A stretch of DNA of 64,000 nt from an uncultured Amnibacterium sp. (GCF_964245895.1 NZ_CAXTOQ010000003.1:3187-67186); one strand, 5' to 3'. Positions 1-64,000 are shown, counted from the first letter of the stretch. Notes: generated from the letters alone by a model not told the origin. Made by a program: numbers and translations.

Positions 1-224
1 CCGACTGCCGTCGTCGACGCCGTCGCGCCTGCCGCCTCCGACGCGCCCTCCGCCTCCGAAGCGCTCGCGGTCGTCGGCGCCGGCTGGAGGGGCTGCGACC
101 GCACCCCGTCGCCGCCGGCCGCGGGGTCGTGGATCCACTCGGTCCAGCGCTGCCCGTCCCAGTACCGCTTCGCGCCCCGGCCGTCGTCGTACCAGCCGGC
201 GGGCGCCTGCTGCTCGCCGCTCAT
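1..224 (-). CDS. DUF2510-domain protein, N-terminal part (runs off the window edge)
   Basis: Manual translation from ATG at 224: MSGEQQAPAGWYDDGRGAKRYWDGQRWTEW, matching the WY..D...RYWDG..WT DUF2510 motif; lies just downstream of the AIM24 gene. Confidence 0.75.
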   Translation of the reverse strand, partial: MSGEQQAPAGWYDDGRGAKRYWDGQRWTEWIHDPAAGGDGVRSQPLQPAPTTASASEAEGASEAAGATASTTAV

Positions 225-230
225 GGCCGC

Positions 231-1025
231 TCAGTCCTCCGAGCTGCTGTGGTGGTACATCGACTGGATCCCGACCCGGCCGGGGCCGACCATCTCCGCG
301 ACCCACATCTTGCCGAGCAGCCCGACCTTGATGCCGGGCACCGCGAAGGTGTTCATCGCCACCGACGAGTCCTTGTAGAGGAAGCGGCCCGGCTCCACCA
401 GGATCCGCTCGCCGGACCCGAGCGTGCGCTGCAGCACGTCCCCGTTGCCGTGCAGCATCAGCATCCCCGGCTGCCCCTTCGCGAAGAAGCGGTCGAGATA
501 CATGCCGCTGCCGCCATGCAGCAGGTTCGCCAGCCCCTTGATGCGCTGGAACGTGTAGTCGACCGCGTGGGAGGCGAGCAGGAACGCGTGCTCCCGCACG
601 TCCAGCTCGGTGTCCGCGTGGATCGGCATCACCACCAGCTCGCCCGGGGCGTCGCGGGAGAAGGCGATGCGTCCGGCACCCCCCGCGCTCAGCACGGAGT
701 ACGGCATGCCGTGCGCCCGACGCCTGGCCGGCAGGTCGAACTGCGACAGCGGGACATGCGGGTCCTTCCAGAGCATCGTGTGCTGCTCGAAGTACACGTG
801 ATCGTCCTGGTGCAGGTCGATCTCGGCGACCGGGACGTACTTCCCCTCCACCTGCAGGGTGGATCCGGAGAAGCTGAACTTCTCCATGTCCCGCAGCCGC
901 GGGGCCTCGCGCCACCCCGAGTCCGACACCTTGTCGTCGGCGTCGAGCGGGGCGCCGCAGGTGGCGCACTGCAGCGCGTCGGGCGCGTTGTTGAGCCGGC
1001 ACCAGCTGCAGACGATCAGTTCCAT
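231..1025 (-). CDS. AIM24 (DUF124/TIGR00266) family protein with N-terminal double zinc ribbon
   Basis: Start reset to MELIVCSWC; CxxC..CxxC ribbon followed by AIM24-like segments (VYFEQHTMLWKD, DVREHAFL, GQPGMLMLHGNG, GPGRVGIQSM). Confidence 0.8.
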   Translation of the reverse strand: MELIVCSWCRLNNAPDALQCATCGAPLDADDKVSDSGWREAPRLRDMEKFSFSGSTLQVEGKYVPVAEIDLHQDDHVYFEQHTMLWKDPHVPLSQFDLPARRRAHGMPYSVLSAGGAGRIAFSRDAPGELVVMPIHADTELDVREHAFLLASHAVDYTFQRIKGLANLLHGGSGMYLDRFFAKGQPGMLMLHGNGDVLQRTLGSGERILVEPGRFLYKDSSVAMNTFAVPGIKVGLLGKMWVAEMVGPGRVGIQSMYHHSSSED

Positions 1026-1323
1026 CGAACCTCCTCGGCCACGACCGACCTCTCCATCGCTGCGGGGATCGGGGCCGTCATCGGACCCGACATCGACGAC
1101 GGTAGTGATCCGTCCCGGTCCGGGCAGGGCTGCTGCGATCCGGTCAGGTTGCGTGCAGGTGGCCCGGGAGGCGGACTCGCTCGACTTCTGAGCCGCTCGC
1201 GCGTTCGCAGACACGTTCGAATGCTCGAGCGGTGCCGACGCAGTACTCTTCGCCCACCATCAGCACCTGCACCAGCACCTGACGACGCGGGCGTCCCACG
1301 CCCCGAGACGGGAGCAGTCGGCC

Positions 1324-3795
1324 GTGTCCGCCCCGCACGTCGACCGCGCGCGCCTCGTCGATCTGATCGTGGGCGGCGGCGTCACGGTGATCACGGCGCC
1401 GCCCGGCTGGGGCAAGACGACGCTGCTGCGGCAGACCGCGGCGCGGACGGGCGGTCGACTCCAGGAGCCCCCTCGCCCGACGGAGCCCGACCTCGACGCC
1501 GGGCTGCTCCTGGTCGACGACCCCGGCGAGGCGTCGGTGGCGTGGCAGGTGGGCGAGGGCCACCCGGGCGGCCTGGTGCTCGCGACACCCGCGAGCCCCT
1601 CCACGCGACTCCGGGCGGACCGGGTGATCGGCACGGCGGACCTGGCGTTCACGACGGCCGAGATCGCCGAACTGCTCCGTTCGGCGGGTCGCGACGACCG
1701 GTACCGCCTCGCCGCCCGGATCCGTGCGGAGACCTGGGGCTGGCCGGCCCTCGTCGTCGCCGCGATCGATGCGCTCGACGGCCGGATGCCGCTCGACGAC
1801 TCCGACCCCGATGCGCTGGCGCTCGGTCCGACCCGCGACCGGCTCGTCCGGGCCGCGCTCGAGGTGCTCGACGAGCAGGACGAGGTGGACCTGCGGATGC
1901 TCGCCGTGCTCCCCGGGTGGTCGGCCGGCGGCGTGCGGGCCGTCCTCGGAGCCCGCTCCGCGTCCGCCGTCGCCCGCCTCGAGCAGGCCGGGCTGCTGGT
2001 GGTGCACGGGCCGCCGCGTCGGGTCGCGGTGCTGCGCCCGATCAGGGACGCGCTCCACGCCGCCGGAGCCGGGTCGTCGGCCGAGCTCGACGTGGTGCTG
2101 CAGCGGGTCGGTCCTGCGGAGCCGGAGCTCGCCGCGCTGCGGGCGCTCGCCGGCGACTGGACCGGCGTCGCGCACGCGCTGGGGCGCGACCTCCGCGCCG
2201 CGCTCGAGGGGCCGCGGGACTGGGCGCTGTCGCTGCCGGGGCAGAGCGGCGCGTTCCGGCGCGCACGTGCAGCGGCGGTCGCCGATGCGGGGCGCACGGC
2301 GTCGATGCCCGCCGACGACGGGGCCGTGGAGGGTCCGCCGCCCGCCGCTCCCGCCTCGCTGGCAGCGGGCTTCGAGCTCGCCCCCCACCTCCTCCGCGCG
2401 ATCGGGGTCCTGCTGTCCGGTGACGTCCGCAGGGCGCTGCGACTGCTCGGGGCACCGGCCGCCGACCAGCGGACGGCGACCGTCGCCGAGCTGCTCGTCG
2501 CCGCGCTCGGGTCGGCGAGCGGGTCGGACGGCGATCGGCGCCGGCTCGAGGCCGTGGCGGCACGAGCGGAGGCCGGTGGTCTCGATCGGATCGCCCGGAT
2601 CGCGCTGGGTGCCGCCGCCGCGACGGGCCCCGGACCGCACGAGCGTCGGCTCCTCCGCGAGATCGTCGACGACTGCGAGCGATGCGGCGACGACGCCGCG
2701 GTCGCGCTTCTGGAGGCCTTCGACCTCGTCCGACGGTCGTTCGCGGGCACGCCGGCCCGCCGGGAGGCGACCGCGCTGCTCGGCCGGATCGAGCCGTACG
2801 GGTCCCCGACGGCCACGGCGTGGATCGCCGCGCTGCTCGCGCTCGCCGCGATCGGCGACGCGGATGCCCCGGTCCTCCTCGAGCGGGCCGAGCGCTCCGC
2901 CGCGGTCGCGAGGGCGCCGGGACCGCTGGCGCTGGCGCTCGGGGCCCGCGCGATCGTCTTCGACGGGGATCAGCCGCGGCTCCGGGCACGGGCACGTCAG
3001 CGCGCGCTGGAGGCGGGGATGCTGCGGCTCCCGTTCCCCGACCGGTGGCGGCCGGCGCGCCCCCCTCTGCAGCCCCTGGTGGGTATGGGCCAGGGGCCGA
3101 GCATCCGGATCCGCTGCTTCGGCCGCTTCGCCGTGTCCCTCGACGAGGTCGAGCTCGACCTGCGCAGGATGCGTCCTCAGGCCCGTCTCGTCCTGCGGGT
3201 CCTCGCGGCCTCCTCCGAGCGCCCGGTCCATCGCGATCTGCTCCTCGACCTGCTGTCGGCGGAGGACCGCGAGCCCGCGTCGCTGCACGCGCTGCACGTG
3301 CACCTGTCGAGCATCCGCAGCGTGTTCCGCGACGCGACGCCGCAGATCCTGGCCCGGCACGGCACCGCGTACTCGCTCGCGACGGCCGAGCGCTCGACGT
3401 CCGACGTGGCGGAGTTCGACGCGTCCGTCGCCCGTGCCCGACCGGCGATCGTCGCGACGGACCATCCGCTGGCGAAGTGGCACCTCCGCACCGCGCTCGA
3501 CGCGTACCAGGGCGACCTGCTCCCCGAGGACGGCGGCGCGGAGTGGGTGCTCGCCCTGCGGGACCGGTACGTGCTCAGGGCTGCGGAGGCGGCGTCCACG
3601 CTCGCCGAGCTGGAGCTCGCGACCGGAGACCTCGACGCGGCCGTCACCGCCGCGACGCGCAGCTGCGACATCGCGCCGTGGCGCGACTCGTCGTGGCGGC
3701 TCCTCATCGACGCGCACCATCGGCGGGGTGACGCGTCCTCCGCCCGGCGCGCGCGCAGCGAGTACCGGGACGTCCTGCACTCGCTCGGCGTCTGA
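1324..3795 (+). CDS. Large transcriptional regulator: P-loop (APPGWGKTT) N-terminus, C-terminal winged helix plus BTAD (SARP/MalT-like)
   Basis: Walker A motif; IRCFGRFAV and LHVHLSSIR winged helix; ALDAYQGDLLPED and DIAPWRDSSWRLLI BTAD motifs. Confidence 0.8.
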   Translation: MSAPHVDRARLVDLIVGGGVTVITAPPGWGKTTLLRQTAARTGGRLQEPPRPTEPDLDAGLLLVDDPGEASVAWQVGEGHPGGLVLATPASPSTRLRADRVIGTADLAFTTAEIAELLRSAGRDDRYRLAARIRAETWGWPALVVAAIDALDGRMPLDDSDPDALALGPTRDRLVRAALEVLDEQDEVDLRMLAVLPGWSAGGVRAVLGARSASAVARLEQAGLLVVHGPPRRVAVLRPIRDALHAAGAGSSAELDVVLQRVGPAEPELAALRALAGDWTGVAHALGRDLRAALEGPRDWALSLPGQSGAFRRARAAAVADAGRTASMPADDGAVEGPPPAAPASLAAGFELAPHLLRAIGVLLSGDVRRALRLLGAPAADQRTATVAELLVAALGSASGSDGDRRRLEAVAARAEAGGLDRIARIALGAAAATGPGPHERRLLREIVDDCERCGDDAAVALLEAFDLVRRSFAGTPARREATALLGRIEPYGSPTATAWIAALLALAAIGDADAPVLLERAERSAAVARAPGPLALALGARAIVFDGDQPRLRARARQRALEAGMLRLPFPDRWRPARPPLQPLVGMGQGPSIRIRCFGRFAVSLDEVELDLRRMRPQARLVLRVLAASSERPVHRDLLLDLLSAEDREPASLHALHVHLSSIRSVFRDATPQILARHGTAYSLATAERSTSDVAEFDASVARARPAIVATDHPLAKWHLRTALDAYQGDLLPEDGGAEWVLALRDRYVLRAAEAASTLAELELATGDLDAAVTAATRSCDIAPWRDSSWRLLIDAHHRRGDASSARRARSEYRDVLHSLGV

Positions 3796-3798
3796 GGC

Positions 3799-4902
3799 TC
3801 AGCGGCCGCTGAACTCGACCTCGGCGATCGCGACCCGGGCGTTCGGCGGGACCATGGACTGCAGCACCGTCACGCGGACGGTCTGCACCTGGTCGACGCC
3901 GAGGTCGAGCCGCTGCGGCCCGGGCTGGTCGTCGAGGTGCATCGTCCGCACGACCGACGGCGCGCCCGACCGCTCGATCGTGACCCGCAGCTCCGTCGGC
4001 CGCCCGTTCTTCAGGAACGTCTGCTGGTCGGTCGCCGCGCCCGGCAGCACCTGGAGGACGACGAGCCGGAACGGCTTGCGGAACGAGAAGGTGAGGCTCT
4101 CCCCCGTCGCAGGCCCCGGCTGGGCGGCCTCCCACGCGATGTTCGACGCCCCGTCGTGGGCGGCCGTCGCGGGGTGCCCGCTCGCCGACCCGGACGCGGT
4201 GACCTTGCTCGGGTTGACGGCTCCGACCCCGAAGACGCGATCGACCGCCGATGCGGCGAAGGACGCCAGCGGATCGCGCAGGAGGTAGCCGCCGACCAGC
4301 AGCGCGAGCACGATCGCGACGACGACCACCACCGCGACGATGCGGCCGCCGCCGGACCGCCGGCGGAACGTGGCGGCGGCGGGCCGGGGCGCTGCGGCCG
4401 ACGGCTGGGGCGCTGCAGCGACGATCTCGGCACCGCAGGAGGTGCAGAAGTGCCGCCCCGCCGTGTTCCACGCACCGCAGGAGGCGCACCGGACACCCGT
4501 GCCGCCGCCGCTCGACCGCGCTGCCGACGGCGAGACGCCGGAGGGAGGCGCCTTCGGTGCCGCCCTCCCCGGCAGCATCGCGACCGGGTCCCCGTCCACG
4601 GCCGAGGCGGTCGCCGGCTCGTCGTCGAACGGCCACGGCGGGATCGTGATGACGGGCAGCGAGGCGGCGGGCTGCGGCGCATCGGGCTGCTGGGCCACTT
4701 CGGGTCCGGCGTCCGTCTTCGTCGCGCCCGCAGCAGGACGGGGATCCTCGGCCCGCGGCGCCGCCTTGGACGGGGCCGACCGCTGCGGCACCGCACCGGC
4801 CGGCCGTGCGCCGCCCGGCTGGTCCCACGCGAGGTAGGCGTCGCACTGCGGGCAGAAGTCGACGTCCGCGGTGACCATCGCACCGCACTCCGGGCAGGTC
4901 AC
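3799..4902 (-). CDS. CIS-associated bitopic membrane protein: two zinc ribbons, Pro/Ala linker, one TM helix, C-terminal discoidin/glycan-binding-like domain
   Basis: GTG at 4902 overlaps the upstream stop (GTGA); CPECG..CPQC and CASCG..CTSC motifs; TM IVAVVVVVAIVLALLVGGYLL; last gene of the baseplate operon. Confidence 0.7.
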   Translation of the reverse strand: MTCPECGAMVTADVDFCPQCDAYLAWDQPGGARPAGAVPQRSAPSKAAPRAEDPRPAAGATKTDAGPEVAQQPDAPQPAASLPVITIPPWPFDDEPATASAVDGDPVAMLPGRAAPKAPPSGVSPSAARSSGGGTGVRCASCGAWNTAGRHFCTSCGAEIVAAAPQPSAAAPRPAAATFRRRSGGGRIVAVVVVVAIVLALLVGGYLLRDPLASFAASAVDRVFGVGAVNPSKVTASGSASGHPATAAHDGASNIAWEAAQPGPATGESLTFSFRKPFRLVVLQVLPGAATDQQTFLKNGRPTELRVTIERSGAPSVVRTMHLDDQPGPQRLDLGVDQVQTVRVTVLQSMVPPNARVAIAEVEFSGR

Positions 4903-5456
4903 GCTGCACCGTCCGACGGGAAGCGGACGGTGAACGGCACCGACGCCGGCACGGCCGCCGCCACGACGGATCGGAGCCGCTGCTGGTACTCCGGCGCCGC
5001 GGTCTCCGGCCCCGTGACCGTGACCGTCACGCGAGCGGGACCGCCGGCGGGCGGGCGGCCGTCGGGCACGGCCGACACGGCGACCCCGCCGGTGTCCTCG
5101 ACCACGACGACCGCGTCGGCACCGGCGGCGACGCTCACAGCGAACCGCACGCCCTCGATCGTGCCACGTCCGGCGTGCATCGCAGTAGCGCGGGCGATGA
5201 GGGCACGGGTCCGATCGGCGCCCCAGCCCGCGCCGGAGTCGAACCCCACCCAGGTGCCCAGCCAGGGGAGGAAGTCCTGCGGCGTGAGCGCCGGGTCGAC
5301 GTAGGCCTCGAGCGAGTCGAGCGTCAGCAGCACCGGGGCGAGCAGCTCGTCGACGGCACCGCACAGCAGCTCGATGAAGGCGTCGTCCTGCAGCACGCCG
5401 GGCAGCCGCGTGCTGAGCGGTGTCGCGACCCCGAGCCCGTCGACCGTCCCGCGCAT
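4899..5456 (-). CDS. Phage tail protein I-like baseplate wedge protein (P2 gpI type)
   Basis: YVDPALTPQDFLPWLGTWVG and RGTIEG motifs; directly follows baseplate J. Confidence 0.85.
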   Translation of the reverse strand: MRGTVDGLGVATPLSTRLPGVLQDDAFIELLCGAVDELLAPVLLTLDSLEAYVDPALTPQDFLPWLGTWVGFDSGAGWGADRTRALIARATAMHAGRGTIEGVRFAVSVAAGADAVVVVEDTGGVAVSAVPDGRPPAGGPARVTVTVTGPETAAPEYQQRLRSVVAAAVPASVPFTVRFPSDGAA

Positions 5457-5457
5457 G

Positions 5458-7395
5458 TCAGACCGCCGCCACCACGCGCACCCGGTGCTCGAACGGGTAC
5501 ACCAGCGCGTTGGCGGCGAGCTCGATCCGGCCGGTCTGCTCCCCCCGCTTGCCCGTCACGGGATCGGCCGGGAAGAGCAGGACCTCCTCGACCAGCTCGA
5601 CGCCCGGCAGGTTCTGCAGCACCCCGAACAGCTCCCCGGCGACGAGCGGCCGCCCGAACGGCCAGCCCCGCCCCTCCGGGCCGCCGTCGACCGGGTCGAG
5701 GTAGCGGTACAGCGCGTCGGTCGCCCGGTTCGCGAGGTCGTCCGCGTCCACGCCGCCGCGGGCCGCGATCCTCGTGATGACCGTCACGCCCTGGAACCGC
5801 GGCGGCTCGACCAGCACCCGCGTGCCGACCAGCCTGCGCCGGTCGAGTCGTTCCGCGATCGCGTTCAGCAGCTCGATCGGAGGATCCAGCGACTCGAACG
5901 GGATCCTGCCGTGCTCGTCCCTGCCCGGTGCGGGGACCACCAGCAGGCGCACGAGGCCGGCGTCGGCCGGGCTCGCGGCGGGGGCGCAGCGCACCCGCGC
6001 GATGCCGGAGGCCGCGTCGCGGGCGATCGACTCGAAGTCCTCGACGGTGACGGCGCGATCCCGCGTCCGCAGCGCGACCGGGGCACGCCGCTTCGCCTCG
6101 TCGACCGTCTCCCCGGCGGTGCCGCCGTGGGCCGCGAGCCGGTTCCCCGCCCCCGAGACGAACGGGATGGTCCGGCGCAGGACCGTCAGCGTGCCGGCCG
6201 CGACGTTCCCCTCCGCGCCACCGCCGGTCCGGTAGGAGCGCACGCGCAGCGGCGCCCCCTTCGGCGGCACCGCCCCGTAGCGGCGCAGCGATCCGTCCTG
6301 CTGACGGAGGGCCGGGCCGAAGACGACCACGCCCTCGGCGCGGTCGAGCGTCACGACGCGGTCGTCCGGGCCGGCGCCCGCGAAGTCGGGGACCTCCATC
6401 CACTCGGTCCACCCGGCGCCGTCCGCGACCTCGACCACGACCGGGTCCCGGTCGGCGACCACGGGACTGCGCTGCAGCGCGAACCGCTGCCCCGGCACCC
6501 CCTCCGACAGCCCGACGACCTCCCCCGCGATGCGCTCCGCGTGCAGCGCCGCCACCCGGCCGCCGACCGTCGCCGCCGTCACGGCGGTGATGACCGGCGA
6601 CTCGCTGTAGAACGGGTACCCGGCGGGCGGCGCGACGGTCCGGCAGCGGACCCATCCGGCGCGGACGCCGGCGACCAGCGAGACGGCGTGGGAGGCGGGC
6701 AGCAGCAGGACGACGTCACCGTTCCGGTTGAGACCGCCGGTCCCGTCCTCCACCACCTCGCACGCCTCCCAGGTCGCACCGGTCCATCCCTCCCACCGGA
6801 TCGGCGGCTGCCGCGGGTCGACCCCGACGCCGCGGACCTCGCAGCCGAACCGGAACCGGACGGCGCAGTCCGGCGCGGCGCCGTCGAGGCCGAGCAGCAT
6901 CGCGTCGCCGACCTTCGGCGTCTCGGAGAACGCGGAGAAGCGACCGCCGGCCGCGCCGACGACCGGTGCACCGGCCCCGGGCGGAGCGGTGCCCGTGGCG
7001 ACCAGCTCCCGCGGCGGCATCGCCAGGTCCGCGGTGGTCGCGAAGACGATCGGCGGCGCCTCCGGCACGCGCCGCGTGCCGACCTCCGTCCCCTCCGGGA
7101 TCGTGACGACCACCTGCTGCGGCGCGGCGAGCCGGAACACGAGGTCCGCGACCGCGGCCGCCGGCGGATGCAGCTGCACGCCGATCAGGTCGAGGAAGGT
7201 CACGTACAGCCGGTCGGGCACACGGTTGAGCCGGTAGAACAGCTCGTCCACCATGAACGCGACCGTCTCGATCAGGGTGACGCCCGGGTCCGACACGTTG
7301 TGGTCGGTCCAGTCGGGCGACCGCTCCTGGACCAGCCGCTTCGCGTCGTCCACCAGGTCCTGGAACCGCCGGTCGTCGAGGTCGGGGGCCTTCAT
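5458..7395 (-). CDS. Baseplate assembly protein (baseplate J/gp47-like)
   Basis: Start MKAPDLDDRRFQDLVDDAK; WTDHNVSDPGVTLIE and RDRAVTVEDFE motifs; ATGA overlap with gp25. Confidence 0.92.
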   Translation of the reverse strand: MKAPDLDDRRFQDLVDDAKRLVQERSPDWTDHNVSDPGVTLIETVAFMVDELFYRLNRVPDRLYVTFLDLIGVQLHPPAAAVADLVFRLAAPQQVVVTIPEGTEVGTRRVPEAPPIVFATTADLAMPPRELVATGTAPPGAGAPVVGAAGGRFSAFSETPKVGDAMLLGLDGAAPDCAVRFRFGCEVRGVGVDPRQPPIRWEGWTGATWEACEVVEDGTGGLNRNGDVVLLLPASHAVSLVAGVRAGWVRCRTVAPPAGYPFYSESPVITAVTAATVGGRVAALHAERIAGEVVGLSEGVPGQRFALQRSPVVADRDPVVVEVADGAGWTEWMEVPDFAGAGPDDRVVTLDRAEGVVVFGPALRQQDGSLRRYGAVPPKGAPLRVRSYRTGGGAEGNVAAGTLTVLRRTIPFVSGAGNRLAAHGGTAGETVDEAKRRAPVALRTRDRAVTVEDFESIARDAASGIARVRCAPAASPADAGLVRLLVVPAPGRDEHGRIPFESLDPPIELLNAIAERLDRRRLVGTRVLVEPPRFQGVTVITRIAARGGVDADDLANRATDALYRYLDPVDGGPEGRGWPFGRPLVAGELFGVLQNLPGVELVEEVLLFPADPVTGKRGEQTGRIELAANALVYPFEHRVRVVAAV

Positions 7396-7802
7396 GCGGC
7401 GCCTCCTTCGTGCTGCGGGATGACGTAGAACGGGAACACGAGGTTGCGCGGGTCGTTCGTGCCGCGAAGGCGGTACCCGATCTCGATCTGCAGCACGCCC
7501 TCGTCCGCGCGGTCGAAGAGGACCCGCACGTCCTCGAGCTCGATCCGCACCTCCCAGCGCTCCAGCGCGAGCCGCACCGCGTGCGCCATGTCCCCGGCCG
7601 TCGCCTGGTTCGCGGGGGCGAACACGTACCGGTGGATCGCGCAGCCGAACTCGGGCCGCATCGGCCGCTCCCCCGGCGCCGTCGAGAGGATCAGGCGGAT
7701 GCTCTCCATGATCTCCCGGTCGCCGGTCGACAGCTGCACCCCGCCGGTCGGCGACATCCGGACCGGGAACGACCACCCCGCGCCGACGAAGTCCGCGGCC
7801 AT
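7392..7802 (-). CDS. GPW/gp25 baseplate protein
   Basis: Start MAADFVGAGWSFP; ILSTAPGERPMRPEFGC and WEVRI motifs. Confidence 0.92.
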   Translation of the reverse strand: MAADFVGAGWSFPVRMSPTGGVQLSTGDREIMESIRLILSTAPGERPMRPEFGCAIHRYVFAPANQATAGDMAHAVRLALERWEVRIELEDVRVLFDRADEGVLQIEIGYRLRGTNDPRNLVFPFYVIPQHEGGAA

Positions 7803-9625
7803 CAGTTGATCCTCACCGTGGCGCCGCGCACGGTCGTGACCCCCGACGCGGAGAGCTCGGCGGAGGCGGTGCCCGCGACCTTGACCGACGCCGCCGACGC
7901 CTCCAGCTGCGACGTCGCCGTGATCTTCACCGACGCGGCCTTCACCGAGAGGTCGGTTGTCGCCTCGATCGACACCGACGTCCCCTTGAGGGCGACCGCG
8001 CCGCGCGCGGTCACCGACGCGTCGCCTCCCGCGGTCACCTGGACCGGTCCCCCGGCGGTGACCTGGATGCTCTGGTCGCCCTTCTGGGTGATCCGCAGCT
8101 CCTGGCCGTCCGAGGTCGTGACCTTGACGCACTCCGCGCCCTGGTCCTCGTCGAACTCGACCGTCATCCCCGTGCGGGACGTGAACGACCGCCGTACGAC
8201 CTCCCCGCCGCGGACGTGCTGCCCGGGACGCGGATCGCCGCTCGGCACGATGCCGCCCAGCACCACCGGGCGGTCGATGTCCCCGTGCTCGAAGACGACG
8301 AGGACCAGGTCCCCGACCTCGGGCAGCGCCATCGCGCCGCGAGCGCTCGCCGCACCGGCCTGCACGACCGGGCACCACCGGCTGACGTAGTCGTCCGACG
8401 ACTCGGGCAGGGCGACCCGCACCCGTCCGGCGTTCCCGGGGTCGTCGATGTCGCTCACGATCCCGACGACCGGCGCCCAGCCCTCGCCCGGGGACCGCAG
8501 GGTCCCCGGCACCGCCCCGCCGGAGGTCCGCGCGGCGAGGCCGAACAGGGACCGGTCGTCCTCCCCGCTCACCACCACCTCGGTCGTGTACGCGTGACCG
8601 GGCAGGAAGCGGTGGACCACCTCGCTGACGGTGTGCCTGCCGTCGAAGGGGGCACCGAACCCGGACACGGCGACCGCGCAGCCCGCTCGCAGGGAGGCGT
8701 TGCCCCGCACCTCGGCCCGCACCTCCGCGATCGCCGCGCCGACCCGCTCGGCGTACGCGCGGGCCGCGGCGTCCACCGCGGAGGGCTGGTCCCGCACCGG
8801 TGCCGCGATGACGAGCCGCGGCGCCCCGGCCGCGGAGGCGGCGCGGGCCGGGTCCATCCCGTCGACGAGGACGGCGGCGCTGCCCGCGGAGGCCCGGCCG
8901 ACAACGACCCTCGCCTCCTGCGGGTCCCAGCCCCGCACCTCCACGTCGGGCACCTGGTGCGCATCGGTGACCGTCGCCTGGAACCGCAGCACGTTCACCC
9001 CCTGCTCGAGCACCAGCGGGTCGCTCGACGCGGTCGCCCCCGCCGCCGGAGCGGAGGACGCCGCATCGGGCCGGGCGAAGTGGAGGGTGCCGTCGCGCCA
9101 GAACAGCGCCGCCCCCGTCATCGCGGCGAGATCGGTGAGGAACCGCCAGTCCGCGACGCCCGCCTGCGACAGGTGCTCGACGACCGGCCCCTCCACCGAG
9201 ACGACCACGTCCACCCCCGCTCGGCCGGCGACGCGGCGCACGATGTCGCCGACGGTGCAGTCCAGGTAGGCCTCGAAGCGCGCGCCGCGCTGCAGCCGGT
9301 GACCGCGGTGCAGTCCCCGCACGACCGTGCAGAGCGCGCCCACCTCGACCTCCCGCTCGAGCGCGGTCACCTCGGCCTCGAGCAGCGGCTTCGGCGCCGG
9401 CGTCCGGTTCGAGGTGACCGAGAGGCGCACCTTCGCGCCCAGCCGGAACCCGGCCCGCGCGAGCAGCGTGCCGGTCGCGTCGCTGAACCGCAGGAAGAAG
9501 CCGTCCGGCAGCCCGAGCCCCGAGGTGACGGCGCCGCCGAGCACCGTCGCGGCGTCGCGGTCGGACAGCGGGGTGCCGTCGACCTCGATCACCAGCTCGC
9601 TCGCGGTGTCGTCACCGAGCGGCAC
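7802..9625 (-). CDS. vgrG: VgrG-like spike (gp27/gp5 OB-fold, beta-helix C-terminus) without C-terminal effector extension
   Basis: DDPGNAGRVRV and LPEVGDLVLVVFEHGDIDRPVVLG motifs; ends GATVRIN. Confidence 0.9.
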   Translation of the reverse strand: MPLGDDTASELVIEVDGTPLSDRDAATVLGGAVTSGLGLPDGFFLRFSDATGTLLARAGFRLGAKVRLSVTSNRTPAPKPLLEAEVTALEREVEVGALCTVVRGLHRGHRLQRGARFEAYLDCTVGDIVRRVAGRAGVDVVVSVEGPVVEHLSQAGVADWRFLTDLAAMTGAALFWRDGTLHFARPDAASSAPAAGATASSDPLVLEQGVNVLRFQATVTDAHQVPDVEVRGWDPQEARVVVGRASAGSAAVLVDGMDPARAASAAGAPRLVIAAPVRDQPSAVDAAARAYAERVGAAIAEVRAEVRGNASLRAGCAVAVSGFGAPFDGRHTVSEVVHRFLPGHAYTTEVVVSGEDDRSLFGLAARTSGGAVPGTLRSPGEGWAPVVGIVSDIDDPGNAGRVRVALPESSDDYVSRWCPVVQAGAASARGAMALPEVGDLVLVVFEHGDIDRPVVLGGIVPSGDPRPGQHVRGGEVVRRSFTSRTGMTVEFDEDQGAECVKVTTSDGQELRITQKGDQSIQVTAGGPVQVTAGGDASVTARGAVALKGTSVSIEATTDLSVKAASVKITATSQLEASAASVKVAGTASAELSASGVTTVRGATVRIN

Positions 9626-10355
9626 GGCGCACCTCCCGCTCGACCGCGGCGCGGCGGGCGCCGTCGATCAGCTCGACCGCCGCAGGGAGGAAGATCGGCG
9701 TGCCGCTCGGGATGCGCTGCGGGTCGTCGATGCCGTTCACCTCGGCGAGCCGCCGCCACAGCGCGGGGTCGCCGTACTCCGACCAGGCCAGCGCGGCGAG
9801 GCCGTCGCCCGCGTCGAACACGTGGACCCGCTTCGGCAGCAGCCCGCCGGACGTCGGGTTCTGCTTCGCCGTCTCCCCCGCGATCTCCTCGAGGTTCACC
9901 GTGCAGACCGCGCGCAGCGGCATCCCGCTCGGGGAGAAGAGGGTGTACTTCGCCGAGACGGACCGGACGAACGCGTGGAAGCCCGTCAGCTCCCCCCACC
10001 GGAACATCACCCAGGGCGCCGAGCTCGCCGCCTTCCCCCGGGTGTCGCTGGTCGGGACGCAGCACTCGAACAGCGCGTCGACGCTGTCCTTCACCGCCGA
10101 GCCCGGCTTGTCGCTGGTGTCGAAGAACATCTCCAGCGTGAGCTTCCCGGGCTCCGGTCCGGTGTACTGCGGCGGTCCGCTCGACTTCGCCCGCTTCGTC
10201 TTGTGGTGCTCCCAGTGGGCGGACTTCGTGAACGTGATCTCCTTCGGGTTGAACTGGAAGGTGATCTGCTTGCGCTCGGGACCCGGCGCGTCCAGCGAGT
10301 CCTTCCCCGGCTCGAAGACCCGCAGGTAGGCCTTCTCGAGCCCCTCGACGGCCAC
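9612..10355 (-). CDS. CIS tube initiator / LysM-domain baseplate protein
   Basis: ITFQFNPKEI, PWVMFRWG, NPTSGG motifs and C-terminal LysM-like EYGDPALWRRLAEVNGIDDP. Confidence 0.88.
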   Translation of the reverse strand: MAVEGLEKAYLRVFEPGKDSLDAPGPERKQITFQFNPKEITFTKSAHWEHHKTKRAKSSGPPQYTGPEPGKLTLEMFFDTSDKPGSAVKDSVDALFECCVPTSDTRGKAASSAPWVMFRWGELTGFHAFVRSVSAKYTLFSPSGMPLRAVCTVNLEEIAGETAKQNPTSGGLLPKRVHVFDAGDGLAALAWSEYGDPALWRRLAEVNGIDDPQRIPSGTPIFLPAAVELIDGARRAAVEREVRRAAR

Positions 10356-10359
10356 CGGC

Positions 10360-10794
10360 TCAGCCCCTGCTCGCGGTCACGCCGTGGTGCGCGATCTCGA
10401 GGGTCTCGGTCACGACCTTCGGGGAGTCGTTCGTCAACGACGGCCCGGTCCAGCGGACCGGGACCACCCCGTCCAGCGACCACACCACGACGGTCCTGCC
10501 CGCCGCGGTCATGGCGGAGATCGTGCCCGTGCCGCGGCGGTAGCCGGACATCAGCTTCGACATCCAGGTGACCACCGCGGCGCTCTCCGCACCCAGCGGC
10601 CGCGTGAGCTTGACGTTCGGGAACTTCAGCCGGGTCGGCAGCTGCCAGACGAAGCCGTTGTTCCCGCCCTCCTCCCGCGTCTCGAGCACGACCTCGATCC
10701 CCAGCCCCTCGCAGGAGGAGAAGGTGCCCAGGTCCGCCTCGTCGAGCTTGACGAGGTACCGCACGCTGACGGCGGTATCGGTGTCCTCGAGCAT
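10360..10794 (-). CDS. Phage tail tube protein 2 (T4 gp19-like)
   Basis: CEGLGIEV..REEGGNN, LPTRLKFPNVKLTR, VPVRWTGP, ETLEIAHHG motifs. Confidence 0.88.
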   Translation of the reverse strand: MLEDTDTAVSVRYLVKLDEADLGTFSSCEGLGIEVVLETREEGGNNGFVWQLPTRLKFPNVKLTRPLGAESAAVVTWMSKLMSGYRRGTGTISAMTAAGRTVVVWSLDGVVPVRWTGPSLTNDSPKVVTETLEIAHHGVTASRG

Positions 10795-10804
10795 GCTGCG
10801 CTCC

Positions 10805-12646
10805 TCAGAATCGGTTGGAGCGCACGCCGCGGCGCTCGCGTTCGGTGACCAGCTCGGCCTTGATCCGCCAGAGCAGCGCCGGCATCAGGCCGGCGGCGAG
10901 GCGGTCGAGGTCCTCGCGGGACGTCGGCACCTGCGGCGGGGCGGCCGGTCCCCCGGCGGTGCCCGCAGCGGGCGCCCCGCCGGCGGGAGGGGCCTCCATC
11001 GCCACGGGCTCGGGCGGCACCGGAGGCGGACCGGCCCCGTCCGGCCCCTCCCGCTGCACGACGGGATCCTCGGCCGTCGCGGGCGAACCGACGCGTACGG
11101 CCGGTCGCGGCAGCGGACGCGCGGGCGCGGAACCGCCGGCCGGCTCCGGCCACGAGCGCGCGACGGGGAGGCGCTGCAGCGGCAGCGCGCCGACGGGCTC
11201 GGCCTGCCGTGACGGCTCACCGAACCGCAGCGTCGGAGCCGGCCGTCGACCCGATCCCGGCTCCCCCGCGTCGGGCGCGCCGACCGGGACGGGCGTCCGG
11301 TCGACCCACCGCGCCGGGAGGGGAGGCGCGTCGTCCACCTCCCACGTCCGTCGCTGGAGGTCGACGACGGCGGCCGACGCCCGGGGCGCCGACGTCGGCA
11401 GGGTCGACCACGCCGGAGTCTCTGGCTCGTCCGCCGCTGCAGGCGCCGGGCTCCCGGCGACGCCCGGCGCTTCGAAGGTGAGCGGCTGGACGGGCGCGAA
11501 CGGCTCGACGCGTTCGGGCAGCGCGACGCGGGCGGCCCGGATCGGCGCTTCCGGGAGGTCGGAGTGCGCGCGGGACGGCCCCGGCCGACCGAGCCCGACG
11601 GGCTGCGGCGCGTCCGGCGCACCCTGCAGCACGCCGGGCGCGACACCTCCAGGTGTCGGAGGAGCGGACTGCCGGGCGGCCACCTCGGTCGCCTCGACGA
11701 CGTCCGACGGGCTCGCTCCGCCTCCCCGGACCGGCGCGACCGGATCGAGCCGCGTCCGCTGGATCATCGGCCCGGACGGGTCCAGCCGGTCGATGGTCGC
11801 CTCCGGTGACGACGACGGCAGCTCGAGGTGCGGCTCGAGGAACGGGTCGGACGGCGGGGTCGGGGGTGCGGCCTCCGGCGTCGACATGGCGGGCTGGAGT
11901 GACGGCTCCTGCCTCGCAGGTCGCGCGTCGATCGGCCGGACCGCCCGGGCACCCGCCTCCCGCTGCACCGGGGTCGGCGCGGAAGCCGCAGCCGACTCGG
12001 CAACCCGGCCGCGCGCGCTCCGCTGCACCGCCTGCTGGATCCGTTGCGCGATCGGCCGCCCAGGTTTGGCGGCGATCGGCCCGGGCCCGGCGGACGGTCC
12101 CGACGTCCATGCCGCGGCGGGCATGGATGCGGCCGCCGGGCGCGCGGACGCGACCGGGATCGCCGGGGGCCCGGCGACGTGCTCGCCCTCCGGCTCCCGG
12201 GTCGGGATCGCGGTCGCGATCGGCGGCGCGGCCGCCTCCGCCGTTTCCGCGTCCAGCTCCGTCCGGGGCTCGACGACCGGCTCCTCATCGCCCTCGGCGG
12301 CGAGGTCGCGCGCGGCGGCGCCGGTCGGGGCAGGCGCGGCGCGGACCATCGGCGCGGTCGACGGGGCGAGCGCTCGCGAGACCGTCGGCCCCCGCCGCTC
12401 GGGGGCGTCGAGCTCGATGACCCCGCTCGGTCCGTCGAGCCTCCGGCCGGAGCCGATCGACGGCGCGACGAGGCTCGGATCCGACCAGGCCGCGAGGCGA
12501 CCGGGGAAGGAGGCGGGTGCTGACACCAGCTCGATCGAGCCCACCGTCCGCTGCAGGGGCGGCAGGAAGCGCCAGCCGGCCGGCGCCGGAGGCCGGGTCA
12601 CGGGTGCCGGGGGCTCTGCGTCCCGGCGCTGCCACGGCCAGCGCAT
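10805..12646 (-). CDS. Pro/Ala-rich low-complexity CIS protein (613 aa) in the tape-measure position
   Basis: Co-oriented inside the CIS operon; N-terminus MRWPWQRR..GWRFLPPLQRTVG, C-terminal helix DLDRLAAGLMPALLWRIKAELVTERERRG; middle largely disordered. Confidence 0.7.
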   Translation of the reverse strand: MRWPWQRRDAEPPAPVTRPPAPAGWRFLPPLQRTVGSIELVSAPASFPGRLAAWSDPSLVAPSIGSGRRLDGPSGVIELDAPERRGPTVSRALAPSTAPMVRAAPAPTGAAARDLAAEGDEEPVVEPRTELDAETAEAAAPPIATAIPTREPEGEHVAGPPAIPVASARPAAASMPAAAWTSGPSAGPGPIAAKPGRPIAQRIQQAVQRSARGRVAESAAASAPTPVQREAGARAVRPIDARPARQEPSLQPAMSTPEAAPPTPPSDPFLEPHLELPSSSPEATIDRLDPSGPMIQRTRLDPVAPVRGGGASPSDVVEATEVAARQSAPPTPGGVAPGVLQGAPDAPQPVGLGRPGPSRAHSDLPEAPIRAARVALPERVEPFAPVQPLTFEAPGVAGSPAPAAADEPETPAWSTLPTSAPRASAAVVDLQRRTWEVDDAPPLPARWVDRTPVPVGAPDAGEPGSGRRPAPTLRFGEPSRQAEPVGALPLQRLPVARSWPEPAGGSAPARPLPRPAVRVGSPATAEDPVVQREGPDGAGPPPVPPEPVAMEAPPAGGAPAAGTAGGPAAPPQVPTSREDLDRLAAGLMPALLWRIKAELVTERERRGVRSNRF

Positions 12647-12649
12647 GCG

Positions 12650-12808
12650 TCAGCCGCCTTCCGCGGAGCGACGGTTCAGCTCCGAGATCGCCTCGACGTA
12701 GCGCAGCCGCTCGCGGTGCTCCAGGTCCAGGATGTCGTCGAGCGGCCAGTGGAAGTGGTAGGCGATGTACGCGACCTCCTCGCGGATGCGGTCGGTCGCG
12801 TACGTCAC
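12650..12808 (-). CDS. DUF6760-like small protein (resembles gpT/gpE' chaperone extension)
   Basis: VTYATDRIREEVAYIAYHFHWPLDDILDLEHRERLRYVEAISELN; lies in the -1 frame, overlapping the upstream stop by GTGA. Confidence 0.85.
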   Translation of the reverse strand: MTYATDRIREEVAYIAYHFHWPLDDILDLEHRERLRYVEAISELNRRSAEGG

Positions 12809-12817
12809 GATTCCCCC
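12767..12817 (-). promoter_or_regulatory. Candidate programmed -1 ribosomal frameshift signal: GGGGGAA slippery heptamer plus downstream stem-loop
   Basis: mRNA reads CTG GGG GAA TCG TGA; heptamer at 12817-12811, 7-nt spacer, perfect stem GTACGCGACC (12803-12794) / GGTCGCGTAC (12776-12767). Confidence 0.6.
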
Positions 12818-13218
12818 AGGCGACCACCTGCCAGGTCGGCCGTGAACCGGTGCTCGCACGCCGGGCAGGTGATCGCGATCCGCGTGTGGCCCTCGGCGTT
12901 GATCCGCCGGTAGAAGTCCTGCAGGAAAGCGACGTCGGACGCGTACATGCGCTCGACGACGCCGGCGTCGACCTTCGGCAGGGAGCCGAGCCGGGTGATC
13001 ACCCGGCCGAGCAGCACCACCGTCGTCCAGGCCGCGTGCTCCTGGACCTTGGCGTCGAACAGCGGCAGCAGCTCGTCCCTGGCCGTGGCGAGCCGCATCG
13101 TGCCGGACCGGTGCACCGCGCCGTCGTCGCCCAGGTAGCCGCGCGGCAGCTCGAAGTCGAACTCGGTCCGCAGCGCGGCCTGCTCCTCCTCCGCGGCGAC
13201 GGACACCGTGCGCTGCAT
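12805..13218 (-). CDS. Probable tail assembly chaperone of the CIS (C-terminal CxxC)
   Basis: TEFDFELPRGY, GTMRLATARDE, FLQDFYRRIN, ITCPACEHRF..GGRLGES; immediately after the tube gene, the chaperone position in contractile tails. Confidence 0.7.
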   Translation of the reverse strand: MQRTVSVAAEEEQAALRTEFDFELPRGYLGDDGAVHRSGTMRLATARDELLPLFDAKVQEHAAWTTVVLLGRVITRLGSLPKVDAGVVERMYASDVAFLQDFYRRINAEGHTRIAITCPACEHRFTADLAGGRLGES

Positions 13219-13661
13219 CAGCCCACGCTCGACTCGTCGTAGCAGACCGTGAACTTCTCGGTCGCCTGCTCGGCCGCACCCGCCTTCAGCGAGTTCAGCT
13301 CGACGCTGCGCACCCAGCAGTTGGTGAAGCTGTACGTCTTGATGGTGTCGCCCTTGTAGTCGAGCAGCGCCACCGACGCGGTCTTCCTCGCCCCGGCGAC
13401 GTCGCCGTCCATGACGACCTTCAGCCAGTCCGTGACCGTCTTGCTCTCGGTGAGCCCGCGGGTCACGGTGAACTCGCCCGCCTTCACCCGGCCGATCAGC
13501 TGCCGCACGATGTACTTGCCGTCCGAGGTCTGCTGCTTCAGCTCGATCTTGTCGACCTCGCTCTTCAGCCCGCTGACCTCGGTGACCTTCGGCACCTCGA
13601 TGCCGTCGATCTTGACGATGAAGCCGTTGGCCGGCGACGAGTCGAACTTGTCCAGCGCCAT
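13218..13661 (-). CDS. Major tail tube protein (T4 gp19-like, Hcp-fold)
   Basis: FIVKIDG, EVSGLKSE, FTVTRG, RKTASVALLD, YSFTNCW motifs; follows sheath. Confidence 0.92.
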   Translation of the reverse strand: MALDKFDSSPANGFIVKIDGIEVPKVTEVSGLKSEVDKIELKQQTSDGKYIVRQLIGRVKAGEFTVTRGLTESKTVTDWLKVVMDGDVAGARKTASVALLDYKGDTIKTYSFTNCWVRSVELNSLKAGAAEQATEKFTVCYDESSVG

Positions 13662-13690
13662 GTCGGGTCACTCCTCTCGATCAGGGTCGG

Positions 13691-15232
13691 TCACTCGCCG
13701 ACCAGGCCGGTGCCGCTCGAGAACTGCGCCAGCTGGAACACCACGAACTCCGCCGGCTTCACCGGGGCGACGCCGATCTGGCAGATCACCTGGCCCGCGT
13801 CGATGACCTCGGGCGGGTTGGTCTCCGCGTCGCACTTCACGAAGAACGCCTCCTGCTCGAGCGAGCCGAACAGCGAGCCCGCGCGCCACTCGTTCAGCAG
13901 GAAGGCGCGGATCGTGCGGGTCAGCCGGCCCCACAGCGCCTGGTCGTTCGGCTCGAACACCGCGAACTGGGTCTGGGTGAGGATCGACTTCTCGAGGTAG
14001 TTGAACAGCCGCCGGAGGTTGACGTAGCGCCAGGCGGGATCGCTCGAGAGGGTGCGGGCGCCCCAGACGCGGATGCCGCCGCCGGGGAAGCTGCGGATGA
14101 CGTTGACCCCGATCGGGTTCAGCAGCTCCTGCTCCGTGCGCGTGATCCTGGTGTGCAGGTCGACGGCGCCGCGGACGATCTCGTTCGCCGGCGCCTTGTG
14201 CACGCCGCGCTCGGCGTCGTTCCTGGCCCAGATCCCGGCCACGTGCCCGGAGGGGGGCACGAACCGGATCGTGCTGGTCACCGGGTCCTGCACCTTCACC
14301 CACGGGTAGTACAGGGCGGCGAACTTCGAGTCGTAGCCGGCGGTGCTCACCCGCCACTCGCGCACCTGCTGCGCGTTCATGCCGGGCGGGGAATCCAGGA
14401 TCGCCAGCCGGTCGCCCATCAGCTCGCAGTGGCTGATGACCCCCAGCTGCACGGCCTTCACGGTCTCGAGGTCGATCGCGCCCTGCTCGTAGGCGGCCAT
14501 CAGGTCCGGGACCGTCACCATCGTGACCTCCTCGATGGCCTCGAGGCCGCCGAACCCGGTCCGCTCGGCGGCGTCGCCGATGTAGCTGGCCGCGTCCACG
14601 GCACCGGGGACGGAGAGGTCGGTCGTGGCCGCCGTGGTCAGCTCGTAGGTGCCCTGGAGGGGGCCTGCGGCCGGCACCGGCTGCGACGCGACCTCGATGG
14701 CGACGAGCTTCGACTCGGCCGTGACCCTGGTCGCCACGAAGTCGGGGCTGGTCGGCGTGACGGACAGCCGCTCCCAGCTCTCGCTGCTCTTCCCCTCCGC
14801 CGACACGGTGACGTTCACGAGGTCGCCGCCCGGGTCGTCGCCGGTCGCCGGCTCGAACGCGACCTTCACGCCCTTCGTCGACGCGGCCTTCGCGGTCAGC
14901 AGGTAGCCGCCGGTCGACGCGGCGGCGAGCGCCGCGGTCGGCTTGGCTCCGCGTGCCGGTCGGCTCTTCGCCGCGGTGATGCGGACGATGTAGCAGTTGC
15001 CGCCGCCGTTGTTGAAGTACCCGTAGACGGCGTACCCGAGGTAGGAGCCGGCGGCGAGCCCGCCGAAGGTGTCGACGAACTGCGTCCAGTTCGACACGAG
15101 CGTCGGCGTGTTCTCGGGCCCGATCGGCGCGACGCCGACGAACGCGGCGACGGCGGTGCCGACGCCCTCGATCGGGCGCGTGCCGGCCTCGACCTCCTGC
15201 ACGTACACGCCGGGCGACAGATAGGTGGGCAT
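13691..15232 (-). CDS. Contractile tail sheath protein
   Basis: MPTYLSPGVYVQEV, YYPWVKVQDP, PPSGHVAGIWARND..RGVHKAPAN, WGARTLS, KPAEFVVF motifs. Confidence 0.96.
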   Translation of the reverse strand: MPTYLSPGVYVQEVEAGTRPIEGVGTAVAAFVGVAPIGPENTPTLVSNWTQFVDTFGGLAAGSYLGYAVYGYFNNGGGNCYIVRITAAKSRPARGAKPTAALAAASTGGYLLTAKAASTKGVKVAFEPATGDDPGGDLVNVTVSAEGKSSESWERLSVTPTSPDFVATRVTAESKLVAIEVASQPVPAAGPLQGTYELTTAATTDLSVPGAVDAASYIGDAAERTGFGGLEAIEEVTMVTVPDLMAAYEQGAIDLETVKAVQLGVISHCELMGDRLAILDSPPGMNAQQVREWRVSTAGYDSKFAALYYPWVKVQDPVTSTIRFVPPSGHVAGIWARNDAERGVHKAPANEIVRGAVDLHTRITRTEQELLNPIGVNVIRSFPGGGIRVWGARTLSSDPAWRYVNLRRLFNYLEKSILTQTQFAVFEPNDQALWGRLTRTIRAFLLNEWRAGSLFGSLEQEAFFVKCDAETNPPEVIDAGQVICQIGVAPVKPAEFVVFQLAQFSSGTGLVGE

Positions 15233-15320
15233 CAGGCTCCTCCGGGCGTTCTCACCGAGTCGGTGGGGCCAGCCTCCCCGGCGCAGGATCGCCGCACCCG
15301 TGCCCGCTGGTCCCGTGCGC

Positions 15321-15337
15321 GGGCACGCCGATCGCCC
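15321..15337. promoter_or_regulatory. GGGCA-N7-(T/C)GCCC palindrome, one mismatch, upstream of the sheath operon
   Basis: GGGCA CGCCGAT CGCCC; same spacing as the perfect copies at 22509 and 23235. Confidence 0.4.
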
Positions 15338-15405
15338 ATTCGGGCGGTGCGCGGGGGCAGCCGGTCACGAAACCGGTCGTTCGGGTCCGCATTCCGCGGC
15401 GCGGG

Positions 15406-15421
15406 GAGAACACACGTTCGA
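15406..15421. promoter_or_regulatory. LexA (SOS) box-like site
   Basis: GAGAAC ACAC GTTCGA, perfect GAAC-N4-GTTC core, about 35 bp upstream of the DUF222/HNH gene. Confidence 0.6.
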
Positions 15422-15454
15422 AGGTCTGTCGGTGGGTGGTGGTGTGATGGCCGT

Positions 15455-16779
15455 ATGGAAGAGGAGCGAGCCGCCGAGCCGGCCCCGTCGTCGACGGCCG
15501 AGCGTGATACGTGCTTCCTGCACACGCTGGAGCACACCGACCGGCTCGCGAACACGGCGGACGCGATGCGGTTGCAGGTGATGGCGGCCGGGTTCGAGGC
15601 GATGCTGCTGGACGAGGAGGAGCAGACCGGGATCATGCCTGCGCCGGATGATCCGGCGGTGCGGGCCTTCTTCCTCGACCAGTCGATCCGGCTGCGCACC
15701 ACGCGGCAGGCCGTGGAGGCGCGGATCGCGACGGCCCGGGTGCTGCAGGCGACGCTGCCGGCCACCTGGGCGGTGTTCCTGAGCGGCCGGGCGACGGAGC
15801 GCGGGGTGACGGTGGCGGCCGAGCAGGCCGAGGGCCTCGACGCGCAGCTTCGGCCGGCCTACGACACCAGGGCGGCCGAGCTCGTGCAGACGGAGCGGCC
15901 GAGCGTGCTGGAGCGGGAGCTCGGCGCGATCCGTGACCGGCTCGATCCGGACGGGGCGACGGCGCGCCACCGTCGGGAGACCGAACGGCGGCATCTGCGC
16001 GTCCGCGCGGATCGGGACGGGCAGGCGACGTTGACGATCCGGTCGACCGCGACGGACATCGCCGCGATGGTCGACAAGGTCCGCCGCGACGCCGTCGTCG
16101 CCCACGGGCGGCAGGGCGAATGCCGCACCCTCAGCCAGTTGGAGGTCGACCGCATCGCCGACGCCGTCCTCGGCGCCCCGACGATCGACGCGAGCGAGGC
16201 GCAGAGTCCCTCCTACCCGCTCGAGCGACTCGGTTCGAGCGAGCATCCGAGCGGAAGACGATCCAGGCGACGATCCTGGTCACGATGACGGCGCAGACCG
16301 CCACGGGCGCATCGGACGAGCCGGCCACGGTCGCTGGGATGGGCGCGATCGACGCCGACACCGCCCGGCACCTCCTCGCCCACACGCTGACCTGGACCCG
16401 GGCTCTGATCGACCCCGTCGACGAATCCGTCCTCGGAATCGACACCCACGAGCGCTACATCCCGGCCGGGTTGCGGAAGCTGATCCACCTGCGGATGCCG
16501 ACCTGCGTGGGTGACGACTGCGGGCTGCCATCCCACCGCACCGACCTCGACCACCTCGTCCGCCATGAGCACGACGGCCGCACCCGCCACGACAACCTGC
16601 AACCGCTGTGCCGCAAGGCCCATCAGATGAAGGACGAGGGCTTCATCGACGTCGTGATGGGCTCGGACGGCATCCCGGTCCTGCGAACGAAGTGGGGCGC
16701 CACGCGGCGCGCCAGGGTCGCCTTCACGGCGAGACCCCGCGCACCAGGGATCGAGCTCCCCGACGATCCGCCCTTCTGA
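15455..16779 (+). pseudogene. DUF222 + HNH endonuclease (13E12-like) gene split by a frameshift near 16221-16242
   Basis: Frame 1 from MEEERAAE gives DUF222-like helices (ARHRRETERRHLRV, RTLSQLEVD); frame 2 gives PATVAGMGAIDADTAR, TCVGDDC, DLDH..RHEHDGRT..DNLQPLCRKAH. Confidence 0.75.
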
Positions 16780-16844
16780 CGACCGGTGCGGGAATCGGCT
16801 CCCTTGGCGCGCACGGGCCTTGCGTTGAGACGATGACCGCGTCG

Positions 16845-18113
16845 CTACTTCGAGAGGGCGATGCTCTCCCGGTAGCCCCTGGCCCAACCGAGCAGGGCCT
16901 GCTGCCAGCCCGACGAGTTCGGCGAGTACCAATGCCCGGTCAAGGTGACTTTGGCTAACCCGGAGATACCGATCGCATTCAGTCGATCTTCGATGTCCGT
17001 GCCGACGTCGTACTTGTAGTCATCGGCTGCCTGGGGCGCGGTCGGCGACTTACCACCCTGGGCGGCGCCGACATCGCGCCTCATCTTGGCGATTCCGGCG
17101 GCGGCCGCCGACTCCCTCAGGATCCACGCTGCCCACATGTACCGCTCGTAGATCTTCGCGATCTCCCCCGCGGACAGCAGCTCCTCCGCCCCCGAGCAGA
17201 TCGAGGAGATCTCCGTGAACAGCTGCTGATACTCCGCCTCGGTCCCCGCAGCGTCGAACTTCGCAACATCGTCATCCGACATGGCCGCCAGACTCGTTGC
17301 CCGGTCACTGAAGCTCGCCTCGACCTCCCGCTCGTATCCGGCGAGCGACTCCAGATTGGAGGTGAGGAAGCCGACCGCGGTCTGATCGACGGCGGCGCCG
17401 GGAGTCTTCACCCCGAGATCGTTGTTCGAGGGAGCCTCGGGCACCTGGCCGGCCTTCGAACTCGCGTTCGCGACCTGGTTCCCCCGGATGTTCGTGACGT
17501 AGCCGCCAACGGCCGCAACAGCCGGATTCTCCGCCGTCTCGACGATCTTCTTGATCCGTCGAGCCCGCAGCCCGAGCGTGGTGAACTTCTTACCGAGCGC
17601 GCCCAATCCGGCCATCGCGAGCGGCTCGAAGGCACCGGCGGTGCCGACCGCGATCACCAGACCGATCACCTGAGCCTTCATCGCGTCGGTCTGCGCTTGC
17701 GCGGACTGCGCAGTCTGGAATCCGGCCGTCGCCTGATCGATGCCGTTCGTGATGCGATAGATCGCCTGCTGATAGCTCGCGCGGCGCTCCCCGAACTTCG
17801 CTCGCCACTTCACGTCGATGGCCAGGGCGTTCGACCTCGCCCGATCGGCGGCTCGCGCCTTCTCGAGATCAGCGACCCTGGAGTCGAGCGACGGCTTCGG
17901 GGGCTCGCGTTGGATCGCGGAGACCGGTCCGCGAGCCGTTGTCGTGCTGCGAGCGAGCATCGCGATCGTCGCCTGGTTCCCGGCCTGCTTCTGCAGGCGC
18001 AGCATCTCCGAGGCCGGCGGCGCGCTCGTCGACGATCTGGACTCGACGGCCGCGGCCCGGGCAGTCCGCTGCCGCTCGTGGTTCGGCTCCTCGCGACCCA
18101 GGCGTTCAGCCAT
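16845..18113 (-). CDS. Hypothetical protein (422 aa), candidate CIS cargo/effector
   Basis: Start MAERLGREEP after GGAGGGG SD; LRLQKQAGNQAT leader like DUF4157; hydrophobic hairpin VIGLVIAVGTAGAFEPLAMAGLGALG; lower GC and an in-frame TTA codon. Confidence 0.7.
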   Translation of the reverse strand: MAERLGREEPNHERQRTARAAAVESRSSTSAPPASEMLRLQKQAGNQATIAMLARSTTTARGPVSAIQREPPKPSLDSRVADLEKARAADRARSNALAIDVKWRAKFGERRASYQQAIYRITNGIDQATAGFQTAQSAQAQTDAMKAQVIGLVIAVGTAGAFEPLAMAGLGALGKKFTTLGLRARRIKKIVETAENPAVAAVGGYVTNIRGNQVANASSKAGQVPEAPSNNDLGVKTPGAAVDQTAVGFLTSNLESLAGYEREVEASFSDRATSLAAMSDDDVAKFDAAGTEAEYQQLFTEISSICSGAEELLSAGEIAKIYERYMWAAWILRESAAAAGIAKMRRDVGAAQGGKSPTAPQAADDYKYDVGTDIEDRLNAIGISGLAKVTLTGHWYSPNSSGWQQALLGWARGYRESIALSK

Positions 18114-18194
18114 GGCAGTGATCCCCTCCGCTCGACGCCAGCGGCTTACAGATGCGAGAGCGCTCCGCCGATCCACGCCTCAACGCAGAGCGGC

Positions 18195-18875
18195 TCACCC
18201 CTTCGCCCCCGGGTCCTCCTGCATCGCGCGGTCGGCCGACGCCACCGCGGCGCGCTCGAACCGGTCGCCCGGATCGCTGACGCTGACGCCGTCGCCCGTC
18301 GGGGTCCCGTCGACGGGACCGGAGCGCTGCTGGACCACGTGGGTCAGCTCGTGCGCGAGCGTGTGGCGGCCCTGATCGGAGGAGGGGTCGTACCGGCCGT
18401 TCTGGAAGACGACGTCGGATCCGACCGTGTAGGCGCTCGCCCCGACGGACGTCGCCGACTCGTGAGCGTCCGCGCCCGTGTGCACGCGCACGTCCCCGAA
18501 GTCGGAACCGAGCCGCCGCTCCATGTCGCCACGCACCGGCGAAGGCAGCGGCGATCCGCTGCCGCTCCGCAGCAGGCTGAGGACGGGCGACTCCTCCTCC
18601 CGCTGCACCGCCTCGGGCGAGCCGCTGTCGCTCCGGAGGCGGCTCATCTGCAGCTCCTCCTCCTCTTCCGGCTGCTCCTCCCGCTGCACGACCTCGGCGG
18701 TCGCCGCGTTGCCGACGGCGCGCTGCAGGGCGAGCACACCGTGCGGGCTCACATGTCCGGCGGCCGCGAGCTGCAGCGCCTCCGCCGCCTGGGCGGTGGA
18801 CGCGCCGGTCCTGGAGGGCCGGCCGAGCTCCTCCGCCGACTCCCGCTCGTCGCGGTGCTGCCGCTCCATCGCCAT
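18195..18875 (-). CDS. DUF4157 (eCIS core domain) protein, HExxH motif, no C-terminal toxin domain
   Basis: GSPLPSPVRGDMERRLGSDFGDVRVHTG..AYTVGSDVVF..LAHELTHVVQQ; start MAMERQ. Confidence 0.9.
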   Translation of the reverse strand: MAMERQHRDERESAEELGRPSRTGASTAQAAEALQLAAAGHVSPHGVLALQRAVGNAATAEVVQREEQPEEEEELQMSRLRSDSGSPEAVQREEESPVLSLLRSGSGSPLPSPVRGDMERRLGSDFGDVRVHTGADAHESATSVGASAYTVGSDVVFQNGRYDPSSDQGRHTLAHELTHVVQQRSGPVDGTPTGDGVSVSDPGDRFERAAVASADRAMQEDPGAKG

Positions 18876-18892
18876 GTCCCCGGTCCACCTCC

Positions 18893-20989
18893 TCAGCCCT
18901 GCGCCGCGAGTCCGCTCGAGGGCCGCTCCGGCGCGATCAGATCCCAGTATCGACCGAACTCGCCCTCCAGCGTCAGGCGGCCGAGCTTGCGGTACTCGCG
19001 CTGCACCCCGCCGATCAGGTGCCGCATCGCGACGGGCTCGTCGCCGGCCGCTGCGAGGTACGCGCTCGTGACCGCGGCGGAGCGGATGGCCCCTCCCGAC
19101 AGCTCGAAGGACGCGCCGAGGAACGTCAGATCCAAGTCGTCGCCGCGGGGCACGCCGCGGGCGAGCGAGATGTCCCACAGGCGCGAGCGGTGCGCCGCGT
19201 CGGGCATCGGGAAGTCGATGAGCACGTCCAGTCTGCGGAGGAACGCGTCGTCGATGTTCGCCCGCAGGTTCGTCGCCAGGATCGCGAGTCCGTCGAACGA
19301 CTCGATCCGCTGCAGCAGGTAGGCGCTCTCGATGTTCGCGTACCGGTCGTGGGCGTCCTTCACGTCGCTGCGCTTGCCGAACACCGAGTCCGCCTCGTCG
19401 AACAGCAGCACCGCGTTCGTCCGATCCGCCGCGGTGAAGATTCGGTCGAGGTTCTTCTCCGTCTCGCCGATGTACTTGTCGACGACCGACGCCAGATCGA
19501 TGACGTACAGGTCCAGCTCGAGCTGCCGCGCGACCACCTCCGCCGCCATCGTCTTGCCGGTGCCCGAGTCGCCGGCGAACAGGGCGACGACCCCGTGCCC
19601 GCGCCCACCGCCCGGCCGCATCCGCCAGTCGCCGAGCACCCGTTCCCGGTACCGGGCCCGGATCTCGAGCTCGTGCAGCGCGGACAGCGCCGTCGCCGGC
19701 AGCACCAGGTCGTCCCAGCCGACCGCGGGCTGGACCCGCCGGGCGAGCCGGTCCATCGCCGCGCCGTTCTGCGCCCGCGCGCCGGCGGCGAGGTGCGCCT
19801 CCGTCACGACCCCCTGCTCGGACGCGGCCGCCTGCCGCACCGCGGACCGCGCCGCCATCCGGATCTGGCCCGGATCGAGCCGGAACTGGGCGGTCGCGGC
19901 GCCCACCGGCAGGTCCCCGGCGGATCCGCCGAGCTCCTGCTGCCACAGCGTCGTCCGGTCCGCCGCGCCGGCGTCGACGCCGTCGACGACCAGCACCGGA
20001 TCACGGACCCAGTCCGGGTCCCACGGGCCGTGCCCGACGAAGACGGTCGGCAGGTCGCCGGCGCAGAGCGCCTGCAGGCAGAGCTCCTGCAACACGGCCG
20101 GGTCGGGAGCGGGCACGGGATGCGCGACGAGCCCGCGACCGGAGAGCAGGGCCTCGCGGGCGACGATCCGCGCGGTCCGCCTGGCCTCCTCCCGGGTGCC
20201 CGTCGACATCGCCGCCAGGTCGACCGTGAGCGCGCCGAAGCCCGCCTGCCCCAGCGCGGTGGCCGCGAGCCCGACGGAGGAGGAGAGCGACGACTCGCGC
20301 AGGTAGAGCAGCCGCGCGCCCGCCCGCACCGCCCGCACCACCGCCGTCGTGCTGCCCCAGGCGATCGCCGGCTCCTCGGTCAGCGCCGGCGTCGCCGCCG
20401 GGTCCGGGGCGTTGTCGCCCAGGAGGTGCGCGACCACCCGATCCGGCACGGTCAGCGCCCGGCTCGGCAGCGGCCGATCCGCGTCGTCCACGGTCAGCAG
20501 CAGGCCTGTCACGAGCGGCCCGTGGAGCAGGCGCCCGCGCGCGGAGGCGGAGGCGAGCGACGCGCCGGCGAGCTCGAGCGCCAGCCCGATCGAGGGCCGC
20601 CGGCGGGTGACGTCGTCGTTCAGGTAGCCGAACAGGGGCTCGAAGCGCGGATCGAGGTCGGCCGCGAGCGCGATGAGCAGCAGCTCGACGTCCAGCGCGC
20701 CGAGGTGGAACCGCCGGGTCAGATCGCGCAGCCGCAGGCGCTCCCCCGCCGCCTCCGCCTCGTCCGCGCGCCGCTCGCAGTCCTGCAGCATCGGCTGCAC
20801 CGCGGAGGCCGGACTCGTGCCGCGCTCGCCCGCCAGCAGCCGGTCGGCCATCGCGTCCGTGATGTACAGGCCCCGGAACGGGTCGTCCGGCTGAGGATCC
20901 GACGCCCGACGCGACGCGATCAGCCGCCGCACCCGGTCCTCCACGACGCCGACCCGGGCGAGGAGGTGCGTGGTGCTCGCGTCGCTCAT
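18893..20989 (-). CDS. CIS AAA+ ATPase (Afp15/Pvc15-like)
   Basis: Start MSDASTTHLLAR; Walker A GDSGTGKT, VVDKYIGETEKNL, Walker B LLFDEAD, ATNLRANIDDAFLRR. Confidence 0.93.
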   Translation of the reverse strand: MSDASTTHLLARVGVVEDRVRRLIASRRASDPQPDDPFRGLYITDAMADRLLAGERGTSPASAVQPMLQDCERRADEAEAAGERLRLRDLTRRFHLGALDVELLLIALAADLDPRFEPLFGYLNDDVTRRRPSIGLALELAGASLASASARGRLLHGPLVTGLLLTVDDADRPLPSRALTVPDRVVAHLLGDNAPDPAATPALTEEPAIAWGSTTAVVRAVRAGARLLYLRESSLSSSVGLAATALGQAGFGALTVDLAAMSTGTREEARRTARIVAREALLSGRGLVAHPVPAPDPAVLQELCLQALCAGDLPTVFVGHGPWDPDWVRDPVLVVDGVDAGAADRTTLWQQELGGSAGDLPVGAATAQFRLDPGQIRMAARSAVRQAAASEQGVVTEAHLAAGARAQNGAAMDRLARRVQPAVGWDDLVLPATALSALHELEIRARYRERVLGDWRMRPGGGRGHGVVALFAGDSGTGKTMAAEVVARQLELDLYVIDLASVVDKYIGETEKNLDRIFTAADRTNAVLLFDEADSVFGKRSDVKDAHDRYANIESAYLLQRIESFDGLAILATNLRANIDDAFLRRLDVLIDFPMPDAAHRSRLWDISLARGVPRGDDLDLTFLGASFELSGGAIRSAAVTSAYLAAAGDEPVAMRHLIGGVQREYRKLGRLTLEGEFGRYWDLIAPERPSSGLAAQG

Positions 20990-21603
20990 CTCGCCCGCCG
21001 TACGGGTCGTTCGAGTCGTTCGACGACGGACCCGTCGAAGGTCCGGATCTCGGGAACGGGCCGGCTCAGGACCGGCGGTCCGAGCGCGAGGGCGACGTCG
21101 GCGAGCGCCGGCGCGATGACGACGAGGTCCAGCGACGGCTTCAGCTCGCCGCCGAGCGACGACCAGACGTCGGCGAAGGCGCGGTCCTCGGGAGGCGGCA
21201 GCGCGATGCTCACCGGCACCGGGCTGGCGATGTCCGCGAGCGACCCGGTCAGGGTCTCGGGCGGCAGCGCGTCCAGCCGGTCGAACGAGGTCAGCATCCG
21301 GTCGAGCAGGCGGTGCTCGTCCTCCGGCCGCTGCACCCACGCGGTGAGCAGGTAGGACAGCTTGAAGTAGCGGGCCGGTCGGCTCCTCGTGCGGACCGTG
21401 CCGTCGTCGCTGCGCCGCTCGACGACGCCGTTCTCCCGCCGGCGGACGTCCTCGCGGATGTCGTAGAGGAACGCGTCGATGGTCGGGCCGCTCCGTCGCG
21501 CCGCCCAGTCCGTCGTCGGCGCATCGAAGGCCAGCTCGACCTCGCCGTGACCGAGGACGGCCCCCAGCACCTGCTTGATGGACTCGTCGACCTCCGTGAT
21601 CAC
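20986..21603 (-). CDS. DUF4255 (Pvc16/Afp16-like tail terminator) protein
   Basis: AFDAPTTDWAARRSGPTIDAFLYDIRED, YLLTAW..PEDEHRLL, GELKPSLDLV motifs. Confidence 0.9.
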   Translation of the reverse strand: MITEVDESIKQVLGAVLGHGEVELAFDAPTTDWAARRSGPTIDAFLYDIREDVRRRENGVVERRSDDGTVRTRSRPARYFKLSYLLTAWVQRPEDEHRLLDRMLTSFDRLDALPPETLTGSLADIASPVPVSIALPPPEDRAFADVWSSLGGELKPSLDLVVIAPALADVALALGPPVLSRPVPEIRTFDGSVVERLERPVRRAR

Positions 21604-21610
21604 CGCGGCC

Positions 21611-22435
21611 TCACCCTCCCCCGGACGAGCCCGGCACGACGAGCAGGGGGGCCCGCGCCGTCGTCGGCGTCGGTGCGGCCGCGCCGTCGGTCCCGCCCGC
21701 GACGAGCAGCGTCCTCGGCCCGAGGGGGTCGAACTGCAGGATCGGGAAGGAGGCGTCGATCACCCCGCCGACCGCGCGGAACGGGCCGACGGGCGCGACG
21801 CCCTGACTCCACGACAGCCGGTAGTCGCCGTCCGTCGGCAGGCCGCTCACCACGACGCGGACGACCCCGCCCGGTGCCACCACCTCGGGCGAGTAGGTCA
21901 CGGCGAACCCGGGGCCGACCGACAGCACCGCGGTCTCGGTGGGCCCGACGTCGACCGCGGGCGAGAACTCGGCCTCGTCCGCGTCCCGGTGCTCGGTGAT
22001 CGCGGCCTGGACCTCGGCGTCCGCGGAGCCGGCCGCGACGTCGACGGAGAAGGTGACGGTCGAGACCAGGCCCGGCTCGCCGCGCAGCAGGCACACCCCC
22101 TCCGCCACGTCGGTGCACCCCGTGAGCGCCCCCGGGACGACGGTCGCGCCACCGGTGCCGGTGAGGTCGACGCCCACCCCCTCCTCCGCGACCGAGAGGG
22201 GCAGGGCCGGATCGACCGGCACCGCCGCGGTCCCGTCCGCCTGCGGCCGGTCGACGGTGAGGGTGACCGTCACCGTGCCGCCCGCGGCCGGGGTCGGCGC
22301 GTCGCGCGACAGGGTGAGCCGGTAGGGGGTGCCCCCGCCGACCGCAGCCGGGACCGCGGGGGCGCGTGGGGCCGGGGCGGCTGCGATCACCGGGACCAGC
22401 AGCAGCGCAGCCGCGGCGACCGCCCGGATGTGCAC
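21611..22435 (-). CDS. Putative secreted protein with Ig-like beta domains
   Basis: Signal-peptide-like start MHIRAVAAAALLLVPVIAA; Val/Thr/Gly-rich beta strands; ends PLLVVPGS; leads the DUF4255-ATPase run. Confidence 0.55.
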   Translation of the reverse strand: MHIRAVAAAALLLVPVIAAAPAPRAPAVPAAVGGGTPYRLTLSRDAPTPAAGGTVTVTLTVDRPQADGTAAVPVDPALPLSVAEEGVGVDLTGTGGATVVPGALTGCTDVAEGVCLLRGEPGLVSTVTFSVDVAAGSADAEVQAAITEHRDADEAEFSPAVDVGPTETAVLSVGPGFAVTYSPEVVAPGGVVRVVVSGLPTDGDYRLSWSQGVAPVGPFRAVGGVIDASFPILQFDPLGPRTLLVAGGTDGAAAPTPTTARAPLLVVPGSSGGG

Positions 22436-22508
22436 ACGCCACCACCCTCCTGCGATCGACCGTGGCCGCCGCCGGTCCGCCGGTCACGACCGACGGAGGC
22501 AGACCGAA

Positions 22509-22525
22509 GGGCAGCGGCCGTGCCC
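22509..22525. promoter_or_regulatory. GGGCA-N7-TGCCC palindrome (perfect)
   Basis: GGGCA GCGGCCG TGCCC between the LuxR stop and the next gene start. Confidence 0.5.
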
Positions 22526-22532
22526 GATGGCG

Positions 22533-23162
22533 TCAGATCAGGCCCTCGCGCAGCGCGAACGCGACGGCGTGCGACCGGTTGCGCAGCTGCAGCCTCGTCG
22601 TCACGTCGTGCAGCACGTTCTTCACGGTCCGTTCGGAGTACGCGAGCTTCGCCGCGATCTCGCCCGTGTCGTAGCCGTCGGCCACCAGGCGCAGGACGTC
22701 GATCTCGCGCGGCGCGAGCTTCCGCATGCCGAGCCCGGTCGGGTCGAGCAGGGTGCGCTGCAGCCGACCGACCTGCCCGAGCAGCCGCCCCAGCAGGTCG
22801 GGCGGCAGGCTCCCCTCCCCGGCGGCCGCCGCCCGGATGCAGGCGACGAGGCGATCCGAGCTCGCCTCGCTGCGGCGCAGCACCCCCACGACGCCGCACT
22901 CGATCGCGATGATCAGGTCCTCGTCGTGGAGGGTGGTGCAGACGAGCACGACCCGGCTCTCCGCGGTCCGCTGCAGGGAGCGGAGGCGGGTCACCGTCGC
23001 CTCGTCCAGGGTGTCGGTCACGACCAGCACGACGACCGCGGCGTCGTCGGCCTGGTCCAGCCGGATCTCGGAGCGGTGCCGCAGCTGGGATCGGACCCCC
23101 GCTTCGGAGATCGGGTCGGTCGCCTGCACGGCGACGCTCGGGCGGTACGCGGTGGTCAGCAT
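22533..23162 (-). CDS. LuxR/NarL-type regulator with atypical receiver-like N-terminus
   Basis: Start MLTTAYRPS; LAPREIDVLRLVADGYDTGEIAAKLAYSERTVKNVLH..NRSHAVAFALREGLI. Confidence 0.9.
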   Translation of the reverse strand: MLTTAYRPSVAVQATDPISEAGVRSQLRHRSEIRLDQADDAAVVVLVVTDTLDEATVTRLRSLQRTAESRVVLVCTTLHDEDLIIAIECGVVGVLRRSEASSDRLVACIRAAAAGEGSLPPDLLGRLLGQVGRLQRTLLDPTGLGMRKLAPREIDVLRLVADGYDTGEIAAKLAYSERTVKNVLHDVTTRLQLRNRSHAVAFALREGLI

Positions 23163-23234
23163 CGGCGGTCCTCTCGGGGCGGGTCGCCCCAGGCTGGAGC
23201 ACGGTGCTCTTCGTGCAATCAACATCCGCTCAAC

Positions 23235-23251
23235 GGGCAACCCGGCTGCCC
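23235..23251. promoter_or_regulatory. GGGCA-N7-TGCCC palindrome (perfect)
   Basis: GGGCA ACCCGGC TGCCC in the divergent LuxR / Ig-protein intergenic region. Confidence 0.5.
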
Positions 23252-23306
23252 CGCGGGGAGACCGGGCAGGCGACCCCGGAGGCGGGGCCCGCCGTACGGT
23301 CGGCCC

Positions 23307-24563
23307 GTGACAGCCGCGACGATCACGCCCGCGTCGATCGACGTCACGCCCGGGCTCGTCGCCGTCGCGACCATCGCGATCGTGAACGACGGCTCCGTCG
23401 TCGAGGCCTACACGCTGACGGTGCTCGGCCAGTGCGCGGCCTGGACGACCCTCGCGCCGCAGACGGTCTCGGTCTACCCGGGCGAGACCGGCTCGGTGAC
23501 GGTCACCATCACGCCGCCCCGCAAGCCCGCGCCGCAGGCAGGCAGGATCCCCTTCGCCGTGCGGGTGCTGCCGGCCGAGCACCCCGAGTCGGCGACCGTC
23601 CCCGAGGCCGCGGTGGTCGTCGCGCCGGTCGCCGAGACGATCCTGGAGCTCCTGCCGCGGATGTCCACCGGCACGATGCGGCCGGACGTGCGGCTCGGCA
23701 TCGAGAACCGCGGCAACGCTGTGCAGCGGGTCGTGATCACGGGAAAGCCGCAGACGGACGGCATCACCGCGGCGCCCTTGCAGCCCGAGGTCCAGCTGGC
23801 ACCTGGCGGTATGACGTTCGTCGACCTCGACATCCGCGCGGTCAAGCGGGTGTGGCGCGGCGCGCCGATGATCCACCCGTTCTCGGTGACGGTCGAGCCG
23901 GACGGCGGCCAGATCGCCGCGGTGGATGGGACCTTCCGGCAGAACCCGGTGCTCCCGTCGTGGTTCGGGAAGGCGGTCGTCGCGACGATCGTCGCGATCG
24001 GCGCGCTCGTCGCGCTCTGGTTCGCGCTGCTCAAACCGCAGGTCGAGTCCGCGGCCGTCGCGGCGGTCGACCAGCCGCTCGCCTCCGCCAACACCGCCGC
24101 GCAGCAGGCGCAGCAGAACTCGAACCAGGCGCTGCAGGCCGTCGGGCAGACTCCCTCCCCCCTCCCCGGCCAGCTCGCCGGCAAGCCGACCGTGAGCACC
24201 CCGACCTCGCTTCGCCTGCAGATCGACGTGCCGACCGGTCAGACCAGGACGAGCGATCCCTACACGGTCGCACCCGACGCGACGCTGTCGATCACGGACG
24301 TGATCCTGCAGAACCGCCAGGGGGACGCGGGCGTGCTTGACATCCGCGTGAACGAGCAGATCGTGCTCACGTTCGGGACGGAGAACTACCGCGATCTCGA
24401 CCTGCACTTCTCGACCCCGATCCAGGTCGCCTCGGGCGAGAAGCTCACGATCGACCAGACCTGCCGCGCACCCGGGCAGCCGCCGGCGCTCGATCCCCCT
24501 CCCGACTCCTGCGACGTGAGCGCGCTGTTCTCCGGCACGACGGTCGCGCCGGTGCAGGGCTGA
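23307..24563 (+). CDS. CIS-associated membrane protein: N-terminal Ig-like (COG1470-like) domains, one TM helix, C-terminal beta domain
   Basis: GTG start VTAATITP; NDGSVVEAY..W..LAPQTVSVYPG, IPFAVRVLP, ENRGN motifs; TM WFGKAVVATIVAIGALVALWFALL. Confidence 0.75.
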   Translation: MTAATITPASIDVTPGLVAVATIAIVNDGSVVEAYTLTVLGQCAAWTTLAPQTVSVYPGETGSVTVTITPPRKPAPQAGRIPFAVRVLPAEHPESATVPEAAVVVAPVAETILELLPRMSTGTMRPDVRLGIENRGNAVQRVVITGKPQTDGITAAPLQPEVQLAPGGMTFVDLDIRAVKRVWRGAPMIHPFSVTVEPDGGQIAAVDGTFRQNPVLPSWFGKAVVATIVAIGALVALWFALLKPQVESAAVAAVDQPLASANTAAQQAQQNSNQALQAVGQTPSPLPGQLAGKPTVSTPTSLRLQIDVPTGQTRTSDPYTVAPDATLSITDVILQNRQGDAGVLDIRVNEQIVLTFGTENYRDLDLHFSTPIQVASGEKLTIDQTCRAPGQPPALDPPPDSCDVSALFSGTTVAPVQG

Positions 24564-24564
24564 G

Positions 24565-24879
24565 ATGCCGGCGGGCCCCGCGCTGCGCGCCGGCGACATG
24601 GCGATGTGCCCGATGGTCGACGGGGTCACACCGCACGTCGGCGGCGCGGTGACGCCGGCGACGACCGTGCCGACGGTCCTGATCGGCGGGACCCCCGCCG
24701 CCGTGTCGGGCATCCCGGCGGGGATCGTGTGCGCCTCCCCCGCGCCGAACGGGATCGCGATGGGCAGCGTGACCGTGCTGATCGGCGGCATGCCCGCGGC
24801 GCGCGTCGGCGACCTGTCGATGCACGGCGTCCCGATCACGCCCGGGCCCGGGTGCCCGACCGTGATCATCGGAGGATGA
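24565..24879 (+). CDS. PAAR-domain spike tip protein
   Basis: ALRAGD..CP..PH, VLIGGTPAA, VLIGGMPAARVGD, GCPTVIIGG. Confidence 0.9.
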   Translation: MPAGPALRAGDMAMCPMVDGVTPHVGGAVTPATTVPTVLIGGTPAAVSGIPAGIVCASPAPNGIAMGSVTVLIGGMPAARVGDLSMHGVPITPGPGCPTVIIGG

Positions 24880-25044
24880 GCGCCGGCCGCTCGGGCCGCC
24901 GCTCGGCGCGCCTGCCCGAAGGGGCAGGCGGGGTCGCGCGCCCCCGATGCGGAGGCTATGTTCCGACCGTGTCCGCTGCGCGATCCGCGCCCGGGGGTGC
25001 CGCCCCGCTCCTCGGCGTGAGCGATCGTACGGAAGGGCCGGCCG

Positions 25045-26586
25045 ATGGCCGCCGCTGAGACGGGGGACCGCGCCGACACGGCCCTGCGCGCGCTCGAGCG
25101 GGGCAGGTCGAGCGCCGGGGACGCGATCGGCCGGGACCCGGCGCTCGCTCGCCGCGTGCTGGAGGAGCAGCTGCCGCAGGACCTCGCCGCGGTGTCCGTG
25201 CTCGTCGCCGCGGTCCGCGACGGCGTGCCGGACCGGTTGGCCGAGGACCTGCCCGGTCAGCCCGCCGACCCCGTGCTGGCGCGGCTCGCCGACTCGCTCA
25301 CCACGCGCGAGTCGCTCGCTCCCGAACGGGCCAGATGGGCGGTCGCGGTCTGGGCGGTCGCGCTCGGGCTCGCGACGGCCGCGCCTCGCACCGCCACGGC
25401 CACGACGGCGGTGCAGGCGGCCGCGCCCGTCCGGCGCGATCCCTCGCCGCCGACCGCGCCGGTGCCGCCGCCGCGCGACGACCGGGGCGCCGTGCCTCCG
25501 GGACGCCGGCGCAGGCGCTCCTTCGTGCCGCTGATCATCGCGGGCGGCGTCGTCCTGGCCGTGATCGTCGTGGGAGGCGGGCTGCTGGTGCTGCGGCCGA
25601 CCGTCGCGCCGGCCTCGGTCGCGAAGCCGGTCAGGCCGTCGGCCGGCGGCTCGGCCACGCCGACCCCGACCCCGACTCCCCTGCCGGCGATCGTCGTCGC
25701 CGCCCACCGAGGGGGCGGCGAGCTCTACCCGCTCGAGACCGCGGAGGCGATGCTCGACGCGGCGAGACGGCCCGGTGTCGCCGTCGAGACCGACATGCGG
25801 TTCACCTCCGACGGCGTCCCGGTGCTCGTCCACGACCAGACCACCCCCGCGTACATGCCCTGCACCGGAGGGGTCTCCCGGCCGGTGATCGCGACCAAGA
25901 CCTACACGTGGCTGAGCGCCAACTGCCGCACGCTCGCATCGGCATCGCCGTCAGGTGGGCAGTACACGATTCCGAGGGTCGAGGACGTGGCGCGCCAGCT
26001 CTCCGCCATCGCCGGCGCGCAGTGGCTCCTCGAGATCAAGACGACCCTGACCCCGACGCAGGAGACCCGTCTCTTCGACATCCTCGCGAAGTACAAGATG
26101 GTCGACCGCACCGTGCTCACCTCCTTCTTCGCGCCCGAGATCGCGAAGGCGAGGGCCGAGTCGACGCGTCGCGGGCACGACATCCGGCTGATGCAGTTCG
26201 TGCAGAACACGGCGATGAGCGGGCAGAAGGCGGCGAACGACGGGTTGTGGGCGGTCGGCGTGCAGAGCCCCGCGGTCACCAAGGACTACGTCTCGGCGCT
26301 GCACGGTGAGGGCGTGAAGGCGGTCGTGTGGACGCCGAACACCCCGGCCGAGTGGCAGCGCGCCGAGACCGCGGGCGCCGATCTGGTGATCACCGACAAG
26401 CCCACCGCCTGGCTGACCTGGGAGGCCTCGGATCGCAAGTCGGCTCCCGCGGTCGCCAAGCCGCGCGCCGTGGTCCCCCGACCGGTCACGAGCAGGCCGG
26501 CCGTGGCGTCGCCGTCGGCATCGCCGTCGCCGTCCGCGGTGCTCACGCCGGTTCCGACTCCCACCCCGAGCCCGGCCGAGGGCTGA
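25045..26586 (+). CDS. Membrane-anchored glycerophosphodiester phosphodiesterase with unnamed N-terminal helical domain
   Basis: AHRGG..YPLET, ETDMRFTSDGVPVLVHD, LLEIK, VVWTPN, VITDKP; TM LIIAGGVVLAVIVVGGGLLVL; N-terminal domain ends ARWAVAVWAVALG. Confidence 0.85.
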   Translation: MAAAETGDRADTALRALERGRSSAGDAIGRDPALARRVLEEQLPQDLAAVSVLVAAVRDGVPDRLAEDLPGQPADPVLARLADSLTTRESLAPERARWAVAVWAVALGLATAAPRTATATTAVQAAAPVRRDPSPPTAPVPPPRDDRGAVPPGRRRRRSFVPLIIAGGVVLAVIVVGGGLLVLRPTVAPASVAKPVRPSAGGSATPTPTPTPLPAIVVAAHRGGGELYPLETAEAMLDAARRPGVAVETDMRFTSDGVPVLVHDQTTPAYMPCTGGVSRPVIATKTYTWLSANCRTLASASPSGGQYTIPRVEDVARQLSAIAGAQWLLEIKTTLTPTQETRLFDILAKYKMVDRTVLTSFFAPEIAKARAESTRRGHDIRLMQFVQNTAMSGQKAANDGLWAVGVQSPAVTKDYVSALHGEGVKAVVWTPNTPAEWQRAETAGADLVITDKPTAWLTWEASDRKSAPAVAKPRAVVPRPVTSRPAVASPSASPSPSAVLTPVPTPTPSPAEG

Positions 26587-26622
26587 CGCCCTCGCGACCC
26601 CTGCAGGCCGGTCGTCTCGCGC

Positions 26623-27261
26623 TCAGTCGGCGGTCGGCGCCGCGGTCGCCGACCGGTGGACCAGGGCGAACGGGTCCCGCGCCGGATCGCGCTGCACCTC
26701 GAGCTCGACGTGGGTGGTGATGCGGTCGGCGACCTCGTCGCCGTGCAGGTGCCGGATGAGCGCGGCGGTCATGTCCATCCCCGCCGCGACGCCGGACGAC
26801 GTCCACCGGTCGCCGTCCTCGACCCAGCGCGCCTGCCGCTGCCAGTCGACCCGGTCGCTGCGCGAGGCGGACCAGTCGAAGGCCAGCTTGTTGGAGGTGG
26901 CCCGGCGGCCGTCGAGCAGACCGGCGGCGGCGAGCAGACCGGACCCGGTGCAGACCGAGGTCACCAGGGAGGCGGACAGCCCGAAGGTGCGGAGCCAGTC
27001 GAGGAAGCCGGGGTCCTCCGCGAGTCGCCGCGTGCCGATCCCGCCCGGCACGAGCACGATGTCGGCCGGCGCCGCGTCGGAGTAGGCGTCGGTCACGGTG
27101 ACGGCGATCCCCTGCGAGCTGCGCACCAGGTCCCGCGTCGGGCCGAGGAACCGCAGCTCGAACAGCTCGGGCGCGGCGGCGAGCAGCTCGACCGGCCCGA
27201 ACACGTCGAGCAGCTCGAACCCGTCGAACAGCACCACGGCGACGCTTCGTCGATCCGTCAT
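26623..27261 (-). CDS. DJ-1/PfpI family protein
   Basis: LFDGFELLDVFGP, LVPGGIG, SVCTGS, TSSGVAAGMD; start MTDRRSV. Confidence 0.9.
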   Translation of the reverse strand: MTDRRSVAVVLFDGFELLDVFGPVELLAAAPELFELRFLGPTRDLVRSSQGIAVTVTDAYSDAAPADIVLVPGGIGTRRLAEDPGFLDWLRTFGLSASLVTSVCTGSGLLAAAGLLDGRRATSNKLAFDWSASRSDRVDWQRQARWVEDGDRWTSSGVAAGMDMTAALIRHLHGDEVADRITTHVELEVQRDPARDPFALVHRSATAAPTAD

Positions 27262-27392
27262 CCCCAGGTCCTTTCCCGCGCGGAGCCGCATCGGGCCCCT
27301 CGTCGGCTCGCCGCCATCGTCGATCCGTCACCGTCGGACCGAGCCGATTCCGACGTTCCACACCTATTGTCGCGAGTCGAGGAGGAACGGCG

Positions 27393-28322
27393 ATGCCTGT
27401 GCTGCACCGGACGATCGACACGTCGGACCTCGACGAGGCGGTCGAGGTGTTCAGCGCCGCGTTCAGCGGAGGCGGCCTCCGCCTCTCCGACACCGACGAC
27501 CGGTTCCGCTACCAGCAGGACTTCATGGGCACCTCGGTCATCGGAGCGGTCCGGCAGACCCTCCCCGGCAGGCTCGAATCACGGGCCGACGAGGGCGACG
27601 ATCTGTGGATCGGCTGGTCGGAGCAGGGCAGCGCGTCCTACCGGGTCGGCCACCGAGACCTGTCGGCGGACCGTGGTCTGCTCTGGTCGGGCGAAGGACC
27701 GGTGGAAGCGTCGGTCCAGCAGGCGCAGATCGGCACGATCCTGTTCGACCGCGCCGAGTTCGAGGCACGCGCGCGCCTCCTCCTCGGCCGACCCGAGTTC
27801 CGACTGCCCCGGTTCGCGTCGGTACCGTCATCGCAGCACGTGGCGCTGCTGCGGAGGCATCTCGCCGCACTCCGCCACGGCCTGCTGAGCGACACCGTGG
27901 TCGACAACCCGCTGGTCGCCCGCGCAGCGACCGACCACACCGTCGCGGTCGTCCTCGCCGCGGTCGGGCTCGACGAGGTGATCGAGGATCGAACGCGGAT
28001 CCCCGCGTCGATCCGTCGGGCGATCGCGTACATGGACGACAACCTCGGCCGCGCACTCACCCTGGCCGACCTCGCATCCGCAGCCGGTATGTCCGCTCGC
28101 GGGCTGCAGGCCGCATTCCAGCGAGAGCTCGGACACACCCCGATGCAGCACCTGCGACGAGCGCGACTCGACGAGGCGCGTCGGGACCTCATGGCCGTCG
28201 ACGCGGGCCGCACCTCCGTCGCGGCGATCGCAGCACGATGGGGCTTCCTCCACGCCGGGCGCTTCGCGCGGGAGTACGCCATCGCGTTCGGCGAGCCGCC
28301 CAGCAGCACGCTTCGCGAGTAG
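27393..28322 (+). CDS. AraC family transcriptional regulator
   Basis: RRAIAYM, LADLA..GMSARGLQAAF, SVAAIAARWGF.HAGRFAREYAIAFGEPPS. Confidence 0.9.
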   Translation: MPVLHRTIDTSDLDEAVEVFSAAFSGGGLRLSDTDDRFRYQQDFMGTSVIGAVRQTLPGRLESRADEGDDLWIGWSEQGSASYRVGHRDLSADRGLLWSGEGPVEASVQQAQIGTILFDRAEFEARARLLLGRPEFRLPRFASVPSSQHVALLRRHLAALRHGLLSDTVVDNPLVARAATDHTVAVVLAAVGLDEVIEDRTRIPASIRRAIAYMDDNLGRALTLADLASAAGMSARGLQAAFQRELGHTPMQHLRRARLDEARRDLMAVDAGRTSVAAIAARWGFLHAGRFAREYAIAFGEPPSSTLRE

Positions 28323-28410
28323 CAGCAACGGAGCGAGCGGTCGACGGCCGCTCCCGCCGAGCCAGGACCGGGCGCCGGCACCTGCCGCCGAACGGCCCGC
28401 CCCGCCGCGG

Positions 28411-31077
28411 TCAGCGGTCGGCCGCGCGGTCGTCGGGGTCGTCGGGCCAGTCCTCGGGAAGCAGGGAGAAGAGGTGCGTCCTCGAGCGGGCGTCGAACTT
28501 CCGATAGATCTGCGTGAGCCGCAGCTCCACTGACCGAAGCGACATGAACAGCGCGGCCGCGATCTCGCGGTTCTGCGCGCCACGTCGAGCCAGCCGCAGC
28601 ACCGCGCTCTCGGTGTCGGTCAGCATCGGCAGCACGGACCGTTCAGCGGTGCTCGCGCCGGCGGACCGGTGCACGAGATCGACCCAGGCGGTCGCACCGA
28701 GACGCCGGAAGGCCTCCATCGAGGCCCGCTGCTCCTCGCGGGCCATCTCGGGCAGGCCGGCACGCGCGGCCGCGAGCGCCGCGACGGTGTGCGTCCGGGC
28801 GCGCTCGAACGGCAGCTCGGCTCCGTCGAACACGAGGAAGGCCGCGGTGAAGGCCGCCTCGACATCGGCGGCGAGCATCGCGCGGCATCGCCGCAGCGTC
28901 AGCTCACCCCATCGGGAGGGCGACCGCGCCACGCCGTCGGCCATCCGGTTCGTCACCGCGGCGGCGGCGGCGAGATCGCCGCTGCGCCACAGCGCCTCCG
29001 CGAGATCGGGGTGGCACCAGAGGACCGCGGGGTTGACGTCAGCGGTCGACTCGAGCGCCTCACGGAAGCGCTCGGCTGCGGCGGAGGCGTCGCCCTGCAG
29101 CAGCGCGAGGGTGCCGCGCAGTCGCGCCAGCCCTTGACCGGACCCGCGGCGGCGCTGCCGATCGAGGTCGCCCTCGCACGAGCGGATCAGGGCTTCCGCG
29201 CTGCCGAACCGTCGCTGATGCATCTCGATGCCCGCGAGCATCACCCGCTCGCCGAAGCTTCGAGGACCGCTCATCCGCCCGACCTGCCGCGCCAGCTCCA
29301 CGGCATGGCCGAACTCCCCGGCGCGCAGGTCGTTCTCGACCGCGAGCACGACCGCCCGGGAGGCCCAGGGCGACCGCGCACCCCGCCACCCGCTCGCCAC
29401 GATGGCGAGGTGCTCGCGTGCGGCGGGATACCGCTCCTCCCACATCAGGGCCAGCGCGGCGGCGACCCGCGTCTCGACGTCCGCATCGGCCGGCACCCGG
29501 TCGTGCAGGTCGGCCCCCTGCCTGCTGCCGTCGAGGAGGGCGTTGCGGAGCCGGTCGGCCCAGTGGTGCAGGGTGCGCCCGGTGCGCTCCGGCGGCGACA
29601 GCAGCCCGGCCGCGTGGATCCGCCATGCGCCTTCCAGCAGGGCTCCGTCCATGATCAGCAGGAGGCCGGCGAGCGAGAGCAGGTCGGCGCATTCCTCGGG
29701 CAGCTCCACCCGGAACCGACCGACGAGGGCGTCGACCGGTTCCATGGCGAGGTCGTCGTCGACGAACGCCCGGACCTCCAGCTCGAGACGCGTCCGCTGG
29801 AACAGCTGGCGTCGTGTCATCGACGCGCGATCCGGTGGGAGGTGCCTGGCAGTCAGATCCGCGCAGCCGTGCAGCAGCAGCTCGCGCGCGAACTCCAGCT
29901 GCTGCTGCACCGGGGTGCTGAAGCTCGCGAACCCGAGCGCGCGTTCAGCGACCTCGAGCGCGCCGGCCGTCAGCCCCTTGCGCAGCATGGACGCGGCGGC
30001 CGCGTACAGCGTGGACGACGTGGTGTGGTCGAGCTCGACATGACTGCGGTGCCAGTCGCGCAGATCGGGGTCGCCGGCCTCCTCCGCAGCGGCTCCCTCC
30101 ACGTGCGCGGAGGCCCGGACCGAGGCAGCCGTCTGCCAGTACAGCTGCGACCGCAGCTCCGGCAGCGGTACGGAGACGAAACCGCTCTCACGGGACAGGA
30201 GCCCTCGCGCGATCAGCGACTCGAGCCGTTCGGCGGCGACCCCGCCGAACGCGGGCAGCGCGTTCATCGAGACGGCCGGTGCGGTCGCCACGCGCTGCAG
30301 CAGCTGCCACTCCTCCGGATCGAGCCCGAAGCGGCGCTGCGCGTTCATGGTCTCGCTGGGGAACGCGGCCGGCAGCGGGACGGTCAGCGGCGCCCGACCG
30401 GCGCGCTGCGCAGGGGTGAGGCGCTCGAGCTGAGAGACCAGCACGCCGGGCACGCCGCCGCAGAGCCGCGCGACGAGATCGGCCGTGGTCGGATCGAAGC
30501 GAGGGTCGGGCCGGTCGACGGCGATTCGCCGCAGCTCCTCGTCGGTGAGCGGATCGAGCCGCATCATCGGCAGTCGCGCGAAGCGGTCGTCGACCGGTGG
30601 CCACGCGATACCGGCGAGGAACCGCACCGGCACGCCCCTCATCCGGCTCGCGAGCACGACGAGGGCGTCCTGGCTCTGCTCGTCCTGCAGGTCGGCATCA
30701 TCGACCAGCACCACGATCGGCTCGATGGAGGCACGGCTCACGGAGCCCAGGAGCGTGAGGATGCGGCGAAGGCGCTCGACCGAGCCGACCTCGGCATCCG
30801 GGTGCTCCTCCGGAAGGGCCTCGGATGCCGCGCCTCCGACCGCCTCCAGCACCGCGGTCGTGCCGGCCCACGGCGCGTTCGAAGCCGCGGCTCGGCCCCG
30901 CACGAGGACCGTCCGCTCCGCCCGGACGCGGTGGAGCTGCTGCAGGAGTCGGGTGCGACCGCTTCCCCGCGCACCGGCGAGCAGGAGCGCGGGCTCCGTC
31001 TGGCCGTCGACGAACCGCTGCAAGGAGGCGAGCTCGAGGCCGCGCCCGACCAGCCCGTTCGATTCGGCCTCGCGCAT
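28411..31077 (-). CDS. Large AAA-type LuxR (LAL/MalT-like) transcriptional regulator
   Basis: LVGRGLEL, GARGSGRT degenerate Walker A, VLVDDAD, C-terminal LTDTESAVLRLARRGAQNREIAAALFMSLRSVELRLTQIYRK; start could be further upstream. Confidence 0.82.
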   Translation of the reverse strand: MREAESNGLVGRGLELASLQRFVDGQTEPALLLAGARGSGRTRLLQQLHRVRAERTVLVRGRAAASNAPWAGTTAVLEAVGGAASEALPEEHPDAEVGSVERLRRILTLLGSVSRASIEPIVVLVDDADLQDEQSQDALVVLASRMRGVPVRFLAGIAWPPVDDRFARLPMMRLDPLTDEELRRIAVDRPDPRFDPTTADLVARLCGGVPGVLVSQLERLTPAQRAGRAPLTVPLPAAFPSETMNAQRRFGLDPEEWQLLQRVATAPAVSMNALPAFGGVAAERLESLIARGLLSRESGFVSVPLPELRSQLYWQTAASVRASAHVEGAAAEEAGDPDLRDWHRSHVELDHTTSSTLYAAAASMLRKGLTAGALEVAERALGFASFSTPVQQQLEFARELLLHGCADLTARHLPPDRASMTRRQLFQRTRLELEVRAFVDDDLAMEPVDALVGRFRVELPEECADLLSLAGLLLIMDGALLEGAWRIHAAGLLSPPERTGRTLHHWADRLRNALLDGSRQGADLHDRVPADADVETRVAAALALMWEERYPAAREHLAIVASGWRGARSPWASRAVVLAVENDLRAGEFGHAVELARQVGRMSGPRSFGERVMLAGIEMHQRRFGSAEALIRSCEGDLDRQRRRGSGQGLARLRGTLALLQGDASAAAERFREALESTADVNPAVLWCHPDLAEALWRSGDLAAAAAVTNRMADGVARSPSRWGELTLRRCRAMLAADVEAAFTAAFLVFDGAELPFERARTHTVAALAAARAGLPEMAREEQRASMEAFRRLGATAWVDLVHRSAGASTAERSVLPMLTDTESAVLRLARRGAQNREIAAALFMSLRSVELRLTQIYRKFDARSRTHLFSLLPEDWPDDPDDRAADR

Positions 31078-31704
31078 GGACGTCCGGCCGGACTCGCTGC
31101 CATCGGCCCATGCCTGCGCGGGAACGAAGTCCCTGCGAACGGGGCGGGGTTCGATCATCGTCGTCCGCGCGGCGAGCGCGTCGCGTCGAGCTGCATGAGC
31201 ACCTCCCGCGCCCGTGTGCGGTCTCGGACCTTCTGGTGAAGGGTGCACACGGCAGCGTGTGCACGGAGGCTAGCCTCGCGCCCAGCGGAGCGAAAGCATT
31301 CGGGGTCGCGCATGAGCGCCGAACGCATCGGCTATCCGATGGGCGCACTTCACGCAGACGCGGGTGCGAACCCTTGCGTACTCCTACCGACGATCTCGCC
31401 GGTCGCGCAGGAGCGCCCGGACCGGCGCACCTCCGCGGTCACCCCTCTTGCATGGCCTCGGCCTGCACAGCAGGCGAGTGCTCGCCCGCGTGCGATCACG
31501 GCACAGCGCAGCCTGCGGCCGGCGCGCGCCTGGGACCGCCGACCCGGCGCGATCCACGCACACGAGGGCGACAGCGCGCTGACCGATCGCGGTCGAGACC
31601 TCGACCACGATCGACTCTCGGGCGCGCCCTCCCCTTCAGCCCGCTTCGGGACGTCTCCGGATGGGCGGCCGGGTGATGCCGGACCCCGTTGCTACGCTCC
31701 CGAC

Positions 31705-32382
31705 ATGTCGTCGGCGGTGGTGGATGAGGCGCCGACGCTGTCGCGCGAGTACCTGTCACCGATCTACTCGCAGCAGGACATCGCCCGGATCGTCGGCGCA
31801 CCCCAGTCGACGATCAACCGTTGGACCGAGACCGGCGGAGCGGCCGCGACGCCCCTGATCACGACGGCCCGTCCGGGCCAGGGACTGACCGTGCCGTTCG
31901 TCGGGCTGACCCAAGCGTTCGTGCTGTGGTCGTTCCGCCGAGCCGGCGTCCCCATGCAACGGATCCGTCCCGCGGTGGAGGCGCTCGAGCGCGAGCTCGG
32001 TCTTGAGTACGTGCTCGCCAGCAACCGGCTCGTCACGGACGGAGCCGAGGTCCTGCTGCGGGCAGAGCCGGGCGCGGAGGACGACCGGTTGATCGTCGCG
32101 AGGAGCGGTCAGGCCGTCTTCAACCCGGTCGTCGATCAGTACCTGCGCCAGATCAAGTTCGATGACGGATATGCGGCGTCTCTCGATCTGCCGCGCTTCG
32201 AGCGCACCGCGGTGAGCGTGGATCCGCACGTCAACGGCGGAAGGCCTACGGTGCGTGACCACGGGGTGGCCCTCGCCGACGTCATCAGCCGTATGCGCGC
32301 GGGCGAGCCGGCAGCAAGCGTCGCGGACGACTACGGCATGGCCGAGGAACAGGTGCGCTCGCTGCTCTTCCAAGCGGCCTGA
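31705..32382 (+). CDS. HTH + DUF433 antitoxin-like protein (VapB45/Rv2018-like)
   Basis: YSQQDIARIVGAPQSTINRW helix-turn-helix; SFRRAGVPMQRIR; VDPHVNGGRP DUF433 motif. Confidence 0.8.
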   Translation: MSSAVVDEAPTLSREYLSPIYSQQDIARIVGAPQSTINRWTETGGAAATPLITTARPGQGLTVPFVGLTQAFVLWSFRRAGVPMQRIRPAVEALERELGLEYVLASNRLVTDGAEVLLRAEPGAEDDRLIVARSGQAVFNPVVDQYLRQIKFDDGYAASLDLPRFERTAVSVDPHVNGGRPTVRDHGVALADVISRMRAGEPAASVADDYGMAEEQVRSLLFQAA

Positions 32383-32392
32383 GGCTTCCCGC

Positions 32393-32806
32393 GTGACGGA
32401 GGAGCAGCCGCGCTTCTTCCTCGACCGAGGTGTTGGTTCACAGCAGCTGCCGGCCTTCCTGCGCGGTCTCGGCTGGCGCCTGACGACGATGAACGAGCGC
32501 TACGGCAGCGCAACAGGTCAGCGGCTGGCCGACGCGGACTGGATACGAGACGCTGCCGAGCGCGGCGAAGCGATCCTCTGCAAGGACAAGGCGATTGCGA
32601 AGAACCCTCTCGAGGCCGAAGCCGTCTGGTTCAGCAGCGCGAAGGTATTCGCGATCGCGTCAGCACGGATCACGGGCGAACAGATGATCCAGCGAGTCGG
32701 AGCCCATCAGCTCACGATCATCCGCTGGGCCAGGAAGACGCCAGGCCCATTCGTCGCTGGGATCTACGAGAGCGGGCTGCGGCGACTGGACCTGCGCACG
32801 CCCTGA
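32393..32806 (+). CDS. PIN-domain toxin-like protein (VapC45/Rv2019-like)
   Basis: FFLDRGVG, DADWI, ILCKDKAI motifs; 10 bp after the DUF433 gene. Confidence 0.8.
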   Translation: MTEEQPRFFLDRGVGSQQLPAFLRGLGWRLTTMNERYGSATGQRLADADWIRDAAERGEAILCKDKAIAKNPLEAEAVWFSSAKVFAIASARITGEQMIQRVGAHQLTIIRWARKTPGPFVAGIYESGLRRLDLRTP

Positions 32807-32966
32807 CGTGCCGAAGCCCCGGCGTCATCGGTCCTCCTGAGACCGCCTCGACGAGGTCCGGACCCATCGCGTCAGCAGGCGCTTCCTCAGAAGTAGGGCT
32901 TCAGACGGGGCGGGGTCCCGCAAGACGGAGGGGCCGCGTGCTTCCGCGGATCGGGGGGTATGAGGG

Positions 32967-33054
32967 TGGCGGAGGATGGGGGATTCGAACCCCCGAGGCT
33001 GTTACACCAACACGCTTTCCAAGCGTGCGCCATAGGCCACTAGGCGAATCCTCC
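32967..33054 (-). tRNA. tRNA-Ser (anticodon GGA), CCA encoded
   Basis: GGAGGAT acceptor stem, anticodon arm CACGC-TTGGAAA-GCGTG, long variable arm, GGTTCGAATCC T-arm, GCCA end. Confidence 0.97.
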
Positions 33055-33133
33055 TGGTCGCGGCGGACCGCGAGGCCGGGGAGCAGCCTACCGGCCGCGA
33101 CGCCTCCGTGCGCCGTCCGGTACGCTCGTCTTC

Positions 33134-33222
33134 GGCTCCCCGCGTGGCGCCATCCAGGCCAACTCCCCCAGGGCGGAGACGCAGCAAGGGCAACCGGGCT
33201 CTGGCGGGTGCGCGGGGGGTCC
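33134..33222 (+). ncRNA. ffs: Signal recognition particle (4.5S) RNA
   Basis: CAGG-GCG-GAGA-CGC-AGCA domain IV hairpin, CCAGGCCAACTCCCCC..GGGC..GGGCTCTGG and outer CCCCGCG/CGCGGGG pairing; divergent from tRNA-Ser. Confidence 0.88.
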
Positions 33223-33315
33223 TTCATCTCCTCGCCCTGTTCGCGTGCCCCTCGCACGTGGAGCCCGCCGTCTGGGGGATGCGCCGGCCTCGGGTCGACG
33301 CATAACGTCCACGGC

Positions 33316-33930
33316 ATGAGCACGGCCATCGCCACGGGGCGCACGCTCCGCCCCCTCCGCCACCTCCCCTGGCGCAGCACCGCGGCCGGCAACATCGCGC
33401 TCTTCGCGCCCGGCGGCGCGATCGCGATCGGGCTCTCGATCATCGACGGCCGGCCGATGGCCGCCGCCGCCGTCGCCGCCGTGGTGCTGGCGGCGACCGC
33501 CTTCATCGTGATCCCCGCGCTGCGGATCCGCACCCGGCTCGACGCCGACGGCATCACCACGTTCTGGACGCGCCGCCGATTCCTCCACGTCGACCGCGAC
33601 CAGGTGAGCCGCGCCGTCGTCCGCACGATCTACAACGGCGACGGGATCAGCACGAACCGGCACCTGTTCCTGCTGGACGACGAGGACCGCGCGATCTTCC
33701 GCATGTCGAGCCGCTGGTGGACCGACGAGCAGCTGCTGACGGTCGCGCACCACTTCTCGGTGCCGCTGGACTCCCAGCCGCACCCCGTCCACCTGGCCGA
33801 GGTGCGCCGCACCGCTCCCGACCAGCTGCGGTGGAGCGAGCGGCACCGCGTGCTCGCGGTCGGCGGGACGATCGCCGGAGGCTTCCTGATCTGCCTGGCG
33901 TTCGCCTGGCTCGTCACCGCCGCGATCTGA
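33316..33930 (+). CDS. Membrane protein with PH-like domain
   Basis: Start MSTAIATG; two N-terminal TM helices, beta-rich middle, C-terminal TM. Confidence 0.65.
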   Translation: MSTAIATGRTLRPLRHLPWRSTAAGNIALFAPGGAIAIGLSIIDGRPMAAAAVAAVVLAATAFIVIPALRIRTRLDADGITTFWTRRRFLHVDRDQVSRAVVRTIYNGDGISTNRHLFLLDDEDRAIFRMSSRWWTDEQLLTVAHHFSVPLDSQPHPVHLAEVRRTAPDQLRWSERHRVLAVGGTIAGGFLICLAFAWLVTAAI

Positions 33931-33942
33931 CGCGGACCGCGG

Positions 33943-35211
33943 TCAGCGCTCCGACAGCCCCCAGGGCTGCCCGTAGCCGCCCTCGGCGACCGGCTTGGCC
34001 ATCAGCTCGAGGTACGGCCGCGCGTCGAACGCCTCCGGCCCGAGCACCCCGGCACCGGCCCAGACGCCCTCGGCGAGCAGCTCCAGCGCGATCACCGGGT
34101 TGAGCGCGGTCTGCCAGACCACGCACTGGCTCTCGAAGTCCCGCATCGTGTCCTCGTTGTCGGACACGTGGTACAGGTACACGGCCCGCGGCTTCCCGTC
34201 CTTGCCCGTGCCGGTGACGTAGGTGCCCGCGCAGGTCTTCCCCGTCATGCGCGGACCGAGCGTGGCCGGGTCCGGCAGCGCCGCGGCGACCACGTCGCGC
34301 GGCGCGACCTCGACCGGGCCGCTCGCGCTGCGGACGCGGATCGGCGTGGTGGACGCGAGCCCGAGGTCGCGGATCGTCCGCAGGATCCCGATGAACTCGG
34401 CGCCGAGGCCGTACTTGAACGTCACCCGCTTCGCGTCGAGCCACTTCGGCATGAGGAGCACCTCCTCGTGCTCGACGTTGACGCACTCGACCGGGCCGAT
34501 CCCGTCCGGGAACTCGAACACCTCCGGCTCGCTGAACGGCGCGGTCGTCGTCCAGCCGGTCTCCCGCTCGAAGATCACCGGCGGGTTCAGGCACTCCTCG
34601 AGCGTCGTCCAGATGCTGAACGACGGCGCGAAGATCTCGTTGCCGTCGTCGTCGCGGACGACGAGGTTCGCGCCGTCGCGCACGTCCAGCTCGTCGACGG
34701 TGTCGAACAGGTGGTCGACGGCGTAGCGGGCGAACACGTCGCTGAGCCCCGGCTCGACCCCCATGCCCACGAGCGCGAGCCGGCCGGCCGCCTCCCAGTC
34801 CCCCGCCTGCGCGAACTGGTCGTCGCCCAGCTTCACCCCGACCGTCGTGTACGGATCCGTCGGATGCGGCTCGGACAGGCTCATCGCCATGTCGAGGTAG
34901 TCGGCGCCGGCGGCGAGCGCTCCGGCGAAGATCGACGGCACGAACTTCGGCTCGACCGCGTTCATCACGTGCGTGACACGGTTCGTGCGGGCGACCGCCG
35001 CGACCGCGTCGGGGTCCGAGGCGTCGACGCGGCTCGTACCGAACCTCGCCGCGACCTCCGCGCCGTGCCGCTCCGCGATCCAGGCCACCGTCCGCTCGGC
35101 CTTCGAGACGTCGTAGTCGCTGACGACCACGGCCTCGTAGAACGACCGGGTGGCCGCGATCTTCGCGATCGCGTCCCCGACTCCCCCGGCTCCGACGATG
35201 AGGATGCGCAC
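33943..35211 (-). CDS. Saccharopine dehydrogenase-like NADP-binding oxidoreductase
   Basis: MRILIVGAGGVG Rossmann fold, YLDMA, GMGVEPGLSDVF, NVEHEEV. Confidence 0.85.
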   Translation of the reverse strand: MRILIVGAGGVGDAIAKIAATRSFYEAVVVSDYDVSKAERTVAWIAERHGAEVAARFGTSRVDASDPDAVAAVARTNRVTHVMNAVEPKFVPSIFAGALAAGADYLDMAMSLSEPHPTDPYTTVGVKLGDDQFAQAGDWEAAGRLALVGMGVEPGLSDVFARYAVDHLFDTVDELDVRDGANLVVRDDDGNEIFAPSFSIWTTLEECLNPPVIFERETGWTTTAPFSEPEVFEFPDGIGPVECVNVEHEEVLLMPKWLDAKRVTFKYGLGAEFIGILRTIRDLGLASTTPIRVRSASGPVEVAPRDVVAAALPDPATLGPRMTGKTCAGTYVTGTGKDGKPRAVYLYHVSDNEDTMRDFESQCVVWQTALNPVIALELLAEGVWAGAGVLGPEAFDARPYLELMAKPVAEGGYGQPWGLSER

Positions 35212-35239
35212 GCGCCGAACGTATCGGGTCTTCCCCTCT

Positions 35240-35293
35240 GCGTTTCGAAGGCGATCTGGGCGGCTGCGCCGCGCCAGATCGCCTTCAGAACGC
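35240..35293. repeat. REP-like palindrome, family A copy 1
   Basis: GCGTTTCGAAGGCGATCTGG ... CCAGATCGCCTTCAGAACGC; reverse complement closely matches 58987-59042. Confidence 0.8.
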
Positions 35294-35302
35294 GACTCGT
35301 CG

Positions 35303-37414
35303 TCAGGCGCCGGCGGTCGCCGAGCCGGACGACAGGTCGTAGACCGTCACGCCGCCGACGGTGCTCGAGGAGAAGTTCGCCTCCACCCACGCCGCGATGG
35401 AGGAGGACGCATCCGAGCCGCCGTTCGACCGCCCCACCCCGCCGCTCGAGATGAACCAGTGGATCTCGCCGCTCGAGACGTACTGCTGGAACTCGGCGAG
35501 CGTCGGGGACGGGTCGCTGCCGTTGAAGCCGCCGATCGGCATCACGGCCTCGCCCGAGGCGAGCTGGTACGACGCCGCGTTCTGCGAGCCCACCGCGGCC
35601 GCGGCCCAGGTGTAGGCGGAGGCGTTCGACTGCAGCGCCGTGACGAGCGCCGACGACACGGCGGTGCTCCCGCCGAGCAGGCCGCCTCCGCCGCCCATGC
35701 CCCCGAAGCCGCCCCGCGTGCCGCCCGCAGCGGTCCCGCCCTGCGTCGTGCCCTGGCCGCCGCCGAAGCCGCCCTGCGTGCCGCCGAACCCGCCCTGCTG
35801 CTGGCCGAAGCCGCCGCCCTGCTGGCCGCCGAAGGCCTGCCGCGCGCCGCCGAAGCCGCCGCCGCGACCGCCGAAGCCGGCTCCCGCGACCGCGGGGCCC
35901 GCCGTCGGCAGCGACCCGGTGTGCGCGGTGACGGTCGTGTTCACGGACCACGCGAACGGCGCGGCGAGCGCGGCGACGAGCGCGGCGGCCGCACCGATCA
36001 CGGCGAACCGCCGCACGAACGGGGCGAGCAGCAGCGCGACCGCGCCGAGCACACCGGCCATGACCACGACGACCCGCAGCCAGGGCAGGAAGTCCGTGGC
36101 CTGCGACATCAGGGACACCGACCACGCCGTGGTACCGAGCAGCACGACCGCCGCGACCACGCGCGCCCACCAGGCGCCGCGCCGCTGCCAGAGCAGCCAC
36201 GCCCCGGCGCCGACGAGACCGCCGATCGCCGGCGCGAGCGCGACCGCGTAGTACGGGTGGATGATCCCGGCGCCGAAGCTGAAGGCCACCCCGGTGACGA
36301 CGAGCGTGCCGCCGAGCAGCACCACCGTCGCCCGGGCCGGGTCGACCCGCGGGCGCCGCCACAGCACCACCAGACCGACGACGAGCAGCGCCAGCGCCGC
36401 GGGCAGCAGCCACGCGACCTGCGTGCCGAACTCGCTGGAGAACAGTCGGGTGATGCCCGTCTGCCCCCACATCCCGCCACCGGCGTTCCCGCCGCCTCCG
36501 CCGCCCGTGACGGAGCCGGTCTCGTCGCCGGTCAACCGGCCGAGGCCGTTGTAGCCGAACGTCAGCTCGAGGAACGAGTTGCTCTGCGAGCCGCCGATGT
36601 ACGGCCGCATGCTCGCGGGCACCAGCGTGACGATCGCGACCCACCACCCGGCCGACGCGATCAGGGTGCCGAGCGCGGCGAGCAGGTGCAGGAAGCGGCT
36701 GCCGATGCGGCGCGGGGAGGCGTACAGCACGACGCCGATCAGCACCGGGAGGATCAGGAACGCCTGCAGCTGCTTCGTCAGGAACCCGAGGCCGACGGCC
36801 GCGCCCGCCCAGAGCAGCCACCGCACCCGCCCGTCCTCGACGTACCGCAGCGTCAGGTACGTCGCCAGGGTCACGAGCAGCACGAGCAGCGCGTCCGGGT
36901 TGTTGAACCGGAACATCAGCACCGCGACCGGGGTGAGCGCCGTGGCCGCGCCGGCGATCAGGGCCGCCTGCGGGGAGAAGTGGCGCCGCACGAGGGCGTA
37001 CACGAGCGCGACGGTGACCACGCCCATGATCGCCTCGGGCAGCAGGATGCTGAACGACGAGAGGCCGAGGAGGCGCACCGACAGGGCCATCACCCACAGG
37101 GAGGCGGGCGGCTTGTCGACCGTGATCGAGTTGCCCGCGTCCGACGAGCCGTAGAGGAACGCCTCCCAGTTCGACGCGCCGGCCTGCACCGCCGCGGAGT
37201 AGAACGCGTTCGCCCAGCCGTTGGCGGAGAGGTTCCAGATGTAGAGGACCGCCGCCAGCAGCAGCAGCCCGAGGAAGGCGGGCCGGACCCAGGCGGCGTC
37301 CGCGGCGCGACCGCGCCAGAGCGCCCGTGGCAGGGCCCGGGCGCGCGCGCCCAGACCGCCGCGGCGGCTGCCCGCCGCGATGGGGGTCGGGGTGTCGGTG
37401 ATGGTCGAGGTCAC
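35303..37414 (-). CDS. ArnT/PMT (GT39, YkcB-like) polyprenyl-phosphate-sugar transferase
   Basis: WANAFYSAAVQAG, ITVDKPP, FRFNNPDALL, GFLTKQLQA, YNGLGRL; Gly/Phe-rich loop; GTG start overlaps upstream stop. Confidence 0.9.
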   Translation of the reverse strand: MTSTITDTPTPIAAGSRRGGLGARARALPRALWRGRAADAAWVRPAFLGLLLLAAVLYIWNLSANGWANAFYSAAVQAGASNWEAFLYGSSDAGNSITVDKPPASLWVMALSVRLLGLSSFSILLPEAIMGVVTVALVYALVRRHFSPQAALIAGAATALTPVAVLMFRFNNPDALLVLLVTLATYLTLRYVEDGRVRWLLWAGAAVGLGFLTKQLQAFLILPVLIGVVLYASPRRIGSRFLHLLAALGTLIASAGWWVAIVTLVPASMRPYIGGSQSNSFLELTFGYNGLGRLTGDETGSVTGGGGGGNAGGGMWGQTGITRLFSSEFGTQVAWLLPAALALLVVGLVVLWRRPRVDPARATVVLLGGTLVVTGVAFSFGAGIIHPYYAVALAPAIGGLVGAGAWLLWQRRGAWWARVVAAVVLLGTTAWSVSLMSQATDFLPWLRVVVVMAGVLGAVALLLAPFVRRFAVIGAAAALVAALAAPFAWSVNTTVTAHTGSLPTAGPAVAGAGFGGRGGGFGGARQAFGGQQGGGFGQQQGGFGGTQGGFGGGQGTTQGGTAAGGTRGGFGGMGGGGGLLGGSTAVSSALVTALQSNASAYTWAAAAVGSQNAASYQLASGEAVMPIGGFNGSDPSPTLAEFQQYVSSGEIHWFISSGGVGRSNGGSDASSSIAAWVEANFSSSTVGGVTVYDLSSGSATAGA

Positions 37415-38679
37415 TTGATGAGCTCCAGGTGGGGTTCGGTCTCGGAGGACGAGGAGGAGGACGAGGGCGCCGCGCCGGCGACCCGGCGCTCGGGGCCGAT
37501 TCGGCGGGTGCGGAACACCCAGCCGCGCAGCAGGACGAAGCGGACGACGGTCGCGACCAGGTTCGCGGCGGTGAGCACGAGGATCTCCGCGAGCGGGGAG
37601 GCGTCGGGCCGCGCGGAGTGCAGGGCGAGCAGCGAGCCCGCGGTGATGGCCCAGGCGATGCCGAACACCACGAGGCCCTGAGCCTGGTGGCGCACGGCGC
37701 CGAGCCGGCCGGTGACGCCGAAGGTGAACCACCGGTTGGCCCAGGTGTTGCCGATCGCGGTCAGCAGCAGCGCGAGGAAGTTCGCCGCCTGACCGCCGAC
37801 CAGCAGCCGCAGCACGAAGTAGAGCAGCGCGTAGGCGAGCGTGGAGGCGCCGCCCACGACGCAGAACCGGATCACCTGGCTGCCGAAGCCCGGTCGCTCC
37901 GCCGCAGCGAGCGGCGACCGGCCGAGCTCCTCCGCGATCGCCTCGACGGGCAGCCGGTGACGGGAGAGGTCGGTGAACAGCCGCCAGATGCCGCGCAGGT
38001 CGTCCTTGGCGGTCTGCACGATGTCGACGCGGCTGTCGGGGTCGTCCTGCCAGTCGACCGGCACCTCGTGGATGCGCAGCCCGGAGCGCTCCGCCAGCAC
38101 GAGCAGCTCCGTGTCGAAGAACCAGGCGTCGTCCCGCACCAGGGGCAGCAGCCGGTCAGCCGCCTGCTTCGTGACCGCCTTGAAACCGCACTGCGCGTCA
38201 CTGAACGACGTGGCCAGGACGGTGCGGACGATGCCGTTGTAGGAGCGGGAGATGAGCTCGCGCTTCGTGCCGCGCACGACCCGGCTGGTCCGGCTGAGCC
38301 GGGTGCCGATCGCGACGTCCGAGTGCCCGGACAGCAGCGGGGCGATCAGCGGGGACAGGCCCGCGAGGTCCGTGGAGAGGTCCACGTCGAGGTACGCGAC
38401 CACCCGGGCCGAGGACGCGCTCCACGCCGAGCGGAGCGCGAGTCCCCGCCCCTTCCGCTCGAGCCGCAGCACGGCGACGTCGGGGAGCGTCTCCGCCAGG
38501 CCGCGCGCGACGTCGACGGTGCCGTCGGTGCTCGCGTTGTCGACGATCATCACGCGCCAGGTGACCGGCAGGTGCTCGGTCAGGTAGCGGTGCAGGCGCC
38601 AGATGCTCTCCTGCAGCACGTGCGCCTCGTTATGGACGGGGACGACGATCTCGACATCGAGCGACGGCTCAGGTGGCAT
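37411..38679 (-). CDS. GT2 glycosyltransferase fused to GtrA flippase-like domain (polyprenyl-phosphate glycosyltransferase)
   Basis: IVVPVHNE, VDNASTDGT, YLDVDLSTD, DAQCGFKA, WFFDTELL, then IRFCVVG GtrA helices. Confidence 0.9.
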   Translation of the reverse strand: MPPEPSLDVEIVVPVHNEAHVLQESIWRLHRYLTEHLPVTWRVMIVDNASTDGTVDVARGLAETLPDVAVLRLERKGRGLALRSAWSASSARVVAYLDVDLSTDLAGLSPLIAPLLSGHSDVAIGTRLSRTSRVVRGTKRELISRSYNGIVRTVLATSFSDAQCGFKAVTKQAADRLLPLVRDDAWFFDTELLVLAERSGLRIHEVPVDWQDDPDSRVDIVQTAKDDLRGIWRLFTDLSRHRLPVEAIAEELGRSPLAAAERPGFGSQVIRFCVVGGASTLAYALLYFVLRLLVGGQAANFLALLLTAIGNTWANRWFTFGVTGRLGAVRHQAQGLVVFGIAWAITAGSLLALHSARPDASPLAEILVLTAANLVATVVRFVLLRGWVFRTRRIGPERRVAGAAPSSSSSSSETEPHLELIK

Positions 38680-38846
38680 GGGAGGAGGCTGGATGCCGTT
38701 CCTATGCCGTTCCGATGTCTCGGCGATGAGGCGGGTACCGCTTGTTGGCAGGGTCCGATGAGGACGCCCCGCCCGTGTGCACCGCCAACGGCCACGTGCG
38801 CGCGCTGCAGCCGGTGCATACGTCCGCAGGCGGTGCACCCGGTGCG

Positions 38847-40742
38847 TCAGGCGGGCAGGGCCTCCTCGGCCTCGGCGGACTGCTCCGCCGCGAGCCGCGC
38901 GTACAGCCCGCCGAGCCGCACCAGCTCGGTGTGGGTGCCCCGCTCGACGATCCGTCCGGCGTCCACGACGAGGATCTCGTCCGCGTCGACGACCGTCGAC
39001 AGCCGGTGGGCGATCGCGATCGTCGTCCGGCCGGCCGAGGCGGCGTCGAGCGCCTCCTGCACCACGCGCTCCGACACCGAGTCGAGCGCGCTGGTCGCCT
39101 CGTCGAGCAGCACCACCGGCGGGTTCTTCAGCAGGACCCGGGCGATCGCGATGCGCTGCTTCTCCCCGCCGGAGAGCCGGTAGCCGCGCTCGCCGACGAC
39201 CGTGTCGTACCCCTCGGGGAACCGCTCGATCGTCGCGTGCAGGTTCGCGGCGGTCGCGGCCGCGCGGACCTCCTCCTCCGTCGCGTCCGGCTTCGCGTAG
39301 CGCAGGTTGTCGCGGATCGTCGCGTGGAAGAGGTACGTCTCCTGGCTCACGATGCCGATCGAGCCGAGCAGCGACTCCTGGGTCAGCCGCTTCACGTCGA
39401 CCCCGGCGAAGCGCACCGCGCCGCTCGTCGCGTCGTACAGCCGCGGCACGAGGTAGCCGATCGTCGTCTTCCCGGCGCCGGACGGGCCGACCAGGGCGAC
39501 GGAGGCGCCGGGCTCGACCGTGAAGCTGACGTCGGTGAGGATCTCGACCGGCTCCTGGCCGGGCCCGCCCGGGTACGCGAAGCCGACGTGGTCGAACTCG
39601 ACCCTGCCGAGCCCGCTCACCGGCGCGGTCACCGCGTCGGGGGCGTCCGCGATCGCCGGCCGCAGGTCCAGGTACTCGAAGATCCGGGCGAAGAGCGCGG
39701 AGGAGGTCTGCAGGTCGAGCGCGACGCGCAGCAGGCCCATCAGCGGCCAGGTCAGGCGCGCCTGCACGGTGGTGAAGGCGACGATCGTGCCGGCCGTGAT
39801 GTCCGCGCCGTTCGACAGCAGCAGCCCGGCGCACAGGTAGACGAGCGCCGGCACGATGAGCAGGAAGATCTGGATCGTCGCGAAGAAGCCCTGACCGGTC
39901 ATCTCCTGCCGCACCTGCAGCCGCAGCTGCCGGGTGCTCTCGGCGGTGTACCGCTCGGTCTCCTGCCGCTGCCGCGTGAACGCCTTCGCGAGCAGGATCC
40001 CGGAGACGGAGAGCGCCTCCTGCGTGATCGCGGACAGCTCGGACAGGGACTCCTGCGTCTTCGTCGCGATGCGGGCGCGCCGCTGGCCGACGCTGCGCTG
40101 CACCACCGCCAGCACCGGCAGCAGCACGATCGCGATCAGCGCCAGCTGCCAGCTGAGCAGGAACATCGCCACGAACGCGGCGATGACGGTGACGGTGTTG
40201 CCCACCACGGACGACACCGTGTTCGACAGCACGTTCGCGACGCCGCCCACGTCGTTCGCGAGCCGGGACTGGATGACGCCCGTCCGCGTTCGGGTGAAGA
40301 AGCCGAGCTCCATCTCCTGCAGCCGGGAGAACAGCCGCTGGCGCAGGGAGGCGGTCACCCCGTTGCCGATGGTCGCCGTCAGGTACGTCTGCCAGACGCC
40401 CAGCAGCTGCGACACCACCCAGATCGCGACCATGCCGCCGACGATCTCCGCGAGCCGCGGCAGGTTCGGGCCGCCGCCCGGGAACAGTCCCTGGTCGAAC
40501 GCCTCCTGCGTCAGCAGCGGCGGCACGACGGTGAGCGCCGCGGTGATCAGCACGAGCCCGATCGTCAGGGCGAGCCGACCGCGGTAGGGCTCGAAGAGCC
40601 CGCGGATCCGACGGCCGAAGTCCGGGATCCGCGGCGCAGCCGCGTTCTCGGCGCGCGCGAGCGAGGCGTCCTGACGCGACCCCCGGATCGCCCGCATGCT
40701 CACTGCAGAAGGGTAGGGTCCGCCGCCGACGGCGCTGCGCAT
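38847..40742 (-). CDS. ABC transporter fused permease/ATPase (exporter type)
   Basis: GPSGAGKTT, LSGGEKQRIAIAR, LLDEATSALD; six TM helices; start uncertain (40697-40790). Confidence 0.92.
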   Translation of the reverse strand: MRSAVGGGPYPSAVSMRAIRGSRQDASLARAENAAAPRIPDFGRRIRGLFEPYRGRLALTIGLVLITAALTVVPPLLTQEAFDQGLFPGGGPNLPRLAEIVGGMVAIWVVSQLLGVWQTYLTATIGNGVTASLRQRLFSRLQEMELGFFTRTRTGVIQSRLANDVGGVANVLSNTVSSVVGNTVTVIAAFVAMFLLSWQLALIAIVLLPVLAVVQRSVGQRRARIATKTQESLSELSAITQEALSVSGILLAKAFTRQRQETERYTAESTRQLRLQVRQEMTGQGFFATIQIFLLIVPALVYLCAGLLLSNGADITAGTIVAFTTVQARLTWPLMGLLRVALDLQTSSALFARIFEYLDLRPAIADAPDAVTAPVSGLGRVEFDHVGFAYPGGPGQEPVEILTDVSFTVEPGASVALVGPSGAGKTTIGYLVPRLYDATSGAVRFAGVDVKRLTQESLLGSIGIVSQETYLFHATIRDNLRYAKPDATEEEVRAAATAANLHATIERFPEGYDTVVGERGYRLSGGEKQRIAIARVLLKNPPVVLLDEATSALDSVSERVVQEALDAASAGRTTIAIAHRLSTVVDADEILVVDAGRIVERGTHTELVRLGGLYARLAAEQSAEAEEALPA

Positions 40743-40818
40743 GCCCGGGCGAGCATCTCTCGGGGAGCGGTCAGCCGGAGGTGGGCCCACTCGCAGACGA
40801 CGCTCCTACGGTCCGAGG

Positions 40819-41406
40819 ATGAGTGACATCCATCCTGGAACGCCGCGCGACGACGCCGACGACTCCCCCTTCACCGTCGAGGACACCGGTTCCACGACGG
40901 ACGCGGCCGACCTGGTGGGCGGCGAGCGAGCACGACAGCACGACGCCGCCTTCGGCGGCGATGACGACGCCTCCCGCGTCACGAGCACCGAGCCGATGCC
41001 CACGACCGACGGCGGCGGAGCCCATGCGGTCGGCAGCGGCGACGCCGTCGGCAGCCGCGACACCGTCGGCAGCGGCGACGCCGTCGGCAGCCGCGACACC
41101 GTCGGCAGCGGCGACACCGTCGGCAGCCGCGACACCGTCGACACGTCCGCGTCCGTCGAGGCGACCGACGCGGCGACCGACGGAGGCGGCGGGCTCACCG
41201 CGCTCGACGACGACGGTTCCATCGCGCACGTGTTCGACCAGACGAACGGCGTCATCGACGGCCTGGAGGGCGAGTCCGACGGCGAAGCGTCCGGGGACGA
41301 GGAGAGCCTGGGCGACCGGTCGAGGGGCGCCGTCCCGATCGGTCAGCAGGACGCCTTCGAGGAGGACCACTACGGCCGGGAGGGCGAGCGGGGCTCCGGG
41401 GCGTAG
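40819..41406 (+). CDS. Highly acidic hypothetical protein with internal hexapeptide repeats
   Basis: Start MSDIHPG after GAGG; D/E-rich; VGS[GR]D[AT] x6. Confidence 0.6.
   Translation: MSDIHPGTPRDDADDSPFTVEDTGSTTDAADLVGGERARQHDAAFGGDDDASRVTSTEPMPTTDGGGAHAVGSGDAVGSRDTVGSGDAVGSRDTVGSGDTVGSRDTVDTSASVEATDAATDGGGGLTALDDDGSIAHVFDQTNGVIDGLEGESDGEASGDEESLGDRSRGAVPIGQQDAFEEDHYGREGERGSGA
41029..41136 (+). repeat. Coding tandem repeat, six 18-bp units
   Basis: GTCGGCAGC(G/C)GCGAC(G/A)CC repeated six times, alternating G/C variants. Confidence 0.95.
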
Positions 41407-41480
41407 CGCCCGAGCGCCCCGCCGCGGCCCGCGTACCGACGTCCGCGGGTGCTCGGCGGGGCCTCGCCTAGGGTTGGCGG

Positions 41481-42419
41481 GTGTTCGCGCTGCCGGAGTC
41501 GTGGGTGTGGGACTTCTGGATCGTGGACGACGGCGACCGGTACCACCTGTTCTTCCTCTTCGCGTCCAAGGCGCTGCGGGATCCGGAGGCGCGCCACCAT
41601 CGCGCTTCGGTCGGGCACGCCGTCTCCACGGATCTGCGGACCTGGAACCGGGTGGAGGACGCGCTCGTCCGTAGCGACCCGCCCGCGTTCGACGACCTCG
41701 CGATCTGGACCGGCTGCACGGTCCGGCATCCGAACGGCACGTGGTTCCTGATCTACACCGGCGCGCACCTCGTCGACGGCAGGAACGTGCAGTCAATCGG
41801 CGTCGCGACGAGCGCCGACCTGGTCAGCTGGGACCGGAGGGGGCAGGTGCTGGCCGCCGACCCGCGGTGGTACGAGACGCTCGACGACGGCCCGTGGCCG
41901 GACGAGGCGTTCCGCGACCCCTGGGTGTACCGCGACGGCGAGCGCTGGCGGATGCTGATCACGGCACGCGCAAGGACCGGACCGCTGGACGACCGCGGCA
42001 TCATCGGGACGGCCGTGTCCGACGACCTGCTGTCCTGGACCCTCGAAGCCCCGCTCACGGAACCGGGCAGCGGGTTCACCCAGCTGGAGGTCACCCAGAC
42101 CGTCCGGATCGGCGGCGAACCCTTCCTCGTGTTCAACTGCCTCGCCGGCGAGCTGTCGGACACGCACCGGGCGACCGGCACGACCGGAGGGGTGTGGACC
42201 GTCCCGACGCGACCCGGACCCCGTCCGTGGGCCCCGAAGGACGCGACCCTGCTCGCCGGGCACGACCTCTACGTCGGGCGGGTGGTCGAGACACGGGAGG
42301 GCGCGACCGTCTTCCTCGCGTTCCGCAACTTCGACGAGCAGGGCGGATTCGTCGGTACGATCACCGATCCGATGCCGATCGGGCTGCAGGACGGCCGCCC
42401 CCACCTGCTTGCTCGTTAA
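41481..42419 (+). CDS. Five-bladed beta-propeller glycosidase (GH32/GH68-like beta-fructosidase), cytoplasmic
   Basis: WVWDFW, WTG, FRDPWV, QLEV catalytic-type motifs; no signal peptide. Confidence 0.82.
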   Translation: MFALPESWVWDFWIVDDGDRYHLFFLFASKALRDPEARHHRASVGHAVSTDLRTWNRVEDALVRSDPPAFDDLAIWTGCTVRHPNGTWFLIYTGAHLVDGRNVQSIGVATSADLVSWDRRGQVLAADPRWYETLDDGPWPDEAFRDPWVYRDGERWRMLITARARTGPLDDRGIIGTAVSDDLLSWTLEAPLTEPGSGFTQLEVTQTVRIGGEPFLVFNCLAGELSDTHRATGTTGGVWTVPTRPGPRPWAPKDATLLAGHDLYVGRVVETREGATVFLAFRNFDEQGGFVGTITDPMPIGLQDGRPHLLAR

Positions 42420-42493
42420 GGCTGGATTCGCGGACTCGCCGGGCGCGAAGGCCCGCGAGCGGCGTGTCGACGAATCCGGCCTTAACGAGCAAG
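42408..42493. repeat. Long inverted repeat overlapping both stop codons of convergent genes (REP/MITE-like, likely bidirectional terminator)
   Basis: CTTGCTCGTTAAGGCTGGATTCG (42408-42430) / CGAATCCGGCCTTAACGAGCAAG (42471-42493), 22 of 23 complementary. Confidence 0.85.
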
Positions 42494-44152
42494 AGCGGGG
42501 TCGCGGATCCAGGCGGTCGCGTCGGCCGGGAGGATCCCCTCGGCGATCGGTGCGCTGGTGATCAGCACCTCGCCGGGAGGCAGGGGCGCCGGCGAGCCGA
42601 ACGTCGTGATCGACCGCCATCCGCCCTCCCGGATCACCTCGATGACGTGCCCGGTCGCCTCGCCGAACGTCACGCCCTCGCCGATCGTCACCTCCGCCCG
42701 GGTCGCGAGCGCCGCCCGGTAGAAGGCGAGCGTCGATCCGGGGTCGCGCTCCTGCGCCTCGACCGCGAAGTCCGCGAACCACGAGGGCTGCGGCAGGTGC
42801 GCGCCGCCGGCTCCGAACCCGAACGACGGCCCGCCCGTCGTCCACGGCAGCGGCACCCGGCACCCGTCCCGGCCCTTGGCCGTATGCCCGTGCCGCTCCC
42901 AGACCGGGTCGGCGAGGGCGGCGATCGGCAGGTCCGCGACCTCGGGCAGCCCGAGCTCCTCCCCCTGGTACAGGTAGGCGGAGCCCGGCAGGGCGAGCAG
43001 CAGCAGCGTCCCCGCCGTCGCGCGTGCCAGCCCGAGCGCGCGGTCCTCCACCGGCTCCGCTCCGTCGCGCAGCAGCCACGCCGACAGATCGGTCCCCCGC
43101 GGCAGACCGAAGCGGCTCGCGTGCCGCACGAGGTCGTGGTTCGACAGCACCCACGTCGACGACGCACCGACGACGCGAGCGCGCTCGAGCGCCCCCTCGA
43201 TCGTCGACCGGAACCGCTCGGCGTCCCACGGCTCGAGCACCAGGTCGAACTCGAACGCCTGACCGAGCTCGTCGGCCCTGGCGTACAGCGGCAGGCGGGA
43301 CGGCGGCGCCCACGCCTCCGCCACCGCCGCGCGCGGCGGGTCGTACTCGTTCAGCACGCGACGCCAGCCGCGGAAGATCTCGTGCACCTCGTCCCGATCG
43401 AACAGGGGATCCGACCCGTCATCCGGGACGACGTCGCGGCTGATCCTCGGATAGCTGCGCAGCGGCTCGTCGAGATCCTTGGCCAGCCCGTGCGCGACGT
43501 CGACCCGGAAGCCGTCGACCCCACGGTCCGCCCAGAACCGGAGGATGTCGTGGAACTCCTCGCGTACCTCCGGGTTGGACCAGTCGAAGTCCGGCTGCTC
43601 CGGCGCGAAGAGGTGCAGGTACCACTGGCCGCGCCGTCCTGAGGCACTCGAAGGGTCGGGCACCCGGGTCCACGCGGATCCGCCGAAGTGGCTGACCCAG
43701 TCCGACGGCGGCTGCGAGCCGTCGGCGCCGAGGCCGTCGCGGAAGACGTACCTGGCCCGCTCGCGCGATCCGGGCGCGGCCGCCAGGGCGGCCCGGAACC
43801 AGGCGTGTCCGGAGCCGGAGTGGTTCGGCACGATGTCGACGACGATGCGGATGCCCTCGGCGTGCAGGGCAGCCACCAGGTCGTCGAACTGCGCGAGCGT
43901 GCCGATCCGCGGATCGACGTCGCGGGGGTCGTCGACGTCGTAGCCGCCGTCCGCGAGCGCGGAGGGGTAGAACGGGCTGAGCCAGACGGCGTCGATGCCG
44001 AGCCGGCGCAGGTACGGCACCCGCTCGATCAGCCCCGCGAGGTCGCCGATGCCGTCCCCGTTCCCGTCGGCGAAGCTGCGCGGGTACACCTGGTACACGA
44101 CGGCGGAGCGCCACCAGTCCGGATCGGTCAGGTCACGGGTCCGGGGCGGCAT
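42482..44152 (-). CDS. GH13 alpha-glucosidase
   Basis: WWRSAVVYQVYPRSFAD, DIVPNH, GFRVDVAHG, VAEAW, LSNHD, YQGEELG, GRDGCRVPLPW. Confidence 0.93.
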   Translation of the reverse strand: MPPRTRDLTDPDWWRSAVVYQVYPRSFADGNGDGIGDLAGLIERVPYLRRLGIDAVWLSPFYPSALADGGYDVDDPRDVDPRIGTLAQFDDLVAALHAEGIRIVVDIVPNHSGSGHAWFRAALAAAPGSRERARYVFRDGLGADGSQPPSDWVSHFGGSAWTRVPDPSSASGRRGQWYLHLFAPEQPDFDWSNPEVREEFHDILRFWADRGVDGFRVDVAHGLAKDLDEPLRSYPRISRDVVPDDGSDPLFDRDEVHEIFRGWRRVLNEYDPPRAAVAEAWAPPSRLPLYARADELGQAFEFDLVLEPWDAERFRSTIEGALERARVVGASSTWVLSNHDLVRHASRFGLPRGTDLSAWLLRDGAEPVEDRALGLARATAGTLLLLALPGSAYLYQGEELGLPEVADLPIAALADPVWERHGHTAKGRDGCRVPLPWTTGGPSFGFGAGGAHLPQPSWFADFAVEAQERDPGSTLAFYRAALATRAEVTIGEGVTFGEATGHVIEVIREGGWRSITTFGSPAPLPPGEVLITSAPIAEGILPADATAWIRDPALAR

Positions 44153-44228
44153 CCGAGAACCCTACGGTGCGACCGTCGACCGGTCCGCGGCCCCGCTGCC
44201 GACGTGCGGGCATCGCGACGACCGCGGC

Positions 44229-44873
44229 TCAGTCGGTCGTGACGCGGGCGCTCCAGACGACGTTGCCGCGCGTCGTCCCGACCGCGACGAACGGCCGGCC
44301 GCTCGCCTCCAGGGTCTGACGCAGCACCGCTCGCCGCTCGGTGCAGCGGAACGTGAAGACCGCGCCGACGGCGATGACGACCCGACCGGCCCCCTGGCAG
44401 CGGATCGCGACGTGCAGGGTGCGCGCCGTCGGCTGGAACACCTGGTACCCCTGCGGCTGGTACGTGACGACCCCGGGCGCGATGCGCGGATCGGAGGCGC
44501 GGAACAGGATCGTCAGCGTCCGGCCGGACGCGGCCGGAGCGTCGAGCTGCTGCGGGAAGGGCGGGTCCCGCTGCTGGAGCACCACGGCCACGACCAGGCC
44601 GGCGATCACCGCGGCGACGCCGAGGACGAGCGCGATGCGCTGGGTTCGCGACGGCCTCGAGCGACTCGTCGGCGCCGGGTCGGTCACCGCCGTCCGGGCG
44701 GCGGGCGCCTCGGCCGCGAGCGGCGGGGCGACGAGGCGACCGGCGCCGACCAGCCGCTCGTACTCCGCCAGGTCGTCCGCGGAGGCGTCCGGCCGGTACA
44801 CGCGAAGCCGGGCCGCCTCGAGGGCGGACGCGGAAGGGCCGGGCCCCGCAGGACCCGGCCCCTCTGCCGTCAT
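44229..44873 (-). CDS. Hypothetical single-TM membrane protein
   Basis: LRVYRPDA N-terminal motif, TM IALVLGVAAVIAGLVVAVVL, C-terminal beta domain. Confidence 0.6.
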   Translation of the reverse strand: MTAEGPGPAGPGPSASALEAARLRVYRPDASADDLAEYERLVGAGRLVAPPLAAEAPAARTAVTDPAPTSRSRPSRTQRIALVLGVAAVIAGLVVAVVLQQRDPPFPQQLDAPAASGRTLTILFRASDPRIAPGVVTYQPQGYQVFQPTARTLHVAIRCQGAGRVVIAVGAVFTFRCTERRAVLRQTLEASGRPFVAVGTTRGNVVWSARVTTD

Positions 44874-44880
44874 GGTCGGA

Positions 44881-45816
44881 CTACTTCACCGAGCCGGCGG
44901 TGAGGCCCCGGACGAAGAAGCGCTGCAGCGAGAAGAACACGATGAGCGGGATGATCATCACGACGAAGGAACCCGCCGCGACGAGGTTCCAGCCCTGGTT
45001 GTACTGCCCCTTCAGCGCCAGCAGCCCGACCTGGAGCACCGGGTTCGTGGTGCCGGCGAAGATGAACGACACCAGGTAGTCGTTCCACACCCAGATGAAC
45101 TGGAAGATGGCGAACGAGGCCAGCGCCGGGATCGACATCGGCATGATCAGCCGCCAGAAGATCTGGAAGTGGCTCGCCCCGTCCACCCGGGCGGCCTCGA
45201 CCAGCGCGTTCGGCAGCGTCGACATGTAGTTGCGCAGGATGAAGATGCAGAGCGGCAGCGCGAAGGACGAGTGGACGATCCAGGCCGCGGGATACGTGCC
45301 CACGATCTGGATGCCGGTCGCCTTCGTGATCGCGCTGTAGGTCTGCAGCACCGGCACCAGCGAGATCTGCACCGGCACCACGAGCAGGCCGACGACGACC
45401 GCGAAGAAGAACTCCTTGCCCTTGAACTCGAGGAAGGTGAACCCGTATGCCGCGAACGCCGCGAACATCAGGGGCAGCACCGTCGCCGGCAGCACGATCG
45501 CGACCGTGTTGAAGAACTCGGACGCGAGGCTCTGCCCGGTGCCGCTCGTCGCGCCCGACAGCGCGTTCGCGTAGTTCTCGAACGTCAACGACTTGCCGAG
45601 CACCGTCCACCAGCCGGTGGACAGGGCATCCGTCGTCGTCCGCAGGCTCGTGATCAGCAGCCCGAGCACGGGCAGCAGCCACAGCACGGCGAAGACGCCG
45701 AGGATGACCGTCAGCAGCACGCGCCGCTTCGGCCTGGCGGTCTTGGTCGCCGCGGAGACGGCGGACGCGTTCCGCGTCTGCACGACGGTCGGGGTGACCT
45801 GGGTGCTGCTGGTCAT
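44881..45816 (-). CDS. Carbohydrate ABC transporter permease (AglG-like)
   Basis: EAARVDGA EAA motif, FIWVWNDYL, FVRGLTAGSVK. Confidence 0.93.
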   Translation of the reverse strand: MTSSTQVTPTVVQTRNASAVSAATKTARPKRRVLLTVILGVFAVLWLLPVLGLLITSLRTTTDALSTGWWTVLGKSLTFENYANALSGATSGTGQSLASEFFNTVAIVLPATVLPLMFAAFAAYGFTFLEFKGKEFFFAVVVGLLVVPVQISLVPVLQTYSAITKATGIQIVGTYPAAWIVHSSFALPLCIFILRNYMSTLPNALVEAARVDGASHFQIFWRLIMPMSIPALASFAIFQFIWVWNDYLVSFIFAGTTNPVLQVGLLALKGQYNQGWNLVAAGSFVVMIIPLIVFFSLQRFFVRGLTAGSVK

Positions 45817-46805
45817 CGAAGCGCCTCCTGCTCACGGTAGCTGCGGATCTGATAGATGATCACCGGGATCACGGCGACCAGCAGGATGACGACGACCGCG
45901 GACGCCTTGCCCTGGTTCTGGAAGCTGAACAGCTGGTTGTAGAACTCGAGGCCGAGCACGTTGGTGTTGTACTGGCCCGTCGTCATGGCGAGCACGATGT
46001 CGAAGACCTTCATCACGCTGATCAGCACCGTGATGAACACCGCGACGATCGTCGCCCGGATCTGCGGCATGATCACGCGGAAGAACGCCTGCTGCTCGGT
46101 CGCGCCGTCGATGCGCGCGGCCTCGATGGTCTCCTCCGGCACGCCCTTGATCGCCGCCGAGAGCAGCACCATGGCGTAGCCCGCGTTCAGCCAGATCATC
46201 ACCGCCATGATCAGGAAGCTGTTCAGGCGGAAGTCGGGCGTCGCCAGCCACGACACCGGGTCCGCTCCGGAGATGCCGGTGAAGATCGCGTTGAGCAGAC
46301 CGATCTGCGGCTGTCCGGGCGAGTTGTAGAAGTAGACGAAGCTCCACATCGTGCCGGCGGCGATGCCGCTGATCGCGAACGGGATGAAGATCAGCGTCTT
46401 GAACAGCTTCTCGCGGTTGGGCCCGAGCCGGTCGGCGAGCGTCGCGACGAAGAGCCCGACGATCACCGTGAGGGCCGGCACGAAGATGATCCACAGCAGG
46501 TTGTTCAGCAGCGTCTGCAGGAACGGCCCCGACGAGAGCAGCTGCACGTAGTTCGTGACGCCCCCGAAGGTCTGCAGTCCGAACGAGTCGTAGTGGATGA
46601 GGCTCTGGAACACGGTCAGCGCCGTCGGCGCCAGGATGAAGACCGCGAGGAGCAGCAGGACCGGTCCGAGGAAGACGTACGGCAGCAGCCGGGCCTTCCA
46701 CTTCGTGTTCGTCTTCTCGACGACGAAGTTGAGACCGAGGTAGATCAGGTACGAGATGACCAGTCCGCCGATGACGGAGGCCAGCACGCTCACGATTTGA
46801 TTCAA
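45813..46805 (-). CDS. Carbohydrate ABC transporter permease (AglF-like)
   Basis: EAARIDGA motif, SAAIKGVP, MKVFDIV; TTG start. Confidence 0.92.
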   Translation of the reverse strand: MNQIVSVLASVIGGLVISYLIYLGLNFVVEKTNTKWKARLLPYVFLGPVLLLLAVFILAPTALTVFQSLIHYDSFGLQTFGGVTNYVQLLSSGPFLQTLLNNLLWIIFVPALTVIVGLFVATLADRLGPNREKLFKTLIFIPFAISGIAAGTMWSFVYFYNSPGQPQIGLLNAIFTGISGADPVSWLATPDFRLNSFLIMAVMIWLNAGYAMVLLSAAIKGVPEETIEAARIDGATEQQAFFRVIMPQIRATIVAVFITVLISVMKVFDIVLAMTTGQYNTNVLGLEFYNQLFSFQNQGKASAVVVILLVAVIPVIIYQIRSYREQEALR

Positions 46806-46880
46806 GGAAACACCACCTGACGACGCTGTAGGGGGGCTGACTGGACTGTAGCGGAAGGCGGCTCACGCCGGCTGGTGGCA

Positions 46881-46922
46881 GGAGTGGGCGGCCCGGTCGG
46901 ACTCGGCCGGGCCGCCCACTCC
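46881..46922. terminator. Intercistronic stem-loop after the solute-binding protein gene
   Basis: GGAGTGGGCGGCCCGGTCG / CGGCCGGGCCGCCCACTCC near-perfect hairpin. Confidence 0.75.
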
Positions 46923-46929
46923 TACTCGA

Positions 46930-48267
46930 TCACTGGGGCCAGGAGGCGTCGATCGCCTTCAGGGCGTCGTCCAGGGACTGCTGTCCGGCGGTCCACTGGG
47001 TGAGGTTCGACCACTCCGTGCCGGCGCCGACCGCACCCGGCATCTGGTCGGAGGCGTCGAAGCCGAACACCTTCGCCGACTTCACCGCGTCCTGCGCGAC
47101 CTTCTGGAACGGCGTCGCGTACAGCGACGCGTCGAAGTCGTTGTGGGCCGACAGCGCCGAGCCCCAGTCCTTCGCGTAGCCGTTCGTGCCGAAGTCCTTG
47201 CTGACCAGGTAGCTGATGACCTTCTTGGTCGCCGCTGTGTTCTTGAACGCGGAGACGAGGTCACCACCGCCGAGGGTGCCGCTGGTGACCGCGTCGGACG
47301 GGGTCGGCAGCACGAACGCGTTGATGTTCGTCGTGTCGTTCTTCGCGATCTCGGCCTGGATGTCCTTCGGGAAGAACCCGGTGATGAACGTGCCCTGCCG
47401 CATCATGAAGCACTGGCCGCCGGACTTGCCGGTGGTCTTGAACAGGTTGTTGCCCGCCGCACCGAAGTCCGTCGACGCCATCGCCTTGCCGCCGCCGTTG
47501 ACCTGGCCCGGCTGGAAGATCGTGTCCTCGACCTTCTGCGCCGCCTTCTTCACGAGCGGCGAGTCGAACTTGATCTTGTGCGTGATCCAGTCGTTGTACT
47601 GGTCGAGGCCGCCGTACCGCAGCACGTACTCCTCGAGCCAGTCGGTCATCGGCCAGCCGTTCGAGCCCTGCGAGCCGATCCCGACGCACCAGGGGTAGCC
47701 CTTGTTCTCGTCGATGATCTTCTTCGAGAGCGCCTGCATCTCCTCGTCCGTCGTCGGCACGGTGAGGCCGGCCTTCTTGAAGGCCGCCGGGTTGTACCAG
47801 ACGAGGGACTTGACGTTGATGTTGTAGGGCAGGCCGTACGTCTTCCCGTTGACCTTCGCGATGTCCGGCAGGCCGGAGGCCTCGTCCGCGGTCGCCGCCT
47901 TGACGTCGGTCAGGTCGTCGAGCGGGACCATGCCGCCGCTGATCAGCGACTTGAGCACGCCGGGCTGCGGGAAGATCGCGATGTCCGGGGCTGTGCCGCC
48001 CTTGACCTGCGCGACGATCGAGGTCTGGAAGGCGTCGCTTCCGGTGTACTTGACAGTGAGCCCCTTGGCGTTCTTCTTCGCCCAGGCGGTCAGGTCGTTC
48101 TGGAACGCGGTGCCCTGATCGCCCGTGAAGGCGCCCGCGATGGTCACGGTCCCTGTGGCGTCTCCGCCACCGTTGCCGCCGCCGCCGCTGCTCGAGCAGC
48201 CGGAGAGGGCGAGCGCGGTACCGACGGCCATCGCCGTCAGCACGACTGCACGCTTCCGAAGCCTCAT
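46930..48267 (-). CDS. Sugar ABC transporter solute-binding lipoprotein (AglE-like alpha-glucoside binding)
   Basis: Lipobox LALSGC; PDIAIFPQPG, KSLVWYNP, WCVGIGS..GWPMTDWLE, FDASDQMP. Confidence 0.92.
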   Translation of the reverse strand: MRLRKRAVVLTAMAVGTALALSGCSSSGGGGNGGGDATGTVTIAGAFTGDQGTAFQNDLTAWAKKNAKGLTVKYTGSDAFQTSIVAQVKGGTAPDIAIFPQPGVLKSLISGGMVPLDDLTDVKAATADEASGLPDIAKVNGKTYGLPYNINVKSLVWYNPAAFKKAGLTVPTTDEEMQALSKKIIDENKGYPWCVGIGSQGSNGWPMTDWLEEYVLRYGGLDQYNDWITHKIKFDSPLVKKAAQKVEDTIFQPGQVNGGGKAMASTDFGAAGNNLFKTTGKSGGQCFMMRQGTFITGFFPKDIQAEIAKNDTTNINAFVLPTPSDAVTSGTLGGGDLVSAFKNTAATKKVISYLVSKDFGTNGYAKDWGSALSAHNDFDASLYATPFQKVAQDAVKSAKVFGFDASDQMPGAVGAGTEWSNLTQWTAGQQSLDDALKAIDASWPQ

Positions 48268-48300
48268 TACTTCGACCTTTCGTCATTGAACTGGTAAGCC

Positions 48301-48392
48301 AAAACGTTTTACCGCGAGGACCCTAACCCCGTCCGGGGGGTGTGCAACCCGACGGCGAGGACACGAATCCGTAACGATTGCAAACGATTGCA
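48301..48392. promoter_or_regulatory. LacI-family operator-like sites upstream of the sugar operon
   Basis: AAAACGTTTT (48301-48310) and TGCAAACGATTGCA (48379-48392), AT-rich palindromes in GC-rich DNA next to a LacI gene. Confidence 0.65.
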
Positions 48393-48409
48393 GTGGCGTC
48401 GCCGCGAGC

Positions 48410-49408
48410 CTAGACCCGAACGTCGACCGACTCACGCACGACCTCTGCGCAGACGATCGAGACGACCTCGGGCTGCGTGTCCAGGCCGTCGAGCGCACGG
48501 ACGGCCCGCGTCACGGCCCAGCGGCCCATCTCGTAGTGGGGCAGCTGGAAGGTCGTCAGCGCGGGCAGCAGCTGCGCCGCGATCAGCTCGAGGTCGTCGA
48601 CGCCGACGACCGACAGGTCCTGCGGGATGCGCAGCCCCAGTCGTGCCGCGGTCTGGTAGGCGCCCATCGCCATCGGATCGTTGAAGACGAACGCCGCGGT
48701 CGCGTCGGGGTCCGCTGCGACCGCGAGCTCGAGCGCCTCCCGCCCCGCGCGGGCGTCCGCCGGACCGCCCACGGCGACGACGTGCGGAGGGAGGCCTGCG
48801 CCGAGCATGGTGTCCCGGTAGCCCGCGACCCGGCCCTCCACCCCCAGCCCCGGCTCGTCGATGGTGAGGTGCACCACGCGCCGGTGGCCCGCGTCGAGCA
48901 GCAGCCGGGTGGCGTCGACGCCGAGGCGGTACTCGTCCGGCGCGATCGAGCTCACCGCCGGGCCGGCCTCGGCGTTCACGAGCACGAGGGGGCCACTGAA
49001 GGCCGGCACGGTCACCCTGCGGTGGAACATCGTCGCGTAGAGCAGCGCGTCGACCTGCTGCGCACGCAGCACCTCCACCTGCTGCGCCTCGACCCCCGGA
49101 TCCCGGTTCGAGTTCACGACCATCAGCGTCATGCCGGCCGCGGACGCGGCGTCCTGCGCGCCGAGCACGATGCGGCCGGCGAAGGGGGTCGTGGCGATCT
49201 CGTCCGAGACGAACCCGAGCACGTCCGTCCGTCGCCTGCGGAGCGCGGTCGCGACCCGGTTCGGGGCGTACCCGAGATCGCGGGCGACGCGCGCCACCCG
49301 CGAGCGGGTCTCCGCGCTGACCTTGCCCTGGCCGCTCAACGCGTGGGACACGGTCGTCGCCGACACGCCCGCTGCACGCGCCACGTCACGGATGCCAACC
49401 CGGCCCAT
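48410..49408 (-). CDS. LacI family transcriptional regulator
   Basis: MGRVGIRDVARAAGVSATTVSHAL, GYAPN..A..L, IPQDLSVVGVDD. Confidence 0.93.
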   Translation of the reverse strand: MGRVGIRDVARAAGVSATTVSHALSGQGKVSAETRSRVARVARDLGYAPNRVATALRRRRTDVLGFVSDEIATTPFAGRIVLGAQDAASAAGMTLMVVNSNRDPGVEAQQVEVLRAQQVDALLYATMFHRRVTVPAFSGPLVLVNAEAGPAVSSIAPDEYRLGVDATRLLLDAGHRRVVHLTIDEPGLGVEGRVAGYRDTMLGAGLPPHVVAVGGPADARAGREALELAVAADPDATAAFVFNDPMAMGAYQTAARLGLRIPQDLSVVGVDDLELIAAQLLPALTTFQLPHYEMGRWAVTRAVRALDGLDTQPEVVSIVCAEVVRESVDVRV

Positions 49409-49538
49409 CGTCGGACTCCTCGATCGCGGACACCGTAACGCGGAATCGGCCGCCGGCGAGGGCCGACCGGCTCGTCCTCGGCACAGGTACCCATCCGCGG
49501 GGGTGGACATACTCCATCCGCGGGAGTAGACCTTCGAC

Positions 49539-49892
49539 ATGCCGCACCGTCTGCAGGAGCCCACCTACTGGATCCTCACCGCGCTCACGGGTGGGCGCCT
49601 GCACGGCTACGCCATCCTCACCGAGGCGGCCACCCTCTCCGGTGGGCGCGTCCGGCTCAAGGTCACCACCCTGTACGCGGCCCTCGCCAGGCTCGAGCGC
49701 GAGGGCCTCATCGCGGCCGACGGCGAGGAGACCGTCGGTGGGCGACGCCGTCGCCACGTCGTGCTGACCGATGCCGGAGCCGCTGCCCTCGCGGCGGAGG
49801 CGGCCCGGCTCGACGCTGATGCGCGGGAGGCCACGGTGCGGTTGCGGTCCCACGGCTGGGGACAGCGGCCCTCCTCCTCGGTGAGCGCCTGA
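49539..49892 (+). CDS. PadR family transcriptional regulator
   Basis: ILTAL..GRLHGYAI, TLYAALARLEREGLI, RRRHVVLTDAG. Confidence 0.9.
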   Translation: MPHRLQEPTYWILTALTGGRLHGYAILTEAATLSGGRVRLKVTTLYAALARLEREGLIAADGEETVGGRRRRHVVLTDAGAAALAAEAARLDADAREATVRLRSHGWGQRPSSSVSA

Positions 49893-50290
49893 TGCATACC
49901 GACGAGGAGCGGCGACCGACGATCCCGGCCGCATACCGTTCGCTGCTGCTGCTCCATCCCCCCCGCTTCCGCGAGCAGGACGGCGAGGTGGTGCTGAGCA
50001 CGCTGCTCGAGGTGCACGCCGCCCAGCGCCGCACGGCGCCCAGCCTCGCCGAACGGCTCCGCTTCGCCGTCGACGGGCTGTCGATGCGGCTGCGTCGGCC
50101 GTCCCGCACGCGCCTCCCGGCCACCCGGTGGTCCGTTCCGCTGAGCGCGATGGATCACTTCGACCAGGCGAACGGTGCGGTCGCCGAGCGGTTCGTCGAT
50201 GCGACGGAGCAGTTCCACGCGAACGTCGGCCGGTTCTCCGCCGATGGTGAGCGGCGGATCGCTGAGCGCGGCTGGATCGGGATGAGCTGA
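49892..50290 (+). CDS. Small hypothetical protein coupled to PadR
   Basis: TGATG overlap; LLLLHPPRFREQDGEVVLSTLLE start typical of PadR-partner proteins. Confidence 0.55.
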   Translation: MHTDEERRPTIPAAYRSLLLLHPPRFREQDGEVVLSTLLEVHAAQRRTAPSLAERLRFAVDGLSMRLRRPSRTRLPATRWSVPLSAMDHFDQANGAVAERFVDATEQFHANVGRFSADGERRIAERGWIGMS

Positions 50291-50318
50291 CCGCCGCACC
50301 GTTGGCGCGGCCGGAGGC

Positions 50319-50735
50319 TCAAGCGGCGCGCTTGCCCTGCAGCGTGCGGGTCCAGGCGGTCACCGGCCGCCGGTACAGGACGATGGACGCCGCGATGAGC
50401 AGCACGATCACCACCGCGTTGTACACGTTCAGCGCGAGGACGGTGAGCAGGCTCAGTGAGGCGAGCGCCACGAACGCGGCCCTCGCCCAGGGGCGCCCCG
50501 CGCGGAAGAGCAGCGCCAGGACCGCGATGCCGGCGGCGTAGAGCACCGACAGCGCGACGACCACCGCGACGAGGGCCGGCGCGACCGGGAGGCCGCTCGC
50601 GGGAGCCGCGATCGCCACCATCACGCCGATGGACACGTTGACCGCGGCCGCGGCCAGCACGAGCAGCGTCGCCACGTCGACGAGCCGGGGTCGACCGTCC
50701 GTCCGGATCGACACGGGGGCAGGTGCGGCGTCCAT
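50319..50735 (-). CDS. Small four-helix membrane protein
   Basis: Start MDAAPAP; hydrophobic helices, GRPWAR motif. Confidence 0.6.
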   Translation of the reverse strand: MDAAPAPVSIRTDGRPRLVDVATLLVLAAAAVNVSIGVMVAIAAPASGLPVAPALVAVVVALSVLYAAGIAVLALLFRAGRPWARAAFVALASLSLLTVLALNVYNAVVIVLLIAASIVLYRRPVTAWTRTLQGKRAA

Positions 50736-50889
50736 CGCCGGAACCCTACACAGGGCCCCGGCGCGGGCGCGGCCCGATCGCGGTGTTCCACGCCGCGGAC
50801 CGCGCGATCGGCCTAGTCTTCCGGTAGCGCACCTCCGCCCGTCGGCGCGGACGGGCGAGCAGTGCGCGACGATCGCGAGCGAGGCATCG

Positions 50890-51927
50890 ATGGCCAGCAT
50901 CCATGACGTCGCGCAGCGGTCCGGTGTCTCGACCGCGACCGTGTCGCGCGCGCTGCGCGGGCTGCCGAACGTGTCGCCGGTGACCAGGCAGCGGGTGCAG
51001 GAGGCCGCCGACGCGCTCGGCTACATCCCCTCCCCCTCCGCGTCCGGCCTGTCGAGCGGCCGGACCGGCGCGGTCGCGGTGGTCGTCCCCTCCCTGACCC
51101 GCTGGTTCTTCACGGAGGTGGTGGAGGGGGTCGACGCGGCGCTGCGCGTCGAGGGGTACGACACGTTCCTGGTCGACCTGGCGGTGCGGCCGGGCGAGCG
51201 GGAGCGGCTGTTCTCGCACACGCTGCTGCGCAAGCGCGCGGACGCCGTCATCGCGCTCGGCATCCGGTTCACCGGGGCGGAGCGCTCGGAGCTGCGGTCC
51301 CTGCCGGTTCCGGTCGCGATCGTCGGGGCTCCGCTGGCGGGACTGCGCGGCATCGGCGTCGACGACGCGGCCGTCAGCCGGTCCGCGATCCAGCACCTCG
51401 TCGACCTCGGGCACCACCGCATCGCGCACGTCGGCGGGCACGACCGGTTCGGGCTCGACCGCTCGGTGGCGGACCTGCGCGAGCGCGCCTGGCGCGCCGA
51501 GCTGCGGGACCGCGGCCTGCCGCTGCTCGACCACTGGTTCGCCTCCGGCGGGTTCCTGCTGCCGCAGTCGAAGGCCGCCGCGCTGACGATGCTGCAGCGG
51601 CCGGACCGGCCGACCGGCGTGTTCGCGGGGTCGGACGAGATGGCCTTCGGCGTCCTGCTCGCCGCCGCCGAGCTGGGCATCCGTGTGCCGGAGGACCTGT
51701 CGGTCGTCGGCATCGACGACCACTCCTGGAGCGCCGCGTTCCATCTCACGACCGTCCGCCAGGATCCCCACGAGCAGGGCGCCGCCGCAGCGGCGATGGT
51801 GCTGGCGCAGCTGGCGGGGACACCGCCGCCGATCGCGCCGATCGCGGCGCCGCACGAGCTGATCGTGCGCGGCACCACCGCGGCTGCGGCGCGGAGCCGC
51901 CGGCTCCCCGCGGACCGGGACGCCTGA
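50890..51927 (+). CDS. LacI family transcriptional regulator
   Basis: MASIHDVAQRSGVSTATVSRAL, VPEDLSVVGIDD, LIVRGTT. Confidence 0.93.
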   Translation: MASIHDVAQRSGVSTATVSRALRGLPNVSPVTRQRVQEAADALGYIPSPSASGLSSGRTGAVAVVVPSLTRWFFTEVVEGVDAALRVEGYDTFLVDLAVRPGERERLFSHTLLRKRADAVIALGIRFTGAERSELRSLPVPVAIVGAPLAGLRGIGVDDAAVSRSAIQHLVDLGHHRIAHVGGHDRFGLDRSVADLRERAWRAELRDRGLPLLDHWFASGGFLLPQSKAAALTMLQRPDRPTGVFAGSDEMAFGVLLAAAELGIRVPEDLSVVGIDDHSWSAAFHLTTVRQDPHEQGAAAAAMVLAQLAGTPPPIAPIAAPHELIVRGTTAAAARSRRLPADRDA

Positions 51928-52173
51928 GCGCCGGGGCGCGAGTCTCGGCCGGTCCGCCCGGGGAGCGCCGCGTGGGCGTCGGCACGGTCGGCCCGAGCCG
52001 GCCGACTTCGGCTCAGTCCGACCGATCGCGATCCGCCCTCCGGGCGCTTGCGGCCCGGAACGGGCGGCCGCGGACGCCCCGATCGGGCCGAACACGCCCG
52101 CTCGGTCGGCGTGATCATCGCCGGCTGGTCATGACATCCTCCGGCGTCGCTCGTTCAGGCGCCCGTTCCGGGA

Positions 52174-52232
52174 TCAGGACGGAGGAGCCGCTTCCGTCCT
52201 GAACGCGGAACCGGTTCCTGCGCACGGCACGG
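52174..52232 (+). repeat. Intergenic repeat, family B copy 1
   Basis: TCAGGACGGA..TCCGTCCTGA hairpin; 46 of 59 nt identical without gaps to 57757-57815. Confidence 0.75.
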
Positions 52233-52261
52233 CGCCCGCTCGTCCCTCGACTCGTCCGATC

Positions 52262-52301
52262 TGAAGGTCTTCTGCGCGGCGAAGCCGCCAGAAGACCTTC
52301 A
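52262..52301. repeat. REP-like palindrome (family A-like)
   Basis: TGAAGGTCTTCTG-CGCGGCGAAGCCGC-CAGAAGACCTTCA. Confidence 0.75.
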
Positions 52302-52305
52302 CAAC

Positions 52306-52341
52306 GAAGGGCGCCGCACCCCGGTGGAGGCGACGCCCTTC
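52306..52341 (-). terminator. Probable rplL terminator hairpin
   Basis: GAAGGGCG(T/C)CGC inverted repeat 17 bp past the rplL stop. Confidence 0.6.
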
Positions 52342-52358
52342 GCAGGGTGCAGGACCGA

Positions 52359-52742
52359 CTACTTGAGGGTCACCGTGGCGCCGGCGGCCTCGAGCTGGGC
52401 CTTGGCCTTCTCGGCGGTCTCCTTGTTCGCGCCCTCGAGCACGGGCTTCGGGGCGCCGTCGACCAGCGCCTTCGCCTCGCCGAGGCCGAGGGAGGTCAGC
52501 GCGCGGACCTCCTTGATGACCTGGATCTTCTTGTCGCCGGCGGCCTCGAGGACGACGTCGAAGGAGTCCTTCTCCTCGACCTCCTCGACCGGGGCGGCGG
52601 GGCCCGCGGCACCGGCGACCGCGACGGGCGCGGCGGCGGTGACCTCGAAGACCTCTTCGAACTTCTTGACGAACTCGGAGAGCTCGATGAGCGAGAGCTC
52701 CTTGAAGCCCTCGATGAGCTCGTCGGTGCTGAGCTTGGCCAT
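52359..52742 (-). CDS. rplL: 50S ribosomal protein L7/L12
   Basis: [50 protein letters not shown]. Confidence 0.99.
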
Positions 52743-52789
52743 GGTGGCCTCCTTTGGTTTGGGGTGTTCGGTGCTGGGCAGGACGGCCG

Positions 52790-53308
52790 TCAGGCCGCGA
52801 CCTGCTCGTTCTTGTCGCGCAGCGCGTCGACCGTGCGAACGGCCTTCGACAGCGGCGCGTTGACCACGTACGCGGCCCTCGTGAGCGTCGCCTTCATGGC
52901 ACCTGCGGCCTTGGCCAGCAGGACCTCGCGGCTCTCGAGGTCGGCGAGGCGGTCCACCTCGGCTGCGGAGAGCGGCGCTCCGTCGAAGTAGCCGCTCTTC
53001 ACGACGAGGAGGGGGTTCGCCTTGCTGAAGTCACGCAGCGCCTTCGCGACGGCGACGGTGTCACCGTGCACGAACGCGATCGCGGACGGACCGGCCAGCT
53101 CGTCGTCGAACGACGAGATGCCGGCGTTGTTCGCCGCGATCTTGGTCAGCGTGTTCTTCACCACGGAGAACGAGGCGTGCTCACGGATCTGCGAGCGCAG
53201 CTGCTTCAGCTGCGCGACCGTGAGGCCGCGGTACTCGGTCAGCAGTGCGGCGTTCGAGCTGCGGAAACCCTCCGTCAGCTCGGCGACCGTCGCTTCCTTC
53301 GTCGCCAT
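52790..53308 (-). CDS. rplJ: 50S ribosomal protein L10
   Basis: [49 protein letters not shown]. Confidence 0.98.
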
Positions 53309-53359
53309 GCGTCTCCTTCCGTCTTCTTCTCGACCGAAGGACCCGACGCGTGGGGCCAA

Positions 53360-53500
53360 GAGAAAGGCCCCGGGCGCAGGAGGCCACGGGGCGGGACGCA
53401 GGCGGAGCCTGCATGTCGTTCCGGTGATCCTGCGCTGGTCGCCGGGCTGGGCCCGGGCCTTCGGTTCCTGCGCGCAGGAACGACCGGCGGTCTTCGGTTC
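53360..53500 (-). promoter_or_regulatory. L10 leader (rplJ autoregulatory RNA)
   Basis: CCGAAGACCGCCGGT..GAAGG..ACCAGCGCAGGA motifs followed by a GC hairpin and CCTTTCTCTT, upstream of rplJ. Confidence 0.75.
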
Positions 53501-53588
53501 ACGGACGACTGTACCGGATGGATCCACGCGCCCGCGCTGCCCAGCGGGGCCCGCGCTAGATTCGCGGGGCCGCGAGGAGGAGGAGTCG

Positions 53589-54944
53589 ATGCCCGCCGCC
53601 GCCTCCACCGTCGCCGCGCGCAAGCGCTTCGGACCCGCCACCACCGTGCTCGTCGGCTACGGCGCCGTGGTCGGATCCGGGTTCGCGCTGCTGTCCCTGC
53701 CGATCGCGAAGGTCGGTCCGGGTGGCGCCGCCGTGCTCGACGCGCTGTTCACCTCCATCTCGGCGGTGAGCGTCACCGGGCTGACCACCGTGGGCACGGC
53801 GGAGCACTGGACGCTCTTCGGCCAGGCCGTGATCCTGCTGCTCGTCCAGACCGGCGGCCTCGGCATCATGACGCTCGCCTCGCTGATCGGTCTCGCCGTC
53901 GCCAGGAGGCTGTCGCTCGGCTCGAAGCTCTCGACGTCGGCCGAGACGCAGGGGGTCGGGCTCGCGGACATCCGCCGCTTCATCACGGGCGCGATCGTGG
54001 TGTCGCTCAGCGTGGAGGCGATCGGCGCGGTCGTCCTGACGGTCTGGTTCGCGACCGCCTCCGGCTACCCGCCGGCGACCGCGGCCTGGTACGGCCTGTT
54101 CCACGCCGTGTCCGCGTTCAACAACGCCGGCTTCACGATCCTGCCGCGCGGGCTCGTGCCGTTCGTCGGCGATCCCGTCGTGTGCCTGGTGCTGTCCGCG
54201 CTGGTGCTGATCGGCAGCCTCGGCTTCCCGGTGCTCGACGAGCTGCGGCGGTACCCGCGGACGCCGCTGCGCTGGAGCATGAACACGCGGCTCGTGCTGT
54301 GGGGCACAGCCGTCCTCACCGTGGTCGGCATGGTCTTCATCACCGCCGTGGAGTGGGCGCGCGCCGGCACGTTCGGGCCGCTGGACTGGCCGACGAAGCT
54401 GCTCGCGGGCTTCTTCGCGGCGGCTCAGACCCGCAGCGGGGGCTTCACGACCGTCGACATCGGCGGGTTCGACGGCGCCTCCCTGATCGTCATCGACGTG
54501 CTGATGTTCATCGGCGGCGGCCCGGCGGGCACCGCCGGGGGCATCAAGATCACGACCTTCGGCGTGCTGTTCTTCATCCTGATCGCGGAGATGCGGGGCC
54601 GCGCCGCCGTGAACGTGTTCGGCAAGCGGCTCTCGCGGGCCGTGCACCGCCAGGCGATCACCGTCTCGCTTGTCGCGGTCGGGGTGATCATCGGGTCGAC
54701 CATCGCGCTGGCGCTGCTGTCCGACGAGCCGGTCGACCGGCTCGCGTTCGAGGCCGTGTCGGCGTTCGCCACCGCGGGCCTCTCGACCGGCATCACCGCT
54801 TACCTGCCTCCGGCGGCGCAGGCGCTGCTGCTGCTGCTCATGTTCGCGGGCCGGCTGGGCCCGATCCTGCTCGCCTCCGCCCTCGCGGTGCGCACGCGAC
54901 CCCTCACGTACGAGTTCCCGAAGGAGAGGCCGATCATTGGCTAG
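53589..54944 (+). CDS. TrkH/KtrB family potassium uptake membrane subunit
   Basis: ALFTSISAVSVTGL, FHAVSAFNNAGF, QTRSGGF, MFIGGGPAGTAGGIK, AFATAGLSTG. Confidence 0.93.
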   Translation: MPAAASTVAARKRFGPATTVLVGYGAVVGSGFALLSLPIAKVGPGGAAVLDALFTSISAVSVTGLTTVGTAEHWTLFGQAVILLLVQTGGLGIMTLASLIGLAVARRLSLGSKLSTSAETQGVGLADIRRFITGAIVVSLSVEAIGAVVLTVWFATASGYPPATAAWYGLFHAVSAFNNAGFTILPRGLVPFVGDPVVCLVLSALVLIGSLGFPVLDELRRYPRTPLRWSMNTRLVLWGTAVLTVVGMVFITAVEWARAGTFGPLDWPTKLLAGFFAAAQTRSGGFTTVDIGGFDGASLIVIDVLMFIGGGPAGTAGGIKITTFGVLFFILIAEMRGRAAVNVFGKRLSRAVHRQAITVSLVAVGVIIGSTIALALLSDEPVDRLAFEAVSAFATAGLSTGITAYLPPAAQALLLLLMFAGRLGPILLASALAVRTRPLTYEFPKERPIIG

Positions 54945-54977
54945 GGACGAGCGACCATCGACGAGCGGAGGCCGGCC

Positions 54978-55673
54978 GTGGTGAGGCTGCGTGGATTCGG
55001 GACGGGCGAGCACCTCGCCGCGGAGGCGGACTCGGTCGCCGTGATCGGTCTCGGCCGGTTCGGCTCCGCGCTGGCCCTGGAGCTGATGGCGTCGGACACC
55101 GACGTGCTCGGCATGGACACGAGCGAGGAGCTCGTGCAGGGCATGAACGGCCGCCTGACCCACGTGGTCCGGGCGGACAGCACCCAGGAGGAGACCCTGC
55201 GCGAGCTGTCGATCCCCGACTTCGAGCGCGTCGTCGTCGCGATCGGCTCCGATCTCGAGGCGAGCATCCTGACGGCGTCGCTGCTGCTCGAGTTCGGGGT
55301 GCCGCAGATCTGGGCGAAGGCGGTCAGCGACCAGCACGGCGCGATCCTCGAGCGGCTCGGCGTGCACAACGTCGTCTACCCCGAGAAGGACATGGGCAAG
55401 CGCATCGCCCACCGGGTGCGTGGCAACCTGCAGGACTTCGTCGAGCTGGGGGACGACTTCGCCGCGGTCCGCACGAAGCCGCCGGCCGACCTGGTCGGGC
55501 GGACGGTCGCGGAGGCGCGCACGCGGGACAGCCGCGGGGTCACGATCACGGCGATCAAGCGGCCGGACGGCGGCTGGCACCACTGCACCACCGACTCGGT
55601 GATCGGTGCGGACGACCTGCTGCTCGTCACCGGGCCGACCCGGAAGGCCGAGCGGTTCGCCTCCGGGCGGTGA
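54978..55673 (+). CDS. TrkA/KtrA family RCK regulatory subunit
   Basis: VIGLGRFG Rossmann motif, VVAIGSDLEASIL, VVYPEKDMG, C-terminal TrkA-C. Confidence 0.93.
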   Translation: MVRLRGFGTGEHLAAEADSVAVIGLGRFGSALALELMASDTDVLGMDTSEELVQGMNGRLTHVVRADSTQEETLRELSIPDFERVVVAIGSDLEASILTASLLLEFGVPQIWAKAVSDQHGAILERLGVHNVVYPEKDMGKRIAHRVRGNLQDFVELGDDFAAVRTKPPADLVGRTVAEARTRDSRGVTITAIKRPDGGWHHCTTDSVIGADDLLLVTGPTRKAERFASGR

Positions 55674-55740
55674 CGCGCCCTTCGTCCTTCGGAACGTCCA
55701 TGCGCCGTGCGCCCTGGAGCCCCTGAGAGGCGGAGGCGCG

Positions 55741-56076
55741 TCAGCGCACCTCCGCGCAGACGCTGATCTGCGGCTGCCCGTCCGCCTCGAACTCCTCGAC
55801 CAGACGGAGCCCGGCCTCGCCCACCTCGATGCGGGAGGCGGCCGTGCCGGACACCCGGCTGCCGCCCTGGGCGAGAGCATGCACGAACGACACCGTCACC
55901 CGATCGCCGTCGCGGGTGCCGACGAAGCGCCCCTCCGCGACCGTGTCGCCCGTGTAGTCGCCCCAGATCACGCCGGCGGACTCCGAGTACCGGAACCGCG
56001 TCGGCGCCTCCGGGTCGACTCGGCTCGCGGTCGACGAGACCAGGTCGAAGACGCGGCCTTCGAGCGACAGGTCCAT
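55741..56076 (-). CDS. Small conserved hypothetical beta protein
   Basis: FRYSES.GVIWGDY.G..V..G..VG pattern; coupled to the aldo-keto reductase gene. Confidence 0.65.
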   Translation of the reverse strand: MDLSLEGRVFDLVSSTASRVDPEAPTRFRYSESAGVIWGDYTGDTVAEGRFVGTRDGDRVTVSFVHALAQGGSRVSGTAASRIEVGEAGLRLVEEFEADGQPQISVCAEVR

Positions 56077-56078
56077 GC

Positions 56079-56924
56079 TCAGGACGGGATGTAGTTGAAC
56101 TCGTCCGGGTTGGGGCCGGTGCGCTCGTCCTTGTTCAGCGTGGAGATGTCGGTCACGTCCTCGTCGGTCAGCTCGAAGTCGAAGAGGGCGAAGTTCTCCT
56201 CCACCCGCGATCGCGTGACCGACTTCGGGAACACGATGTCGCCGCGCTGCGCGTGCCAGCGGAGCACGACCTGCGCGGGGGTGCGCTCGACGCGGCGGGC
56301 GATGCGCTCGATCACCGGATCGCCCAGCACGCCGCCCTGCGCGATCGGCGACCAGGCCTCCGTCGCGATGCCGTGCTCGGCGCCGTACGCGCGGAGGGGC
56401 TCCTGCGTCAGGTACGGGTGGACCTCGATCTGGTTCACGGCCGGCGGCACCGTCGTCTCGGCGCGCAGCCGGTTCAGGTGGTGCTGCTGGAAGTTGGAGA
56501 CGCCGATCGACCGGACCTTGCCGCCCGCGTACATCTGCTCCATCGCCTTCCAGGTGTCGACGTAGTCGCCGACGGCCGGCAGCGGCCAGTGGATGAGGAA
56601 CAGGTCGAGGTAGTCGATGTCGAGCGTCGCCAGGGTGGTGTCGAACGCGGCGAGCGCGTCCTCGGGCGCGTGGAACCCGTTGTTCAGCTTGCTGGTGACG
56701 AAGATCTGGTCACGGGGGATGCCGGACTCGCGGACGGCCTGGCCGACCCCCTCCTCGTTCCCGTACATCTCCGCGGTGTCGATGTGGCGGTAGCCGACCT
56801 CGAGCGCGGTGAGGGTCGCGTCCTTCGTCTCGGCCGGCGGGATCTGGAAGACGCCGAAGCCGAGCTGCGGGATCGTCGCACCGTTGTTCAGGGTGATCGT
56901 GGGGACGGAGGGGGTGCTCGTCAT
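56079..56924 (-). CDS. Aldo/keto reductase (2,5-diketo-gluconate reductase-like)
   Basis: IPQLGFGVFQ, GYRHIDTAEMYGNE, DLFLIHWP, IGVSNF, VNQIEVHP, IVFPKS. Confidence 0.93.
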   Translation of the reverse strand: MTSTPSVPTITLNNGATIPQLGFGVFQIPPAETKDATLTALEVGYRHIDTAEMYGNEEGVGQAVRESGIPRDQIFVTSKLNNGFHAPEDALAAFDTTLATLDIDYLDLFLIHWPLPAVGDYVDTWKAMEQMYAGGKVRSIGVSNFQQHHLNRLRAETTVPPAVNQIEVHPYLTQEPLRAYGAEHGIATEAWSPIAQGGVLGDPVIERIARRVERTPAQVVLRWHAQRGDIVFPKSVTRSRVEENFALFDFELTDEDVTDISTLNKDERTGPNPDEFNYIPS

Positions 56925-56979
56925 GCCTCGAGGCTAGGGCGGGGCGACTGGGCGCCTCCGGGACGCCGGCGGCGCGGGG

Positions 56980-57666
56980 TCACGCCCGGGAGAGGTCGAC
57001 GGTGACGGCCTCGTGGTCGGACAGGTCGTTCCCGGAGACGAGCACCCGGTCGATCACGAACTCGGTGGGGACGAGGAAGTAGTCGTCGTTCTCGTGCGAC
57101 GACGGGTGCGACTGGTAGCTCGCGATCGACGAGGTGAGCACCGCGTCGTGCCAGAGCGCCGCGTGCCGCTCGAGGTGGTCGACGTTGAAGTCGCCGCCGA
57201 GGATGCGCCGCTCCCCCTTGTCGCGCAGGATGCCGAGCACCTCGCCCAGGTGGTGCAGCGCGTAGTCGTCCCGCACCGAGAGGTGCACGTTCGCCAGGGG
57301 CCACACGCCGTCCGGCGCGGCCACGTCCAGCAGCTGCGCGATGCGCTGGTGCGGGTCGCCCTGCTCGTGCTGCAGCGCGAGCGTCTGCGTCGCGGTGACC
57401 GGTGCCTTCGACAGCACCGCGAGCCCCTCCCGGTAGACGGGGTGGGTCCGGCCGTGCTGCAGCCGGGTGATCGCCTCATGCCGCTGCGGGTATGCGAGCG
57501 CGCGGTTCAGCAGCTCGACGGGCGAGAACGGCGAGACCTCGGGCAGGAAGACGACCTCCTGGAACAGGATCACGTCCGGGTCGAGGCCGCGGAGGTACTC
57601 GGCGACGGTGGAGGCGCGGTGCTCCCAGTCGAAGAACCCGCGCAGGTTCAGGGTGGTGATGCGCAC
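56980..57666 (-). CDS. Endonuclease/exonuclease/phosphatase family protein
   Basis: TLN, DVILFQE, ILGGDFN, SDH motifs. Confidence 0.85.
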   Translation of the reverse strand: MRITTLNLRGFFDWEHRASTVAEYLRGLDPDVILFQEVVFLPEVSPFSPVELLNRALAYPQRHEAITRLQHGRTHPVYREGLAVLSKAPVTATQTLALQHEQGDPHQRIAQLLDVAAPDGVWPLANVHLSVRDDYALHHLGEVLGILRDKGERRILGGDFNVDHLERHAALWHDAVLTSSIASYQSHPSSHENDDYFLVPTEFVIDRVLVSGNDLSDHEAVTVDLSRA

Positions 57667-57756
57667 TGCGGAACCCTCGCACCTCCTCCCTGGACCTCCG
57701 ACGGCTGACCGCCCCGGGCCGTGCCCCCGAGCCGCGTGCAGGATGACGTGCCGGGT

Positions 57757-57815
57757 TCAGGACGGAAGGGCCCAGCGGGTCCTGCACGCGGGACCGGGGC
57801 CTGCACACGGCACGG
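57757..57815 (+). repeat. Intergenic repeat, family B copy 2
   Basis: Ungapped 46/59 match to 52174-52232. Confidence 0.75.
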
Positions 57816-57817
57816 AC

Positions 57818-58630
57818 TCAGTGCTCCGGAGGGCGGACCAGGTCGTCCCAGCCCTCCTGCGGCCGGGAGGCGCGCTCGCGGAAGACGTACTGGGACGGCA
57901 GCTTCCGCTCCGAGCTCGTCCAGTCGATCGCCGGGCGCCGGCGCTCCTCCGGCAGGTAGCCGAGCCGGTACACGGCCATCAGCTCGAGCCCGTCCGGCAC
58001 GTCCAGCAGGGCGACGATGCGGTCCCACTGCCCCGGCACCTCCATCGGGAAGGAGACGAACTGGATGCCCATGCCCAGCTCGACCGTCGTCAGCCAGAGG
58101 TTCTCCATCGCGGCGCCCATGCTGAACAGCGAGTAGAAGGAGGAGAGCTCGCCCGGCCGGTACTCGGCCCGGTCGAGCATCACGCCGATCAGCAGCGGCG
58201 AGGAGGCGACCAGCCTGCGGTTCTCGCTGCCGAGCGTCTGCGGCACGTGCAGCGAGTTCATCAGCTTCTGCCCGCGGGACGTGAACGCCTGGGAGGTGAA
58301 GGGCCGCAGGGGCGCGGGCAGCCGGTCGAACAGCATCCCGCTGCGCTGCCGCGCCATCTCCGCCTTCGAGAACCGGAAGTACGGCTTGTACCGCTCGAAG
58401 AAGGTGCCGTTGCTCATCGCCGTCGTCATGCTGGAGCCGGAGATGTCCGCGATCGTCTCGATCGTCTCCCGCGACTCGATCAGGACGAACCGCCACGGCT
58501 GGCTGTTCAACTGGCTCGGTGCGCGGCCCGCCACCTCCATCAGGATCCGCTGATGCTCCGCCGAGACCCGGTCGGGCAGGAACGCGCCGTTCGTCGTGTG
58601 GCGGCGCCGGATCGCGTCGAGCAGCTCCAT
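57818..58630 (-). CDS. Nitroreductase family protein
   Basis: [44 protein letters not shown]. Confidence 0.88.
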
Positions 58631-58632
58631 GG

Positions 58633-58956
58633 TCAGTCCTTCCCGTCGGCGAGCAGCGCGCCGGCGTACCAGGGGGCGGCGGCGAGCCCGGTCACCGCGT
58701 GCGCCTGATGGCCGACCCGCGGCAGCAGCGCGAGCGGCAGCAGGGCCGGCGCGAGGAGGAGGGCGCGCGGCGAGCGCAGCGCGATCCCGCCCGCGACGGC
58801 CGCGACCGTGAGGGTCGACGTCACGATGTACAGCGCGTGATGGGTCCACCGATGGCGGCTCGTGTCGATCAGCCGCGTCTGCACGGCCGTGCCGAGCAGC
58901 ACGTTCGCCACGTACGCGCCCGTCGCCGCGGCGACGAGGGCGCGAGCGGCAGGCAC
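58633..58956 (-). CDS. Small membrane protein
   Basis: GTG start; hydrophobic helices with WTHHALY motif; 2 bp from the nitroreductase start. Confidence 0.6.
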
Positions 58957-58986
58957 GGTCCGATCCTGCTCCCTCGACCTGAGGTG

Positions 58987-59042
58987 TGCGTTCTGAAGGC
59001 GATCCGGTCGGCTCCGCCGTACCGGATCGCCATCGAGACGCA
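58987..59042. repeat. REP-like palindrome, family A copy 2
   Basis: TGCGTTCTGAAGGCGATCCGGT ... ACCGGATCGCCATCGAGACGCA. Confidence 0.8.
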
Positions 59043-59090
59043 GAACGGTCGTGTAACACGAGCGCAACCCGGGATGGGGAGGATGGGCCG

Positions 59091-59912
59091 ATGGACCTGC
59101 CGACGCTGACCGAGGTGCGGCTGCCCCGTTCCCGCGCCGACCTCGAGCTGTCGGCGACCGTGGTGCCCCTCGCGGGCGGGACGTGGCTCTTCTCCGAGCC
59201 GCAGGACCACCTCACCGGCCTCGTCGACCTGACGACCCTCGGGTGGACGCCGTGGGAGGCGCGCCCGGACGGCGGCCTGTCGGTCGCGGCGACGTGCACG
59301 ATCGCCCAGCTCGTGTCGATCCCGGCGCGGGAGGGATGGCGCGCGATCCCCCTCCTGCGGCAGTGCGCCGAGTCGCTGCTGCAGTCCTTCAAGGTCTGGA
59401 ACACCGCGACGGTCGGCGGCAACATCGCGACCGCGCTCGCCGCCGGCGCGCTGATCGGGCTCGGCGGCGCGCTCGACGCCGACCTCGTGATCTGGACGCC
59501 GGACGGCGGCGAGCGCCGCGAGCGCGTCGCCGACGCCGTGCTGGCGCAGCGCGTGACGACGATCCGCCCGGGCGAGGTCGTCCGCTCGATCGAGCTGCCC
59601 GCGGCGGCGATGGCGGCGACGACCGCGTTCCGGCGCATCGCGCTGTCGCCGCTCGGGAGGGCGGGCACCGTGCTCGCCGCCCGCCTCGACGAGGACGGCG
59701 GGTTCGTGCTGTGCATCACGGGCGGCACGACCCGGCCGGAGGTGCTGCGCTTCGCCGCCCTCCCCTCCGCGGCGGTGCTCGACGCCGCGGTGGCCGACGT
59801 GCGCACGTGGTTCTCGGACGCGCACGGCGCAGCCGACTGGCGGCGCGCGGTCTCCCGGCTGCTCGCCGAGGAGATCCGGCAGCAGCTCGCGGGACCGGAG
59901 CCGGCGCGATGA
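59091..59912 (+). CDS. FAD-binding subunit of a xanthine dehydrogenase-like molybdoenzyme
   Basis: [33 protein letters not shown] motifs. Confidence 0.88.
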
Positions 59913-62581
59913 GGTTCGACGTCAACGGGGTGCCGGTCGACGCGGCGCCGTTCCCCGGCCAGTGCCTGCGGACGCTGCTGCGGCAGACCGGCCACGTCGA
60001 GGTCAAGAAGGGGTGCGACGCGGGCGACTGCGGCGCGTGCGGGGTGCTCGTCGACGGCGACCCCGTGCACTCCTGCATCGTCCCGGCGCACCGGGTCGCA
60101 GGCCGCAGCGTCACGACCGTCGCAGGCCTCGGCACGCCGGAGGGCCTGTCCCCCGTCCAGCAGCGGTTCGTCGACGCCGCGGGCTTCCAGTGCGGCTTCT
60201 GCACCGCCGGCATGGTCGTCACCGCTTCGACCGACACCGTCCGCGACGCCGACGAGGCGGACCTGCCGCGCCTCTTCAAGGGGAACCTGTGCCGCTGCAC
60301 GGGCTACCGCAGCATCCGCGACGCCCTCGCCGGCACGGGGTCGACGGAGGAGCGCGGCATCGCTGGCGGCATCGGCCGCGCCGTCCGCGCCCCGGCCGCC
60401 GAGCGCATCGTCTCGGGGAAGGAGCCGTTCACGCTCGACCTCGAGACGCAGGCGCTGACCCACATCGCGATCCTGCAGAGCCCGCACCCCTCCGCGCGCA
60501 TCCGCCGCATCGACGCCTCCGCGGCCCTGGCGATGCAGGGGGTGCTCGCCGTCCTGACGCACGAGGACGCCCCGGACGTGCTGTTCTCGACGGGCCGGCA
60601 CGAGAACCGCCTCGAGGATCCCGACGACACCCTGGTCCTCGACCCGGTCATCCGGTTCGCGGGGCAGCGGGTCGCCGCGGTCGTCGCGGAGACCATCGGC
60701 CTCGCGGAGATCGCGAGCCGCGCGATCCTGGTCGACTACGAGGTGCTGCCGGCGATCTTCGACCCGGAGGCGGCGCGGGCGCCCGGCGCCCCCCTCGTGC
60801 ACGGGGACAAGGACGCGGACGCCTCCCGGATCAGCGAGCCGCTGCGGAACGTCGTCGCGCAGAAGCACGGCGAGCTGGGCGACGTCGATGCGGCGCTCGC
60901 GGCCGCGGACGTCGTGGTGTCCGGGACCTGGAGGACCGCTCGGGTCGCGCACGTCGCGCTCGAGACGCACGCGACGCGCGGGTGGCTCGACGCGCAGGGA
61001 CGGCTCGTGCTGCGCACCAGCTCGCAGGTGCCGTACCTGGTGCAGAAGGAGCTGTGCCGGATCTTCGCGCTCGACCCCGCGCGCGTCCGCGTGGTCGCCG
61101 CCCGCGTCGGCGGCGGGTTCGGCGGCAAGCAGGAGCTGCTGACCGAGGACCTGGTCACCCTGGCGGTGCTGCGCACCGGACGGCCCGCGCAGCTGGAGCT
61201 GACCCGCGAGGACGAGTTCGCCGTCGCGCCGCTGCGGCACCCGAAACGGGTGTCGGTGGCGCTCGGCGCGACGCGAGACGGCGTGCTCACCGCCGTCGAC
61301 GTCGACGTGCTGTCCGACACCGGCGCGTACGGCAACCACGGCCCGGGCGTCCTGTTCCACGGCTCCCACGAGTCCGTCGCGGTGTACCGCACGCCGAACC
61401 GGCGGGTCAACGCGGAGGCCGTCTACACGAACAACCCGCCGTCCGGCGCGTTCCGCGGCTACGGGCTCGGGCAGGTGATGTTCGCGCTGGAGGGCGCGAT
61501 GGACGAGCTCGCGCGGCGGATCGGGATGTCCCCGTTCGACCTGCGGCGCCGGAACGCGATCGGGCCGGGCGAGCGGGTCGTCGTCACCGATCCGGACGAG
61601 GAGTCCGACCTCGAGTGGGGCGGCTCCGGGCTGCCGGAGGCGCTCGACCTCGCGGAGGCGGCGCTCGCCGAGCCCGGCGCGCCGGCGCCGGCGGGTCCGC
61701 GGTGGCGGGTGGGCACCGGCATGGCGCTCGGCATGATCGCGACGATGCCGCCGCGCGGGCACTTCAGCGAGGTGCGCCTGCGGCTCGATGCCGACGGCGG
61801 CGCCTCCCTCGACGTCGGCACCGCCGAGTTCGGCAACGGCACGACCACGGTGCACGGCCAGATCGTCGCGGAGGTGCTCGCGATCCCGCCCGAGGCGGTG
61901 CGCATTCGCTCGTCCGACACCGACGGCGCCCGGTACGACAGCGGCGCGTTCGGCTCCGCCGGCACGGTCGTCGCGGGCAAGGCCGTGCACGCCGCCGCGA
62001 CGCGCCTGCGGGACGCGGTCCTCGACCTCGCCGGGCCGGGCGCCTCGCTCGGTCCGGAGGGGGTGCGCACCGCCTCCGGGCTGCGGCCGCTCGCCGCGTT
62101 CGCCCCGCTGGAGGCCACCGGATCCGCCGACGGCACCCCGCGCGGACTCGCCTTCAACGTCCACGGGTTCCGGGTGGCGGTCGACGTCGCGACCGGGGAG
62201 GTGCGGATCCTCGCGTCGGTGCAGGGGGTCGACGCCGGCACGGTGCTGAACCCGGAGCAGCTGCGCGGGCAGGTCGAGGGCGGCACCGCGCAGGCGATCG
62301 GCTCCGCGCTGTACGAGGAGGTCGTCGTGGTCGACGGGCACGTCATCACCAGGACCCTGCGGAACTACCACATCCCGCAGATGGCGGACGTGCCTCCAAC
62401 GACGGTGCGGTTCGCCACGACGTACGACGACCTCGGCCCGTTCGGCGCCAAGTCGATGAGCGAGGCGCCGTACAACCCGGTCGCGCCGGCGCTCGCGAAC
62501 GCCATCCGCGACGCGATCGGGGTGCGGCCGCACGAGCTGCCGATGACCCGCGACCGCCTCTGGCGCCTGCTGGAGGACTGA
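59909..62581 (+). CDS. Fused [2Fe-2S] + molybdopterin-binding subunit of a xanthine dehydrogenase-like enzyme
   Basis: [51 protein letters not shown]. Confidence 0.92.
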
Positions 62582-62615
62582 GCCCGTCGTTCCCGGTCGA
62601 CAGAACTCCTGAAAG

Positions 62616-63860
62616 ATGGACACCGTCATGTCGGACGTCCCCCGCCGCTTCGCGGCCCTGCGCAACCGGGACTGCCGCACCTACCTCGTCGGCGCGGCGC
62701 TGATGATGATGGCCGACAACATCGAGCACGTCATCACGTACTGGGTGCTGTGGCAGCGGTTCCACTCCCCCGCGCTCGCCGGGTTCGAGGTGATCAGCCA
62801 CTGGCTGCCGTTCCTGCTGCTGTCCGTGCCGTTCGGGCAGCTGGCCGACCGGTACGACTGCCGCCGCATCATCCAGGCGGGCGCGGCGCTGTTCGCGCTC
62901 GTCTCGGTCGCGTGGGGCGTGCTGTTCGCGACCGGCACGCTGACGGTGTGGGCCGCGTGCATCCTGCTCGTGCTGCACGGCACCGCCGGCGCGATGTGGA
63001 CGCCGGCCGAGCAGCTGATGCTGCACGACTTCGTCGGCCCGACGGAGCTGGCCAGCGCGGTCCGGCTGAACTCGACGTTCCGCAGCCTGGGCATCCTGTT
63101 CGGCCCGGTGGTCGGCGCGGTGCTGCTGTACGGGCTCGGCCCGCAGCTGGGCATCCTCGTGAACGTCGTCTTCTACGTGCCGCTGATCGTGTTCCTGTTC
63201 CGCACCCGGGTCACCGGGCACACCCGCGACGCCGGGGTGCAGCGCCCGCCGGCCGGGTTCCGGGAGGCGTTCCGCACGCTGCGCCTGGTCCGCACGGACC
63301 GGACGCTGGTGTCGATGCTCGTGCTGGCGGGCCTCGGCTCCTTCTTCATCGGGGCCTCGCTGCAGACCACGATGCCCGCGTTCGCCGACCGGCTCGGCGG
63401 ATCGGACGGCCTCGCCTACGGGGCGCTGCTGTTCGCGGTCGGCGCCGGAGGGGTGGTGGGCGGCGTCCTGCTGGAGGCGACCCAGCGGGTCCCCTCCGGC
63501 GTCGGCTCCGCGATCGTGAGCACGTTCGCCTACGGCCTCGCGATCCTCGGGTTCGCGCTCACGGACCGGTACTGGCTCGCGCTGCCCCTGCTGTTCATCG
63601 GCGGCGCGGCGAACCTCGCGTCGATGTCGATCTCGCAGACCGTCGTCCAGCTGCTGGCGCCGCCTGCCGAACGCGGCCGGGTCATCGGCCTGTACGGCGT
63701 CTCGGCGAACGGGCTGCGGATGGGCAGCGGGCTCACGGTCGGCCTGCTCGGCCAGGCGATCGGCGTCGCGCCGGCGCTCGCCTGGAGCTCGGGCGCGCTG
63801 CTGGTGGGCACCGCGATCGCGGGCGGCATCGCGGCCCACGGCCGCACGGTCCGCCGCTAG
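62616..63860 (+). CDS. MFS transporter
   Basis: About 12 TM helices; [11 protein letters not shown] motif A. Confidence 0.9.
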
Positions 63861-63871
63861 CACCGCGCTCC

Positions 63872-63924
63872 TCGTCGTTCAGGAGCTCCGGACGGGTGTA
63901 GCCGCCGGAGCTTCTGAACGACGA
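63872..63924. repeat. REP-like palindrome between convergent genes
   Basis: TCGTCGTTCAGGAGCTCCGG ... CCGGAGCTTCTGAACGACGA, 19 of 20 complementary. Confidence 0.8.
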
Positions 63925-63932
63925 AGCAGCCG

Positions 63933-64000
63933 TCAGAGGGCGACGGTGCCGCTGAGCACGGTCGTCGTCGCGCCCGCCACCCAGACGCCGTCCGGCTCGT
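63933..64000 (-). CDS. C-terminus of a PhzF-family (isomerase/epimerase-like) protein, partial
   Basis: Manual translation ..EPDGVWVGGATTTVLSGTVAL*. Confidence 0.6.
   Translation of the reverse strand, partial: EPDGVWVAGATTTVLSGTVAL

Follow-up and report, generated by a model that had tools for sequence, protein, structure and literature searches.

The cytoplasmic and extracellular contractile injection systems (CISs) of Streptomyces and other actinobacteria, which resemble phage tails, are being actively investigated for what they do in cell death, development and stress, and the locus analyzed here, which lies in a 64-kb stretch of DNA (the window), raises the question of how its several promoters are controlled together. 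A preliminary description of the window had noted a GGGCA-N7-TGCCC palindrome at three CIS promoter regions, and had proposed it as the operator of either the LuxR-type or the BTAD regulator encoded in the cluster. A transcription factor acting through an operator is an ordinary kind of biology, and a shared operator would explain how three or four transcription units stay in step. The gene layout given in that description is right, and its target units and regulator genes are as follows.

3799..15232, minus strand: target unit 1, the sheath, tube, tape-measure, VgrG and baseplate operon
16845..22435, minus strand: target unit 2, a 274-aa gene without assigned function, Pvc16_N, AAA ATPase, eCIS_core and a 422-aa gene likewise without assigned function
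23307..24879, plus strand: target unit 3, a FixG_C-like Ig-domain protein and PAAR
22533..23162, minus strand: small LuxR, with an atypical NarL/VraR-like receiver and a GerE helix-turn-helix; candidate binder of the palindrome
1324..3795, plus strand: regulator with P-loop, winged helix (Trans_reg_C) and BTAD, at the cluster's far end; a candidate for binding the GTTGAG repeats described below
28411..31077, minus strand: LAL-type regulator (AAA_16, TPR, GerE) of 888 aa with the architecture of SCO4263/SlpR; rival candidate binder

Our analysis suggests that the palindrome is probably an upstream activating site common to a dedicated class of CIS promoters and bound by the small NarL-type LuxR of the cluster.

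Occurrence of the palindrome in the window and the genome

A scan of all 64 kb found perfect copies of GGGCA-N7-TGCCC at 22509-22525 and 23235-23251, exactly where they had been reported on the two sides of the LuxR gene, and no third copy; 0.09 copies are expected by chance and none of 100 shuffles reached two. The genome-wide scan that had been suggested as a check gave a divided answer, as the 3.63-Mb genome contains five perfect copies, which is about the chance number, but three of these lie in coding regions and the sole intergenic pair is the one flanking the LuxR gene. Five copies in 3.63 Mb are not the many genome copies of a REP- or MITE-like dispersed repeat. With the bare 17-mer at chance level here and at the frequency of control patterns in five related genomes, a genome-wide regulon was rejected.

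The one-mismatch copy reported at 15321-15337, upstream of the sheath operon, is present as well, but copies with one mismatch together number 5 in the window against 4.04 expected and are therefore at chance level, so that the reality of this site (site C below) rests on its architecture and spacing, both of which it passes, and not on its count. These genome and window counts are what can be said for reading the palindromes as chance matches in G+C-rich DNA. We consider that reading negligible, since it is excluded by the positional, spacer and geometry statistics, and the spacer profile and the 43-45-nt geometry described below already refute it.

Conservation across actinobacteria

If the palindrome is an operator then its arms and their spacing should be conserved in orthologous loci. 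We examined 80 loci with an orthologous small LuxR gene, comprising 178 kb of intergenic DNA; the loci were collected using the small LuxR as query, and its co-occurrence with the motif is thus partly built in. Perfect intergenic half-site pairs occur 22 times as GGGCA-N7-TGCCC, 22 times as GGGCA-N8-TGCCC and 45 times as TGCCC-N4-GGGCA, while every remaining half-site spacing occurs 0-2 times and coding DNA has 0-3 pairs at the three preferred spacings. Of the 80 loci, 63 have one or more perfect intergenic copies, which bears out the expected conservation. The arms are invariant and the spacers free to vary, as in operators built from inverted repeats at fixed spacing. This points to the half-site TGCCC/GGGCA as the recognized unit, used in three fixed arrangements, with the N7/8 form often preceded by TGCCC-N4.

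Sites precede each CIS unit in Georgenia, Cellulomonas, Occultella, a Dermatophilaceae genome, Longispora, Agromyces, Kitasatospora and Streptomyces, and where three FixG_C-like paralogues stand in tandem each has one motif copy. The claim that the palindrome marks CIS promoter regions therefore holds, and extends to all units (sheath-baseplate, Pvc16/AAA ATPase/eCIS-core, FixG_C-like/PAAR and LuxR itself), with position, orientation and spacing kept across genera. Kribbella LuxR paralogues outside CIS clusters keep the 14-bp form upstream, a further argument for the LuxR protein as binder. The LuxR orthologue is absent from 12 genomes of the same genus and 8 of the same order, which precluded footprinting among close relatives.

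Promoter geometry and the Streptomyces anchor

The sites and predicted promoter elements in the window are as follows.

22509..22525, strand not assigned: site A, perfect GGGCA-N7-TGCCC, 8 nt past the LuxR stop and upstream of the operon 22435..16845
22459..22464, minus strand: predicted -10 CACGGT, 44 nt downstream of site A
23235..23251, strand not assigned: site B, perfect GGGCA-N7-TGCCC, in the divergent LuxR/FixG_C-like intergenic region and assigned to both promoters
23295..23300, plus strand: predicted -10 TACGGT of the FixG_C-like/PAAR unit, 6 nt ahead of the GTG start at 23307
23191..23196, minus strand: predicted -10 CAGCCT of the LuxR gene, 38 nt from site B; an offset-38 peak is seen in 19 flanks
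15321..15346, minus strand: site C, composite CGCCC-GAAT-GGGCG-N7-TGCCC (sheath strand), upstream of the sheath operon
15271..15276, minus strand: predicted -10 GAGGCT of the sheath operon, 44 nt past site C, with a predicted 5′ UTR of ~32 nt
24913..24926, plus strand: additional site, perfect TGCCC-GAAG-GGGCA, 34 nt past the PAAR stop, missed in the preliminary description
1122..1138, strand not assigned: weak copy GGGCA-N7-TGCGA, judged a chance match

In 31 of 44 palindromes from the orthologous loci, the promoter-proximal TGCCC is followed after 43-45 nt by a NANNNT hexamer, whereas the background averages 5.8 (binomial P 5e-18). For the three-half-site composite there is a single peak, at 57 nt (8+5+44), and it appears in one direction alone. 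The DNA between TGCCC and the -10-like hexamer is not conserved and contains no conserved -35 element. In S. coelicolor the sheath transcription start has been mapped 32 nt 5′ of the ATG (PMC2000904), and the S. coelicolor-like sheath promoter reads TGCCC, 45 nt, GAGGCT, 6 nt and then this published start, a spacing that would place the palindrome centre near -66. At the sheath promoter of the window this GAGGCT hexamer recurs unchanged, at 44 instead of 45 nt, with a leader of ~32 nt. The fixed position relative to the core promoter that is expected of GerE-type operators is thus found in the aligned palindromes, at the S. coelicolor anchor and at sites A, B and C, the last three being the only intergenic sites in the 64 kb that obey the 43-45-nt rule and point at a downstream gene. 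Motif, conservation, fixed spacings and promoter geometry are in this sense direct results of the computation.

At the individual sites, the 15321-15337 copy turns out to be the promoter-proximal part of the site C composite, and composites of this type also lie upstream of the sheath genes of Streptomyces, Kitasatospora and others. Allowing up to two mismatches, the composite has 35 matches genome-wide, of which the 32 outside the locus (24 coding, 8 intergenic) include none that is compelling. Intergenic regions orthologous to that of site A carry TGCCC-N4-GGGCA(-N8-TGCCC), and the position of site B is kept in about 25 of the 80 orthologous loci. Site B has -10-like hexamers at 43 nt on its plus side and at 38 nt on its minus side. 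As the plus-side hexamer TACGGT ends so close to the GTG at 23307, the FixG_C-like/PAAR mRNA is predicted to be leaderless; its TA(G/C/A)C(G/C)T homologues lie 6-7 nt 5′ of the start codon in many genera, and always 43-45 nt past the palindrome.

A canonical sigma-70 promoter scan of 22300-25100 returned zero matches, and the hexamers named here, which fit only the looser actinobacterial NANNNT/TANNNT form, are predictions except at the Streptomyces-anchored start. An ECF-sigma promoter across the palindrome itself (AAC, 17 nt, CGTC) was rejected as the flanks, when read, showed no matching -10 that is conserved. The weak copy at 1122-1138, which the preliminary description had counted as a possible further site in the BTAD divergent region, exists but was rejected as a fourth operator: it fails the spacing test and has no conserved counterpart, and no conserved motif was found upstream of the BTAD genes in three related clusters. 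An intergenic match with two mismatches at 24922-24939 (minus strand) passes the spacing test but is directed back into the PAAR gene, and was taken to be spurious.

DNA operator or RNA hairpin

Inverted repeats can also act in RNA, and the palindromes could be intergenic hairpins (terminators, attenuators, or processing or stability elements) and not DNA operators. Many TGCCC-N4-GGGCA sites do lie 1-30 nt past a stop codon, where some may double as RNA 3′-end structures; site A follows the LuxR stop at 8 nt, and the site at 24913-24926 forms a strong hairpin with a 9-bp stem. Nevertheless we regard this reading as very improbable, as 31 of the perfect copies occupy divergent intergenic regions, which contain no gene end, and convergent regions account for 17% of the intergenic bases but for only ~2% of the sites. 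Base changes do not follow pairing either, with 48 uncompensated single mismatches, and with compensatory doubles in 7 of 217 intergenic against 29 of 388 coding cases. Sites A and B fall outside the minimum-energy folds, the folding z-scores are not significant, a pattern scan found no terminator-like site, and the strict 44-nt spacing to the -10 has no explanation at the RNA level. The site at 24913-24926 may be an operator, a terminator or both.

Candidate regulators

If the palindrome is a DNA operator, then the cluster's small LuxR is the best candidate for the protein that binds it, so that of the two regulators originally proposed the LuxR remains favored and the BTAD protein would be better matched to another element (see below). 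The small LuxR scores 2.3e-12 against Pfam GerE and aligns with VraR and NarL across both domains. It is found in every cluster examined and its recognition helix is invariant across orthologues. Its receiver lacks a conserved phospho-acceptor Asp, and the neighborhood contains no kinase gene. GerE-type dimers bind short palindromes, and the palindromic operators of the NarL/FixJ family (NarL 7-2-7 sites, the DosR box, the BldM box) are likewise short inverted repeats recognized by such dimers. The sites described here resemble these operators in being short inverted repeats, with half-site centres ~9 bp apart in the N4 form, and in the alignment of the regulator with VraR and NarL. They differ in half-site sequence and in combining everted N4 with inverted N7/8 arrangements on a 21-22-bp lattice, and the regulator differs from NarL/FixJ systems by its receiver without the acceptor Asp and by the lack of a neighboring kinase gene. 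As one rigid dimer could not serve both the everted and the inverted arrangement, an oligomer must be assumed.

By synteny the small LuxR is the orthologue of SCO4261, and not of the known LAL activator SCO4263/SlpR; an identity with the latter was rejected after the S. coelicolor-like cluster had been located via the published sigma-E promoter string. The closest known system is the SCO4263/SlpR-dependent SCO4253 sheath promoter of S. coelicolor and S. lividans (Hesketh 2007; Nagakubo 2021), which has the same cluster type and promoter. The difference is that the known activator there is a LAL, while the candidate here is the small SCO4261-type regulator. The searchable literature describes no operator sequence or DNA target for the CIS regulators SlpR/SCO4263, sigma-E and bldA, and that on the SCO4263/SlpR system reports no role of SCO4261 in CIS control.

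It is therefore necessary to ask if the protein that binds this same promoter element is a LAL (AAA+LuxR) regulator like SCO4263/SlpR, in this case the 888-aa protein at 28411-31077, with the small LuxR having another role. SCO4263, an AAA+LuxR protein (PMC3466318), is required for transcription from the mapped S. coelicolor sheath promoter (PMC2000904), a dependence that is on SCO4263 and not SCO4261 and that could be direct. SlpR is also needed for particle production (PMC8505568), and the window LAL, with its GerE helix-turn-helix, is encoded 5 kb from site B. Against this, a tblastn search (E ≤ 0.01) of the 60-kb cluster regions in five genomes with the motif at several promoters gave no LAL homologue. 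The window LAL shares with the Streptomyces LAL the terminal domains alone, at low identity, while the motif is invariant, and the recognition helix of the small LuxR is invariant over the same range. Taken together this makes direct binding by the LAL unlikely, and the small LuxR remains our preferred binder, acting, as we infer, by activation rather than repression.

Direct repeats at the LuxR promoter

A second element lies at the LuxR promoter.

23218..23234, minus strand: two 11-bp-phased direct repeats, GTTGAG-N5-GTTGAT, which abut site B and overlap the LuxR -35 region

Such 11-bp-phased repeats are present upstream of LuxR in 50 of the 80 loci and co-occur with the BTAD gene, which most of the examined clusters have at their far end. 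The prevalence of the BTAD gene is the argument for assigning the palindrome to the BTAD (SARP-like, winged-helix) regulator, an assignment to which we give very little credence. Winged-helix domains of the SARP/OmpR type bind direct repeats of 11-bp period and not inverted repeats (PMC5930380). Direct repeats of this kind near a -35 are absent from the palindrome but found at 23218-23234, and the adjacent GTTGAG-N5-GTTGAG is the better match. In addition, the LuxR gene of Gordonia and Pilimelia is not accompanied by a BTAD match. The BTAD protein would hence fit the GTTGAG repeats better than the palindrome, and these probably serve either it or PhoP.

PhoP is a candidate since in S. coelicolor it footprints the promoter of SCO4261, where its operator comprises three 11-nt direct repeat units (Sola-Landa 2008, PMC2275107). 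Both elements are direct repeats of 11-nt period ahead of orthologous genes, and in the S. coelicolor-like sequence one repeat unit reads GTTGAG. Unlike the GTTCAC-like PHO consensus, however, the repeats here read GTTGAG on the coding strand, lie farther from the start codon and co-occur with BTAD. A comparable layout is known from pimaricin biosynthesis, where the SARP-LAL PimR binds heptamer direct repeats of 11-bp period in the promoter of the gene for PimM, a PAS-LuxR protein that goes on to activate the pimaricin genes (PMC5930380). The arrangement suggested here is similar in having GTTGAG repeats ahead of the LuxR gene and palindromes ahead of the structural operons, but it belongs to a CIS and not an antibiotic cluster, its repeat sequence differs, and its BTAD protein has an ATPase N-terminal to the DNA-binding part.

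A model for CIS promoter control

In the mechanism that we propose, the small LuxR, an orphan and atypical NarL/FixJ-type regulator, would bind its sites as dimers or higher oligomers along one face of the helix and, from a class-I-like position, help RNA polymerase start transcription. It would thereby jointly switch on the sheath-baseplate, the Pvc16/ATPase/eCIS-core and the leaderless FixG_C-like/PAAR units, and feed back on its own gene. The GTTGAG repeats over the LuxR -35 region could be the entry point of a winged-helix regulator, either BTAD or PhoP as for SCO4261.

We tentatively extend this to a wider model, which we hold to be plausible though somewhat less probable than not. A single CIS promoter code, lacking a -35 and with TGCCC/GGGCA 44 bp from the -10, would apply from Streptomyces to Cellulomonas, Georgenia and Agromyces and be read by SCO4261-family proteins as direct universal activators. 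The known inputs, SlpR/SCO4263, sigma-E and bldA in Streptomyces, PhoP, and the cluster's BTAD protein in other genomes, would then act one level above, via the direct repeats and the promoter of the activator's gene. This singles out the small regulator SCO4261 as a possible direct CIS activator, and the defined operator with its strict geometry offers a testable site that is present in a close relative of the model organism and anchored to a transcription start. The motif also allows members of the CIS regulon to be predicted from sequence, for example candidate effectors such as the GDPD gene, which lies 118 nt downstream of the site at 24913-24926, a site followed by a GAGGCT hexamer at 24952-24957.

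Conserved palindromes at the CIS promoters

The gene model of the window (G+C 73%), built from codon usage and annotated with Pfam, shows a contractile injection system (CIS) locus with the following layout:

Genes of the CIS locus (gene model and Pfam)
231-1025, minus strand: AIM24
1324-3795, plus strand: regulator with P-loop, winged helix and BTAD
3799-15232, minus strand: structural operon, sheath to baseplate
15455-16779, plus strand: DUF222/HNH element
16845-22435, minus strand: unknown gene, Pvc16_N, AAA ATPase, eCIS_core, unknown gene
22533-23162, minus strand: 209-aa LuxR/GerE protein (small LuxR)
23307-26586, plus strand: FixG_C-like Ig protein, PAAR, GDPD
28411-31077, minus strand: LAL-type regulator

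The preliminary description had read a GGGCA-N7-TGCCC palindrome at three promoter regions of this locus as an operator. The copies at 22509-22525 (site A) and 23235-23251 (site B) are indeed perfect and are the only perfect ones in the window, where 0.09 are expected. The one-mismatch class has 5 members in the window against 4.04 expected, and numbers alone thus give no significance to the copy at 15321-15337 (site C). A scan of the whole assembly (3.63 Mb), proposed as a check, gave a perfect-copy total at the chance level (5), yet the 3 copies besides A and B are all intragenic, leaving A and B as the sole extragenic ones. A 17-mer identical to site A inside a coding region of a 3.4-kb contig (C236:1087-1103) is taken as a coincidence.

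As a query against public genomes, the LuxR protein matched 80 loci (53-66% identity) in Agromyces, Georgenia, Cellulomonas, Kribbella, Streptomyces, Mycobacterium and other genera. Most of these loci keep the neighbourhood: FixG_C-like and PAAR genes diverge from the LuxR gene, and Pvc16, ATPase and eCIS_core follow it downstream. Perfect GGGCA-N7-TGCCC occurs in 24 loci (26 copies in 670 kb, ∼1 expected), nearly always at the position of site B. In a 19-sequence alignment the palindrome arms are invariant while the spacer varies freely, and the palindrome opens a larger conserved module in which it is followed by GTTGAG-N5-GTTGAG and then TGCACGAAGAG. When perfect half-site pairs were counted at every spacing in 178 kb of intergenic DNA, as delimited by our own gene caller, three spacings stood out: inverted N7 and N8 (22 pairs each) and everted TGCCC-N4-GGGCA (45 pairs). 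The remaining spacings have 0-2 intergenic pairs each, and coding DNA has 0-3 at N7, N8 or N4. The N4 and N8 forms often share one half-site, giving the composite TGCCC-N4-GGGCA-N8-TGCCC. The motif is thus conserved in orthologous CIS loci, with at least one perfect intergenic copy in 63 of the 80. In larger stretches from 5 genomes, and in sheath loci from 4 more, it stands upstream of the sheath gene, eCIS_core, the gene after LuxR and the FixG_C-like gene; the 60-kb regions inspected hold no perfect copy outside these positions.

The palindrome is conserved as a DNA sequence

An inverted repeat could also be conserved as an RNA hairpin. Of the perfect copies, 31 lie between divergent genes, a place free of transcript ends, ∼50 between co-directional genes and 2 between convergent genes, a class of region with 17% of the intergenic bases. 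A single uncompensated mismatch is found in 48 intergenic copies, and compensatory double changes are no more frequent in intergenic than in coding DNA. Sites A and B are absent from the predicted minimum-energy RNA folds, a pattern scan found no terminator-like pattern, and the only strong hairpin is an N4 copy at 24913-24926. What is conserved is thus the sequence itself, a sign of protein recognition on DNA.

A fixed distance to the predicted -10 element

If the palindrome is an operator, its position relative to the promoter might be constrained. Downstream of the TGCCC end of N7/N8 palindromes there recurs, at 43-45 nt, a hexamer whose second base is A and whose sixth is T, these being the bases conserved in actinobacterial -10 elements. 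Of 44 distinct palindromes 31 have it, while other offsets average 5.8 as background (binomial P ∼5e-18). The three-half-site composite gives one peak, at 57 nt (8+5+44) and in one direction only, and the LuxR side of site B has a second hexamer peak at 38 nt. The DNA between palindrome and hexamer is not conserved among genera. FixG_C-like genes of many genera (loci L002-L066 and L103/L105) have the form TA(G/C/A)C(G/C)T only 6-7 nt ahead of the start codon, which predicts leaderless mRNAs for them. In the window, transcription is predicted to start at about 23307 on the plus strand and at about 23184, 22452 and 15264 on the minus strand, and the predicted elements are:

Palindromes and predicted -10 hexamers
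Site A, 44 nt: CACGGT, 22464..22459, minus strand, operon after LuxR
Site B, 43 nt: TACGGT, 23295-23300, plus strand, FixG_C-like gene (GTG at 23307)
Site B, 38 nt: CAGCCT, 23196..23191, minus strand, LuxR
Site C, 44 nt: GAGGCT, 15276..15271, minus strand, sheath operon

Scanning the whole window with the full model (palindrome with at most 2 mismatches and a hexamer at 43-45 nt) returned A, B and C as the only intergenic matches aimed at a gene. Site C, unremarkable by count, thus fits the spacing model, while a weak copy also listed at 1122-1138 fails it. All other matches are intragenic with 1-2 mismatches, except an intergenic one at 24922-24939 (minus strand, 2 mismatches), which overlaps the N4 site, is aimed back into the PAAR gene and was judged spurious. 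The N4 site itself reads TGCCC-GAAG-GGGCA without mismatch, its stem extends to 9 bp, and it precedes the membrane GDPD gene; 25 nt beyond it comes GAGGCT, which is also the predicted sheath -10 (24913-24957 in all). GDPD may belong to the CIS regulon, or this site may end the PAAR transcript.

The operator reading was essentially right: the palindrome is best seen as the operator of a transcription factor, in general a known kind of element, with binding and activation inferred. Its geometry is unusually strict and its distribution wide, and it is undescribed in the literature searched.

Comparison with the Streptomyces sheath promoter

The sheath promoter of S. coelicolor (SCO4253) starts 32 nt ahead of the ATG and depends fully on SCO4263 (PMC2000904), an AAA+LuxR protein (PMC3466318) whose own promoter is sigma-E dependent (PMC6767563) and whose S. 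lividans homologue, SlpR, is required for particles (PMC8505568). We located an S. coelicolor-like genome by the published sigma-E promoter string and read its CIS cluster. The gene behind the string encodes a 1186-aa LAL protein and has a TTA codon, in agreement with SCO4263 as an AAA+LuxR protein. A small LuxR orthologue adjoins it divergently, followed by Pvc16 and the ATPase (sco4259); as read from the cluster, its position is that of SCO4261, which PMC2275107 describes as a 'possible response regulator'. The sheath gene is preceded by TGCCC-N4-GGGCA-N7-GGGCA-N7-TGCCC, then 45 nt, GAGGCT and another 6 nt, which reaches the point 32 nt ahead of the ATG and places the palindrome centre near -66. 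This promoter and that of the window are alike in hexamer, spacing and leader length. The palindrome carries a testable implication for the Streptomyces model. A further copy follows the small LuxR gene. The genome also has 3 tandem FixG_C-like paralogues with near-identical 5′ ends, and each has an N8 palindrome of its own that is followed after exactly 32 nt by a TA(A/G)CGT hexamer.

The small LuxR protein is the favoured binder

The dependence of the sheath promoter on SCO4263 makes the LAL-type regulator the main rival as palindrome binder. This genetic effect could be indirect, however, and no LAL homologue is present in the 60-kb cluster regions of 5 motif-bearing genomes. The small LuxR is found in every cluster examined, the loci having been retrieved with LuxR itself, and Kribbella paralogues outside CIS clusters retain the N4 form upstream. 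On these grounds we favour the small LuxR as the probable binder. It aligns with VraR and NarL across the receiver-like and GerE domains, and among 82 sequences its helix-turn-helix is 81% conserved versus 51% for the N-terminal part, with an invariant recognition helix. The expected acceptor Asp is not conserved, making it an atypical orphan response regulator.

At the Kribbella-type loci (L033, L040, L043, L054, L061), the non-CIS paralogues lie downstream of a gene read by eye as aroQ-like, with TGCCCTTTCGGGCA 6 nt past its stop. Kribbella has its actual CIS cluster at another place in the genome (sheath at 2.37 Mb of genome G010).

GTTGAG repeats and the BTAD regulator

In front of the small LuxR gene no feature is conserved more widely than GTTGAG-N5-GTTGAG (23218-23234 in the window): 50 of 80 loci have it, in 2-4 copies with an 11-bp period, and many of these lack the palindrome. 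In Streptomyces loci GTTAGG-N5-GTTAGG takes its place. Repeats of this period are bound by SARP/BTAD-type winged-helix regulators, and a SARP-to-LuxR cascade has a precedent in the action of PimR on pimM (PMC5930380). Every assessable genome with repeats has a BTAD homologue at the far cluster end, 22-30 kb from LuxR, and Gordonia and Pilimelia have neither repeats nor a BTAD match. Weighing against BTAD as the candidate repeat binder, the SCO4261 promoter of S. coelicolor has three 11-nt repeats that are footprinted by PhoP (PMC2275107). In the BTAD regulator of the window the P-loop ATPase-like part is N-terminal and the winged helix and BTAD are C-terminal, an unusual order and opposite to that of classical large SARPs; the version in Streptomyces clusters is short (∼350-380 aa) and has winged helix and BTAD only.

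The CIS locus as a probable accessory island

None of 20 relatives sampled (12 same-genus and 8 same-order genomes) has a small LuxR orthologue (E ≤ 1e-40), and the best matches of the protein are in other families. The CIS locus looks like an accessory island, probably acquired horizontally. Between its two minus-strand operons, directly upstream of the intact sheath promoter, the DUF222/HNH element (15455-16779) resembles a mobile insertion; its two plus-strand ORFs, DUF222 and HNH, overlap by 4 nt, and an HNH endonuclease gene may have been split or frameshifted here.
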